Source: Scyliorhinus canicula (Eukaryota). Taken from it: a stretch of 64,000 nucleotides of DNA. The position numbers and the translations under genes were made by a program. The DNA is taken from assembly GCF_902713615.1 (NCBI RefSeq), contig NC_052174.1, positions 12,022,514 through 12,086,513 on the forward strand. Direction: 5' to 3'. Every line of letters begins with the position of its first letter. The first letter of the stretch is position 1. The notes under the pieces were generated by a model that made no database searches, was not told where the DNA came from, and worked only from the letters and a program-made list of their open reading frames with translations. Shown here piece after piece: positions 1 to 64,000 of the stretch.

Positions 1-339
1 CCCCGATTCAGGTTAAAGTTTGCTGCTGCAAAGATCTCACCTGGCCAAATTACACAATGAGGTTGACAGCACTCCCCCCCACCCAATGGTGTGTGCTCGG
101 TGCAAGCTGACACACGGCTACGAAATAATGTCATCTCCATTCATCAATCCCCGGGGATTTTGTTTTTATAAACAGTCGACAGATATGTATGGCACAGAAT
201 GAGGCCATTCAGCCCATTGTTCATGTGCCGACTGAAGGAGAGATTTCCAGGCAGGTCTCATTTTGGTCTGTTGGCCGGCAGGCCTTTCAAGCTCATATCC
301 AAATTTTCATCAATGCGATGAGGCTTTCTGCCTCTTCAA

Positions 340-810
340 CTGGATGAGAGAGGGAGCAGAGGAGATTCACCAGGATGCTGCCTGGGCTGGAGCGTCTCAG
401 CTATGGGGAGAGGCTGGTTAGGCCGGGGTTGTTTTCCTTGGAGCAGAGAAGGCCGAGGGGGGACCTGATCGAGGTGGACAATATTATGAGGGACATGGAT
501 AGGGTGGAACTTTCCCCCTTAGTAGAGGGTCAATAACCAGGGGGCAGAGATTTAAGGTCAGGGGCAGGAGATTTAGAGGGGATTTGAGGAAAAACCTTTT
601 CCCCCAGAGGATGCTGGGAATCTGGAACCCGCTGCCTGAAAGGGTGGGAGAGGCGGGAACAACATTTAAGAAGCATTTAGATGAGCGATTTAAACTCCCA
701 CAGCAAACAAGGCGACGGCCCAAGTGCTGGAAAACGGGAGTAGAATCGATTGGAACTTGATGGATGGCGCACACTCGATGGGCCGAATGGCCTCTTTCTG
801 TGCTGATTCT
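340..810 (+). mobile_element. CR1/L2-group LINE 3' fragment
   Basis: Degenerate QRRFTRMLPGL...SYGERL..LGLFSLEQRR.RGDLIEV-type ORF2 end plus the typical tail. Confidence 0.75.
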
Positions 811-1299
811 TCTCCAGACCCTCTGGGTGAAAACGTGCCCCTTCAACTCCCCTCTGGCTCTTAGTGTAAATATCTACCACTATAGTTTAATGGCCTCTCT
901 GCTAATGGAAACAGGCCCTGCTTATTTGCTCCACACAGGTTCCACATGATGTTATAAAGCACAATTAAATCTCCCCTCAGTCTCCTCTGTTCTGAAGAAG
1001 CAACCCTGCCATGTCCAAATTTTCCTCATCGCTACAATTCTCCAGGTCCTGGGACATCCTCTGTAAATCTCCTCTGTCCCCTCACTGGCACGATCACAGC
1101 CAGGGATAGCCCCCCCCCCCCCCACTCATCACGGAAACAGCAGCGATCGGATCTTTTACGCTCACCTGAGAGGCCTCGGTTTAACACCTCATTTGAAAAA
1201 GACGGCACCTCCAACAGTGCGGCACGCCCTCAGTGCCGCACTGGGGACTGTCGGCATGGACTTTTGAGCCGAGGAACCCGAGCCCACGATCTTGGTACA

Positions 1300-2030
1300 A
1301 AAATCGCAGCATGCTGCTATGCAGAGGGACCTGGGTGTCCTTGTGCGTGAATCGCAAAAAAGTTGGTTTGCAGATGCAGCAGGTAATTGAAAGAAAATGG
1401 AATTTTGTCCTTCAGTGCGAGAGGGGTGGAGTTTAAAAACAGGGAGGTCATGTTGCAGCTGTATAGGGTGCTGTTGAGGCCACACCTGGACTACTGTGTA
1501 CAGTTTTGGTCTCCTTACTTGAGAAAGGATGTACTGTCACTGGAGGGTGTGCAGAGGAGATTCACTAGGTTGATTCCGGAGTTGAGAGGCCTGGCTTATG
1601 ACGAGAGACCGAGTAGACTGGGACTGTACTCATTGGAACTTAGAAGAATGAGGGGGGAACCTTGGAGAAACATATAAAAATTATGAAGGGAATAGAAAAG
1701 ATAGAAGCCGGAAGGTTGTTTCCACTGGCAGGTGAAACTAGAACTAGGGGGCATAACCTCAAAATAAGGGGGAGCAGATTTAGGACTGAGTTAAGGAGGA
1801 ACTTCCCAAAGAGATGTGATTCTGTGGAATTCAGTGCCCAGTGAAGCAGTCGGGGCTACCTCATTGAATCTTTTTAAGGCAAAGATCTAGATTTTTGATC
1901 TGTAAAGGAATCGAGGGTTATGGTGAGCGGGCGGGTAAGTGGAGCTGAGCCCACAGAAAGATCAGCCATGATCTCATTGAATGGCAGAGCAGGCTCGTGG
2001 GCCTACTCCCGCTTCTAGTTCTCATCTTCT
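1300..2030 (+). mobile_element. CR1 LINE 3' fragment
   Basis: [21 protein letters not shown]...[10 protein letters not shown] and TRTRGHNLK. Confidence 0.88.
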
Positions 2031-2189
2031 GAGTCGGAGGGAACGGGGTGACGGTTGGCACCTACACCAGAAAATGGCCACCTAAACGAGGGTCACCATC
2101 GTCTGGGCAGCAGCAGCCAAGCGTGAGTCAGCAGCTTTGGGAGAAACGATAAAACAGGCAGTGGAATAAAGGGACAAAGGTGGATTGCT

Positions 2190-2846
2190 TCATAAAACCG
2201 ACGCACTTCCCTTTATTACTCTGAAGGGTGCCCCGTGCCCAGGAATAATGACATCAGCCAGGTTCAGCACTTTATTGCGGTTCTTGGCCTGGAGTTCGGG
2301 GTTTTCGCTCAGGAGCTGCCAGCTCCCATCATCGTCTTCCCTCTCGAACAAGTCTCCAGCCACCACCACGGTGCCCTCGTCCGTGCCCCTCACCAGGACA
2401 CTCACGTCGCTCCCGCAGTGGCCCGGGGTGGCAAAGACCTCGATGCAATCGTCGATCGCGAAGGGGAGGCCAGCCTGGAAGTCGTGGCTGAGGTAGACGT
2501 CCCCCCGGCAGACGTCGTACGACACGATGACGGTGGCCCGGGGGAAGAGGTTCAGGTTGCCGACATGGTCCGAGTGCCCGTGGGTGCACACCACAAACGA
2601 GACGTCCGCCGGCGCCAGGCCGTGAGCCTCCAGTCCCAACAGGATGGCCCCCTTGTCCCAGGGGTTGCCCGTGTCCACCAGGACCGCCCGTCTCCCCTTC
2701 AGCAGCGTTACTGTGCCGTCCGCCTTCATGTTGCCGTCTGTGTCGGTGTAAGCGTAGCCCTCTTTGATCACAAAGACCGAGTACTGCTTTCCCAGGATTG
2801 TGGATGAGCCGACAGGCTCTGTCCGGATTCTGGGAGCGCCGTTCAT
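2190..2846 (-). CDS. MBLAC1: Metallo-beta-lactamase domain-containing protein 1, single coding exon, 218 aa
   Basis: The ORF has the MBL metal motifs LVDTG, THGHSDH (HxHxDH), TPGH, AGDLF and IIPGHG. N-terminal RTEP...YSV..EGYA...ADGTVTL matches recalled vertebrate MBLAC1. The first ATG is at 2846 (the ORF-track start at 2852 is TTG). An acceptor with a pyrimidine tract (tttccaattaag|) puts the exon start at 2907. Confidence 0.95.
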   Translation of the reverse strand: MNGAPRIRTEPVGSSTILGKQYSVFVIKEGYAYTDTDGNMKADGTVTLLKGRRAVLVDTGNPWDKGAILLGLEAHGLAPADVSFVVCTHGHSDHVGNLNLFPRATVIVSYDVCRGDVYLSHDFQAGLPFAIDDCIEVFATPGHCGSDVSVLVRGTDEGTVVVAGDLFEREDDDGSWQLLSENPELQAKNRNKVLNLADVIIPGHGAPFRVIKGSASVL

Positions 2847-3326
2847 CGCCAATCAGCAGCTTGGGATGGCCAATGTACCGGGAGAAATCTCCAAACAACG
2901 TCCAGTTCTTAATTGGAAAGACCAAAGGAAACAAAAACAAATAGATTTGCTGCTCCGAGTTGAACATACTCTGAAATATAATTTAATCGTTTCTATACCT
3001 GGACCAATAAACATTAAAAAAATGATTTAATGGGATGTGGACGTCGCGGTGCCAGCATTTGTTACCCATCCCTAATTTCCCTTTTACTGAGCGTCTCGTC
3101 AGCCATTTCAGAGGGGCCGTTAAAGAGTCAATCCCATTGGCTGTGGGTCCTGGAGTTACGTGTAGGCCAGGCAGGGGTAAGGACGGCAGATTTCCCTCCC
3201 CTAAAGGGGACATCGGTGAACCCAGTTGGGGTTTTAACAACAGTCGATGATAGTTTCATGGGCATTATTACTGAGACTAGCTTTGCAACCCGGAATTTTA
3301 AAATTTAATTTAAATTCCTCCAGCTG

Positions 3327-3673
3327 CCTCCCTCCTCGGGATACCCCAGCCCCTCCCTCCTCGGGATACCCCAGCCCCTCCCTCCTCGGGATACCCCAGC
3401 CCCTCCCTCCTCGGGATACCCCAGCACCTCCCTCCTCGGGATACCCCAGCCCCTCCCTCCTCGGGATACCCCAGCCCCTCCCTCCTCGGGATACCCCAGC
3501 ACCTCCCTCCTCGGGATACCCCAGCACCTCCCTCCTCGGGATACCCCAGCCCCTCCCTCCTCGGGATACCCCAGCCCCTCCCTCCTCGGGATACCCCAGC
3601 CCCTCCCTCCTCGGGATACCCCAGCCCCTCCCTCCTCGGGATACCCCAGCCCCTCCCTCCTCGGGATACCCCA
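3327..3673. repeat. 25-nt minisatellite (CCTCCTCGGGATACCCCAGCCCCTC), ~14 copies
   Basis: Direct periodicity of 25. Confidence 0.95.
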
Positions 3674-4123
3674 AAGCACTTTGCAAGCCGACAAAGGACC
3701 AGAGCGCGGTCACCGTTGTAATGTCGGAAACACATGCAGCCACTTTGGACGCAGGATGATCCCAGGCCGAGATAACGGCCGGAGAATTTTTTGCCTTGAG
3801 TGACGAGGGAAGAATATTGTCCAGGACACGGCCCTGCTCCTCTTTGAGTAGCGTCTGTGCGGAATCTCTCATGTTCAGCTAAGAGGGGGGAGAGTCTGTT
3901 TAGCATCTCTCCTGAGGCTGGGAAGGGGGGGGGGGGGGGGGGGAGTTGCTGGGAGGCTGCTTGATGCAAGTGAAGAGTTTTAAATTGTTTTGTTCCCTTG
4001 AATTAGTCAGCAGAGCTCTGAAGGTAACATCTTGCTGGCTCAATCTTTTTATGACTCATTATATTGACTGCAAAGAATAGGTTAGATACGTCAATTGCTG
4101 GGGGCACAGGCAGATGCAGCTGA

Positions 4124-4470
4124 GGCAGCACGGTAGCATGGTGGTTAGCATCAATGCTTCACAGCTCCAGGGTCCCAGGTTCGATTCCCGGCTGGGTCAC
4201 TGTCTGTGTGGAGTCTGCACGTCCTCCCCGTGTGTGCGTGGGTTTCCTCCGGGCGCTCCGGTTTCCTCCCACAGTCCAAAGATGTGCGGGTTAGGTGGAT
4301 TGGCCGTGCTAAATTGCCCGTAGTGTCCTTAAAAGTAAGGTTGGGGGGGGGGGGGTTTGTTGGGTTACGGGTATAGGGTGGATACGTGGGTTTGAGTAGG
4401 GTGATCATTGCTCGGCACAACATAGAGGGCCGAAGGGCCTGTTCTGTGCTGTACTGTTCTATGTTCTATG
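4124..4470 (+). mobile_element. tRNA-derived V-domain SINE (HE1-like), full length
   Basis: A/B boxes (tggttagc, ggttcgattcc), V-domain gggtttcctccggg.gctccggtttcctcccacagtccaaagatgtgc, and a CR1-like (tgttcta)n tail. Other copies lie at ~6950-7190, 19652-20000, 26566-26909 (-), 37232-37560 (-), 48145-48368, 49880-50225 (-) and 53950-54240 (-). Confidence 0.88.
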
Positions 4471-4779
4471 AATGTCCCAGGTTCGACCACACCTGCTCTT
4501 TGCTGAATGAGACAATCTCAGCAGTCCAGCTCCATTTGCATTCACCTGGGGGGGGAGATAGGAGAGGAGGAGGGCAGAAAGGAGAGCGATTCTGCAGTCA
4601 CTCTCCGTCCGTCTTGACTTGGGGAGAGGCCAGGAGGAGTGGGAACAGGAAATAAAGAGAGGGGGAAGGACTGAGAGGAGAGATAAAAAGAAGGCGGGAA
4701 GGAGATAAGAGGGATTCTGTGATTCTGAGATCATATTTTGGGTGTTATTTGGGGGGGGGGAGCTTGGGTTTATTTTGGC

Positions 4780-5225
4780 CAGTTTGGGGGTATTTTGGGA
4801 GGTTTTGGGGGTATTTTGGGAGGTTTGGGGGGTATTTTGGGAGGTTTGGGGGGTATTTTGGGCGGTTTTAGGGGTATTTTGGGAGGTTTTGGGGGTATTT
4901 TGGGCAGTTTTGGGGGTATTTTGGGAGGTTTTAGGGGTATTTTGGGAGGTTTTGGGGGTATTTTGGGCGGTTTTAGGGGTATTTTGGGAGGTTTTGGGGG
5001 TATTTTGGGCAGTTTTAGGGGTATTTTGGGAGGTTTTGGGGGTATTTTGGGCGGTTTTGGGGGTATTTCGGGAGGTTTTAGGGGTATTTTGGGAGGTTTT
5101 GGGGGTATTTTGGGCAGTTTTAGGGGTATTTTGGGAGGTTTTGGGGGTATTTTGGGCGGTTTTAGGGGTATTTTGGGCGGTTTTAGGGGTATTTTGGGAG
5201 GTTTTGGGGGTATTTTGGGTGATTT
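4780..5225. repeat. 21-nt G/T-rich minisatellite (GGGGGTATTTTGGGAGGTTTT), ~21 copies with degenerate flanks
   Basis: Direct periodicity of 21; gives the spurious GGILGGF ORF. Confidence 0.95.
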
Positions 5226-5510
5226 GGGTTTTTTTTCGGTGATTTGGGGGGTGTTTTGGGGATTTTTGTGGGGGGCATTTTAGCAGTTTTGGGGATAATT
5301 TGGGAGGTTTTGTGGCGTTTTGGGAGGTTTTGGGGGTGTTGGGTGATTTGGGGGATTTTCTCTTCTGAGGCCCCGGGACGGTTCTGACTCTCCGCCCGGG
5401 TGGAGGCTCCTCCCAGCGGGGCTGGGTTGCAAATTGAGGCCGGGGATCGGGTGAGACCGGAGGCCTCAGACTTTAAAGCGAGATTATTCCCAGACCCGCC
5501 CGGGACTAAC

Positions 5511-5660
5511 CTGAGCCGCCTCCAACCCGCCCGCCGCCTCTTTCCGCTCCCGGTCCACAATAAATCCGCCCGCCCGCTTCACTCAGTCCGGGCTTCCCGC
5601 GGTGAACCTGCAGATCAACGCAGTCCTCTGAATAACCAGCTTCCCGCGCCCTCCCGCAAG
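5511..5660 (-). promoter_or_regulatory. MBLAC1: Putative MBLAC1 non-coding first exon / CpG-rich promoter
   Basis: GC/CpG-rich patch at ~5370-5670 with a minus-strand donor CTCAG|GTTAGT at 5511/5510. The TSS cannot be determined from sequence. Confidence 0.55.
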
Positions 5661-6004
5661 GACAGCGTGCATTGATTTATTGGGGCAGCTTCAACACAGT
5701 CAACATCAGAAAAGGGGTCCCAGAGGCAGGCAAGGGGAGCAAAGCAGTGGGAATGCTGCAAATGCTCAGCAGGGCTGGCAGCATCTGTGATGATTCAGAT
5801 CAAATTACCTTCCAAATTGGAGGGTCACCAGATCAGGGGGGGGATCGTCCATAAACTCCCCGAATCGCTTTCACGGATTGACGGGAGGTTACAGCTGTCC
5901 CCGATGCCATGCCATCCGCATTACCACACCCAAGCCCGTCGGAGCGGTCTTGACCTCCCGACATGCTCGTGTGTTACGGAGCCCCGCTCCGTCACGACAC
6001 CAGT

Positions 6005-6865
6005 GGGATTTAGATCGTTTGGAGACTTGGGCGGAGAGATGGCAGATGGAGTTTAATCCAGACAAATGTGAGGTGATGCATTTTGGAAGGTCTAATGCAG
6101 GTAGGGAATATACAGTGAATGGTAGAACCCACAAGAGTATTGACAGTCAGAGAGATCTAGGTGTGCAGGTCCACAGGTCACTGAAAGTGGAAACACAGGT
6201 GAAGAAGGTAGTCAAGAAGGCATGCGGCATGCTTGCCTTCATTGGCCGGGGCATTGAGTGTAAGAATTGGCAAGTCATGTTGCAGCTGTATAGAACCTTA
6301 GTTAGGCCACACTTGGAGTATAGTGTTCAATTCTGGTCGCCACACTACCAGAAGGATGCGGAGGCTTTAGAGAGGGTGCAGAAGAGATTTACCAGGATGT
6401 TGCCTGGTATGGAGGGCATTAGCTATGAGGAGAGGTTGAATAAACTCGGTTTGTTCTCACTGGAACGACGGAGGTTGAGGGGTGACCTGATATAGGTCTA
6501 CAAAATCATAAGGGGCATAGACTTAGAGTGGATAGTCAGAGGCGTTTCCCCAGGGTAGAGGGGTCAATTACTAGGGGACATAGGTTTAAGGTGTGAGGGG
6601 CAAGGTTTAGAGGAGATGTACGAGGCAAGTTTTTTTTAAACACAGAACAGTGGGTGTCTGGAACTCGCTGCCGGAGGAGGTGGTGGAAGCAGGGACGATA
6701 GTGACATTTAAGGGGCATCTTGACAAATACATGAATCAGATGGGAATAGAGGGATACGGACCCAGGAAGTGGAGAAGATTTTAGTTTAGACGGGCAGCAT
6801 GGTTGGCGCAGGCTTGGAGGGCCGAAGGACCTGTTCCTGTGCTGTACTTTTCTTTGTTCTTTTTC
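6005..6865 (+). mobile_element. CR1 LINE 3' fragment
   Basis: WQMEFNPDKCEVMHFG...[20 protein letters not shown]...RLRGDLI, followed by the 3' tail. Confidence 0.92.
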
Positions 6866-9800
6866 AGTGAGCAAGTTCAAACATTCGCAGCATTTCGGTT
6901 TAAGACTGGGGTCCCCGGGAAACAATTGTGTTGTAGGCTCGAGGGAGTGGGCAGCACAGTGGTTAGCTTGGCTGCCTCACAGCGCCAGGGACCTGTGTTC
7001 AATTCCAGTCTTGGGCCACTGTCTGTGCAGAGTCTGCACGTTCTCCCCGTGTCTGCGCGGGTTTCCTCCGGGTGCGCCGGTTTCCTCCCACAGTCCAAAG
7101 ATGTGCAGGTTAGGGGCCTGGGTAGGGTGCTCTTTCAGGTCGGTGCAGACCCGATGGGCTGAATGGCCTCCTTCAGCACAGAAGGGATTCCGTGGACTCT
7201 GCCAGTACTACATTTTGGTCAGCAGAACAGGGAGCTCAGTCGGTACTCAGAATGTGCGGTTCTAGGTTGCACAGAGGAACAAAGGGATCTCAGAGAACAA
7301 ACGCAGCCATGTGTATGACAGTTTCACATCAGGCAGAGCACTGTCGCTGGAAGCTATGAAGTGAGTTAAATGTTCTATACCTGCAACAGTAGTGAACTCG
7401 CCAACATTGAGGGCATTTAAAAGTTTATTGGATAAGCATATGGATGATAAGGGCATAGTGTAGGTTAGATGGCCTTTAGTTTTTTTCCATGTCGGTGCAA
7501 CATCGAGGGCCGAAGGACCTGTACTGCGCTGTATCGTTCTATGTTCTACGTTCTATGAGCGGTGACCGTGACAGGTTACTGTGGATTTTTACACCTTAAA
7601 CTGGCACCGATACTAAGCAGCCATATTTCCAAAGCATTTTTTCAAAACTTTTGTTGTATCATCTCTCAAATAATCATTAGATTCCGATTCAGCAGGTTCA
7701 ATAATTGCCTTAAGGGAATTGGCATAAATACTCGAGAGATTGACTGGCTTGCTCTCACAGAGCTCGTACAGGCTCGATGGGCTGAATGGCCTTCTGTACT
7801 GTATTGATTCTGGCATCAGCGAGCCTTCATTTCAGGTGTGTTTCGCGGTGTCAGAGGCGGCCTCGCCATTTTCCCGCAGTGAAATCTTCCAGACCCGCCA
7901 ATGTCGATGGGGTTTGGCATACCCTGTACTGTTCCCCCCGCCAGGGAATGCGCCGTGGGGATCGGAAAAATCACCGTCAGCGGGACTGGGAAGATGCCAC
8001 CGGCAGGAAAGGGCTGGAACGTTGCGGCCAAACCGTTTGCAACAGACACAATATATTCTGAAAGAGACCCTTTATTGTTCTATATACTTAAATATAAAAA
8101 TACTGTAAAAATACTGAACACGTGAAACAAATACAAAATAGAAAATTCCGGAAGGTGCAAGGGAAGTCGTCACAAAACGTGCTGCCACGTGGGTGTAAAA
8201 CGTTGTGTTTACGGAGATATTATGGAGCACACTTGGGCGTGTTTACTGGACAGACGCTAGTAAGAACTGATCATGGCTCACTGTGACAATAAGGTCAAGA
8301 TTTACATAAGACATTTCCACCCCCACCATCCTGTACCTGGCAGTTCCTTTCACAGGCGTGTCCTGTGCGAGATTCCTTGAAGCGAACGCTTCAGAGCTTA
8401 AACAACCAAAAATAAAAATACAAGAAGAGGCTGGCGGTGGGCTAACTCGTCGAGCCGGTGGGCTAACTCGTCGAGCCGGTGAGCTCCAGCAGATGAGCCA
8501 GCAGAGAGGACGTTGTTACTCAACGTCTCGAGTCACCCCCCCGCAGAGCACGGAGCACCTTGTAGACATTGATAGCGTTACGGTTAAGTTGCAAAGGGCG
8601 TATACTATTAGTTTGCAGCAGGTGTTGCTCAGCTGCCCTACAACAGGAACCTTGTGTTGACTCATGCCTGGCGAGCCAGGAGCAGCCTAGTACGGATTCC
8701 TTACTGGTCTATCGAATGGAAAAGCATAGGCAGAGGAGGTTTATCAAAGATCCACCTGCAGGATATCTGCCTTTCCACACACACAGTTTGGGTTTACGGT
8801 GTCAAAGTTACAGGGGACAAAGAAAGTGCAATCTCTTCTTTCCGGAGCCTTGGTCACAGATCGATCAGCTATGATCGTATTGACTAGCAGGGTTGGCTCA
8901 AAGGGCCGAATGGACCACTCCCTGCTCCCGCGTCCTATATGCAGCTCGCTGAATATTCAGGCAGAACGTGGCGAGGGAACGTCATGAGCTTGCCTGGCAT
9001 TCATATTTGCTACGGAGGCGGCTCAGAGAAGGGTCACTGGGCTGAAGGTTGAAGGTCAAGCTGCTCGGGCCTACACTAGTTGCCGAGTTCAGAAGACCAA
9101 AGAGGTAAAAATAGAAGGTCCTGAGGGGGGGGCCTTTATAATGTGGACACGCAGAGGATGCACCCCCTCCCCTCGTTCTTCTCTCCAACAAAGGGCAGTG
9201 GAGGCTGAGACACTGAATTCGTTCAAGGCCGATTTAGACAGATTCCAGATCTAGGAGGGAGTTAAGGGGCATGGGGGAACGGGCAAGACGGTGGGAGCAG
9301 AGGCCACAATCTGCTCAGCCACCATTTTATTGCATGGTGGAGGTGGCCCAAGGGCCGCTCCTGTTTCTTAGGTGGTCCGAGGGGGGGGGAGTAGGTTTCC
9401 CAAGGCGTGGGCCCTGGTGGTGGTCAAAGAGGCAGTTTTCCTCATCCTGAATAGCGTGTCACTGATCCATCAGTATTTGAATTCAATTACAATCTGGAAT
9501 TAAAGGTTTTACATTGGTAGCAGTCAGTCGATTGTTTTGGTTGATCACCTTGTAAAGTGCGCTGCTCAGGCAAGGCGAGAGAAGCAGAGCGTTTAGGGCG
9601 CCGGAGGTGGAGTCCATTTTGCGCAGTCGGCAACTCCGTACCTCTCTGGCGCAGGCTCTGATGAGGCCTAAACACAATGAAGCTCGCGCGGCTGTACCCG
9701 AAATGGATCGGCTGGTGCAATGTGGAGTTTTGAGTTAGGTGGAGTTGGTCCCTCAAGAGGCCGCCTGTTGCACAGGATTCTGGGATCAAGTGGATTCCCC

Positions 9801-10336
9801 GGGAAGCGGGAAATTCGAGCCGGTTTCGGTCCAGTTTCCCTTTGGATTGAAATACTCAGCAGGGGCCTGCTGCTACATCCCGAGACTCTGCCTATCTCCT
9901 AGCCCCATTGTTGACACAGGGAAGATTATAAAACACCCGGTTACAGCCTGGGATGAGGATTAAAGCATCCCCAGTTAGCAAGCAGTCTTTATTATAAGGA
10001 ATGTCCGTGATTTTGAATCTTGTGATGGGTGGGGACGAGTTGCTGCCTACAGCTCTTTGGGTTACGCCAAAAGATTAAAATGGCACTATTATTCCCTAAT
10101 ACTTCCATGTCACTGAGTATAAGAAACAGAAGTACAAAGACACCTTTGCAGGCTGGAGTGGTCAGGGTACAAGGTTACACTGCACTCGGAAAGCCCTGGA
10201 TTAAGAGATATAATACCGAGGATCAAACAGCCTCCGTTAATGGTACTGATGAGGTTAGTCACTGGCCGGCAAAGCCGGTGCTTTTCTATCCATGTTCGGG
10301 AGTCGGGAAGGCCAAGAGTTCAGCAGCGGCGCGAGG

Positions 10337-10518
10337 TCAGAGTTCAGCAGCGTCGTGATGCACGGATTCCTGACCAGCCAGCACACCCTCGCCGCTCTCC
10401 ACCCCATCCCCTTGGCCGCCCGTCCGTGGTTGCTCCTCCCCGTCAGCCTCCTGTCTCCTCCTCTCCTGGTTGTCGGCTGGGTCGCCCTTCTGTCCCGTCC
10501 ACACTTCAGTCAGGCAAT
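10337..10518 (-). CDS. CNPY4: CNPY4 last coding exon ([13 protein letters not shown]...HHDAAEL*)
   Basis: Poly-C acceptor ctgcag|; TGA at 10339-10337; acidic tail ending in a KDEL-like AAEL. Confidence 0.92.
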
Positions 10519-13500
10519 CTGCAGGGGGGGGGGGGGGGGGGGAAGGTGAGCGGGAGACAGTTCATTCGACAGTCAGGGATTAACGCTGCATTACCGCAAG
10601 GGGTGCCAACTTCGATTGGACGGACGCCTGGAGGGCTTTTTCTCTCTCCAGGTGACCGCACGTCCCCAACCACCCCGCCCAGTCGAATAGTTGGTCACAT
10701 CCAAATATTATTTTGAAAAACAAAAATCAAACATTTTTAAATTAAAAAAAAACACAATCCTTTTAACGCCTCTGATTATTAGTTCTGCTGCATGTTGCTC
10801 ATGATAATGACAGTGTGCAAAATGCTTTTAAATCCCAGAGACTGGGCAACTCGAATTTCAACCTGACACGATTGAAAACTGCGTTTTCCCAGATATCGCA
10901 ATGGAAACGATTGACGCTTCGGTTAGACTTCGAGAAAGGGGAATCCTCCATAACCCAAAACATTTTCCTTGAAGTACGGAGTATTAATCATTTTCTGAGG
11001 TCAATGTGGATGTAATCATCACAATAGTGCAACTACATCTTTTACATTCACCCAAACAATGGTCCCCTTTTAGCATTCCTTTTATTTTTGTTATTAAATT
11101 TAGAGTACTCAATTATTTTTTTTTCCAATTAAGGGGCAATTTAATGTGGCCAATCCTTTGGGTTGAGAGGGTGAGACCCACGCAGATATGGAGAGAATGG
11201 GCAAACTCCACACGGACAGTCACCCAGGGCCAGAATAAGAACCCGGGCCCTCAGTGCCGTAGCCCCAATGCTAACCACTGCGCCACCGTGCTGCCCCTCA
11301 GCACCCCCTTTTTAGGCGACATAGTAGTTAGCGCTGCTGCCTCACAACACGTGGGAGAACGTGCAGACTCCGCACAGAGAGTGACCCAAGCCGGGAATTG
11401 ATCCCGGGACCCTGACGCTGTGAAGCAACGGTACTAACCACTGTGCTACCCTGCTGCCCTAGACAATGGTTTCATGGCCATCATCAGACTCTGAATTACA
11501 GATATATTTTTTATTGAATTCGAATATCACCACCTGCTGAGGTGGGATTCGAACCTGGGTCCCCAGAGCAGTACCCTAGGTCTCTGGATTACTATTCAGT
11601 GACAACAGCACTGAGCCACTGCCTCCCCTAGCTGCAGCGCATCTTGTAGATGGTACACATTGTGAGTCAGTGGTGGTGGAAGGAGTGAATGTTTGTGGAA
11701 GGGGAGCAATCAAGCGGGGCTGCTTTGTCCTGGATGGTGTGGAGCTTCTCGAGTGTTGTTGGAGCTGCGCTCATCCAGGCAAGTGGAGAGTATTCCATCA
11801 CACTCCTGACCTGTGCCTTGTAGATGGTGGACAGTCTTTGGGGGGTCAGGAGGTGAGTTACTCTCCGCAGGATTCCCAGCCTCTGACCTGCTCTGGTAGC
11901 CACAGTATTGATGTGGCTGGGTCCAGTTCAGTTTCTGATCAATGGTAACCCCCAGGATGTTGACTGTGGGGGATTCAGTGATGGTAACGCCATTGAATGC
12001 CAATGGGAGATGGTTAGATTCGCTCTTGTTGGAGAATGTACGAGACACAGGCTGAGTGTAAAGAGAGGCGGAATAGAAAAGGAAGGAACTAACGATTAAA
12101 CCTTTATCCATGACGATAAATAAAGTCCTTCCTCAGGTGAAGGAGCAAGTGCTCCGAAAGCTCGTGTTTGAAACAAACCTGTTGGACTTTAACCTGGTGT
12201 TGTCAGACTTCTTACTGTACTCACCCCAGTCCAACGCCGGCATCTCCACATCATTCCTAATGGGTATATGAAATGTTTGGAGAGGATAGCGAGAGGTTTA
12301 CTGGAAGGGATGCAGGATTACCCAGAGACTCTGGGGAAGCTGGGATTGCTCTCCGCGGAGCAGGGGTCAAGGGGTTATGGGGAGAAGGCAGGAGAATGGG
12401 GATGAGAAAAGTATCAGCCATGATTGAATGGGGGAGCCGAGTGGCCTAATACTGCTCCTATGTCTTACAGTCTAAGGCAAGATTTAATAGAGGCATTTAA
12501 AAATCATTAGGAGTAAAACGGCTTCCAATAGCTCAAAGGAACAATCACCAGAGAACACAGAGTGGGAGGTGACACGAGCAGGAAGCGGTTTCACACAGCG
12601 GGTGGTTAGAATTTGGAACGTGCCTGCAGATTCGACAGGAATGTTCAGAGAGGAATCGGATAAATCCTTGAAAGAGAAGGAATAGCAGGGATAGGGGGAG
12701 AAGAGCAGGGCCGCGGGAAGAACCAAATTGTTTTTCGAAAGGGCCAGCGCACAGGTCCGATGGGCTGAATGGCCTCCCTCGGCACTGTAGGGGTTCTATG
12801 AAAAGATGACTCCCTCTCTCGCTCACGCCAGCATTGAGGCGCCGGCCGACACTTGCGCTCTTGTCCCAGAATGGAGGCTTTCGATAGCCGGCCGGCCTCC
12901 TCACAACAGGCGCTAGTTCAATGCTCAGGAAGGGAGGTAGCATTAAAATAAATTCCAACGTCCTCATGGGCCGGCAGTCCTTGGTCGATGAGGAGGCTGC
13001 GCACCTCCTTGCTCTCGTCGCCCAGTCCTACTCCCCATGGGGTTATGGGGATAGGGTGGAGGTGTTGACCTTGGGATAGGGTGCTCTTTCCAAGAGCCGG
13101 TGCAGACTCAATGGGCCGAATGGCCTCCTTCTGCACTGTAAATTCTACGATAAACGTTCCTACAGATGCTCCAAAAGCAGCCATTATGCTAACCTGCACA
13201 AACCACCGAACGGGACTGCATCCACGCCAGGAATCTGTGCCCAAAACGAGGACAAGGGCAGAGAAGGTTTAGAAACAAAAAGAAAAACACAACCCAACCC
13301 CCACCCCAGACTGACCTCGATCGTCCTCTGCCAGCACATGGGACATGCAGAGAAACCGCTCCAGATTCAGGTCCTGGTGGCGAAAGTACCAGTCCTCCAC
13401 GACCTCCTCGTACTGTTCCAACATGTTCTCGCACTGAAAAAGGGGGAAAACGTCAGGCAGCGCGGTATCGGGTGCGTTGGGTGGTGCTTGGCCCAGAACG

Positions 13501-16500
13501 TGATCTTCCCGATTCCCGATTCAACATAGAGCTTAATAATCTTAGATTGGAACCTCTGCCTCCATTTTGTTTCCCCTCTTCCCCTGGTCTGGTCTCTCCC
13601 CTCTCGCTTCTCCCTACGCCCAGCAGATAACCTGCCATTCTCACCTCCTCTAGCCACATTCTTTCTGCTTCCTTTCCTCATTCCCACTCGCAGCAAGAAC
13701 CGTTTTGGGATTTAATCTCTCCGACCAGAGACGCCACAGGAAACAGGTCAGTGGATAGAGAGAGAGAGAGAGGCAGAGGTTTAGAGAGAGAGAGAGAGAG
13801 GCAGAGGTTTAAAGAGAGAGAGAGAGGCAGAGGTTTAAAGAGAGAGAGGCAGAGGTTTAAAGAGAGAGAGAGAGAGGCAGAGGTTTAAAGAGAGAGAGAG
13901 GCAGAGGTTTAGAGAGAGAGAGGCAGAGGTTTAAAGAGAGAGAGAGGCAGAGGTTTAAAGAGAGAGAGAGGCAGAGGTTTAAAGAGAGAGAGAGGCAGAG
14001 GTTTAAAGAGAGAGAGAGGCAGAGGTTTAAAGAGAGAGAGGCAGAGGTTTAAAGAGAGAGAGAGGCAGAGGTTTAAAGAGAGAGAGAGAGGCAGAGGTTT
14101 AAAGAGAGAGAGGCAGAGGTTTAAAGAGAGAGAGAGGCAGAGGTTTAGAGAGAGAAAGAGGCAGATGTAACTTAGCCAGTGGACTGTCAGTGTTAAGGGA
14201 CAGAGTTAGGAATAAGGGAAGGTTCGGATCTACAGAGTAAGGAAATACAGGTAATCCCGAATAGAATCGAGTTAACTCTCCTCGTCTGTGCCACTCTCTC
14301 TGGCGTCAAATTCCAGATTCTAACTGTGACTTTGGTTGGTGGAAATTGGTGAGATTTCCTCATTTCCAACTTCTACCCTGTAATCCCAGGTTGGAAACTG
14401 CCCGGAAGCACGCCCGCACAAATGGCCTTTCACCTGTTTTTTCAGATCCGTCACCTCGGCCGAGGGCTCGTCCCACATTTCGAACGGAATACCCAGCTCC
14501 ACCTTGACGCCCTTGTTTACCAGATTCTTCAGGGTCATCATCGTCTCACTGGTGCCCTGTTAACGGCACAACAAAACGCTGAGGGCACACACCACAGTCG
14601 GCCATCAGCCTCGCTGCTAGGATAGCAGCCAGGCCTTCAAACACCCAGACAATAAAACAAGGAGCTGCATTAACATAGCGCCTTAATGTAGTAAAACGCA
14701 CCAGGGCGTCATCAGGTAAAGCGTGCCACCGAGCCACACAGGGTTGATATTCGGAACAGGCGGCCAATGGCTCGGTCAGCGAGGACGGTTGTGACAGCCC
14801 CCTAAAGGAGAGAANNNNNNNNNNNNNNNNNNNNNNNNNNNNNNNNNNNNNNNNNNNNNNNNNNNNNNNNNNNNNNNNNNNNNNNNNNNNNNNNNNNNNN
14901 NNNNNNNNNNNNNNNNNNNNNNNNNNNNNNNNNNNNNNNNNNNNNNNNNNNNNNNNNNNNNNNNNNNNNNNNNNNNNNNNNNNNNNNNNNNNNNNNNNAG
15001 AGAGGGACAGAGGCAGAGAGNNNNNNNNNNNNNNNNNNNNNNNNNNNNNNNNNNNNNNNNNNNNNNNNNNNNNNNNNNNNNNNNNNNNNNNNNNNNNNNN
15101 NNNNNNNNNNNNNNNNNNNNNNNNNNNNNNNNNNNNNNNNNNNNNNNNNNNNNNNNNNNNNNNNNNNNNNNNNNNNNNNNNNNNNNNNNNNNNNNNNNNN
15201 NNNNNNNNNNNNNNNNNNNNNNNNNNNNNNNNNNNNNNNNNNNNNNNNNNNNNNNNNNNNNNNNNNNNNNNNNNNNNNNNNNNNNNNNNNNNNNNNNNNN
15301 NNNNNNNNNNNNNNNNNNNNNNNNNNNNNNNNNNNNNNNNNNNNNNNNNNNNNNNNNNNNNNNNNNNNNNNNNNNNNNNNNNNNNNNNNNNNNNNNNNNN
15401 NNNNNNNNNNNNNNNNNNNNNNNNNNNNNNNNNNNNNNNNNNNNNNNNNNNNNNNNNNNNNNNNNNNNNNNNNGCCAATGGCAGGGCACTGGTCAGAGTG
15501 AGCAGACCTGTATGTAGACTGTAGACAAGGTTGTTAGTTGCCAATAAAGTTTTTGTTCCATAATATTGGACTTCCCCTCGAGTGAAACAATTTCATTCCG
15601 AGAGATTGCACAAATGATGATTTCCCCCTCCCCTCCCCAGTTTTCTTACTAAATGTAGGAACCAGTTTTCTTGGCTGAAATGGAGTCAGTAAACTCCTGG
15701 TTAACAGTGGGATCTGAGGCAGCGTTGATGGGCAGTGCAGTAAACTCCTGGTTAACAATGGGTCAGTACGGTCTGAGGCAGTGTTGATGGGCAGTGCAGT
15801 AAACTCCTGGTTAACAATGGGTCAGTGGGGACTGAGGCAGCGTTGATGGGTCAGTGCGGTCTGAGGCAGCGTTGATGGGCAGTGCAGTAATCTCCTGGTT
15901 AACAGTGGGTCAGTGCGGTCTGAGGCAGCGTTGATGGGCAGTGCAGTAATCTCCTGGTTAACAGTGGGTCAGTGCGGTCTGAGGCAGCGTTGATGGTCAG
16001 TGGGGTCTGAGGCAGTGTTGATGGGCAGTGCAGTAAAACTCCTGGTTAACAATGGGTCAGTACGGTCTGAGGCAGCGTTGATGGGCAGTGCAGTAATCTC
16101 CTGGTTAACAGTGGGTCAGTGGGGACTGAGGCAGCGTTGATGGGTCAGTGGGGACTGAGGCAGCGTTGATGGGTCAGTCGGGACTGAGGCAGTGTTGATG
16201 GGCAGTGCGGTAAACGCTCTGGTGCTCGGGAATTGTGGCAGCTTCTCCCATCAGGCGTACCCTGTATCCTGCGATTCTCCCCGGCCAGTGAATACCAAGG
16301 CTGTTGGGGCTTTCAGTTTCCAGGCAAAATATCGGCACGGCCAATAGTGCCCAGATAAACCCCACAGCAACTTCCCACAATGGGCCGATGTTGGGGTTAT
16401 CCAAAAGTTGCTGTCTGATTCGCCGGTAACATTGTGGAAACAGCCCCTCACCTCAAACCACCTCCCCCCCCCCCCCCCCCCCCCCACCCCCACCCCCATT

Positions 16501-19500
16501 TGCGATCCTTTCACCTTTCTCAAGGTAGCCCCTCACCTTGCTCAAGGCAGCCCCTCACCTTGCTCAAGGTAGCCCCTCACCTTGCTCAAGGTAGCCCCTC
16601 ACCTTGCTCAAGGCAGCCCCTCACCTTGCTCAAGGTACCCCCTCACCTTGCTCAAGGTACCCCCCTCACCTTGCTCAAGGTACCCCCCTCACCTTGCTCA
16701 AGGTACCCCCCTCACCTTGCTCAAGGTACCCCCCTCACCTTGCTCAAGGTACCCCCCTCACCTTGCTCAAGGTAGCCCCTCACCTTGCTCAAGGTAGCCC
16801 CTCACCTTGCTCAAGGTACCCCTTCACCTTGCTCAAGGTACCCCCTTCACCTTGCTCAAGGTACCCCCTTCACCTTGCTCAAGGTACCCACTCAACTTGC
16901 TCAAGGTAGCCCCTCACCTTGCTCAAGGCAGCCCCTCACCTTGCTCAAGGCAGCCCCTCACCTTGCTCAAGGTACCCCCTCACCTTGCTCAAGGTAGCCC
17001 CCTCACCTTGCTCAAGGTAGCCCCTCACCTTGCTCAAGGCAGCCCCTCACCTTGCTCAAGGTACCCACTCAACTTGCTCAAGGTACCCCCTCACCTTGCT
17101 CAAGGTACCCCCTCACCTTGCTCAAGGTACCCCCTCACCTTGCTCAAGGTATCCCCCTCACCTTGCTCAAGGTATCCCATTCACCTTGCTCAAGGTAGCC
17201 CCTCACCTTGCTCAAGGCAGCCCCTCACCTTGCTCAAGGGAGCCCCTCACCTTGCTCAAGGTACCCAGTCACCTTGCTCAAGGTACCCCCCTCACCTTGC
17301 TCAAGGTACCCCCCTCACCTTGCTCAAGGTATCCCCCTCACCTTGCTCAAGGTAGCCCCTCACCTTGCTCAAGGTAGCCCCTCACCTTGCTCAAGGTAGC
17401 CCCCTCACCTTGCTCAAGGTAGCCCCTCACCTTGCTCAAGGTAGCCCCTCACCTTGCTCAAGGTAGCCCCTCACCTTGCTCAAGGTAGCCCCTCACCTTG
17501 CTCAAGGTAGCCCCTCACCTTGCTCAAGGTAGCCCCTCACCTTGCTCAAGGCAGCCCCTCACCTTGCTCAAGGCAGCCCCTCACCTTGCTCAAGGCAGCC
17601 CCTCACCTTGCTCAAGGCAGCCCCTCACCTTGCTCAAGGCAGCCCCTCACCTTGCTCAAGGCAGCCCCTCACCTTGCTCAAGGCAGCCCCTCACCTTGCT
17701 CAAGGCAGCCCCTCACCTTGCTCAAGGCAGCCCCTCACCTTGCTCAAGGCAGCCCCTCACCTTGCTCAAGGCAGCCCCTCACCTTGCTCAAGGCAGCCCC
17801 TCACCTTGCTCAAGGCAGCCCCTCACCTTGCTCAAGGCAGCCCCTCACCTTGCTCAAGGCAGCCCCTCACCTTGCTCAAGGCAGCCCCTCACCTTGCTCA
17901 AGGCAGCCCCTCACCTTGCTCAAGGTACCCACTCACCTTGCTCAAGGTACCCACTCACCTTGCTCAAGGTACCCACTCACCTTGCTCAAGGTACCCACTC
18001 ACCTTGCTCAAGGTACCCACTCACCTTGCTCAAGGTACCCACTCACCTTGCTCAAGGTACCCCCTTCACCTTGCTCAAGGTACCCCCTTCACCTTGCTCA
18101 AGGTACCCCCTTCACCTTGCTCAAGGTACCCCCTTCACCTTGCTCAAGGTACCCCCTTCACCTTGCTCAAGGTACCCCCTCACCTTGCTCAAGGCAGCCC
18201 CTCACCTTGCTCAAGGTAGCCCCTCACCTTGCTCAAGATACCCACTCACCTTGCTCAAGGTACCCACTCACCTTGCTCAAGGTACCCCCTCACCTTGCTC
18301 AAGGTACCCACTCACCTTGCTCAAGGTACCCACTCACCTTGCTCAAGGTACCCCCTTCACCTTGCTCAAGGTACCCCCTTCACCTTGCTCAAGGTACCCC
18401 CTCACCTTGCTCAAGGTACCCCCTCACCTTGCTCAGGTACCCCCTCACCTTGCTCAAGGTACCCCCCTCACCTTGCTCAAGGTACCCCCCTCACCTTGCT
18501 CAAGGTACCCCCCTTCACCTTGCTCAAGGTACCCCCTCACCTTGCTCAAGTACCCCCTACTGCTCAAGGTACCCCCTTCACCTTGCTCAAGGCAGCCCCT
18601 CACCTTGCTCAAGGTAACCCCTTCACCTTGCTCAAGGTACCCCCTCACCTTGCTCAAGGTACCCCCTCACCTTGCTCAAGGTACCCCCTCACCTTGCTCA
18701 AGGTACCCCCTCACCTTGCTCAAGGTACCCCCTCACCTTGCTCGGTACCCACTCAGCTGGTCGCAGGGATTAATCCTGGTCAAAACACACATCAATACTC
18801 CTGTAACAGAGATCCTAGGCTGCCCAGTGACACAGAAGGCTCTCAGCCACTTCCTGGCATTTCTCGCCTGTGGTATTATCACAACTGCAAGAACAGCCAG
18901 GGTTAATGAAGTGTCTCGAGTAGCCACCAGAGGGAGCTACAGTCACAAGTATATAAGGCAGTGATGCTAAGTCTTGTGGGAGAGAGTGCAGTAGTTAGCT
19001 AGAGAGAGAGATGTATTGATAGTGTGAGTGAGAGCAGATCATAGTTTATACCAGTGTTAAGATTAGATGTAGATGAGTGTAGTTTAAATGTTAACAATCA
19101 ACTGTGAATTCTTTAGGAGTACGTGTCAAATCCAAATTAGTGGTGTTAATAAATTTATAGCTTTGTTTAAGTTAAAGCTATTTTGTGGTCTTTGTGAACA
19201 CTACGCCAAACATCCTGAATTAAGCAACACAAAGAACACCACTTCGTCCTCATGTTATGCCCCTACCTTTGCGTATCGTAAGCTTCCAGGTCTCTCGGCG
19301 TGTACATTGTACTGCAGGATCCTTTCACAGATGTTATCCATGGCGTCTGTGAGCCGTGTCTCTCTATCAGACCACAGAGAGAGAGAGAGTCACTGAGCGA
19401 GCGTGAACAGTCATCACCATTATGACCGAATCCCATGGAGCCAGCCCACAGGGGGCAGCGTCATTACGGCGTGAACAAAAAAAATAGAAATTACTGTCGC

Positions 19501-22500
19501 ACTCTGGCCTCGGAAAGCAAATTTGCTGTTAAAAAGTCTCCATCCTCTCCCCCGCCCTCCCCTCTACTTTCTCCCTCTCCCGAAGGTGCTGACTATATCT
19601 GGGGTCCAATTTCCAAACCAACACAAATCCTAAACCAGCTTATTTAAGAGAGCAGCACGGTGGCACAGTGGTTAGCACAATCGCTTCACAGCTCCAGGAT
19701 CCCAGGTTCGATTCCCGGCTCGGGTCACTGTCTGTGCGGAGTCTGCACGTCCTCCCCGTGTGTGCGTGGGTTTGCTCCGGGCGCTCCGGTTTCCTCCCAC
19801 AGTCCAAAGATGTGCAGGTTAGGGTGGATTGGCCATGATAAATTGCCCTTAGTGTCCAAAATTGCCCTTGGTGTTGGGTGGGGTTACTGGGTTATGGGGA
19901 TAGGGTGGAGGTGTTGACCTTGGGTAGGGTGCGCTTTCCAAGAGCCGGTGCAGACTCAATGGGCTGAATGGCCTCCTTCTGCACTGTAAATTCTATGATA
20001 GAGCGGCAAGAACATTGAATTTGTTATTCCAGGGAGTGGTCGAGTTAGTCAAGAGGGATGTGTTCAAGGGGAAGCTGGAAAGATATACGAGGGAGAAAAG
20101 GGCGTTCCGAAGGGGGGCGAGATGAAGGGCGTTCCGTTTTGTGTGTGTGTGGGCGAGTCAAAGGGCACTCCGATCTGGGGGGGGGGAAAGAGAGAGAGAG
20201 AGAGAGTGACGATGGGGTGAAAGGAGGCTCCTGTGGAATAGAAACAGCAGCACGGACCAATTGGGTCAAGTGGCCGTCTCTGTCTTACGGTCAATGCGAC
20301 CTCGCTATAGAGACCAGGATTTTATTTAACAAGAAAGTACCAAACTCACCAGGCCTTTCCGCACAGTATTCCACGCTTTGTTCCCCCGCCCACCCCTTGC
20401 GGCATTCCACTGGGAATAAATCCTCACAAACCCCCCCCCACCCAAATGCCTGGACCTCGGGTGCGGGGATCAACTCTGTCCTGCTCTGATCGGCGGAGGG
20501 GGAAATCCCTTCACATTGGGAAAGTGTGCATTATCGAACATCACGAAGCAAGCACGTTGATACTCCTCGAGGAGGCAGTTACCCCGGACAACTGCCTGGC
20601 GAGGCCACAAAACAAACGGATGGAGCTGGTTTTAATTGCTGCTGGAGAGGGGTTGGGGGGGTCCTGCTAAGTGTAGAACCACATCAGCAGGAGAGAGCAA
20701 AGAAGAACAATACAGCGCAGGAACAGGCCCTTCGGCCCTCCAAGCCTGCATCGGTCATGTTGATACCATCCTTGGCCAAAACCCTCAGCCCTTCCTAATG
20801 CCGTATCCCTCTATACCCATCCTATCCATGCATTTGTCAAGATGGCTTTTGAACGGCGTTAATGTATCTGCTAAAGGAGGTTAGGGTTCTTCAACTCCCA
20901 CTTTCCCACCCATTCCCTGTATTCCTTAATTCTCGGAGACCAAAAATCCACCCATCGCAGCCTTAAATGCTTTAAACAATGGTGCACCCAGCAATCCCTC
21001 GGGTGGACACTGCCAACGATTCACAACACTTCGAGTGAATACATTTTTCCTCAGCTCCATCCCAAACGATCATCACTTTACCCATTGTTCTAGGTTTCCC
21101 CGACCAGTGGAAACAACCTGTCAGCTAGCTACCCAGACACGGCCCAGATGTTGGCTGGGAATCAAACCCAGTCTTGGGTGTTGACACCGCAGATGCTTTA
21201 ACAGCAGCCACTCGCAAACCATAAGGTGTGCTTTGGGGGAAATGGTGTAAAGGACTGAAAACACATCGAGTAACTGGGGCTGGTGGGCCCCAGAGATTAT
21301 TGCGCCGTACTTACGATGTGTTGTACTTTATCTTTCGTTTGCGTTTCCCATTGTCCAGCACTTCCCCGAGCTCCAAAACTTCCTTGGAACGTTTGGTCTT
21401 GTCCAGTGCTGTCTGCAGCTCCACCGTCAGGAACTTGCACACTTCAAACACACACGAGAGACAGAAAGGAAAGTTAGGAACCATGCAATGGCACCATTTC
21501 AGGCTGATTCTCACCCTCCTCCCGAGATCGTTTTCCAAAATGCATGCCTTTTGCACACACAGCTCTGGTCACCAACTGCTGACCGCACAAGAGGTGCGGA
21601 TCTCTTGCAAAGGGGCAACGAAAACTCATTTGGAGCTTTGCACGATGTGCCCAACGTATTCCTGACACTCACCATCCCTCCGCCTCACAACTCAAGCACT
21701 GAATCAACATGGATCCCTCGCTTGGGAAAATGACTCTCAAGACATCGCAAAAAAACTGCGGCACTCCCTCAGCACTGACCCTCTGACAGTGCAGCACTCC
21801 CTCAGCACTGACCCTCTGACAGTGCAGCACTCTCTCAGTACTGACCCTCTGACAGTGCAGCACTCCCTCAGTACTGACCCTCTGACAGTGCAGCACTCCC
21901 TCAGTACTGACCCTCTGACAGTGCAGCACTCCCTCAGTACTGACCCTCTGACAGTGCGGTACTCCCTCAGTACTGACCCTCTGACAGTGCGGCGCTCCCT
22001 CAGTACTGACCCTCTGACAGTGCGGCACTCCCTCAGTACTGACCCTCTGACAGTGCAGCACTCCCTCAGCACTGACCCTCTGACAGTGCAGCACTCCCTC
22101 AGCACTGACCCTCTGACAGTGCGGCACTCCCTCAGTATTGACCCTCTGACAGTGCGGCACTCCCTCAGTACTGACCCTCTGACAGTGCAGCACTCCCTCA
22201 GTACTGACCCTCTGACAGTGCGGCACTCCCTCAGTACTGACCCTCTGACAGTGCAGCACTCCCTCAGTACTGACCCTCTGACAGTGCGGCTCCCTCAGTA
22301 CTGACCCTCTGACAGTGCAGCACTCCCTCAGTACTGACCCTCTGACAGTGTGACACTCCCTCAGCACTGACCCTCTGACAGTGCAGCACTCCCTCAGTAC
22401 TGACCCTCTGACAGTGCGGCACTCCCTCAGTACTGACCCTCTGACAGTGCGGCACTCCCTCAGTACTGACCCTCTGACAGTGCGGCACTCCCTCAGTACT

Positions 22501-23904
22501 GACCCTCTGACAGTGCGGCACTCCCTCAGTACTGACCCTCTGACAGTGCGGCACTCCCTCAGTACTGACCCTCTGACAGTGCGGCACTCCCTCAGTACTG
22601 ACCCTCTGACAGTGCGGCACTCCCTCAGTACTGACCCTCTGACAGTGCGGCACCCCCTCAGTACTGACCCTCTGACAGTGCAGCACTCCCTCAGTACTGA
22701 CCCTCTGACAGTGCAGCACTCCCTCAGTACTGACCCTCTGACAGTGCAGCACTCCCTCAGTACTGACCCTCTGACAGTGCAGCACTCCCTCAGTACTGAC
22801 CCTCTGACAGTGCAGCATTCCCCTCAGTACTGACCCTCTGACAGTTGCAGCACTCCCTCAGTACTGACCCTCTGACAGTGCGGCACTCCCTCAGTACTGA
22901 CCCTCTGACAGTGCGGCACTCCCTCAGTACTGACCCTCTGACAGTGCAGCACTCCCTCAGTACTGACCCTCTGACAGTGCAGCACTCCCTCAGTACTGAC
23001 CCCTCTGACAGTGCGGCACTCCCTCAGTACTGACCCTCTGACAGTGCAGCACTCCCTCAGTACTGACCCTCTGACAGTGCGGCACTCCCTCAGTACTGAC
23101 CCTCTGACAGTGCGGCAGCTCCTCAGTACTGACCCTCTGACAGTGCAGCACTCCCTCAGTACTGACCCTCTGACAGTGCGGCTCCCTCAGTACTGACCCT
23201 CTGACAGTGCAGCACTCCCTCAGTACTGACCCTCTGACAGTGCGGCACTCCCTCAGTACTGACCCTCTGACAGTGCGGCACTCCCTCAGTACTGACCCTC
23301 TGACAGTGCCGGCACTCCCTCAGTACTGACCCTCTGACAGTGCAGCGCTCCCTCAGTACGACCCTCTGACAGTGCAGCGCTCCCTCAGTACTGACCCTCT
23401 GACAGTGCGGCACTCCCTCAGTACTGACCCTCTGACAGTGCAGCACTCCCTCAGTACTGACCCTCTGACAGTGCGGCACTCCCTCAGTACTGACCCTCTG
23501 ACAGTGCGGCACTCCCTCAGTCCTGACCCTCTGACAGTGCGGCACTCCCTCAGTACTGACCCTCTGACAGTGCAGCACTCCCTCAGCACTGACCCTCTGA
23601 CAGTACAGCACTCCCTCAGTACTGACCCTCAGGTGGGACCCACTGGTCCGCCGCCATTTTGGGGAAGGTCAGTTGCTCGGGGCAACCAGCTCTGAGGTTT
23701 AAACCCCTAAACCGCCCCCCCGGATCGCACCCTTTGAACTGCCGCAGGAGTGGCCTACAGACAGAGGGGGCCGGGAGCGGCCTCCTTCTCCCCCCCTGGC
23801 TTCACACCTTCGCATTTGGTGGGCAGCCTCTCGGCCTCCCCGTCCTCCGCTGCCGCTCCGCCGGCGAACAGCGGGATAAGAAACACGAGCACCGGCCGCA
23901 GCAT
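10337..23904 (-). CDS. CNPY4: Canopy FGF signaling regulator 4 (ER saposin-like protein), join of 6 exons, 744 nt, 247 aa
   Basis: Exons 23808-23904, 21315-21441, 19267-19363, 14434-14556, 13316-13433 and 10337-10518, all GT-AG and phase-consistent. The protein has a signal peptide, the six saposin-type Cys, RLPTKCEVCK...[20 protein letters not shown]...[15 protein letters not shown]...WTG, and C-terminal AAEL. Confidence 0.96.
11620..12030 (-). mobile_element. CR1/L2-group LINE fragment
   Basis: [12 protein letters not shown] and [17 protein letters not shown] related + strand fragment lies at ~58620-58900. Confidence 0.8.
12130..12255 (+). mobile_element. Penelope-like element terminal fragment with a degenerate hammerhead motif
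   Basis: caggtga-a-ggagca-ag-tgctcc-gaa-agct-c-gtg, followed by aaacctgttggactttaacctggtgttgt. Confidence 0.55.
13316..13433 (-). CDS. CNPY4: CNPY4 exon 5 ([17 protein letters not shown]...EDDR)
   Basis: Acceptor ttttcag|, donor GAG|GTCAGT; 118 nt. Confidence 0.93.
13757..14165. repeat. Compound repeat (GA)n-GGCAGAGGTTTAAA
   Basis: A fixed motif separated by variable GA runs. Confidence 0.92.
14434..14556 (-). CDS. CNPY4: CNPY4 exon 4 ([13 protein letters not shown]...DLKKQ)
   Basis: Acceptor taacag|, donor CAG|GTGAAA; 123 nt. Confidence 0.93.
15687..16215. repeat. Composite ~30/59-nt tandem repeat (CAGTAAACTCCTGGTTAACA / CTGAGGCAGCGTTGATGGG modules)
   Basis: Two alternating modules in variable order. 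Confidence 0.9.
16513..18752. repeat. 22-23-nt minisatellite (CCCTCACCTTGCTCAAGGYA-), ~100 copies
   Basis: Direct periodicity; homogeneous 22-nt core at ~17530-17915. Confidence 0.97.
18802..19243 (+). mobile_element. Possible solo LTR
   Basis: TGTAACA start, TATAAG at ~18952, AATAAA at ~19148, and an ...AACACCA end. No clear TSD. Confidence 0.45.
19267..19363 (-). CDS. CNPY4: CNPY4 exon 3 ([16 protein letters not shown]...LRYAK)
   Basis: Acceptor ctgatag|, donor AAG|GTAGGG; 97 nt. Confidence 0.93.
19652..20000 (+). mobile_element. tRNA-derived V-domain SINE
   Basis: Same head and V-domain as the 4124 copy. Confidence 0.88.
21315..21441 (-). CDS. CNPY4: CNPY4 exon 2 ([10 protein letters not shown]...KIKYNTS)
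   Basis: Acceptor tttgaag|, donor TC|GTAAGT; 127 nt. Confidence 0.93.
21757..23630. repeat. 33-nt minisatellite (CACTCCCTCAGTACTGACCCTCTGACAGTGCRG), ~57 copies
   Basis: Direct periodicity of 33; fills most of CNPY4 intron 1. Confidence 0.97.
23808..23904 (-). CDS. CNPY4: CNPY4 coding exon 1 ([32 protein letters not shown])
   Basis: Hydrophobic signal peptide; donor GAAG|GTGTGA, phase 1. Confidence 0.9.
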
Positions 23905-24262
23905 CTCCCCCCTCCGCCGCAGCCCAGATCGAGCTGGCAGGCGGCAGCCAATCACAGGGCCGCCAGCAGGCGACCCGGCCGGCGGCAGCCAATCACCGGG
24001 CGCGCCCCACCAGGCCCATCCAGCGGCGGCCAATCAGCGAGCGCGGCGGGTGGTCGGCCTCTCACCCGCCCCATCCCCACGTGGGCGCTCTCCACTCTGG
24101 GCCAATCATGCCGCCCTCTCCCCCCACGTGGGCCGCATGCCGGCGCCTGCGCCGTCGAGGCCGCCTCCTTTCCTCCTGCTTCCCCATTGGCTGCCGCTTC
24201 AGTTTGAATCTCCCGCCCTGCTGGGGAAGTGGGCGGGGTTTTCCTTCAAACCCGGAAGTGTG
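23905..24262 (-). promoter_or_regulatory. CNPY4: CNPY4 5' UTR / CpG-island promoter
   Basis: Five CCAAT/ATTGG boxes (~23948, 23989, 24030, 24102, 24186), two CACGTG sites (~24078, 24125), a GC box at ~24230 and an ETS site CCGGAAGTG at ~24252. Confidence 0.7.
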
Positions 24263-24887
24263 CAATTTTGTGCTCAATACATTAACACCCCCCCCCCCTC
24301 CTGAAAGATGCAGTTTTTAAACAATATCATTTTCACGGCCCTTCTATATTTTGGAACTTTCGAGTTATTGAATGATCCAGGTTCAGAAATAAAAACTTTA
24401 CCTGGCTCAGTGGGCCAGGGTAGGGTTTGGCTCTTTCAGAGGGTCGGTGCAGATTCGATGGGCTGAATGGCCTTCTTCTGCACTGTAGGGATTCTACGAA
24501 TGCCTGAGGATATATCCATCCACTTGAAGGATAGTCATTGGGGCGGCATGCTGGTTAGCACTGCTGCATCACAGCTTCTTGAGCTGGTTTAGCAGAGGGC
24601 TACAGAGCTGGCTTTGAAAGCAGACCAAGGCAGGACAGCAGTGCGGGTTCAATTCCCATACCAACCTCCCCAAACAGGCGCCAGAATGTGGTGACTAGGG
24701 GCTTTTCAAAGTAACTTCATTTGAAGCCTACTTGTGATAATAAGCGATTTTCATTTCATTTCACCAGGGACCCGGTTTAATACTGGCCTCGGGTGACTTG
24801 TCTGTAGAGTTTGAATGCTCTCCCCCGTGTCTGCGTGTGTTTCCTCCGGGTGCTCCGGTTTCCTCCCACAGTCCAACGGTGTGCAGG

Positions 24888-25729
24888 TGTCATGTGAGAG
24901 TACCTTTAAGAAATGGGTGTTTTAAGAAATGTACCTTTAGGGCAGCACGGTGGCGCAGTGGGTTAGCCCTGCTGCCTCACGACGCTGAGGTCCCAGGTTC
25001 GATCCTTTCTCTGGGACACTGTCAGTGTGGAGTTTGCACATTCTCCCGTGTTTGCGTGGGTTTCGCCCCCACAACCCAAAGATGTGCAGGGTAGGTGGAT
25101 TGGCCATGCTAAATTGCCCCTTAATTGGAAAAATGAATTGGGTACTCTAAATTTATTTTTTAAAAAAGAAATGTACCTTTAAGAAATGGGTGTTTATCAG
25201 TGATGTCAGAGTGTGGGTGGAGCTGGGCTGTCAGCTTTTTACTTTTGTTTTAGGCTGTTTGCTGCAGGGTGTGTTTTAGTTTTGTTTTCAATGTTGGAGC
25301 TCAAGCCAGACCAAGCAGGTGTACTGCTGTTCTCTCTGCCATGAAAAGACTATCTCTTGATCATTTGGTGAATTCAGAATTATAAATGTGCTCCGTAGTG
25401 AATGTAAACCTAATGTGCTTCTGTTAAAAGGTGTTTCTTCTGTCTTCTGGATGTTGTTTGGGACGTTATTAAGGATTACTTAGTGTTGTATTCTTTGGGG
25501 GGTTGTATTTGAATTGATGGTTGCAAAGATGTTCACTGTATGTTTTAAAAAGGTTAACTTGAGTTGATAGAATAAGCGTTGTTTTGCTTTTAAAAAATAC
25601 TTTTCCATTTCTGCTGTACCACACCTGTAGAGTGGGCCGTGTGCTCCCCATACCACAATCTATTAAAAGTTGTGGGTCAGGTGAACTCCATGATACACTC
25701 TGGGGTTCTCTAAAACCTGGCCCATAACA
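24888..25729 (+). mobile_element. Solo LTR with an internal SINE insertion
   Basis: TGTCATG...CATAACA termini; 5-nt TSD GCAGG/GCGGG (1 mismatch) splitting a V-SINE; ATTAAA near the 3' end. Confidence 0.75.
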
Positions 25730-26058
25730 GCGGGTTAAGTGGATTGGCCGTGCTAAATCGCCCCTTGATGTGCAGGTTAGGTGATGGGGTTACAGGTAGA
25801 GGGCGGGGTGGACAGTGGAGTGTATATAAGAACGAGGAGCCACTTGGCCCTTCGAGACTGCTCCACCATTCAATGAGATCATGGCTGATCTTTTGTAGAC
25901 TCAGCTCCACTTTCCGACCCGAACACCACATTATTCCTTTGTTCTTCAAAGAACTATCTATCTTTATCTTGAAAGGGTAGGTAATTAAATGGGTAGGTAA
26001 TTCAAAAGGGTCGGTGCAGACTTGATGGGCCGAATGGCCTTCTGCACTGTAGGGGTTC

Positions 26059-29000
26059 TATGATTCTAGGTGTGATACCCATGGCGTGGTGTGGATGTGT
26101 GGCTGCCCGCCCTGGCAGCAGTGCTAACCACTGTGCCGCCTTTGGGATGCACTGTGTGATTTTACAATGTGTCAATCGGTGAGTCAAACACAGACGTTGC
26201 AAGGTGACATTCTCAGCTTCCTATTTCCAGTATCTATACGGCCAGTCACCACATGCGGATTGTCGGCACACAGGGGTACGAGGAGATCTTGCTTGTGATA
26301 TTAACCAGCTTCAGATTTCAGCAAAGGATCACCCACCAAACAAGATAGGCATCTCTTGTCATTGTCAAACAGTTAGCAGCTTATGGTCCACTACCCATCG
26401 AAACGTCATCAGTCGACTGAAAACGTTAAAAGCAGTAAAAACTCAACTCTCACATTAACACGCGGTGCCATACCTAAGGATCCAGCGGTAAGAAAATTCA
26501 AATGACAGGATTAACGGACCTGCCATTGCGTTCAGGCCGTATTTGCTCGCTCCAGCAGGCACAGAACATAGAACATAGAACAGTACAGCACAGAACAGGC
26601 CCTTCGGCCCTCAATGTTGTGCCGAGCCATGATCACCCTACTCAAACCCACGTATCCACCCTATACCCGTAACCCAACAACCCCCCCCCCTTAACCTTAC
26701 TTTATTAGGACACTACGGCAATTTATCATGGCCAATCCACCTAACCCGCACATCTTGGACTGTGGGAGGAAACCGGAGCACCCGGAGGAAACCCACGCAC
26801 ACAGGGGGAGGACGTGCAGACTCCACACAGACAGTGACCCAGCCGGGAATCGAACCTGGGACCCTGGAGCTGTGAGCATTTATGCTAACCACCATGCTAC
26901 CCTGCTGCCCCGGAAGGGGTGCCACGGTCTATTCCTACTGGGAACTAATCTGTTTTATCACCATCAGCCTCTATAACTACAGTTGTATCGGTGTACAGCT
27001 CCGCAATCAGGCCAATCCTTCGGGCGTATTCAGTCATAGAGCACAGAAAGAGGCCACTCGGCCCATCGTGTCTGCGCCGGCCATCAAACACCTATCCGTT
27101 CGAATCCCATTTTCCGGCACTTGGCCCCTAGCCTTACTATTCTGTGACTTTTCAAGTGCTAAACCAAATGCTTTCAGATAACGTCTTGTGCCTGGAGTGG
27201 AAAGATTATACCCAGCCCACAAAGGCCAGTTCTTTGTCGCAGTACTCTGTCCCCCCCCCCCCCCGTAACATCCTGCAGGATGGTAACATCGTTTCTATAG
27301 TGTGGCGACGAGAACTGCACGCAGTACTCTAGCTGTGGCCGAACCAGTGTTTTATACAGCTCCATCATAACCTCCCCGCTCTTATATTCTATACCTCGGC
27401 TAATAAAGGCAAGTGTCCCATAGGCTTCTTAACCACCTTATCTACCTGCCCTGCTGCCTTCAGCGATCTATGAATATGTATCCCAAGGTCCCTCTGTAGT
27501 TCTGAGCGTCCTACCGCTCATTGTAAATCCCTTTGCCTTGTTAGTCCTCCCAAAATGCATCACCTCACACTTTTCAGGGTTAAATTCCTTTTGCCGCTGT
27601 TCTGCCCATCTAACCAGCCCGTCTATATGCTGTAATCTGAGGATTTCCTCCTCGCTATTTACCGCACCACCAATTTTTGTCTCATCTGCGAAAGTACTGA
27701 TCCCACCCCCTCCCACATTGACGTCTAGATCATTAATCTGCGGACAGCGAGGGGCCCAGCACCGATCCCTGGGCAAAGTCACAAAAACAATCTTCGCCCT
27801 CCACCCTCTGCCTCCCGCCACTGAGCCGATTCCGGATCCAGTCCGCCGGATTGATCCCGAGGGCTCGTCTCCAGCCTCCCGTGTGGAACTTGGTCAAAAG
27901 CTTTGCTGAAGTCCAGGAGACCGCATCTACCGCACTGCCCTCGGCGGCTCCACCCAGTCACCTGCTGGGAAAATTCAATCAGATTTGTGACAGGACGACC
28001 CCCCCCCCCCCCCCCCCCAAGGGGGACAAAGCCGACTAGAGTGTCTGTGAATCTTGCCGATGGCGGCACCAATCCCCCACCCATCCGCACTCAGCGCCGT
28101 CCCCGACGCCGAATGGCGGCGGTTCGTGCGGCGGCGGAGTGGGTCGGTGGGCGTGGAAAGTGGGCGTGACGTCGTGGGAGTGGAAGCGGCCAATAGGCGG
28201 GGCGAGGCGGAAAGGATCACGTGGCGATGGTGGCGGGGTGTCGGACCCTGGGAAGCGCTGCTGTGGGGTCGGGACCAGGCCCGGTGACGCGTTGGGGGGG
28301 CGGGGTTTAGACCCGGCGATGGCGCTGGGGCGGGGCCAGAGTCGGTGATGCGCTGGGCGGGGCCCGGCCGTTGACGTGTGGGTGGGGCGGGGTTTAGGCC
28401 CGTGATGCGTTGGGGCGGGGCCAGAGCCAGTAACGCGCTAGGTGGGGCGGGACCAAAGCCCGTGACGCGCTGGATAGGGCGGGGTTTGGACCCCGTGATG
28501 TGCTGGGGAGGGGCCAGAGCCGGTAACGCACGAGGTGGGGCGGGACCAAAGCCCGTGACGCGCTGGGTGGGGCGGGGTTTAGACCCCGTGATGTGCTGGG
28601 GTGGGGCCACAGCCGGGAACGCGCTGGGCGGGGCGGGGTTTAGACCCCGTGATGCGCTGGGGTGGGGCCACAGCCAGTAACGCTCTAGGTGGGCGGGGCC
28701 AGGCCCGGTGACGCGCTGGGTGGGGCGGGGTTAGACCCGGTGATGCGCTGGGGCGGGGCCAGAGGCGCGCCGGGCGCGCGCACTGGAGGCGGCCGCTCGG
28801 CTCGGTGGCGCGCGCTGGAGGTGGCGCGCGGGGCGCTGGGGCCTCGTTGGCGGAGAGACAGAGAGGAAAAGAAAATGGAGGCGAGGGAGCGGCGGCGGCC
28901 GGTGGGGGGGAGGGGAGGGGGAGGGGGTCAGCGGGGCGGGGCNNNNNNNNNNNNNNNNNNNNNNNNNNNNNNNNNNNNNNNNNNNNNNNNNNNNNNNNNN

Positions 29001-31933
29001 NNNNNNNNNNNNNNNNNNNNNNNNNNNNNNNNNNNNNNNNNNTATGATTCTAGGTGTGATACCCATGGCGTGGTGTGGATGTGTGGCTGCCCGCCCTGGC
29101 AGCAGTGCTAACCACTGTGCCGCTTTGGGATGCACTGTGTGATTTTACAATGTGTCAATCGGTGAGTCAAACACAGACGTTGCAAGGTGACATTCTCAGC
29201 TTCCTATTTCCAGTATCTATACGGCCAGTCACCACATGCGGATTGTCGGCACACAGGGGTACGAGGATATCTTGCTTGTGATATTACCAGCTTCAGATTT
29301 CAGCAAAGGATCACCCACCAAACAAGATAGGCATCTCTTGTCATGTCAAACAGTATAGCAGCTTATGGTCCACTACCCATCGAAACGTCATCAGTCGACT
29401 GAAAACGTTAAAAGCAGTAAAAACTCAACTCTCACATTAACACGCGGTGCCATACCTAAGGATCCAGCGGTAAGAAAATTCAAATGACAAGTGATTAACG
29501 GACCTGCCATTGCGTTCAGGCCGTATTTGCTCGCTCCAGCAGGCACAGAACATAGAACATAGAACAGTACAGCACAGAACAGGCCCTTCGGCCCTCATGT
29601 TGTGCCGAGCCATGATCACCCTACTCAAACCCACGTATCCACCCTATACCCGTAACCCAACAACCCCCCCCCCTTAACCTTACTTTATTAGGACACTACG
29701 GCAATTTATCATGGCCAATCCACCTAACCCGCACATCTTTGGACTGTGGGAGGAAACCGGAGCACCCGGAGGAAACCCACGCACACAGGGGGAGGACGTG
29801 CAGACTCCACACAGACAGTGACCCAGCCGGGAATCGAACCTGGGACCCTGGAGCTGTGAAGCATTTATGCTAACCACCATGCTACCCCTGCTGCCCCGGA
29901 AGGGGTGCCACGGTCTATTCCTACTGGGAACTAATCTGTTTATCACCATCAGCCTCTATAACTACAGTTGTATCGGTGTACAGCTCCGCAATCAGGCCAA
30001 TCCTTCGGGCGTATTCAGTCATAGAGCACAGAAAGAGGCCACTCGGCCCATCGTGTCTGCGCCGGCCATCAAACACCTATCCTTTCGAATCCCATTTTCC
30101 GGCACTTGGCCCTAGCCTTACTATTCTGTGACTTTTCAAGTGCTAAACCAAATGCGTTTCAGATAACGTCTTGTGCCTGGAGTGGAAAGATTATACCCAG
30201 CCCACAAAGGCCAGTTCTTTGTCGCAGTACTCTGTCCCCCCCCCCCCCGTAACATCCTGCAGATGGTAACATCGTTTCTATAGTGTGGCGACGAGAACTG
30301 CACGCAGTACTCTAGCTGTGGCCGAACCAGTGTTTTATACAGCTCCATCATAACCTCCCCGCTCTTATTTCTATACCTCGGCTAATACAAGGCAAGTGTC
30401 CCATAGGCTTCTTAACCACCATTATCTACCTGCCCTGCTGCCTTCAGCGATCTATGAATATGTATCCCAAGGTCCCTCTGTAGTTCTGAGCGTCCTAACC
30501 GCTCATTGTAAATCCCTTTGCCTTGTTAGTCCTCCCAAAATGCATCACCTCACACTTTTCAGGGTTAAATTCCTTTTGCCGCTGTTCTGCCCATCTAACC
30601 AGCCCGTCTATATGCTGTAATCTGAGGATTTCCTCCTCGCTATTACCGCACCACCAAATTTTTGTCTCATCTGCGAAAGGTACTGATCCCACCCCCTCCC
30701 ACATTGACGTCTAGATCATTAATCTGCGGACAGCGAGGGGCCCAGCACCGATCCCTGGGCAAAGTCACAAAAACAATCTTCGCCCTCCACCCTCTGCCTC
30801 CCGCCACTGAGCCGATTCCGGATCCAGTCCGCCGGATTGATCCCGAGGGCTCGTCTCCAGCCTCCCGTGTGGAACTTGGTCAAAAGCTTTGCTGAAGTCC
30901 AGGGAGACCGCATCTACCGCACTGCCCTCGGCGGCTCCACCCAGTCACCTGCTGGGAAAATTCAATCAGATTTGTGACAGACGACCCCCCCCCCCCCCCC
31001 CCCCCAAGGGGGACAAAGCCGACTAGGAGTGTCTGTGAATCTTGCCGATGGCGGCACCAATCCCCCACCCATCCGCACTCAGCGCCGTCCCCGACGCCGA
31101 ATGGCGGCGGTTCCGGGCGGCGGCGGAGTGGGTCGGTGGGCGTGGAAAGTGGGCGTGACGTCGTGGGAGTGGAAGCGGGCCAATAGGCGGGCGAGGCGGA
31201 AAGGATCACGTGGCGATGGGGCGGGGTGTCGGACCCTGGGAAGCGCTGCTGTGGGGCGGGACCAGGCCCGGTGACGCGTTGGGGGGGCGGGGTTTAGACC
31301 CGGCGATGCGCTGGGGCGGGGCCAGAGTCGGTGATGCGCTGGGGCGGGGCCCGGCCGTTGACGTGTGGGTGGGGCGGGGTTTAGGCCCGGTGATGCGTTG
31401 GGGCGGGGCCAGAGCCAGTAACGCGCTAGGTGGGGCGGGACCAAAGCCCGTGACGCGCTGGATAGGCGGGGTTTGGACCCCGTGATGTGCTGGGGAGGGG
31501 CCAGAGCCGGTAACGCACGAGTTGGGGCGGGACCAAAGCCCGTGACGCGCTGGGTGGGGCGGGGTTTAGACCCCGTGATGTGCTGGGGTGGGGCCACAGC
31601 CGGGAACGCGCTGGGCGGGGCGGGGTTTAGACCCCGTGATGCGCTGGGGTGGGGCCACAGCCAGTAACGCTCTAGGTGGGGCGGGGCCAGGCCCGGTGAC
31701 GCGCTGGGTGGGGCGGGGTTTAGACCCGGTGATGCGCTGGGGCGGGGCCAGAGGCGCGCCGGGCGCGCGCACGGAGGCGGCCGCTCGGCTCGGGTGGCGC
31801 GCGCTGGAGGTGGCGCGCGGGGCGCTGGGGCCTCGTTGGCGGAGAGACAGAGAGAGGAAAAGAAAATGGAGGCGAGGGAGCGGCGGCGGCCGGTGGGGGG
31901 AGGGGGAGGGGGAGGGGGTCAGCGGGGCGGGGC
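26059..31933. other. ~2.9 kb near-identical tandem duplication (26059-28942 and 29043-31933) flanking a 100-N gap; probable assembly artefact
   Basis: Both copies end or begin exactly at the gap; differences are mostly 1-2 nt indels. Confidence 0.85.
27180..27990 (-). mobile_element. CR1 LINE fragment (duplicated at ~30160-30980)
   Basis: LDFSKAFDQVPHGRL, FADETKIGG, FNPEKCEVMHFG and LYKTLVRPQLEYCVQF. Confidence 0.85.
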
Positions 31934-32087
31934 GGGGGTCAGGGGTTAGCGGGGCGGGGCTGAGTGACGGAGTGACAGGAGCCGGGGGAGGGCGGGAAGG
32001 AGACAAGATGGCGGATTGGGCCCGGGTACAGGCGCCTCAGGCCCGGGGGTGACCCAGACACACACCGACCCTGAGGGAGGCCCTGAG
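31100..32087 (+). promoter_or_regulatory. TAF6: TAF6 CpG-island promoter and putative non-coding exon 1 (the part at 28120-28942 is a duplicate)
   Basis: CRE-like TGACGTC, CCAAT, CACGTG, many GGGGCGGGG boxes, YY1-type AAGATGGCGG at 32005, and a donor GAG|GTAGGG at 32087/32088. Confidence 0.65.
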
Positions 32088-32152
32088 GTAGGGTCCCCCC
32101 CTCCCTCAGCGCCAGTGGGTGAGTCTGGAGGGGGAGGAGAGGTTAGAATCAG

Positions 32153-33763
32153 NNNNNNNNNNNNNNNNNNNNNNNNNNNNNNNNNNNNNNNNNNNNNNNN
32201 NNNNNNNNNNNNNNNNNNNNNNNNNNNNNNNNNNNNNNNNNNNNNNNNNNNNNNNNNNNNNNNNNNNNNNNNNNNNNNNNNNNNNNNNNNNNNNNNNNNN
32301 NNNNNNNNNNNNNNNNNNNNNNNNNNNNNNNNNNNNNNNNNNNNNNNNNNNNNNNNNNNNNNNNNNNNNNNNNNNNNNNNNNNNNNNNNNNNNNNNNNNN
32401 NNNNNNNNNNNNNNNNNNNNNNNNNNNNNNNNNNNNNNNNNNNNNNNNNNNNNNNNNNNNNNNNNNNNNNNNNNNNNNNNNNNNNNNNNNNNNNNNNNNN
32501 NNNNNNNNNNNNNNNNNNNNNNNNNNNNNNNNNNNNNNNNNNNNNNNNNNNNNNNNNNNNNNNNNNNNNNNNNNNNNNNNNNNNNNNNNNNNNNNNNNNN
32601 NNNNNNNNNNNNNNNNNNNNNNNNNNNNNNNNNNNNNNNNNNNNNNNNNNNNNNNNNNNNNNNCNNNNNNNNNNNNNNNNNNNNNNNNNNNNNNNNNNNN
32701 NNNNNNNNNNNNNNNNNNNNNNNNNNNNNNNNNNNNNNNNNNNNNNNNNNNNNNNNNNNNNNNNNNNNNNNNNNNNNNNNNNNNNNNNNNNNNNNNNNNN
32801 NNNNNNNNNNNNNNNNNNNNNNNNNNNNNNNNNNNNNNNNNNNNNNNNNNNNNNNNNNNNNNNNNNNNNNNNNNNNNNNNNNNNNNNNNNNNNNNNNNNN
32901 NNNNNNNNNNNNNNNNNNNNNNNNNNNNNNNNNNNNNNNNNNNNNNNNNNNNNNNNNNNNNNNNNNNNNNNNNNNNNNNNNNNNNNNNNNNNNNNNNNNN
33001 NNNNNNNNNNNNNNNNNNNNNNNNNNNNNNNNNNNNNNNNNNNNNNNNNNNNNNNNNNNNNNNNNNNNNNNNNNNNNNNNNNNNNNNNNNNNNNNNNNNN
33101 NNNNNNNNNNNNNNNNNNNNNNNNNNNNNNNNNNNNNNNNNNNNNNNNNNNNNNNNNNNNNNNNNNNNNNNNNNNNNNNNNNNNNNNNNNNNNNNNNNNN
33201 NNNNNNNNNNNNNNNNNNNNNNNNNNNNNNNNNNNNNNNNNNNNNNNNNNNNNNNNNNNNNNNNNNNNNNNNNNNNNNNNNNNNNNNNNNNNNNNNNNNN
33301 NNNNNNNNNNNNNNNNNNNNNNNNNNNNNNNNNNNNNNNNNNNNNNNNNNNNNNNNNNNNNNNNNNNNNNNNNNNNNNNNNNNNNNNNNNNNNNNNNNNN
33401 NNNNNNACTCTCCTTCCCTCCCACTCTNNNNNNNNNNNNNNNNNNNNNNNNNNNNNNNNNNNNNNNNNNNNNNNNNNNNNNNNNNNNNNNNNNNNNNNNN
33501 NNNNNNNNNNNNNNNNNNNNNNNNNNNNNNNNNNNNNNNNNNNNNNNNNNNNNNNNNNNNNNNNNNNNNNNNNNNNNNNNNNNNNNNNNNNNNNNNNNNN
33601 NNNNNNNNNNNNNNNNNNNNNNNNNNNNNNNNNNNNNNNNNNNNNNNNNNNNNNNNNNNNNNNNNNNNNNNNNNNNNNNNNNNNNNNNNNNNNNNNNNNN
33701 NNNNNNNNNNNNNNNNNNNNNNNNNNNNNNNNNNNNNNNNNNNNNNNNNNNNNNNNNNNNNNN
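32153..33763. other. Assembly gaps (N); others at 14815-15473 and 28943-29042
   Basis: Runs of N. Confidence 1.
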
Positions 33764-36015
33764 NTCCCTCTCCCCCCATCCCTCGCCCCATCCCTCCCCC
33801 TCGGATGGAGCATCAGGGTGCCGTGTCTGGTCACCGCGCTGGAGGAAAGGGGATGTTGGCCGGGGCCGTATTATAATAATCTTTATTATTGTCACAAGTA
33901 GGCTTACATTAACACTGCAATGAAGTTACTGTGAAAAGCCCCCTAGTTGCCACATTCCGGCGCCTATTCGGGTACACTGAGGCAGAATTCAGAATGTCCA
34001 ATTCACCTAACAAACACGTCTTTCGGGACTTGAGGGGGGAAACCGGAGGAAACCCACGCAGACACTGGGGAGAATGTGCAGACAGTGACCCAGCGGGGTA
34101 TCGAACCTGGGACCCTGGCACTGTGAAACAACAGTGCTAACCATTGTGGCGCCCGTGAGGGCGCAGGGGAGGGTTGCGAGGGCGCAGGATAGGTTCGCGG
34201 GGGTTGTGAGGATGCAGGGGAGGTTTGCCGGGGTCGTGAGGGCGCAGGGGAGGTTCGCGGGGGACGTTGCCTGGACTGGAGCGGTTCCGCTGTGAAGGGC
34301 GGCTGGTTAGGCTCGGGTTGCTTTCTGTTGAGCACAGGAGGCTGAGGGGTGTGTGGGGGGACCTGATCGGGCTGCACAAAATTATGAGGGACAAAGATTG
34401 GTCAGATCAAAAGGAACTTGTCACCACAAAAACAGAAAATACTGGACAATCTCAACAGGTCTGACAGCGTCTGGAGAGCGAAGGGAGCTAACGTTTCTGG
34501 TCTGGTTGACTTTGTCAAAGCTTTGACAGAGGAATTTGTTCCTCTTGGTAGAGCAGGTCGCTAACCAGGGGCCATAGATTTAAGGTCAAGGGCAGGAGAT
34601 TTTGGAGGGGATTTGAAGACCGCCTTCTCACCCAGAGTGTGGTGTGAACCTGTTCCCCATATCCCTTTAACCCGTTTTTAAATATCAGAAATATTTCTCC
34701 TTGATTCAGACACCACCGCACTATGGGGGCAGCGAGTTCCACAAATTCACCACCCTCCTCGTGAAGTAGTTCGTCCTCATCTCAGTTCTAAATAGACCGC
34801 CTCTCAACCTATATCCGTGACCTCTGGTTCCAGATTGTCCCACAAGTGGAAACATTTGGTCTACGTTTACTTTATCAATCCCTTTTAGTATTTTATGCAC
34901 CTCGCTCAGATCCCCGCTCATTCTTCTAAACTCCAGCAACTATAAAACCCAAACCGTTCAATCTCTCCTCGTACGTCCACCCTTTCATCCCCCGGAATCA
35001 ACCTGCTGAACGTCCTCTAAACTGCCTCCAGTGTCACCACATCCTTCCTCAAATAAGGAGGCCAGAACTGGTCGAGGCGGGAACCCTCCCCACACCTAAA
35101 GAAACATTTAGTTGAGCGATTGAAACGCTGCAGCAAACAAGGCCACGGGGCCAAGTGCTGGGAAACGGGATGAGAATAGACATGGGCTTGATGGACGACG
35201 CTGACACGACGGGCTGAATGGCCTCTTTCCGTGCTGCAAAACTCTCTAAATAGCCTTAAACTGTTGAAGGGGGTTTGGCTTGTGAAGAAAAGTTGAGCAG
35301 TTTGGGCCAGTATCCTTTGGCGTTTATCAGATCTTATTGAAACGTATAAGATTCTGAGGGCACTTCAATGCTGAGAGATTGTGGGTGAATCTAGGAGGCC
35401 ACAGTTTAAAGATAACCCGTCTCCCCTCTCAGGTGGAGGTGAGGGTGAATTATTTCTCCCACGGGTCATTAGTGTTTGGAATTCCCTCCGCCGGGGAGCA
35501 GTGGACGCTGAATATATTCAAGGCCGCGTTAGACAGATCTTTGAATGACGATCGGTTAGGTGGAGGTGGGGGTGGGGTGGGGGGGGGGGGGGGGGGGGGG
35601 TGGTCAGGGAAGTGGAGTCGAGACCCACAACCGGATAGTATTGAATGGCCGAGCAGGTGCAAGGGGCCGAATGGCCTGCCGCTACGAATTCGCGCTGCTG
35701 GAAATGCTCAGTAGGTCTCTGTGGCGAGAGAAGGAAGCCTTTTTCTCTCTCTCCACAGAGACTGTCTGACCCGCTAAGAGTTTTCCAGCCTTTGTTGAAG
35801 CTTGTGGGACTGGAATATTCTGTTCGATTTTAGGCGCGCGCCCTTTGGGAAGTGTGTGAAGTCTGTCGAGGGAGAGAGAGTGCAGGGGAGATTGCCCAGG
35901 CTTGGTCACCGGACAGCTTGAATTAATGGGCTGCCTGTTCCGAAAAGTGTTTTATTTTAACTTCTGGGGTGTTGTTTTCTTTTGTGCCCTGCAGGGTAGA
36001 TGATGGGAGTTAAGC

Positions 36016-36171
36016 ATGGCCGAGGAGAAGAAACTGAAGATCAGTAACACGCTGCTTCCCACAGAGTCCATGAAAGTCATCGCTGAATCCACAGGAATCT
36101 CCCAGCTCTCCGAGGAAACGTGCCAAAGCTTGACCGAGGAAGTGAGCTACAGGATCAAGGAGCTGGCACAG
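36016..36171 (+). CDS. TAF6: TAF6 coding exon 1 (exon starts at 35995)
   Basis: Acceptor ccctgcag| at 35994; ATG 36016 in strong context (AGCATGG); donor CAG|GTAAGC. Confidence 0.95.
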
Positions 36172-37959
36172 GTAAGCGTGCGTTGTACGCAGCAGCACAC
36201 TTCTGTGTTTGCACGCAGCCCCCTGCCTGCTTTGAATTTAGGCGCAGTCCTGCATCTGTGTCCTGTGTATCGACACACACAGTCTGTGTTTACAAACAGA
36301 CCAGTGTGGGTGTTGTCTGTATTTATGTGATCCGTATGTCTGTGTCACCAGTATTTATCCAGGGCCCTGTGTGTGTCTCTACTGTATTTTTGTGTAGTTC
36401 CATCCTGCTTCCTTTGTGCGTGGCCCTCTATACCGGCCCTGCATTTACGAGTACACCCCCCCCTCCCGCCCGTGCCTACCCTGCGTTTACACACGGTCTT
36501 TGCATGCAATCCCACGCCACGGCCTGCTGCTGTGCTTTCTGACTTCTGCCTCGTATCTTCCTGGCCTCCGCTTTGGGCAGGAGGCCACCGACTGACTGTC
36601 CAGCCCATAGTTGGAGACCGCCCCTCCAGCCGGATATTGTGTTCGTCTCCTTTGCGGGGCGCGTGCAAACCGCTTTGCCTGCCTCTTCGGATGAATGTTA
36701 AAGCTGTGCTGGGGAGGAAGCAGGGTTGGTGCTCTGGGAGGGTGAGGTGAATGACATGAAAGAACCTTCCGAGCCCCATTAAAGTATCATTTTAAACTAG
36801 CGCGACTTGTGTCTCTCCTCCCACAGGATGCTTTGAAGTACATGCACCATGGAAAGCGGAAGAAGCTGACGACAGTCGATATCGATTGTGCCCTGAAGCT
36901 GAAAAATGTTGAGGTGTGCCTGTCTCTCTCAATCGTTTCCTTCTGTTTTAACCTTTGTAGTTCAACACGATGGGAGAAAGAGGATGTTAAGAAGTTGGCC
37001 AGTAGTTATCCGGCTTTAGGTTTTAATCTGCGGGGTGCGGCTCGACACGCAATAGTCTACAAGCTTGGTGCGATGCTGAAGGAGGCCATTCGGCCTATCA
37101 TGTCTCTGCCTGCTCTTTGATAGAGCTTTCCAATTAGCCCCACCCCCCACTGCTCTTTTCCCACCCTTCTTTAGTTAAATTTTTTGCCCGTTGAGTATTT
37201 ATTCCATTCCCCGTTTGAATGTGTTACTATTAGAATCGTAGAATTTACAGTGCAGAAGGAGGCCATTCGGCCCCTCTAGTCTGCAGCGACCCTTGGAAAG
37301 CGGACCCTACCTCACCTCCACCCTATCCCAGTAACCCCACCTAACATTTTTTGGACGCGAGGGGCAATTTAGCCCGGCCAATCCACCTAACCCGCACGTC
37401 TTTGGACTGTGGGAGGAAACCGGAGCACCCGGAGGAAACCCACGCACACACGGGGAGAACGTGCAGACTCCGCACAGACAGTGACCCAAGCCGAGAATCG
37501 AACCTGGGACCCTGGCGCTGTGAAGCATTGGTAATAACCACTGTGCTACCGTGCCGCCCGCTCAGATGACATCTTCCAGATCACAATGTGCTAAATTAAT
37601 ATCGTTAACGAAAGCAATTCTCATCTCTGCCTTCCCCACCTTGGTTCTGTTGCCAGTTCTCTTCAACCCGTGCCCCTATTCACTGACCCTCCTGCCAGTG
37701 GAAGCAATTTATCCTTATTTATTCAATGTGCACCCTTCATGATTTTGCTCAGCTCCATTGAATCTTGCCTTGACCTCCTCTGCTCTAAGGAGAAGCATCC
37801 TGGCTTCTCTAGCCCCTCCACACGGGCTGTCGTCTCTCCTGCCCATTTGAGTTGGTGAAGCAGAGGTGTTTAATGAAGGAAGTTACGGGTGGGGTGGAGC
37901 GGCTGGGTTTACGGTAAGGGATTTTGTGGGGGCCCTGTTTGTTAACCGCTGCCCTCTCG

Positions 37960-37994
<35 letters not shown>

Positions 37995-40900
37995 TTACAG
38001 CCGCTGTACGGGTTCCAAGCTCAGGAGTTCATTCCCTTCCGCTACGCCAGCGGAGGAGGGCGAGAACTCCACTTCTATGAGGAGAAGGAGGTCGACCTCA
38101 GCGACATCATCAACACCCCACTCCCTCGGGTGCCACTGGATGTCTGCCTCAAAGGTAAGTGTGGGTTTAAAATCGATTCATTAGTCACTTGCCAGTGCAG
38201 AAGTTGAGTATGAATGAAATGAAAATGGCTTATTGTCACAAGTAGGCTTCAGTGAAGTTACTGTGAAAAGCCCCTAGTCACCACATTCCGGCGCCTGTTC
38301 GGGGAGGCTGGTGCGGGAATTGAACCGTGCTGCTGGCCTGCCTTGGTCTGCTTTAAATCCCGTCAGGACAAATGTGAGAATACCAAATTTCAAAGGGAGA
38401 AACGATTTATGCTACACGATAGAAGGGCGCTGATTACTTGACAAGTCGATTGTAGCCGCGTTGCCGTGGAGAGTGCACGAACGAACTACTGTCCCCCCCC
38501 CCCCCCCCGTGCTTTTGTTCCCGACGATCGTTCGCTGGTGCATTCTCCATGGCAACGTCTAGGCCAATCAGTCGATTTGCCAATCACACAGAACCCTCTG
38601 CTCAAGCAGTGTCAATTATTGCTCCCTTCGACATTTGGCATTCTTGTGTCTGCCCTGGTGAGTGCAAGACGAAAAGCATTGACCGCATCTCTCTTCACCG
38701 ATAATCAATCAATTAATTAATAAACCTGGGATACAAACCAATTTAAAAAACCCATTTGCTTAAGTCTTATCAGGAATGCAAATCTGCCGTCCCCCCCTTG
38801 GTCTGGTCTACATGTGACTCTGGACCCACAACAATGTGCTGGACTCTTAACTGCTCCTCTCTGAAATGGCCCCAGGAAGCCACCCAGTTGTTAGGCAGCT
38901 CCTCCGCCACCTGCCCATGGGCAATTAGGAATGGACAAGAGATTGAGGTGTAGAAGGCAGTTGTCTGGGAGGCTCTAAAGGCGGTGGTGAGATGATCTCG
39001 TTTAAGGCCAGGGTGAACAAAGAGGAGAGGTGGGAGCGGCAGAGGGTCATAGATGAGATGCTGGAGGCAGATAGGAGTTATGCAGAAGATGGGGACCCAG
39101 CAAAGTTGGAAAAGAGGAAGGAACTACAGGCGAGCTTTGACCGACTTTCCACCAGGAAGGCGGTGCGCCAACTGAGGCGAGTAAGGGGGCGCAGTTTACG
39201 AGCCCGGAGAGAAGGTGGGGCAGATGTTAACGGGGCGACGGCAAGGGAAATTGTTCAGGTCTGGGACAGGGCAGGGAAGTTGGTGGTAGCTCCGGATCAG
39301 ATTAACAAGGTTTTTAAGGAATTCTATGAGAGGTTGTACAGGTCAGAGCCACCTGGGGGAGACCGGGAGATGCAGGAATTTCTAGATGGGTTGGTGTACC
39401 CGAGGTTAGGGGAGGGGGACAGGGCTGCATTAGAAAGAGCAATAGTGGAGCAGAGGATAGAGGATGCAATTGGGAAGATGCAGTCGGGGACGGTGGCAGG
39501 GCCGGATGGGTTTCCGGTGGAATATTATAAAAAATTCAACAATAAGCTGGTACCGCTGATGGTGGGGATGTTTGAGGAGGCGATAGGGAAGGGGGTGTTA
39601 CCACAAACCTTGGGTCAGGCATCGATTTCCCTGTAGCTTAAAAAAGATAAGGATCCAATGGAGTGTGGGTCGTATAGGTCCACATCACTGTTAAACGTGG
39701 ACGCAAAAGTGTTGGCGAAGGTACTGGCAGGCAGGCTAGAGGAGTGCCTCCCGAACGTGATAGGCGAAGATCAGACGGGGTTTGTGAGAGGGAGGCAGCT
39801 CTTTTTTCGAACGTTAGGAGGATATTGAACGTGGTTATGGCACCGGCGGAGGAAACAGGCGGTTGTGGTATTGGACGCCGAGCAAACGGGTAGAATGGGG
39901 GCACTTGATGGCGGTTCTGGAGCGGTTTGGGATTGCACCCAGATTTGTGGACTGGGTAAAGCTGTATAAGGAGCCCAGGGCGAGTGTTCACACAAATAAC
40001 ATCAGCTCGAGATACTTTTCTCTCCACCGTGGGACTAGGCAGGGATGTCCTATGTCCCCCCCCCGCTGTTTGCACTCGCGATTGAGCTGTTGGCGATTGC
40101 CTTAGGATGTTTGGGGGTATGGAAAGGGATAGTGCGGGGGTGGGGGGATAGAGCATAGGGTGTCCTTATCTGCCGATGACTTGTTATTATACGTGTCAGG
40201 ACCGAATGTGTCAATAGGGGGAATACTAGAGCTGCTTCGAGTGTTTGGGTTTTTCTCGAGGTACAAATTAATTCTAGGCACAAGTGAATATTTTATGGTG
40301 TCTCGGCCAGGGGTGGTGGGGGCTGCCATTCCGTAGGGCAGGGACTCATTTTAGATACCTGGGGGTGCAGGTTACTCGGGAGTGGGGGAGCTTCGCAGGT
40401 ACAACATCTCTAGTTTGGTGGGGAGAGGGAAAGCCGATCTGGCGAGGTGGGATGGTCTCCCTCTGTCACTGGCGGGTCGGGTACAGGCGGTTAAAATGAA
40501 CGTGTTGCCGCGATTTCTGTTTATTTTCCAATGCCTGCCGATTTTCCTGCCCAAAGGCATTTTTTAGAGAGATTGATGGAATGATTACCTCGTTCATATG
40601 GGGAGGGAAGGTGGCCAGAGTTAGAAAGGTGCTGCTACAGAGGGGAAGGCAGGCAGGGGGTTTGGGTCTTCCGAACCTGCTGTAATATTACTGGGCGGCG
40701 AATGTGGAGAAGGTGCGGAGCTGGGTCAGAGGGGTTGATTCCCAGTGGGTCAGAATGGAGGAGAGTTTGTGCAGGGGGTCAGGATTGAAGGCACTAGCAA
40801 CAGCGCTACTCCCGACATCCCCGGGGAAATACTCGGAGTCCGGTAGTAATAGCTTCATTAAGAATCTGGAGGCAGTTTCGCCAACACTTCGGGTTGGGGG

Positions 40901-43900
40901 CAGGGTCGAGGGAAATGCCGATTCAGGGGAACCACAGATTTGAGCCAGGGAAGTGGGCCGGAAATGGGAGGAGAAGGGGATTAAGACACTAAAAGATTTG
41001 TTTCTTGGGGGTCGGTTTGCAGGATTGAAGGAGCTGGAAGCGAAGTATGGGCTGGAGCAGGGGGAAATATTTAGATACATGCAGGCTCGAGATTTTGCCA
41101 GAAAGGAGATACAGGGCTTCCCGGTGGAGCTGGCCTCCACATTGCTGGAGGAGGTGCTGACAACAGGGGGACTGGAGAAGGGGGTAGTGTCAGCGGTTTA
41201 CGGAGCTATTTTGGAAGAGGATAAGGCACCACTGGAAGGGATCAAAGTAAAGTGGGAGGAAGAGTTGGGAGAGGGAATGGAGGAGGGGTTCTGGTGTGAG
41301 ATGCTCCGGAGAGTGAATGCCTCCACCTCGTGGCGGGGGGACCTGCTGGAATTGACTCTTGAGAAGGTTATAAGTTTGAACTAAGGGGAAGGATGGAGGG
41401 GTTGTACAGTTCATGGGCGTTATTCGTTGGGCACTTTCAAGAATTGGATAACATCGAACATTAGTGGGAGAAGGGCTGGGGGGGGGGGGGGGGGGGGACT
41501 GTGTGTGTTAATGGTGACTATGGGTGATTCCTGATTCCTTTTTTTCATTTGTTTATGTTAACATGCGGGCTAATGTCTGGGGGTTTGGTGGGAGGATGGG
41601 ATTGTTGTTGATATTGACATTGCTCGTCACTGTTTATTGTTGGTGGGTGCAAATTTGGGAGAAAATGTGAAAAAGGAGGAGAAAAATATATTTTTTTTAA
41701 AAAAGGAATGCTGACTCCCAAGTGTGAATGTAAAAACGCAAGCGTAACCGGGTGTAATCGTCTCTCCTTTTGCTTTTCAGCCCACTGGCTCAGTATCGAA
41801 GGAGTGCAGCCTGCAATTCCAGAGAATCCACCCCCAGGTAAGGCGAACGTCGGTGTCGTCTCTCTCTGACAGAAATACTTGTATCTGTAGGTAAAATCGG
41901 CAGGAGAGTCCGTTCGGCCGGTAGGGTCTGCTACACCATTGAAGACCGCCACGTCCGATCATCTTCCTCAAGTCCATTTCCCCCGTCCTATTCCTCTAAT
42001 CTCCGAAAATCTGGTGGTCTCAGCCTTGAGTGTAGCACCCAGAACTCCCTGGGGTAGAGAGTTCCGAGGGCACTGGAATTGACTGGAGAAAGTTCTCCTT
42101 GTCTCGGTGCCAAATGGCGGACTCGGACCGCCTATCCTGAGACCGTGACCCTGCGTTCTAAACTCTCGAGTCAGGGAAAGTCTCAATCAAATCCATTAAG
42201 ACATTGATGTGAGGAAATGCTTAATACAGTTGTGTAATCGACCAGTCTTTGATTTTAAGGCTATGGCACGTTGTAGAGGAATTAATTTCTATCTATCTAC
42301 CCTATCGAATCTCTTAATCGTCTTGAGCCCCTAAATTAGATCACCCCTTAATATTTTGTACGCAAGTGAAGACACGCTTCAATGCCTCGTAGTTGATGCT
42401 GCCAAGTTCTGGTATCATTCAGCTGGTATCTTCTCTGCAACTTCCCCAAGACTAATTATTCTTCGCGGCGCAGATGCTGTTTAGCACACTGGGCTAAATC
42501 GCTGGCTTTGAAAGCAGGCCAGCAGCACGGTTCGATTCCCGTAACAGCCTCCCCGAACAGGCGCCGGAATGTGGCGACTAGGGGCTTTTCACAGTAACTT
42601 CATTGAAGCCTACTCGTGACAATAAGCCATTTTCATTTCATTTCAAATGTAAAGCCACTCAGAGTAGGGTCTGGCCAGAGCCCCTCTACAACTGCAGCCG
42701 TAGCAGTTAATGAGTTTTCCCTTGTCCCGGAATTGCTAACTCGGCGCGCGAGTCCGCTTAAGTCCATCAGGAAAGGCTCCTTCCTTATTTACCATTCCTC
42801 GAATGCTCTCAAAACTAGCTCGGTTCCCACCGCTGCCTCCGTGTTAACAGAGTTCCTGATCTTCGGACTGTGAGCTCCTAATTGTGTTTGTGTTTTCCAT
42901 TCTCCTCCTCCCCCATCTCAGCGCCTAAAGAGCAGCAGAAGGTCGAATCTACCGAGCCTCTGAAGGTCATCAAACCGGGGCAAGAGGAAGAAGGGCAAGC
43001 AAAGGGCAAAGGTCAAGGGTCTGCGGCCACGGATGGCAAAGGTCAGGAACCCGTGCCTGAGCAATGCGATTCTGTCGAAGTGTGAGAATGAATGCAAACT
43101 GTTGAGATTTGATCTGGGAAGAGTGCAAAGTTTTTTAAAAAGGCACAGAAGGAGGCCATTCGGGCCTATTGTGTCCATACTAGGCAAGAAACAGTGATCA
43201 TAACTGTACCCAGTACTCTAGCCGCGGTCTAACTCGTGTTTTATAAAGTGATAGAGAACCAATGAATTTGACTGTCCTAAAGTTAACTTTTGGGGAGAAA
43301 ATCTATAAATTGTTAATCTTATCTAAATGACATTGACGATCGATTTCTCCCCCTCCATTTAATTTTGGCCTCGCTTCTGTCACTTTTACATGAATCAGTT
43401 TTTTTAAAAAAATAGCCTGGCTCGGGATTTAAGCTGGTCTACTAATTTGTCTAATGTGCTCTTGAGAGCTGTTGCCAAGCCTGGCGTGTTTTGCCTGCCT
43501 CTAGTTGCCACGAGAAGGTGGCGTCTTTTATTGTCTAATGATCCCTGCCCTCCAGCCAATTACAGGCATTCCCTCTTGAGTGTTGAAGAGTCTGCAGTAA
43601 AACCTGCTGACTAATTGTAGGAAGCAACGAAACTAGGAGTGGGGGGAAGTTATATTGATTATCTCTCTCTGTCCTGTCCTCTGCCCCATCTCTTTTCTTT
43701 TCCCCAACACACTTGATCTTACTGTCTCTCCATTCCCTCCCCCCTCTCTTTCTCTCACAGCATCTCCCTCTACTCCCCCCTCTCGCCCCCCCAACCATGT
43801 GTGCTCGTTCTCTCGTACACTCTCTGATGTGTTCTGTAATATTCTCGCGTGCTGAGTCTCATGCGCGCTCTGATGTGTTCTAATATTCTAGTGTGCTTGC

Positions 43901-46900
43901 TCTCGTGCGCTGTCTGATGTGTTCTGTAATATTCTCCCGTGCTCGCGCTCTCGTGCTTTCTGTGTTCTGTAATATTCTCCCGTGCTTGCTTTCTCGTGCT
44001 TTCTGTGTTCTGTAATATTCTCCCGTGCTCGCTCTCTCGTGCGCTCTCTGATGTGTTCTGTAATATTCTCGCATGTTCGTCTCTATCTGTTCGTCTCTCC
44101 CGTCCGCTCTCTGATGTGTTCTGTAATATTCTCGCGTGCTTGCTCTCTCGTGCTTTCTGTGTTCTGTAATATTCTCCCGTGCTTGCTCTCTCGTGCGCTC
44201 TCTGATGCGTTCTGTAGTATTCTCCCGTGCTCGCTCTCTCGTGCTTTCTGTGTTCTGTAATATTCTCGCATGTTCGTCTCTATCTGTTCGTCTCTCCCGT
44301 CCGCTCTCTGATGTGTTCTGTAATATTCTCGCGTGCTTGCTCTCTCGTGCTTTCTGTGTTCTGTAATATTCTCCCGTGCTTGCTCTCTCGTGCGCTCTCT
44401 GATGCGTTCCGTAATATTCTCGTGTGCTTGCTCTCTCGTGCTTTCTGTGTTCTGTAATATTCTCCCGTGCTTGCTCTCTCGTGCTTTCTGTGTTCTGTAA
44501 TATTCTCCCGTGCTCGCTCTCTCGTGCGCTCTCTGATGTGTTCTGTAATATTCTCGCATGTTCGTCTCTATCTGTTCGTCTCTCCCGTCCGCTCTCTGAT
44601 GTGTTCTATTATATTCTCGTGTGCTCGCTCTCTCGTGCGCTCTCTGATGTGTTCTGTAATATTCTCCCGTGCTTGCTCTCTCGTGCGCTCTCTGATGTGT
44701 TCTGTAATATTCTCCCGTGCTTGCTCTCTCGTGCTTTCTGTGTTCTGTAATATTCTCTCGTGCTTTCTGTGTTCTGTAATATTCTCGCATGTTCGGCTCT
44801 ATCTGTTCGTCTCTCCCGTCCGCTCTCTGATGCGTTCTGTAATATTCTCCCGTGCTTGCTTTCTCGTGCTTTCTGTGTTCTGTAATATTCTCCCGTGCTC
44901 GCTCTCTCGTGCGCTCTCTGATGTGTTCTGTAATATTCTCGCATGTTCGTCTCTATCTGTTCGTCTCTCCCGTCCGCTCTCTGATGTGTTCTATTATATT
45001 CTCGTGTGCTCGCTCTCTCGTGCTTTCTGTGTTCTGTAATATTCTCCCGTGCTTGCTCTCTCGTGCGCTCTCTGATGCGTTCTGTAATATTCTCCCGTGC
45101 TCGCTCTCTCGTGCTTTCTGTGTTCTGTAATATTCTCGCATGTTCGTCTCTATCTGTTCGTCTCTCCCGTCCGCTCTCTGATGTGTTCTGTAATATTCTC
45201 CCGTGCTTGCTCTCTCGTGCTTTCTGTGTTCTGTAATATTCTCCCGTGCTCGCTCTCTCGTGCTTTCTGTGTTCTGTAATATTCTCCCGTGCTTGCTTTC
45301 TCGTGCTTTCTGTGTTCTGTAATATTCTCCCGTGCTCGCTCTCTCGTGCGCTCTCTGATGTGTTCTGTAATATTCTCGCATGTTCGTCTCTATCTGTTCG
45401 TCTCTCCCGTCTGCTCTCTGATGTGTTCTGTAATATTCTCGCGTGCTTGCTCTCTCGTGCTTTCTGTGTTCTGTAATATTCTCCCGTGCTTGCTCTCTCG
45501 TGCGCTCTCTGATGCGTTCTGTAATATTCTCCCGTGCTCGCTCTCTCGTGCTTTCTGTGTTCTGTAATATTCTCGCATGTTCGTCTCTATCTGTTCGTCT
45601 CTCCCGTCCGCTCTCTGATGTGTTCTGTAATATTCTCGCGTGCTTGCTCTCTCGTGCTTTCTGTGTCCTGTAATATTCTCCCGTGATTGCTCTCTCGTGC
45701 GCTCTCTGATGCGTTCTGTAATATTCTCCCGTGCTTGCTCTCTCGTGCGCTCTCTGATGCGTTCTGTAATATTCTCCCGTGCTCGCTCTCTCGTGCTTTC
45801 TGTGTTCTGTAATATTCTCGCATGTTCGGCTCTATCTGTTCGTCTCTCCCGTCCGCTCTCTGATGTGTTCTGTAATATTCTCCCGTGCTTGCTCTCTCGT
45901 GCGCTCTCTGATGCGTTCTGTAATATTCTCCCGTGCTTGCTCTCTCGTGCTTTCTGTGTTCTGTAATATTCTCCCGTGCTCGCTCTCTCGTGCTTTCTGT
46001 GTTCTGTAATATTCTCGCATGTTCGGCTCTATCTGTTCGTCTCTCCCGTCCGCTCTCTGATGTGTTCTATTATATTCTCGTGTGCTCGCTCTCTCGTGCG
46101 CTCTCTGATGTGTTCTGTAATATTCTCCCGTGCTTGCTCTCTCGTGCGCTCTCTGATGTGTTCTGTAATATTCTCCCGTGCTTGCTCTCTCGTGCTTTCT
46201 GTGTTCTGTAATATTCTCCCGTGCTCGCTCTCTCGTGCTTTCTGTGTTCTGTAATATTCTCGCATGTTCGGCTCTATCTGTTCGTCTCTCCCGTCCGCTC
46301 TCTGATGCGTTCTGTAATATTCTCCCGTGCTTGCTTTCTCGTGCTTTCTGTGTTCTGTAATATTCTCCCGTGCTCGCTCTCTCGTGCGCTCTCTGATGTG
46401 TTCTGTAATATTCTCGCATGTTCGTCTCTATCTGTTCGTCTCTCCCGTCCGCTCTCTGATGTGTTCTATTATATTCTCGTGTGCTCGCTCTCTCGTGCTT
46501 TCTGTGTTCTGTAATATTCTCGTGTGCTCGCTCTCTCGTGCTTTCTGTGTTCTGTAATATTCTCCCGTGCTTGCTTTCTCGTGCTTTCTGTGTTCTGTAA
46601 TATTCTCCCGTGCTCGCTCTCTCGTGCGCTCTCTGATGTGTTCTGTAATATTCTCGCATGTTCGTCTCTATCTGTTCGTCTCTCCCGTCTGCTCTCTGAT
46701 GTGTTCTGTAATATTCTCGCGTGCTTGCTCTCTCGTGCTTTCTGTGTTCTGTAATATTCTCCCGTGCTTGCTCTCTCGTGCGCTCTCTGATGCGTTCTGT
46801 AATATTCTCCCGTGCTCGCTCTCTCGTGCTTTCTGTGTTCTGTAATATTCTCGCATGTTCGTCTCTATCTGTTCGTCTCTCCCGTCCGCTCTCTGATGTG

Positions 46901-49900
46901 TTCTGTAATATTCTCGCGTGCTTGCTCTCTCGTGCTTTCTGTGTCCTGTAATATTCTCCCGTGATTGCTCTCTCGTGCGCTCTCTGATGCGTTCTGTAAT
47001 ATTCTCCCGTGCTTGCTCTCTCGTGCGCTCTCTGATGCGTTCTGTAATATTTTCCCGTGCTCGCTCTCTCGTGCTTTCTGTGTTCTGTAATATTCTCGCA
47101 TGTTCGGCTCTATCTGTTCGTCTCTCCCGTCCGCTCTCTGATGTGTTCTGTAATATTCTCCCGTGCTTGCTCTCTCGTGCGCTCTCTGATGCGTTCTGTA
47201 ATATTCTCCCGTGCTTGCTCTCTCGTGCTTTCTGTGTTCTGTAATATTCTCCCGTGCTCGCTCTCTCGTGCGCTCTCTGATGTGTTCTGTAATATTCTCG
47301 CATGTTCGTCTCTATCTGTTCGTCTCTCCCGTCCGCTCTCTGATGTGTTCTATTATATTCTCGTGTGCTCGCTCTCTCGTGCGCTCTCTGATGTGTTCTG
47401 TAATATTCTCCCGTGCTCGCTCTCGCGTGCGCTCTCTGATGTGTTCTGTACTATTCTCGCGTTTTGCCTCTCTCGTCCGCTCCCTGATGTGCTTGCCATG
47501 TAATCACGTTTCCCCCCCATCTCTCCTCCTCTCCAGGTAAAGATAAAAAGAAGTCTCTGCTGGACGGGGCAATACTGAAACTGAAGCCAAGGACCACGCA
47601 CGAGCTCTCCGTCGAGCAACAGCTCTATTACAAGGAGATCACCGAGGCTTGCGTCGGATCCTGCGAGGCCAAGAGAGCAGTAAGATCTTTTCAAAACGGA
47701 AAAAAAACCTTTGTGTCTTACAGAGAAGTCTCTTCTGTTAGCCATAATCTCAAGGGTGACCGCTTTCCTCATTACCTCTCACAGGAGGCTCTTCAAAGCA
47801 TTGCCACTGACCCGGGCTTGTACCAGATGCTGCCCAGATTCAGCACTTTCATATCTGAAGGGGTAAGACGCGTAACATTAGCTCTCGATCATGCACTTGC
47901 ATGCTTTCTGTCTTTCCGCCTCTCGCTCGTCATTTGCTCGCCCCCTTCCCTGCCGGGACTCGTCCCTTAGAATCCCTACAGTGCAGAAGGAGGCCCATCG
48001 AGTCTGCACTGACCCTCCAAAAGAGCACCGTACCTCGGCCCACTCCCCCCCCCCCCCCCGTCCTATCCCCATAATCCCACATCTTTGGCCTGTGGGAGGA
48101 AACCGGAGCTCCCGGAGGAAACCCGCGCAAACGCGAGGAGAGTAGGGCAGCATGGTGGCACAGTGGTTAGCACTGCTGCCTCGCAGGGCTGAGGACCCGG
48201 GGTTCGATCCCCGCCCCGGGGTCACTGTCTGTGTGGGGTTTGCACATTCTCCCCGTGCCTGTGTGGGTCTCACCCCCACAAACCCAAAAAGATGCGCAGG
48301 ATCGGCCGCGCTAAATTGCCTTTTAATTGGAAAACAAATGAATTGGGTACTCTAAATTTAAAAAAAAAGACACGGGGCAAGCGTGCGTACTCCACACCAG
48401 ACAGATGCCCAATGCCGGAATCTAACCCGGGTCCCTGGCGCTGTGAGACAGTTGCGTCGAGTGCCGTCCCCGCACCTCGCGGCCTTCTCTCTGTCAAATT
48501 GCCCAGTGCAACTTGTAACCTACGTTTTCCTGAGAAGGGTGCCCTGACGGAGCTCTTTAATATTATGCAATGGTTTGATGGGGTCGATGTAGAGAATATG
48601 TCTGCGCTTGTGTGTGGGGCCATCGACAGAAGGCAGCAATTAACAAATCACAAGTCATGAGGTGTAGAACCGATCACGGGGAATGGTTGAGAATAGCATT
48701 GAGGCATTGTAGTTGCTGGCTGGAATCACCCAGAGTATTTCCCTGTTTGTGTTCCCTCAGGTGCGTGTCAACGTGGTACAGAATAACCTGGCTCTGCTGA
48801 TTTACCTGATGCGGATGGTGAAAGCATTGATGGACAACCCTACGCTCTACCTGGAAAAATACGTGAGTGCTGCCTGGAGTGGAACTTGGGCAAGCGCAAA
48901 TTGCATTTTGCAATACCAAGGGGCTGGTTTAGCACAGTGAGCTAAACAGCTGGCTTGTCATGCAGAACAATGCCAGCAGCGCGGGTTCGATTCCCGTACC
49001 AGCCTCCCCGAACAGGCGCCGGAATGTGGCGACCGGAGGCTTTTCACAGTAACTTCATTGAAGCCTACTCGTGACAATAAGCGATTATTGTTATTTATAC
49101 ATCACCTGTCGCATAGCAACATATTTCTCAGGAACGGTTAGCAAGAAGCGTTTGACGCTGACCTGAGGAGCAGATGTTAGGGGCAGGTGACCAAAAGGTC
49201 CGTCCACGACAGAAGATTTAACGGGTGTCGTTAGAGCAATGCAGAGAGTGATGAATGTAGGAATTTCAAGATGGGTTAACGGTCAGGGTTGGAGTCAGTG
49301 TGTGACTGCTGCAGTAATGGTTTTAAAAACCCTGATTTGAGAGACAGCCAGGTGCAATTAAAACATTGTAAAAGTGAAATCATCATTCATTCCAACCACG
49401 TATACCTGAAGTTGGGCTAATGGAATTTTGTTTATATAAAGAAGATTCCCTGGGGTGTTGATAATTGGAGACATTAGTGTTTATCTTTAGTAAGATGATG
49501 CAGTTAGTGGGAGGAGCCAGAGACTGAAGCCGTCAAGTGTTGAGTTTCAGTTCAGTTTTAATTGGGGATGTGAAACAGCTTTTCGCCAAATGCTGGGAAG
49601 TGTAAAAACAGTAGTTTGACACAGGCATGAAACTGCAAGCAGATTCCTTAAGGATCACTCTCTCGATGTGGTTTATCCAAGGCATCTCTGTACAGCCAGT
49701 ATTCTTGGGTTGGCTAACTGTATTTAAAAGTGGATTTTGACCAGAGGTGGGTTTTGCTGGAGTGGAGATAAAATATAACAGTTGGGCGTTAGTGTTTCAT
49801 TTTCATTGTTAAGCACTGCGTAGTGGGTAATTGTAAGCTGTTTTCTTCTATGATAAAGTTAGCAATAAAGTTTGTTTTCATAGAATTTACAGTGCAGAAG

Positions 49901-51393
49901 GAGGCCATTCGGCCCATCGAGACTGCACCCGCTCTGGGAAAGAGCACCCGACCCAACCGTACACCTCCACCCTATTCCCGTAACCCAGCAACCCCACCCA
50001 ACACTAAGGGCAATTTTGATCACTAAGGGGCAATTTATCATGTCCAGTCCACCTAACCTGCACATCTTTGGACTGTGGGAGGAAGCCGGAGCACCCGGAG
50101 GAAACCCACGCACACACGGGGAGGACGTGCAGACTCCGCACAGACAGTGACCCAAGCCGGGAATCGATCCTGGGACCCTGGAGCTGTGAAGCAATTGTGC
50201 TATCCACAATGCTACCGTGCTGCCCTTTTAATGCACCATATCCCTACGCCTCTCAGTCTTACAGATTAAATACAATATTGGGGTTTCTGTACAGTATCCA
50301 AAGTTCTGGGATAGAATTCCAGAGCTTAGAGCCCAGAGAGTTGGAAGCCATAGCTGTTAATGGGGGAGTGATTAAAATCATGTCCATGCAAAAGGCCAGA
50401 ATCAGAATCAGAATTGGAGGGTTGTAGGCCTGGAGGAGGTGACAGAGATGTGGAGGGGTGAGACCATTTGTGGGGCTGGGGAGGGGGTAAACGTGAATCG
50501 TTCTCTTTTTCCAGTAAGCGTTGCCTTGGAATAGTCGCCAATCTCTCTGTTCCCCTTGCTCCGCAGCTGCACGAACTGATCCCCGCGGTGGTGACGTGCA
50601 TCGTGAGCCGGCAGCTCTGCCTCCGCCCGGACGTGGACAACCACTGGGCCCTGCGCGACTTTGCCGCCCGCCTCATGGCGCAGATCTGCAAGAACTTCAG
50701 CACCACAACCAACAACATCCAGTCCCGCATCACCAAAACCTTCACCAAGGTAAGGGATCAAGGCCCTGCGGCCGCCGTCTTCACCTCTTCCCCTTAACCC
50801 CCCCCCCATATTGACCTTGAATGGTCAGTTGTGACCTTCGTTCTGACCTGTGACCTCAGGAGGTCGCTTCTGAAGAGGTCAAAGTGAAAGGTGCTCTTGC
50901 TGGCCACCGGAGCACTTGCTGAGCAGGAAGGATCCTCATTTAGTTTGTTTAACCAAATTCCTGTGTGCTGTCACCGATTTTCGATCACATTTGGAGCACA
51001 GACGAGAGGTTTGTTGCTCCACCTCGAGTCTATCGTGCTCTCGTAAGAGGACAAGACTTAAAATTTACCTGCACAGTTCCAGAATTTTTAACGTGTTATT
51101 ACTGAAGACTTGTTTCTCATTTATTTTGGAAAATGTAAGTCTGGAGCATCTTAATTAAACCCTCACCGGCTTCAAGAATTTGCATTTATACGCCCTCCTT
51201 CAATGCAAAACATCCCAAAGTGTTAACAGACAGAACTCTGATACCGCGTCACATGAGCTATTAGGACGGGTGACCGAAAGCTGAGTTAAAGAGGTAGTTT
51301 TTAAGGAGTGTCTTAAGAGGAGGGCGGAGAGGTTTAAGGAGGGAATTCCTGAGCTTAGGGGCCCGGGCAGCTGGAGACTCGGCCACCAATAGT

Positions 51394-51436
<43 letters not shown>

Positions 51437-54400
51437 AAAGGTAATGTGCAAGAGATCACAGGCCAAGGAATACAGAGATCTCGGAGGGTTGTGGGGCTGG
51501 GGGGGGTAATTGCAGAGGTAGGGAGGGGGCAAGACCACGGAGGGGTTTGAAAACGAGGGTGAGGAGTTGAAAATCCAGGTGAAGCCGGATCGAGGTGTTG
51601 CGAGGACAGTGGATGAAGCGTTAACGGGGCGTGTTTTGGGGTTTGAATACAGGGCTGCACAGCTTTGAACCAATCCCAAGTTCCTAGAGGGTGCGGGCTG
51701 GCAGTGCGGCCAGGAGAACGCTGGAAGGGTGGACATTTAGAGGCCGCAGTGGCACAGAAGAGGGTTTCAGTGGCAAATAGGGTGAGGCCGCAGCCAATAT
51801 TAGAGTGGTGGAACCAGGCGGTCTTCGATTCCGAGGATGTTGGCTCGATTGCTCAGCTTGAGGTCACAGAGGAGGCTGGGGTGGCAAGCGGTCAGCTTCA
51901 GCCCCCAATAGTGGCCAGGGAGGGAGAGAATCGGTGGCTAGGGTTACGGAGCTTGTGACGGGTACTAAAGGCAATGTCTTCCCTCTTCCTGAGGCTAAAA
52001 CAGAGAAAGCTTTAGTGCAGCCCTGGATGTTAGAGCAGAATGCCAGAGGTAGTAGTGGTGAGTTAGAGCTGGTTCATCCGCGTCCATTTGGGTCCTCTCC
52101 GGTCTTGAAGCTCATCTTAATGTCCCGCCATTGACCCAGATCAGATTTGGCATGACTCAGACCTTTAAAACGTATGGCCTGATTTTGATAGACTTTACCC
52201 CGTCCTGTCCTCCGCTGAGCTAGATTATTGTTGACCAAATCTCCAGGGCTACTTCAGCAGCTCAATGCATTCAGCTCTCTCTCGCGATGTATAATTAGGC
52301 CTCGCTCTTTGTTACAATTTCAGAGTTGGTTGGACGACAAGACTCCCTGGACGACAAGGTACGGCTGCATCGCAGGATTGGCTGAGTTAGGCCACGATGT
52401 GAGTGTCCCTTGAAAGTATTTAATGTACCTTCCCGGAGCGATGTTGATGCAGAGCCTGGGGAGCATAATTCTTTTTGACAGCAGAACCCCGACGCGTAGG
52501 CCGGTACAGATTTATATCTGCAACCAGCGGCCCTCTAGTCTCCTCAAAGTTTCGTTGTCTCCACGAAGCACCTCACTCCTAAAGCGGCTTCGCTGTGTGA
52601 GACGCTTTAATAAATTTGGAACAGGTAACATGCTCAAAGTGTCAGTCGGTTTTTGCATTCCCTTTTTGCAAACCTGAAGTTATTTTAGTTTTTTATCTCC
52701 TCCCCTCTGTCCCATTCGATATAAAACATAAGGACTAGGGGCAGGAGTCGGCCATCTTTTGGGGAGAATGCTGGGAGGTGGAGTTAAAATGCCCATCAGC
52801 CATGATTGAATGGCGGAGTGGACTCGATGGGCCGAATGGCCTTACTTCCACTCCTATGTCTTATGGTCTTATCTGGCCCCTCGAGCCTGCTCCGCCATTC
52901 AATGAGATCATGGCTGATCTTTTGTGGACTCAGCTCCACTTTCCGGCCCGAACACCATAACCCTTAATCCCTTTATTCTTCAAAAAGCTATCTATCTTTA
53001 CCTTAAAAACATGTAATGAAGGAGCCTCAACTGCTTCACTGGGCAAGGGTATCCATATATTCACAACCCTTTGGGTGAAAAAGTTCCTCCTAAACTCAGT
53101 CCTAAATCTACTTCCCCTTATTTTGAGGCTATGCCCCCTAGTTCTGCTTTCACCCGCCAGTGGAAACAACCTGCCCGCATCTATCCTATCTATTCCCTTC
53201 ATAATTTTAAATGTTTCTATAAGATACCCCTGCATCCTTCTAAATTCCAATGAGTACAGTCCCAGTCTACTCAACCTCTCCTCGTAATCCAACCCCCTCA
53301 ACTCTGGGAATAACCTAGTGAATCTCCTCTGCACAGCCTCCAGCGCCAGTACGTCCTTTCTCGGGTAAGGAGACCAAAATTGAACACAATACTCCAGGTG
53401 TGGCCTCACTAACACCTTATACAATTGCAGCATAACCTCCCTAGTCTTAAACTCCATCCCTCTAGCAATTTAAGACAAATTCCATTTGCCTTCTTAATCA
53501 CCTGTTGCACCTGTAAACCAACTTCCTGTGACTCATGCACTAGCACACCCAGGTCTCTCTGCACAGCAGCATGTTTCAATATTTTATCATTTAAATAATA
53601 ATCCCTTTTGCTGTTATTCCCACCAAAATGGATATCCTCACATTTGTCAACATTGTATTCCATCTGCCAGACCCTAGCTCATTCACTTAACCTATCCAAA
53701 TCCCTCTGCAGACTTCTGGTCATAATGGGTCTGAAATGTCATTCGTTCCCCATTCATGGGATGTGGGCGCCACTGGCAACGCCAGTATTGCTTTCTCTGT
53801 TACCTAATTGCCACTTGAGAAGGTGGTGGGTTAGCCGCTGCAGTCCCTGTAGTGTAGGTACATCCCCAGTGCTGTTAGGGAGGCTGTTCCAGGATTTTGA
53901 TCCAGAGACAGTGAAGCAATGGCCGATTATATTTCCAAGTCTCTCAGATATTCATAGAATTTACAGTGCAGAAGGAGGCCATTCGGCCCATCGAGTCTGC
54001 ACCGGCTCTTGGAAAGAGCACCCTACCCAAGCCCGCACCCCCACCCTATCCCCATAACCCAGTAACCCCACCCAACACTAAGGGCAATTTTGGACACTAA
54101 GGGCAATTTATCACGGCCAATCCACCCTAACCTGCACATCTTTGGGCTGTGGGAGGAAACCGGAGCACTCGGACCCACGCACACACGGGACGAACGTGCA
54201 GATTCCGCAGAGTGACCCGAGCTGGGAATCGAAACTGGGCGACGGGGCCCCTGGGGGGCGAGGAGGGAGCTCGCAGACGAGGGGTGGCGCGTCTGCTGCC
54301 CTCGTCCTCCTTGGCGGTGGGGGGGGAGGGGGGGGGGCTTGACGAGTTGCCGAAGTGCGTGTTGCAGTTGGTGCGCGTAGTACAAACCGCAGAGAGTCTG

Positions 54401-57400
54401 TCCGTGCACAGAGCTCACATTAACCAAGTCCCATTGATCGACAGGTGATCAAGACTCTGATTATTCAGAGGCTGCAGATAGAAGGAGAACGAATCCGAAC
54501 TGTGCTGGATGGCCCTGTCGTCAGTAACATCGACAAGATTGGAGCAGATCACGTGCAGAGTTTACTGCTGGTAGGTGACCTGTGGAATAAATTACAGAGC
54601 TTGACTTTAACCCGGGGTGGGGGGTGGGGGGCTTTATGTGACATGGTGAGGAGATGGGTGCAAAATGTTCAAATTCATCAGGCTCCATCAAATCTTGTAG
54701 TACTGAAGGAGGCCATTTGACCCATCGACCTGGTGATGACTCTTTGAAAGGAGCAGTCAGATTTCCCCATAGCCCTGAATTCACTTCTTTTTGACATATT
54801 TGCCCAATTCCCTTTTGAAAGTGCCGATTGAATCTGCTTCCCACGGTGCCTTCCAGGCCGCTCCCTAGAATAAATTTTCCTCCATCTCCTCTCTGCCTCT
54901 TTTGCTGGTGTTTTTCAGTCTGTGGCCCCCCCGCCGGCTACTGACCTTCCTGTCCTTTCACTGGAAACCGTTTCAAACCAAATCGAAACGCCTCGATTAA
55001 ACCTCCCCTTAACCCGTCTCTGCCCCGAGGAGAACAGTCCCAGCTTCTCCCGTCTGTCTCTCTCGGTGACTGATGTCCCTCTTCACCAGTCGGGTCCAGT
55101 TCCTCTTGGCACCTTCTCCACGGCCTTGACCAGGCTCCTGGTGGCCAGAACGGGCCACAGTCGCCCCCCTGAGGGATGATTCCGAAAAGAGCTTAAGGTT
55201 AAGAAGATCGAATATTTCGGCCCGGTTACACCCCGTGCCAACACTTTGCAAGGACTGTTCCCCCCCCCCCCCCTCCGCCTTCTCGTCTCCGCAGCCGTGC
55301 AAGTATTTCCTTTCCCACGTGAACACCATTCCCTTTTTGAACCGTGCTTTTGGAGCTCCCTCGGCCACCCTTTAAGGTTTCATCCCGTTTGATTTGTTTT
55401 TGCTCCTCCAGAAACATTGTGCGCCGGTGGTGGCGAAGATCCGCTCCATTCCCGACAATCAGGAGTGCTACAAGACAGACTATGGGTACCTGGGGCCCAT
55501 GCTGTGTACCCATGTGGTGAAAGCCCGCGCGCAGGCTGCCATGCAGGCCCAGCAGGTGAACAGGACCACGCTGACCATCACGCAGGTGAGAAAGTGCAGC
55601 AACCGTGCCTTGCATTTAGCCAGCGCCTTCTGACATCAAGAAGAAAATGTTCCCCGAGCCGCCAGGCAGGCTGCCTGGCCTTGGAGGAAGGACAGCTTTC
55701 GCTTCTCTGCTTCTTTTCCTAACCATGGGCTCTTTTCAAAGTGCTGCAGAGCCATTGAGATGCTTTCTTGAAGTGTGCTCCGTGTACTTCCCACTGGGGC
55801 CCAGTGGGTGGCGCACACGCTCCTCTTGAGCCCGAAGGTTTCTGGGTTCAAGCCTCGTCCCAGACACTTGAGCACCCCCGGTGCAGTACTGAGGGCGCGT
55901 GCTCAGTTGAGACAGTAAACCGAGGCGCCATCTACCTGTTCGGGCAGGTGTGGAATATCCCTTGGCGCCACTTCGCAGGGGAGCTCTCCCGGCGACCTGG
56001 CCGATACTTGTCCCTCAAATCAAAATCGCAAAAAAAAAAATAAAACCCCAGATGATCTGGGTCACTATTGCATTGCTGTTTGTGGGAGCTTGCTGTGCAC
56101 AAAATGGCGGCCACTTTCTTGCAACAGTGACTGCATTTCAGAGCGTACTTCATTGGCTGTGAAAGCTTGAGATGGGGTGGCGCGGTGGGTTAGCCCTGCT
56201 GCCTCACGGGCGCCGAGGTCCCAGGTTCGAATCCCGGCTCTGGGTCACTGTCCGTGTGGAGTTTGCACATTCTCCCCGTGTCTGCGTGGGTTTCGCCCCC
56301 ACGACCCAAAGAGGTGTAGGTGGATTGGCCAGGCTAAATTGCCCCTTAATTGGAAAAAATGAATTGGGTACTCTAAATTTATTTTTAAAAAGTGAAAGCT
56401 TGAGATGTCCGATGTTTGTGAAAAGCGCTGTCTCAATGCAGGCTGTCTTGGTAATGGGAGATAAAGAACGACATTGGGGGAGGGGGGGTGGGGGGGGGAG
56501 AGATGGTGACATAACGGTCATGTCGCTGGACTAATAATCCAGAGGACCGCCTAATGCTCTGTAGATCAGCGTTTGAATCTGCTGTCCTTACCCAGTCTGG
56601 CCTACCTGGTGATTCGCGATCCACAGCCATGTGTGGTTCACTCTGAACTGGCCCAGCCAGCCATTCAGTTCGATGTAAACTAGGGACGGACAACAAAGGG
56701 CTGGTTTAGCTCACTCAGCTAAATCGCTGGCTTTTCAAGCTGGCCAGCAGCACGGTTCGATTCCCGTACCAGCCTCCCCAAACAGGCGCCGGAATGTGGT
56801 GACTCGGGGCTTTTCCACAGTAACTTCATTTGAAGCCTACTCGTGGCAATAAGCGATTTTCATTTTCATTTCATTTCATTTTCAAATGCTTGCCATGCCG
56901 TGGATGCCCACGCCCCGTGAAAGAATATTTAAATACAATCTCCTTTCTGTTGTAATTGTTTGCACGTGGGCTTTGCTTAGCGAAGCCATTAAAAGGGGGG
57001 AAAGGCTGAACACTTTTGGGAGCTCCGCGAGCCAGTGTTTTCAAGGAGAGGAGAGCAGCCACTAGTATCCGTGCTGTTGTTGTTGACTTGCAGCCTCGCC
57101 CCACGTTGACGATATCGCAGTCTCCGCAGACGTCGCGGGCGCCCAGCATCATCAAGGTGCCCAGCTCCATCACGTTGCCCATGCAGACGCTGGTCACTGC
57201 CCGCCCCTCGACCCCAACCCAGCCGTCCTCACCTGCGACCAAATTCATCATGATGTCCTCGCCATCCGGCTCGTCCACCACTCAGCAGGTAAGATTGTGA
57301 AGCTGTTTGTGGAGGAGATGTTACCCATGCGCTTGGAGACCAGAGCTTGGCGGGGGGGACCATAAATATAAAATGTTCACTAATGAATGCGATGGGGGAA

Positions 57401-59444
57401 TTCAGGGGAAATCCTTTTACCCAGAGAGTGGCGGCAATATGGAACTCGCTCCCACGGGGGGTGGTTGACGTGGCTCCCAGCAGAGCTGGAGGAAGGTGGT
57501 ACTGATGGGCTAAGAAGAGGTAGGACAGGAGAAGTCTCCCGGGACGTTCGTACGCCAGCATGGACATCTGGGGCCGAATGGCCTGCCTGTGTTAGGGACA
57601 TGGGGGCAAGAGCGAGGCTGTGCAATTATTTAGACCACGGCTGGTCATAACCCTCCCCCCAAGGGGCCCCGCCGTCACAGGGTCAGAGTGTGAACAGAAA
57701 GATCCCACAAACACCATCGCACTCCTGACCAAATCAATTTTTTTTAACTGATGTTGGTCGAGGGATATATATCGACCCACCTGCTGTGGAGAACTCTCCC
57801 CTGATCTTCACTGAAATGATGCCACCAGTCCTTTTATGTCCACGTGAGAGAGAGAGCGGATGGGACTTTGGTTTAATGTCCGTTCTAGCAATGCAGCCCT
57901 CCTTCTGGTACTGCAGTGAAGTGATTGAGGAGAGTGAATCTGATGGAAGGTTCTACAATTGCTGCACGGGTGGGGGCAGCGACGGTGGTGGGGGCAACGA
58001 CGGTGATCGGACCCGCCTGATTATATGAAATTTCTGTTGTGTACGACGCTCCTGTGCATTCACTTCACGTCCGCCTGTTTTTTTTGTGTGTGTGTGTTGC
58101 AGCCCCGGCCTACGCTGACGATCTCCCAAAACCCACAGTCGTCACAGCCCTCGACCAGCCCCAGCATCTTCAAGGTGCCCAGCTCCATCACGCTGCCAAT
58201 GCAAACACTGCTCACCCGCCCGTCTACCCCAACCCAGTCCTCTCCGTCGCCGACCAACTACATCGTGATGTCCTCCAGCTCCGGCTCTTCCAGCACACAG
58301 CAGGTGAGCCAGTGGGTATATGGGATCGATAGCTGGTCTCGGCAGTGGTTACCCGATCTGCGATTTGTGTTAGAGCTCGCCCGCTGGTCCACTCGTGTCC
58401 TTCAGGGAGGGAAATCAGCCCTGTTTGCCCGGTCTGGCCTACTCCAGACTCGCGGCAACGTGGTTAACCCTTAACCGCTCCTCTGAAATGGCTGAGGCAG
58501 CCACTCCATTGCACCAATCTGCCTCGGTTGCAGCGGTCTGAAAGACGTCTCGAGGGAGAACAAATGTCTCCTTACCCAGCGGCGCCCAGATCCCATGAGA
58601 GAATTGTTTTTTTAAAAAGGTGTTATCCTGTGGTGAAAAACTCACCTCCTGACCCCCCCCCCCAAAAGCCTGTCCACCATCTACAAGGCACAAGTCAGGA
58701 GTGTGATGGAATACTCTCCACTTGCCTGGATGAGCGCAGCTCCAACACTCAAGAAGTTCGACACCATCCAGGGCAAAGCAGCCCCGCTTGATCGGCACCC
58801 CATCCACAAACATTCACTCCATCCCCCACCGACGCACAGTGGCAGCCGTGTGTACCGTCTACAAGATGCACTGTAGCAACTCGCCAAGGCTCCTTAGGCA
58901 GCACCTTCTAACCCCGGAATGTGGGGCCCTGAGTCGCCGATGAATCCAATAAAGAATTTGGGAGAAATCCCGGCGATCGGTGGGGGTGGGGGGTGGGTGG
59001 GGGGGATGGAGTGGTGCCTGGCCAGGGAAGTTGAATAACCACACGAGGGAGTGCTGCACGGTCTTTCGGATGGGTTGTGAAACAGGGGATCCCCTCTGCT
59101 CTCTCGGGTGGATGCCAACGAATTGAGCTGGAAGCCATTCCGGTTCCGTTTAATTGCTGCAACGGGATCAGAAAATGGTTACAAATGATTTTTTTTTTCT
59201 CTTTTCCCCCCCTCAGGTGATCACGCTGAGGACCGCTCCTTGCGGAACTGGTAGCACATCGCCCGTCACCACCACGGTAGCCAGTGTTCAACCGATCGTC
59301 AAGCTAGTCTCCACCTCCCAGACCGCGCCCAGCAGCACGGTGACCGGGAGCACCCAGAAGTACATTGTGGTGTCGCTTCCCTCGGCCTCCGAAAGCAAAG
59401 TCCAGCCCAGTAACAACTCCTTGCAGCAGCACTCGCCCAAGTGA
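36016..59444 (+). CDS. TAF6: TFIID subunit 6; 15 coding exons; 692 aa if both duplicated exons are included
   Basis: H4-like histone fold (MAEEKKLK...ESMKVIAES...[15 protein letters not shown]), [40 protein letters not shown]-repeat region ([14 protein letters not shown]...[10 protein letters not shown]) and an S/T/P-rich tail. All junctions are GT-AG and phase-consistent. Confidence 0.97.
36827..36913 (+). CDS. TAF6: TAF6 coding exon 2 (DALKYMHHG...KNVE)
   Basis: ccacag| ... GAG|GTGTGC; 87 nt. Confidence 0.95.
38001..38154 (+). CDS. TAF6: TAF6 coding exon 3 ([13 protein letters not shown]...VCLK)
   Basis: Poly-C tract ttacag| ... AAG|GTAAGT; 154 nt. Confidence 0.95.
38934..41703 (+). mobile_element. 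5'-truncated, frameshifted L1-clade LINE (ORF2 reverse transcriptase remnant) in a TAF6 intron
   Basis: Motifs [33 protein letters not shown] (YADD decayed to SADD), FRYLGVQ and [20 protein letters not shown] across several frames. A/T-rich tail; candidate TSD AGGAATG at 38927-38933 and 41704-41710. Confidence 0.9.
41781..41837 (+). CDS. TAF6: TAF6 coding exon 4 ([19 protein letters not shown])
   Basis: ttttcag| ... CAG|GTAAGG; 57 nt. Confidence 0.95.
42922..43041 (+). CDS. TAF6: TAF6 coding exon 5 ([15 protein letters not shown]...TDGK)
   Basis: tctcag| ... AAG|GTCAGG; 120 nt. Confidence 0.9.
43800..47490. repeat. Complex satellite of 43-, 48- and 63-nt monomers sharing the 19-nt core TGTGTTCTGTAATATTCTC
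   Basis: Three monomer types in a patchwork order, with a higher-order copy at offset 1278. Confidence 0.95.
47537..47679 (+). CDS. TAF6: TAF6 coding exon 6 (GKDKKK...[27 protein letters not shown])
   Basis: ctccag| ... GCA|GTAAGA; 143 nt. Confidence 0.93.
47785..47862 (+). CDS. TAF6: TAF6 coding exon 7 ([26 protein letters not shown])
   Basis: tcacag| ... GGG|GTAAGA; 78 nt. Confidence 0.95.
48761..48862 (+). CDS. TAF6: TAF6 coding exon 8 ([13 protein letters not shown]...YLEKY)
   Basis: cctcag| ... TAC|GTGAGT; 102 nt. Confidence 0.95.
48920..49096 (+). mobile_element. Short (~175 nt) tRNA-derived SINE of a second family
   Basis: gggctggtttagc...ggttcgattcccgtaccagcctccccgaacaggcgccggaatgtggcg...gcctactcgtgacaataagcg. 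Copies at ~24582-24762, 38213-38355 (-), 42477-42645, 56698-56885 and 63474-63650 (-). Confidence 0.85.
49880..50225 (-). mobile_element. tRNA-derived V-domain SINE
   Basis: Reverse complement of the 19652 copy. Confidence 0.88.
50567..50749 (+). CDS. TAF6: TAF6 coding exon 9 (LHELIPAVV...TKTFTK)
   Basis: ccgcag| ... AAG|GTAAGG; 183 nt. Confidence 0.95.
52324..52398 (+). CDS. TAF6: TAF6 coding exon 10 ([25 protein letters not shown])
   Basis: tttcag| ... GAT|GTGAGT; 75 nt. Confidence 0.95.
52865..53720 (-). mobile_element. CR1 LINE 3' fragment
   Basis: [20 protein letters not shown]...[14 protein letters not shown] similar fragment lies at ~62450-62870 (-). Confidence 0.9.
54445..54570 (+). 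CDS. TAF6: TAF6 coding exon 11 ([10 protein letters not shown]...HVQSLLL)
   Basis: gacag| (pyrimidine-poor acceptor) ... CTG|GTAGGT; 126 nt. Confidence 0.92.
55412..55585 (+). CDS. TAF6: TAF6 coding exon 12 (KHCAPVVAK...RTTLTITQ)
   Basis: ctccag| ... CAG|GTGAGA; 174 nt. Confidence 0.95.
55795..56450 (+). mobile_element. Old Deu-domain SINE (SacSINE1/AmnSINE1-like) interrupted by a younger SINE (56175-56391)
   Basis: cagtactgaggg...aaaccgagg...ttgctgtttgtgggagcttgctgtgc.caaaatggc.gcc...caacagtgact...tacttcattggctgt. 16-nt TSD GTGAAAGCTTGAGATG at 56159-56174 and 56392-56407. Other remnants at ~1150-1290 (-), 3665-3860 (-) and 57690-57920 (-). Confidence 0.8.
57094..57288 (+). CDS. TAF6: TAF6 coding exon 13a ([12 protein letters not shown]...SSTTQQ)
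   Basis: ttgcag| ... CAG|GTAAGA; 195 nt, phase 0-0. Confidence 0.9.
58103..58303 (+). CDS. TAF6: TAF6 coding exon 13b, a paralogous duplicate of 13a ([12 protein letters not shown]...SSSTQQ)
   Basis: ttgcag| ... CAG|GTGAGC; 201 nt, phase 0-0; open frame, ~72% aa identity to 13a. Confidence 0.85.
59217..59444 (+). CDS. TAF6: TAF6 last coding exon (VITLRTAP...[10 protein letters not shown]...QKYIVVSLP...HSPK*)
   Basis: cctcag| acceptor; TGA at 59442-59444 (true C-terminus uncertain, see findings). Confidence 0.88.
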
Positions 59445-59933
59445 GGCCTCTTGTCGACTCTCACTCACAACTCCTTCTGCACCTCCCCCCCCCCCCGTCA
59501 GCTGGGGGAGGAGCAGGAAGCATCGAACTCGGCGGCTGCAGTGAATGGGGGTTACTCGCAGGCCTGGCGTGGGCCGAGCCTTGCCGGGAGGTGAAAGGGG
59601 CAAACGAGCCTCGACAAGGCTAGCCGTCTCCCCTGCGGGGAGCAGGGGGGGGGGGGGGGTGCGATTGGACGTACGGTTTCCTATAACAACCGGCGAGGAG
59701 ACGATGGCGACCAGGAAGGAGAATGACGAAGTACCACATGACTCTTTGGAGAAAACCGGGCGGGACTGGTTGGGCGGGGGGAGGTTGGTGGCAGTGCCAC
59801 CTGCCAGAAGAGACACAAACCTATGTAAATACTGACACAGCACGGGGGTACTGCAACTGTGGGGTCTCTGGGAAGAAATTCCCACAACTCGAGTCAACAT
59901 GTACCATTTACACAATTGTTTTTTTTTTTTTAG

Positions 59934-59939
59934 AATAAA
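59934..59939 (+). terminator. Probable TAF6 polyadenylation signal AATAAA
   Basis: First AATAAA after the stop, preceded by a U-rich tract. Confidence 0.65.
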
Positions 59940-60749
59940 GCTCATTTGATGAAGCCGCTCTTTATTGAGAGGTTAATATGCCCCCTCCGATGGTTGAAGG
60001 AGTCGCTGTGGAAGCTCATCGCCTGGCAACCGTGGCTGAGAATGCGTTTTCTCTCAGCGTCGTTCCAACTGGGCAAATGATAGTTCATTGGAAGAACGTT
60101 GAGGCAATATTTGTGTAACAGCTCATGTTTGTGTAGCATCTCTGACATGGTTAAGCACCCCCATGCACGTCATGGAGAGTACTTCATGGGAGTCTTTCGG
60201 TGTAGCAAAATCCTTGGCTGCTGCACCATGTGTTTATCTTTTGGCGTTGCGAACGATCTCCTCCTTGGCAAATGGCTTATTTCCCCCACTGAAGGATTGA
60301 GATTGTGCGGTGGGGGGGGGGGGGGGTATTCGATCATGAGGAACGTCTGTGTGCACATGCCCAGTTCACACACTGAAGAGTGATAGGATAGGACACACTG
60401 ATAGGATGTATCACAATTATTGTTTTTCGGGTCAGAAATGAAGTTGACAATAATAACCAGCTGTTTATACCTTTTCCAGAACACTAGAGCCTGATTTTGC
60501 GACCTTTATTATCAGGGTTCAAATTCAGAACTAATTTGCAGAAATATATTTATTCAGTGTGTCATCATGTGGGTCAGGCTCCCTTGGTAAACAGCGGAAA
60601 GCATTATATTCATTCACTCAAATAGGGATTCCTTTCCAATGATATTTGAGACACGAGTAACTTTCTTGCAGCCGTAGCCTCGTTCTCGCGCTGTAATATT
60701 TGAGACAGGAGTAATTTTCTTGCCGTAGTGTCGCTCTCGTTCGCGCTCT

Positions 60750-62070
60750 GTCGTTCCCGCTCTCTCTTGTTCCCGCCTCCCCCTCGTTCCCGCTCCCCCT
60801 CACGCTCCCGCTCCCTCACGTCCTCGTTCCCGCTTCCCCTCGTTCCTGCTCCCTCTCGTTCCCGCTCCCCCCACGTTCCCGCTCCCCCTCGTTCCCGCTC
60901 CCTCTCGTTCCCGTTCCCCCCACGTTCCCGCCGCCCCTCACGTTCCCGCTCCCCCCACGTTCCCGCTCCCTCTCGTTCCCGCTCCCCTCTCGATCCCGCT
61001 ACCCCTCGTTCCCGCTCCCCCCTCGTTCCTGCTCCCACTCCCGCTCCCCCTCACGCTCCCGCTCCCCCTCACGCTCCTGCTCCCTCACATCCTCGTTCCC
61101 GCTCCCCCTCGTTCCCACTCCCCCTCATGCTCCCGCTCCCTCACGTCCTCGTTCCTGCTTCCCCTCGTTCCTGCTCCCTCTCGTTCCTGCTCCCTCTCGT
61201 TCCTGCTCCCTCTCGTTCCCGCTCCCCTCGTTCTCACGTTCCCGCTCTCCCTCACGTTCCCGCCGCCCCTCAAGTTCCCGCTCCCCCTCACGCTCCCGCT
61301 CCCCTCACGCTCCCGCTCCCTCACGCCCTCGTTCACGCTCCCGCTCCCTCACGTCCTCGTTCCTGCTTCCCCTCGTTCCTGCTCCCTCTCGTTCCCGCTC
61401 CCCCCATGTTCCCGCTCCCCCCACGTTCCCGCTCCCCCCTCGTTCCCGCCCCCCCCTCGTTCCCGCTCCCCCCTCGTTCCCGCTCCCCCCTCGTTCCCGC
61501 TCCCCCCTCGTTCCCGCTCCCCCCTCGTTCCCGCTCCCCCCTCGTTCCCGCTCCCCCCTCGTTCCCGCTACCCCCTCGTTCCCGCTCCCCCCTCGTTCCC
61601 GCTCCCCCCTCGTTCCCGCTCCCCCCCTCGTTCCCGCTCCCCCCTCGTTCCCGCTCCCCCCTCGTTCCCGCTCCCCCCTCGTTCCCGCTCCCCTCTCGTT
61701 CCCGCTTCCCTCTCGTTCCCGCTCCCCCCTCGTTCCCGCTACCCCTCGTTCCCGCTCCCCCCTTGTTCCCGCTCCTTCACGTCCTCGTTCCCGCTCCCCC
61801 TCACGCTCCCGCTCCCTCACGTCCTCGTTCCCGCTTCCCTTTGTTCCTGCTCCCTCTCGTTCCCGCTCCCTCTCGTTCCCGCTCCCCTCTCGTTCCCGCT
61901 CCCTCTCGTTCCCGCTCCCTCTCGTTCCCACTCTCCCTCACGTTCCCGCTCTCCCTCACGTTCCCGCCGCCCCCTCAAGTTCCTGCCCCCCTCACATTCC
62001 CGCCCCCTCACGTTCCCGCTCCCCCTCGTTCCCGCTCCCCTCTCGTTCCCGCTCCCTCACGTTTACACGC
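60750..62070. repeat. Pyrimidine-rich ~16-18-nt minisatellite (CCCCTCGTTCCCGCT)
   Basis: Direct periodicity; gives spurious Pro/Ser/Arg ORFs. Confidence 0.95.
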
Positions 62071-64000
62071 TCCCCGTGCTCTTATTCACCCGAGCTCTCT
62101 TGCGAGAGCACGCACTCGCATTCATGCGCTCTCTTTCGCGCACGCTCTCTCCAGCTGTTGTTTGAGGTTTATTTAAAGTGATAGCAGTAAAAGCAGAAAA
62201 TGTTGTAAATACTCAGGTCAGCCAGCTTCTGCGGAGAGAAACAGTTGAGGTTTCACATTCGTCAGAACTGCGAAAGGTTAGAAAATGTAATAGATGAGCA
62301 AGGGGCTAAAATGTTACAGGGCTAGGCGGGAATATGGAATTTGAGTTTAGCAATGATCTTATTGAATGGCGGAGCTGCCTTCAGGAGCCGAGTGGCCGGT
62401 TCCTCCTCATTCGTATGCCTGTATCTTAGGCAAGGGAAAGGGAGGGAGAGTGTCAGAAATAGGAATAGACCATTCGGCCCTTGCTCCACCAATCCCTTTA
62501 TTCTTCAAAAAAACAATCTAAATTTACCTTAAAAACATTTAATGAAGGAGCCTCAGCTGCTTCACTGGGCAAGGAATTCCATAGATTCACACAATTTGGG
62601 TGAAGAAGTTCCTTCTAAACTCAGTCCTAAATCTACTTCCCTTTATTTTTAGACTCTGCCCTCTAGTTCTGCTTTCACCCGTTAGTGGAAACAACCTTCC
62701 CGCATCTATCCTATCCCCATCATATTTTATGTTTCTATAAGATCCCCCCGCTTCCTTCTAAATTCCAATGAGTACAGTCCCAGTCAACTCAACCTCTCCT
62801 CGTAATCCAACCCCCTCAATTCTGGGATTAACCTAGTGAATCTCCTCTGCACACCTTCCAGTGCCGGTATGTTAGCTGTTAGGGCGGAAGACGGAAAAGA
62901 TCATATGACCGTGTTACTGGGACACGGCGAGAGACAGAAGGTGGGCGTGGAAGAGGTGTGAATGGCAGGACGGTGAACCGTTTCGACCCGAAAGCAAAAA
63001 TGAGTAATGCTGAACCTTGCAAAGACAATTGAGACGGGGGGTGGAGGTGGCAGGCAGAGAATGTGGTCTGAAGCTGTGGAGTCTGGAAGACGGCCACTTG
63101 TGAATCTTCCATGGCATTGCTCACGGTTCGAGTGAAGAACTGCGTTTGCTGTGACAGCTGGGTGGAACCTGTAGGAATAACTGGCACCCTTGCCAAAAAG
63201 GTTTTGGAGATTCGCCTTTATAAAAATGCTTAGATTTCAACTGCAAAAAAAAAAAAGAGCACAGTGGGCGATGAAGACCGTTGGGACATTCTGAAGATAT
63301 GAAAATAAGTCTCTTAAATGTGTGTGCCTCACCCTGTGGCATGAAAATGGCTTATCGTGCATTAATCCCAGCTCCTGCGGCGAGAGAAGTAAATCTCCGT
63401 GGCAACCGGACAAGGGCTAACTGAATGAGACATTCGTCCCTAAGCAAACAAACAATAAGCTGCTTTTCCCTGTAATGAAAATGGCTTATTGTCACGAGTA
63501 GGCTTCAAATGAAGTTACTGTGAAAAGCCCCTAGTCGCCACTTTCCGGCGCCTGTTCGGGGAGGCTGGTACGGGAATTGAACCGTGCTGCTGGCCTGCCT
63601 GGGTCTGCTTTAAAAGCCAGTGATTTAGCCCAGTGTGCTAAACCAGTCCCTGTAGCTAGTTACTTCACAACTTCCTCAGTGACTGTGGGCAGTTTTATTT
63701 GTTGCTCAGCTGGAAGTCGCCTACCCACCTTTGCTTCCTCAACCCAATATGATTCCTTGGGGGATGGGGGACCCTCTTGAGACAGCCTGAGAAATCGACT
63801 GCTTCTTCACAGTGCCTGCTCAGGACAAGCACTCAATGGGTGTGTCTGTTTACTCTTGCTCAAGTTGGATAAATGTTTAACCAGATATACAATTGCTTCA
63901 TTCAGAATCAGGGAGTGCCCTCTACCTGCATACCTTGGGAGGCACAGTTTGGGCAGAATCCAGATGGACCAGATGAACATCTTCTCCCTCCGATAGCTGG

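What the first reader, a model, noticed from the sequence alone, without database searches (positions are those of the whole stretch)
57094..58303. Tandemly duplicated TAF6 exon, with both copies under purifying selection
Seen in sequence: two phase 0-0 exons (195 and 201 nt, 814 nt apart) with intact splice sites. They encode [65 protein letters not shown] and [67 protein letters not shown] (about 49 of 68 aligned positions identical by hand count). In the first 9 codons, 7 differ synonymously and none non-synonymously. Indels are codon multiples, and the flanking introns show no similarity. This indicates an old duplication with both copies maintained, not an assembly artefact. Recalled knowledge: human TAF6 has one such exon. 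Inference: this lineage either doubles the S/T/P-rich low-complexity tail of a core TFIID subunit or switches between 13a and 13b (mutually exclusive or cassette splicing), giving isoform-specific TFIID tails.
Basis: partly seen in the sequence, partly recalled or inferred. Interest (0 to 1): 0.8.

Follow-up and report, generated by a model that had tools for sequence, protein, structure and literature searches.

The report
Duplicated TAF6 tail exon in sharks
Sharks and rays carry two adjacent, separately conserved copies of one exon that codes part of the flexible tail of the core transcription factor TAF6. Public gene models already splice both copies into the protein, so this is a real but ordinary and already-annotated exon duplication.

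Summary
Window 57094-57288 (195 nt) and 58103-58303 (201 nt) are two phase 0-0 exons with AG/GT sites, 814 nt apart. They share 49 of 68 aligned residues, and both match human TAF6 residues 487-552.

The window encodes, exon by exon, the 692-aa RefSeq TAF6 of Scyliorhinus canicula, which already contains both exons in tandem. The same A+B arrangement is in gene models of 16 elasmobranch species (12 sharks, 4 rays). Every other vertebrate TAF6 examined has one copy, including the two Callorhinchus entries.

B copies form one clade (support 100/98). Orthologue comparisons give pN/pS of about 0.1 for each copy separately. There is no sign of gene conversion. A decayed copy of the following exon lies between A and B in Heptranchias, so a multi-exon segment was duplicated.

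Strict mutually exclusive splicing is not supported: both exons are included in most models, both lengths are multiples of three, and the intron is long. A-only and B-only isoforms are modelled only in two lamniform sharks.

No paper found describes the duplication. The effect on the protein is inferred, not shown: a second copy of a conserved hydrophobic motif module in the disordered tail. Interest is modest. The scan had not reported this duplication before on other DNA.

The parts
36016..59444 (+). TAF6 coding region: 15 coding exons, from the ATG at 36016 to the stop at 59442-59444.
   Evidence: All 692 residues of Scyliorhinus canicula XP_038642816 (P0167) map as exact blocks onto the window. 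Pfam finds TAF at 12-76 and TAF6_C at 212-395. A tblastn map with a mammalian TAF6 agrees.
55412..55585 (+). Coding exon 12. It ends ...NRTTLTITQ at a codon boundary. The start is approximate because of a split codon.
   Evidence: Exact match to residues 428-485 of P0167.
57094..57288 (+). Exon 13a (copy A), 65 codons, phase 0-0. This is the ancestral-type copy (SIIKVP...[24 protein letters not shown]).
   Evidence: residues 486-550. Orthologues are in Narcine, Heptranchias and Stegostoma with AG/GT sites. A-A dN/dS is 0.02-0.12.
57289..58102 (+). Intron between the two copies, 814 nt. It holds a fragment of a dispersed repeat at about 57680-57810.
   Evidence: No remnant of the following exon is detectable here, unlike in Heptranchias.
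58103..58303 (+). Exon 13b (copy B), 67 codons, phase 0-0. This is the derived copy (SIFKVP...[23 protein letters not shown]).
   Evidence: residues 551-617. The B clade has support 100/98. B-B dN/dS is 0.035-0.11 among sharks and Narcine.
59217..59444 (+). Last coding exon (VITLRT...[10 protein letters not shown]...QQHSPK, then stop). It carries the KYIVVSL motif whose human counterpart binds the ENL ET domain.
   Evidence: residues 618-692. PMC13643176.

Best explanation
This is a genuine, ancient tandem exon duplication in TAF6, found here only in sharks and rays. Most likely, in the elasmobranch stem lineage, a genomic segment holding the exon for human TAF6 residues 487-552, its downstream intron and at least the start of the next exon was duplicated in tandem (mechanism inferred). 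The inner copy of the next exon decayed. That left two symmetric phase 0-0 exons, which are normally both spliced in. The product is a 692-aa TAF6 whose disordered, S/T/P-rich C-terminal tail carries two copies of a conserved module of about 66 residues. Copy A kept the ancestral sequence. Copy B changed at a fixed set of positions soon after the duplication (II to IF, VSAR to LTR, PSPPPTKF to SSPSPTNY) and then stayed constant. Each copy has been under strong purifying selection on its own since sharks and rays split. What is shown: the anatomy, the taxonomic distribution, the selection on each copy, and the inclusion of both exons in annotated models. What is inferred: the duplication adds a second, slightly different set of short hydrophobic docking motifs (SI[IF][13 protein letters not shown] and [KN][FY]I[MV]MSS) to the TFIID tail, so that more partner proteins, or different ones, can bind.
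For: Anatomy and chance. Identity: the window encodes S. canicula TAF6 (692 aa, A+B) exactly. Distribution: A+B occur in tandem in models of 12 shark and 4 ray species. Only 6 of the first 149 TAF6 proteins collected have two copies, and all 6 are elasmobranch. A search specific for B found only elasmobranch proteins. Callorhinchus, lungfish, coelacanth, ray-finned fishes and tetrapods have one A-like copy. Genomic copies in Narcine, Heptranchias and Stegostoma all have AG/GT sites and lengths that are multiples of 3. B is monophyletic at 100/98 with a long stem of 0.29. Pooled independent orthologue pairs give pN/pS 0.108 for A (p 9e-24) and 0.092 for B (p 1e-26); pairwise values are. There is no concerted evolution: within-species A-B identity equals between-species A-B identity in every segment. 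A decayed copy of the following exon lies in the A-B intron of Heptranchias, 72% identical over 162 nt, E 6e-20, with its reading frame broken. The tail lies outside the Pfam domains and is modelled without secondary structure at pLDDT 24-35. Human TAF6 [14 protein letters not shown], encoded by the next exon, binds the ENL ET domain with Kd 3.3 uM (PMC13643176). Each of A and B carries an ITLPM h-x-h-x-h-type motif.
Against: No RNA reads were examined. Inclusion of both exons rests on automatic RefSeq/Gnomon models whose transcript support I could not inspect. Carcharodon and Cetorhinus also have modelled B-only (X2) and A-only (X3) isoforms, so inclusion may not be strictly constitutive. Synonymous divergence is near saturation (dS 0.6-1.6 over about 65 codons), so dates and exact omega values are rough. 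The Callorhinchus genome could not be searched, so an older origin followed by loss in chimaeras is not excluded; the tree leaves this unresolved (AU p 0.33). The docking-motif function is inference only. The ENL paper did not test the exon-13 motifs, and the AlphaFold model is poor overall (mean pLDDT 44).
Confidence: 0.8

Rival explanations
1. The two exons are mainly a regulated alternative-splicing device, either cassette or mutually exclusive, that gives TFIID tail isoforms specific to tissue or stage (A+B, A only, B only).
For: Both exons are symmetric (195 and 201 nt), so any combination keeps the reading frame. RefSeq models isoform X2 (B only) and X3 (A only) beside X1 (A+B) in both Carcharodon carcharias and Cetorhinus maximus. 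B has its own conserved identity.
Against: In 14 of the 16 species with A+B models, every listed protein model contains both exons. This includes S. canicula, where the accessions listed share one protein and the name carries no isoform label, and Hypanus with 8 isoforms. Nothing in the sequence enforces exclusivity: both lengths are multiples of 3, the intron is 814-4486 nt, and all sites are ordinary GT-AG. Cross-species similarity stops within about 20 nt of exons A and B. The inverted repeats flanking the exons, and the roughly 50-nt block shared after exon 12, are repeat-derived or repeat-like. The 'B-only' Rhinoraja model is caused by a 500-N assembly gap.
Confidence: 0.17
2. One copy is a dead or dying pseudo-exon that gene predictors include only because it resembles the real one.
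For: Gene models are partly built from homology. No RNA was examined here.
Against: Each copy keeps an open frame, AG/GT sites and a length that is a multiple of 3 in the four species with DNA for both copies (window, Narcine, Heptranchias, Stegostoma); the Rhinoraja locus shows copy B only. These lineages are separated by a deep shark-ray split. Each copy has pN/pS of about 0.1 by itself. In contrast, the real pseudo-exon in Heptranchias shows frameshifts and stops.
Confidence: 0.02
3. The pair is an assembly artefact or a recent duplication kept similar by gene conversion.
For: None beyond the similarity itself.
Against: The copies are 23% different in protein, with dS of about 0.8. The introns are unrelated. 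The same two copies, with the same diagnostic differences, occur in independent assemblies of 16 species. Within-species A-B identity is no higher than between-species A-B identity.
Confidence: 0.01

Closest known systems
Single exon of human and other vertebrate TAF6 coding residues 487-552 (PRPTLTLSQ...TKFIVMSS...STQQ)
   Same: Both window exons are homologous to it over their full length. They have the same position between the exon ending ...TTLTITQ and the exon starting V[IL]..., and the same phase. Copy A is close to the sequences of bony fishes and tetrapods.
   Different: All non-elasmobranch proteins examined have one copy. Elasmobranchs have two, and the second has fixed derived residues.
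Tandem exon duplications in animal genes (reviewed in PMC9013439; human substitution events in PMC9741552)
   Same: These are adjacent paralogous exons of the same phase and nearly the same length, made by local genomic duplication. About 10% of animal genes are reported to have such pairs (PMC9013439).
   Different: The classic, well-studied cases are spliced in a mutually exclusive way. Here the annotated default is inclusion of both, which lengthens a disordered tail rather than swapping a folded segment.
ENL/AF9 ET-domain binding motifs (h-x-h-x-h) in TAF6, TAF2 and SNF5 (PMC13643176)
   Same: The duplicated module holds ITLPM, and a K[FY]I[VM]MSS stretch resembling the proven human motif KYIVVSLPP of the next exon.
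   Different: Binding of the exon-13 motifs was not tested in that paper or here. ITLPM fits h-x-h-x-h only if Met counts as hydrophobic. The similarity of exon 13 to the last exon is weak (E 0.018).

Membership tests
TAF6 orthologue | N-terminal histone-fold (TAF) domain plus the TAF6_C HEAT-repeat domain, with orthology to vertebrate TAF6. | tested here: met
   Pfam PF02969 (E 2.5e-27) and PF07571 (E 1.1e-74) on P0167. The window encodes P0167 exactly. A metallo-beta-lactamase-fold ORF lies upstream and a DUF3456-domain gene lies beside TAF6 in Narcine. This is reminiscent of the mammalian neighbours MBLAC1 and CNPY4 (from memory; orthology not tested).
Tandem exon duplication | Two adjacent exons of one gene, on the same strand, with sequence similarity beyond chance. 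| tested here: met
   49 of 68 residues identical. tblastn E 3e-21. Repeat families D3 and D4.
Tandem exon duplication | Both copies keep splice sites, reading frame and phase. | tested here: met
   AG/GT sites, phase 0-0 and lengths of 195-207 nt in the four species with DNA for both copies.
Tandem exon duplication | Both copies are present in mature mRNA. | tested here: inconclusive
   Both are in RefSeq protein models of 16 species. Transcript reads could not be examined with these tools.
Mutually exclusive exon pair | Exactly one of the two exons is present in every transcript. | tested here: not met
   The main or only annotated protein has A followed by B in 16 species.
Mutually exclusive exon pair | An enforcing mechanism exists: a frame shift or NMD when both are included, steric hindrance from a very short intron, incompatible spliceosomes, or conserved competing RNA structures. 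| tested here: not met
   Both lengths are multiples of 3. The intron is 814 nt in the window and up to 4486 nt elsewhere. All sites are GT-AG. Intronic complementarities exist but involve a dispersed repeat and are not conserved.
ENL/AF9 ET-domain binding motif | An accessible h-x-h-x-h hydrophobic motif in a disordered region, with measured binding. | not testable with these tools
   The motif ITLPM is present in both copies. The region is modelled as disordered at low confidence. No binding data exist for this motif (PMC13643176 tested only residues 122-133 and 605-616).

The most novel reading that the evidence does not exclude
Elasmobranch TFIID uses the two exons as a regulated three-way switch (A+B, A only, B only). 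Copy B, frozen in a derived form since before sharks and rays split, would carry a docking motif with a different partner preference from copy A. The tail of a core general transcription factor would then be tuned by splicing in one vertebrate lineage.
Probability: 0.15. Interest if true: 0.5.

Novelty: new member of a known kind. Interest (0 to 1): 0.3.

Why it matters
TAF6 is an essential, slowly evolving core subunit of TFIID and SAGA, and the function of its conserved C-terminal tail is largely unknown. A lineage that has kept two diverged copies of one tail module under strong constraint since before sharks and rays split shows that this 'low-complexity' stretch is functional sequence. 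It also points to the residues that matter: the SI[IF][13 protein letters not shown] core and the [KN][FY]I[MV]MSS motif. The duplication is a candidate shared derived character of Elasmobranchii. Beyond that it is an ordinary tandem exon duplication that annotation pipelines already handle correctly.

Tried and rejected
1. Gene conversion or concerted evolution. Rejected: within-species A-B identity (0.66/0.78/0.75 by segment) equals between-species A-B identity (0.65/0.77/0.73), and A and B never cluster by species.

2. Competing RNA structures. The inverted repeats flanking exon A (56060-56101 with 57689-57730) and exon B (57714-57729 with 58694-58709) looked suggestive. However, the central element is a dispersed repeat with 5 copies in the Heptranchias locus and none in the matching place in the other species.

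3. Conserved intronic regulators. Cross-species blastn finds only the exons plus at most about 20 nt around A and B. The roughly 50-nt block shared by the sharks after exon 12 looks like a common shark repeat motif (the repeat identity is from memory).

4. The Rhinoraja 'B-only' protein as evidence for skipping of A. Rejected: the locus has a 500-N assembly gap just upstream of B, where the missing exons would lie.

5. Callorhinchus genome check for a hidden B copy. Not possible: the protein is not on record with a contig. Only two single-copy UniProt entries were found.

6. Genomic DNA for Carcharodon, Hypanus, Mobula and Heterodontus could not be fetched because the files are too large. The splice sites of the species with skipping isoforms therefore remain unexamined.

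7. IQ-TREE codon-model omega was run but no value was recovered from the output. I rely on Nei-Gojobori counts instead.

8. Deep repeat between exon 13 and the last exon. Only weak similarity around K[FY]I[VM] (E 0.018).

9. AlphaFold2 on a 30-sequence alignment gave a poor model (mean pLDDT 44). It supports no more than 'no confident structure in residues 477-692'.

10. Literature. No paper holds TAF6 together with 'exon duplication'. The papers holding TAF6 with 'mutually exclusive exons' or with 'shark' look unrelated by title and abstract.

Full report
**Observation**

Exon A is window 57094-57288 (195 nt), preceded by ...gacttgcag and followed by gtaaga. Exon B is 58103-58303 (201 nt), preceded by ...gtgttgcag and followed by gtgagc. 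They are 814 nt apart.

The peptides align in 68 columns with 49 invariant positions and two gaps, one of 3 codons and one of 1 codon. Similarity ends at the exon borders except for the splice consensus. A repeat search recovers the pair.

Over 64 aligned codons, 29 are identical, 20 differ only synonymously and 15 change the residue. Differences by codon position are 13/6/25. Nei-Gojobori dN is 0.145, dS 0.81 and dN/dS 0.18 (Fisher p 7e-7). The first nine codons have 7 synonymous and 0 non-synonymous differences, as claimed.

**What gene and what genome**

Both peptides match residues 487-552 of human TAF6 in PDB chain sequences (E 3.6e-14 and 6.4e-11). The human protein has only one significant stretch.

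A mammalian TAF6 maps onto the + strand from 36016 to about 59440. All 692 residues of the RefSeq protein 'transcription initiation factor TFIID subunit 6 [Scyliorhinus canicula]' (XP_038642816 and further accessions, P0167) map as exact blocks onto 15 coding exons, 36016-59441. Exon A is residues 486-550 and exon B is residues 551-617.

So the window is the small-spotted catshark TAF6 locus, or one coding the identical protein. Its public annotation already joins 12-A-B-14. The listed accessions carry one protein with no isoform label. Pfam places the histone-fold domain at 12-76 and the HEAT domain at 212-395, so A and B lie in the C-terminal tail outside any domain.

**Distribution**

A profile of A+B searched against 1.84 billion representative proteins gave 27 hits, all TAF6 tails (one sits inside a chimeric calcium-channel-like model). 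The top hit, from Narcine bancroftii, contains both copies.

Word-indexed searches and cluster look-ups gave 16 species whose models have A directly followed by B:
- Sharks (12): Carcharodon, Cetorhinus, Rhincodon, Stegostoma, Hemiscyllium, Chiloscyllium plagiosum, Scyliorhinus canicula, S. torazame, Mustelus, Heterodontus, Heptranchias, Pristiophorus.
- Rays (4): Hypanus, Hemitrygon, Mobula, Narcine.

Of the first 149 TAF6 proteins collected, only six have two copies, and all six are elasmobranch. A search specific for B returned only elasmobranch proteins. Callorhinchus milii (two UniProt entries), coelacanth, lungfish, bichir, sturgeon, gar, eel, amphibians and reptiles have one A-like copy. 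I could not reach the Callorhinchus genome, so an unannotated or lost B copy in chimaeras is not excluded.

**Is each copy maintained?**

I fetched genomic loci for Narcine (L001), Heptranchias (L002), Rhinoraja (L003) and Stegostoma (L004). In Narcine, Heptranchias and Stegostoma both exons are present with AG/GT sites and lengths of 195-207 nt, all multiples of three. The A-B intron is 1521, 4486 and 2669 nt in those species.

Selection on each copy:
- A-A orthologue comparisons give dN/dS 0.02-0.12.
- B-B comparisons give 0.035-0.11 among sharks and Narcine.
- B-B comparisons with the skate give 0.25-0.40. Its first third has diverged while the core is intact.
- Pooling two phylogenetically independent pairs gives pN/pS 0.108 for A (p 9e-24) and 0.092 for B (p 1e-26).

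These comparisons do, and both copies are constrained.

In a protein tree with ten outgroup sequences, the 13 B copies form one clade (bootstrap 100, SH-aLRT 98) on a long stem of 0.29 substitutions per site. A copies stay close to the outgroups. This indicates one duplication before the shark-ray split, a burst of change in B, then stasis.

Within-species A-B nucleotide identity equals between-species A-B identity in all three segments, so gene conversion does not explain the similarity.

**How it arose**

In Heptranchias, about 530 nt downstream of exon A, the A-B intron holds a decayed copy of the following exon with its acceptor. It is 72% identical over 162 nt (E 6e-20) and is broken by a frameshift and stops.

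The duplicated unit was therefore a genomic segment spanning exon 13, its intron and at least the 5' part of the next exon. The inner copy of the next exon died, leaving 12-A-(pseudo-exon)-B-14. No remnant is detectable in the window, Narcine or Stegostoma.

**Splicing**

Nothing in the sequence enforces mutual exclusivity. Both exons are multiples of three, the intron is long, and all sites are ordinary GT-AG.

Inverted repeats flank each exon in the window, but the shared element is a dispersed repeat. Cross-species similarity stops within about 20 nt of A and B. A roughly 50-nt block shared by the sharks after exon 12 also looks repeat-derived (the repeat identity is from memory).

Annotated isoforms lacking one exon exist only in Carcharodon and Cetorhinus: X2 is B only and X3 is A only, beside X1 with both. 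The B-only Rhinoraja model is explained by a 500-N assembly gap.

I therefore rate 'both included, tail lengthened' as the main state. Regulated cassette use is a minority possibility that only RNA data can settle.

**Likely effect on the protein (inferred)**

The module is 55-60% Ser, Thr and Pro. It is nevertheless well conserved across vertebrates, especially the [12 protein letters not shown][MV][20 protein letters not shown][FY]IVMSS core.

AlphaFold2 gives no confident structure for residues 477-692 (pLDDT 24-35), and the model is poor overall.

A 2026 study showed that the ET domain of ENL binds the human TAF6 tail peptide [14 protein letters not shown] (residues 605-616, the next exon) with Kd 3.3 uM through an h-x-h-x-h hydrophobic motif (PMC13643176). 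Exons A and B each contain ITLPM (ITLPV in a pika TAF6, P0119) and a K/N-F/Y-I-M/V-M-S-S stretch resembling KYIVVSL.

The duplication thus raises the number of such hydrophobic motifs in the tail. Copy B offers variant versions (IF for II, NY for KF) that have been fixed across elasmobranchs. Whether any of these motifs binds ENL/AF9 or another partner is untested.

**Novelty**

Tandem exon duplication is a common and well-described process (PMC9013439). This instance is already built into RefSeq models of the same species and 15 others, so it is not a discovery at the level of annotation.

I found no paper mentioning it. The points that appear undocumented are the elasmobranch-wide distribution, the independent constraint on each copy and the pseudo-exon remnant.

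Verdict: a new member of a known kind, of modest interest.

Noticed in passing
L002:23335-23488 (Heptranchias perlo, intron between exons A and B): A decayed copy of the exon that follows B, with a recognisable acceptor. It is 72% identical over 162 nt to the true exon at L002:28794-29018 and is broken by a frameshift and stops. It shows that the original duplication covered more than one exon.
   Followed up: yes
L003:13071-13570 (Rhinoraja longicauda): A 500-N assembly gap lies just upstream of exon B. The RefSeq 'TAF6-like' model XP_078283842 (416 aa) jumps from ...EGVRVNV to exon B. The missing HEAT-domain exons and exon A probably fall in this gap, so the model is an artefact and not an isoform.
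   Followed up: partly
window:57154-57186 and 58172-58204: The codons for PSI[IF]KVPSSIT are identical in A and B apart from the one codon that changes Ile to Phe. They show very few synonymous changes across all nine exon sequences from five species, while the first nine codons are riddled with synonymous changes. This may reflect a nucleotide-level constraint such as a splicing enhancer, or chance over a short stretch.
   Followed up: partly
window:36139-36177: Another first-stage note (s1-246722) flags a TAF6-delta-type alternative donor here. A gorilla TAF6 isoform (P0014) stops matching the first coding exon after the codons for ...LTEE, just before [10 protein letters not shown]. That is where such a donor would lie.
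   Followed up: no
window:2193-2852 (- strand): A 220-codon open frame with a metallo-beta-lactamase domain (PF00753, E 9e-19). It lies about 33 kb upstream of TAF6 on the opposite strand. It is probably the MBLAC1 orthologue, in line with the mammalian neighbourhood as I recall it; this was not tested. The Narcine locus has a DUF3456-domain gene next to TAF6.
   Followed up: partly
window:60734-62063: A 1.3-kb C/T-rich tandem array (period 17 or 34, about 78 copies, consensus CTCTCGTTCCCGCTCC) lies about 1.3 kb downstream of the TAF6 stop codon. It produces long spurious open frames on both strands.
   Followed up: partly
P0005 (1102 aa representative protein): A calcium-channel-like protein model with 50 residues of the TAF6 exon-13 module ([10 protein letters not shown]...TTTQQ) inserted in frame. 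The inserted stretch is identical to the sturgeon TAF6 tail (P0003). This is almost certainly a chimeric gene prediction.
   Followed up: no
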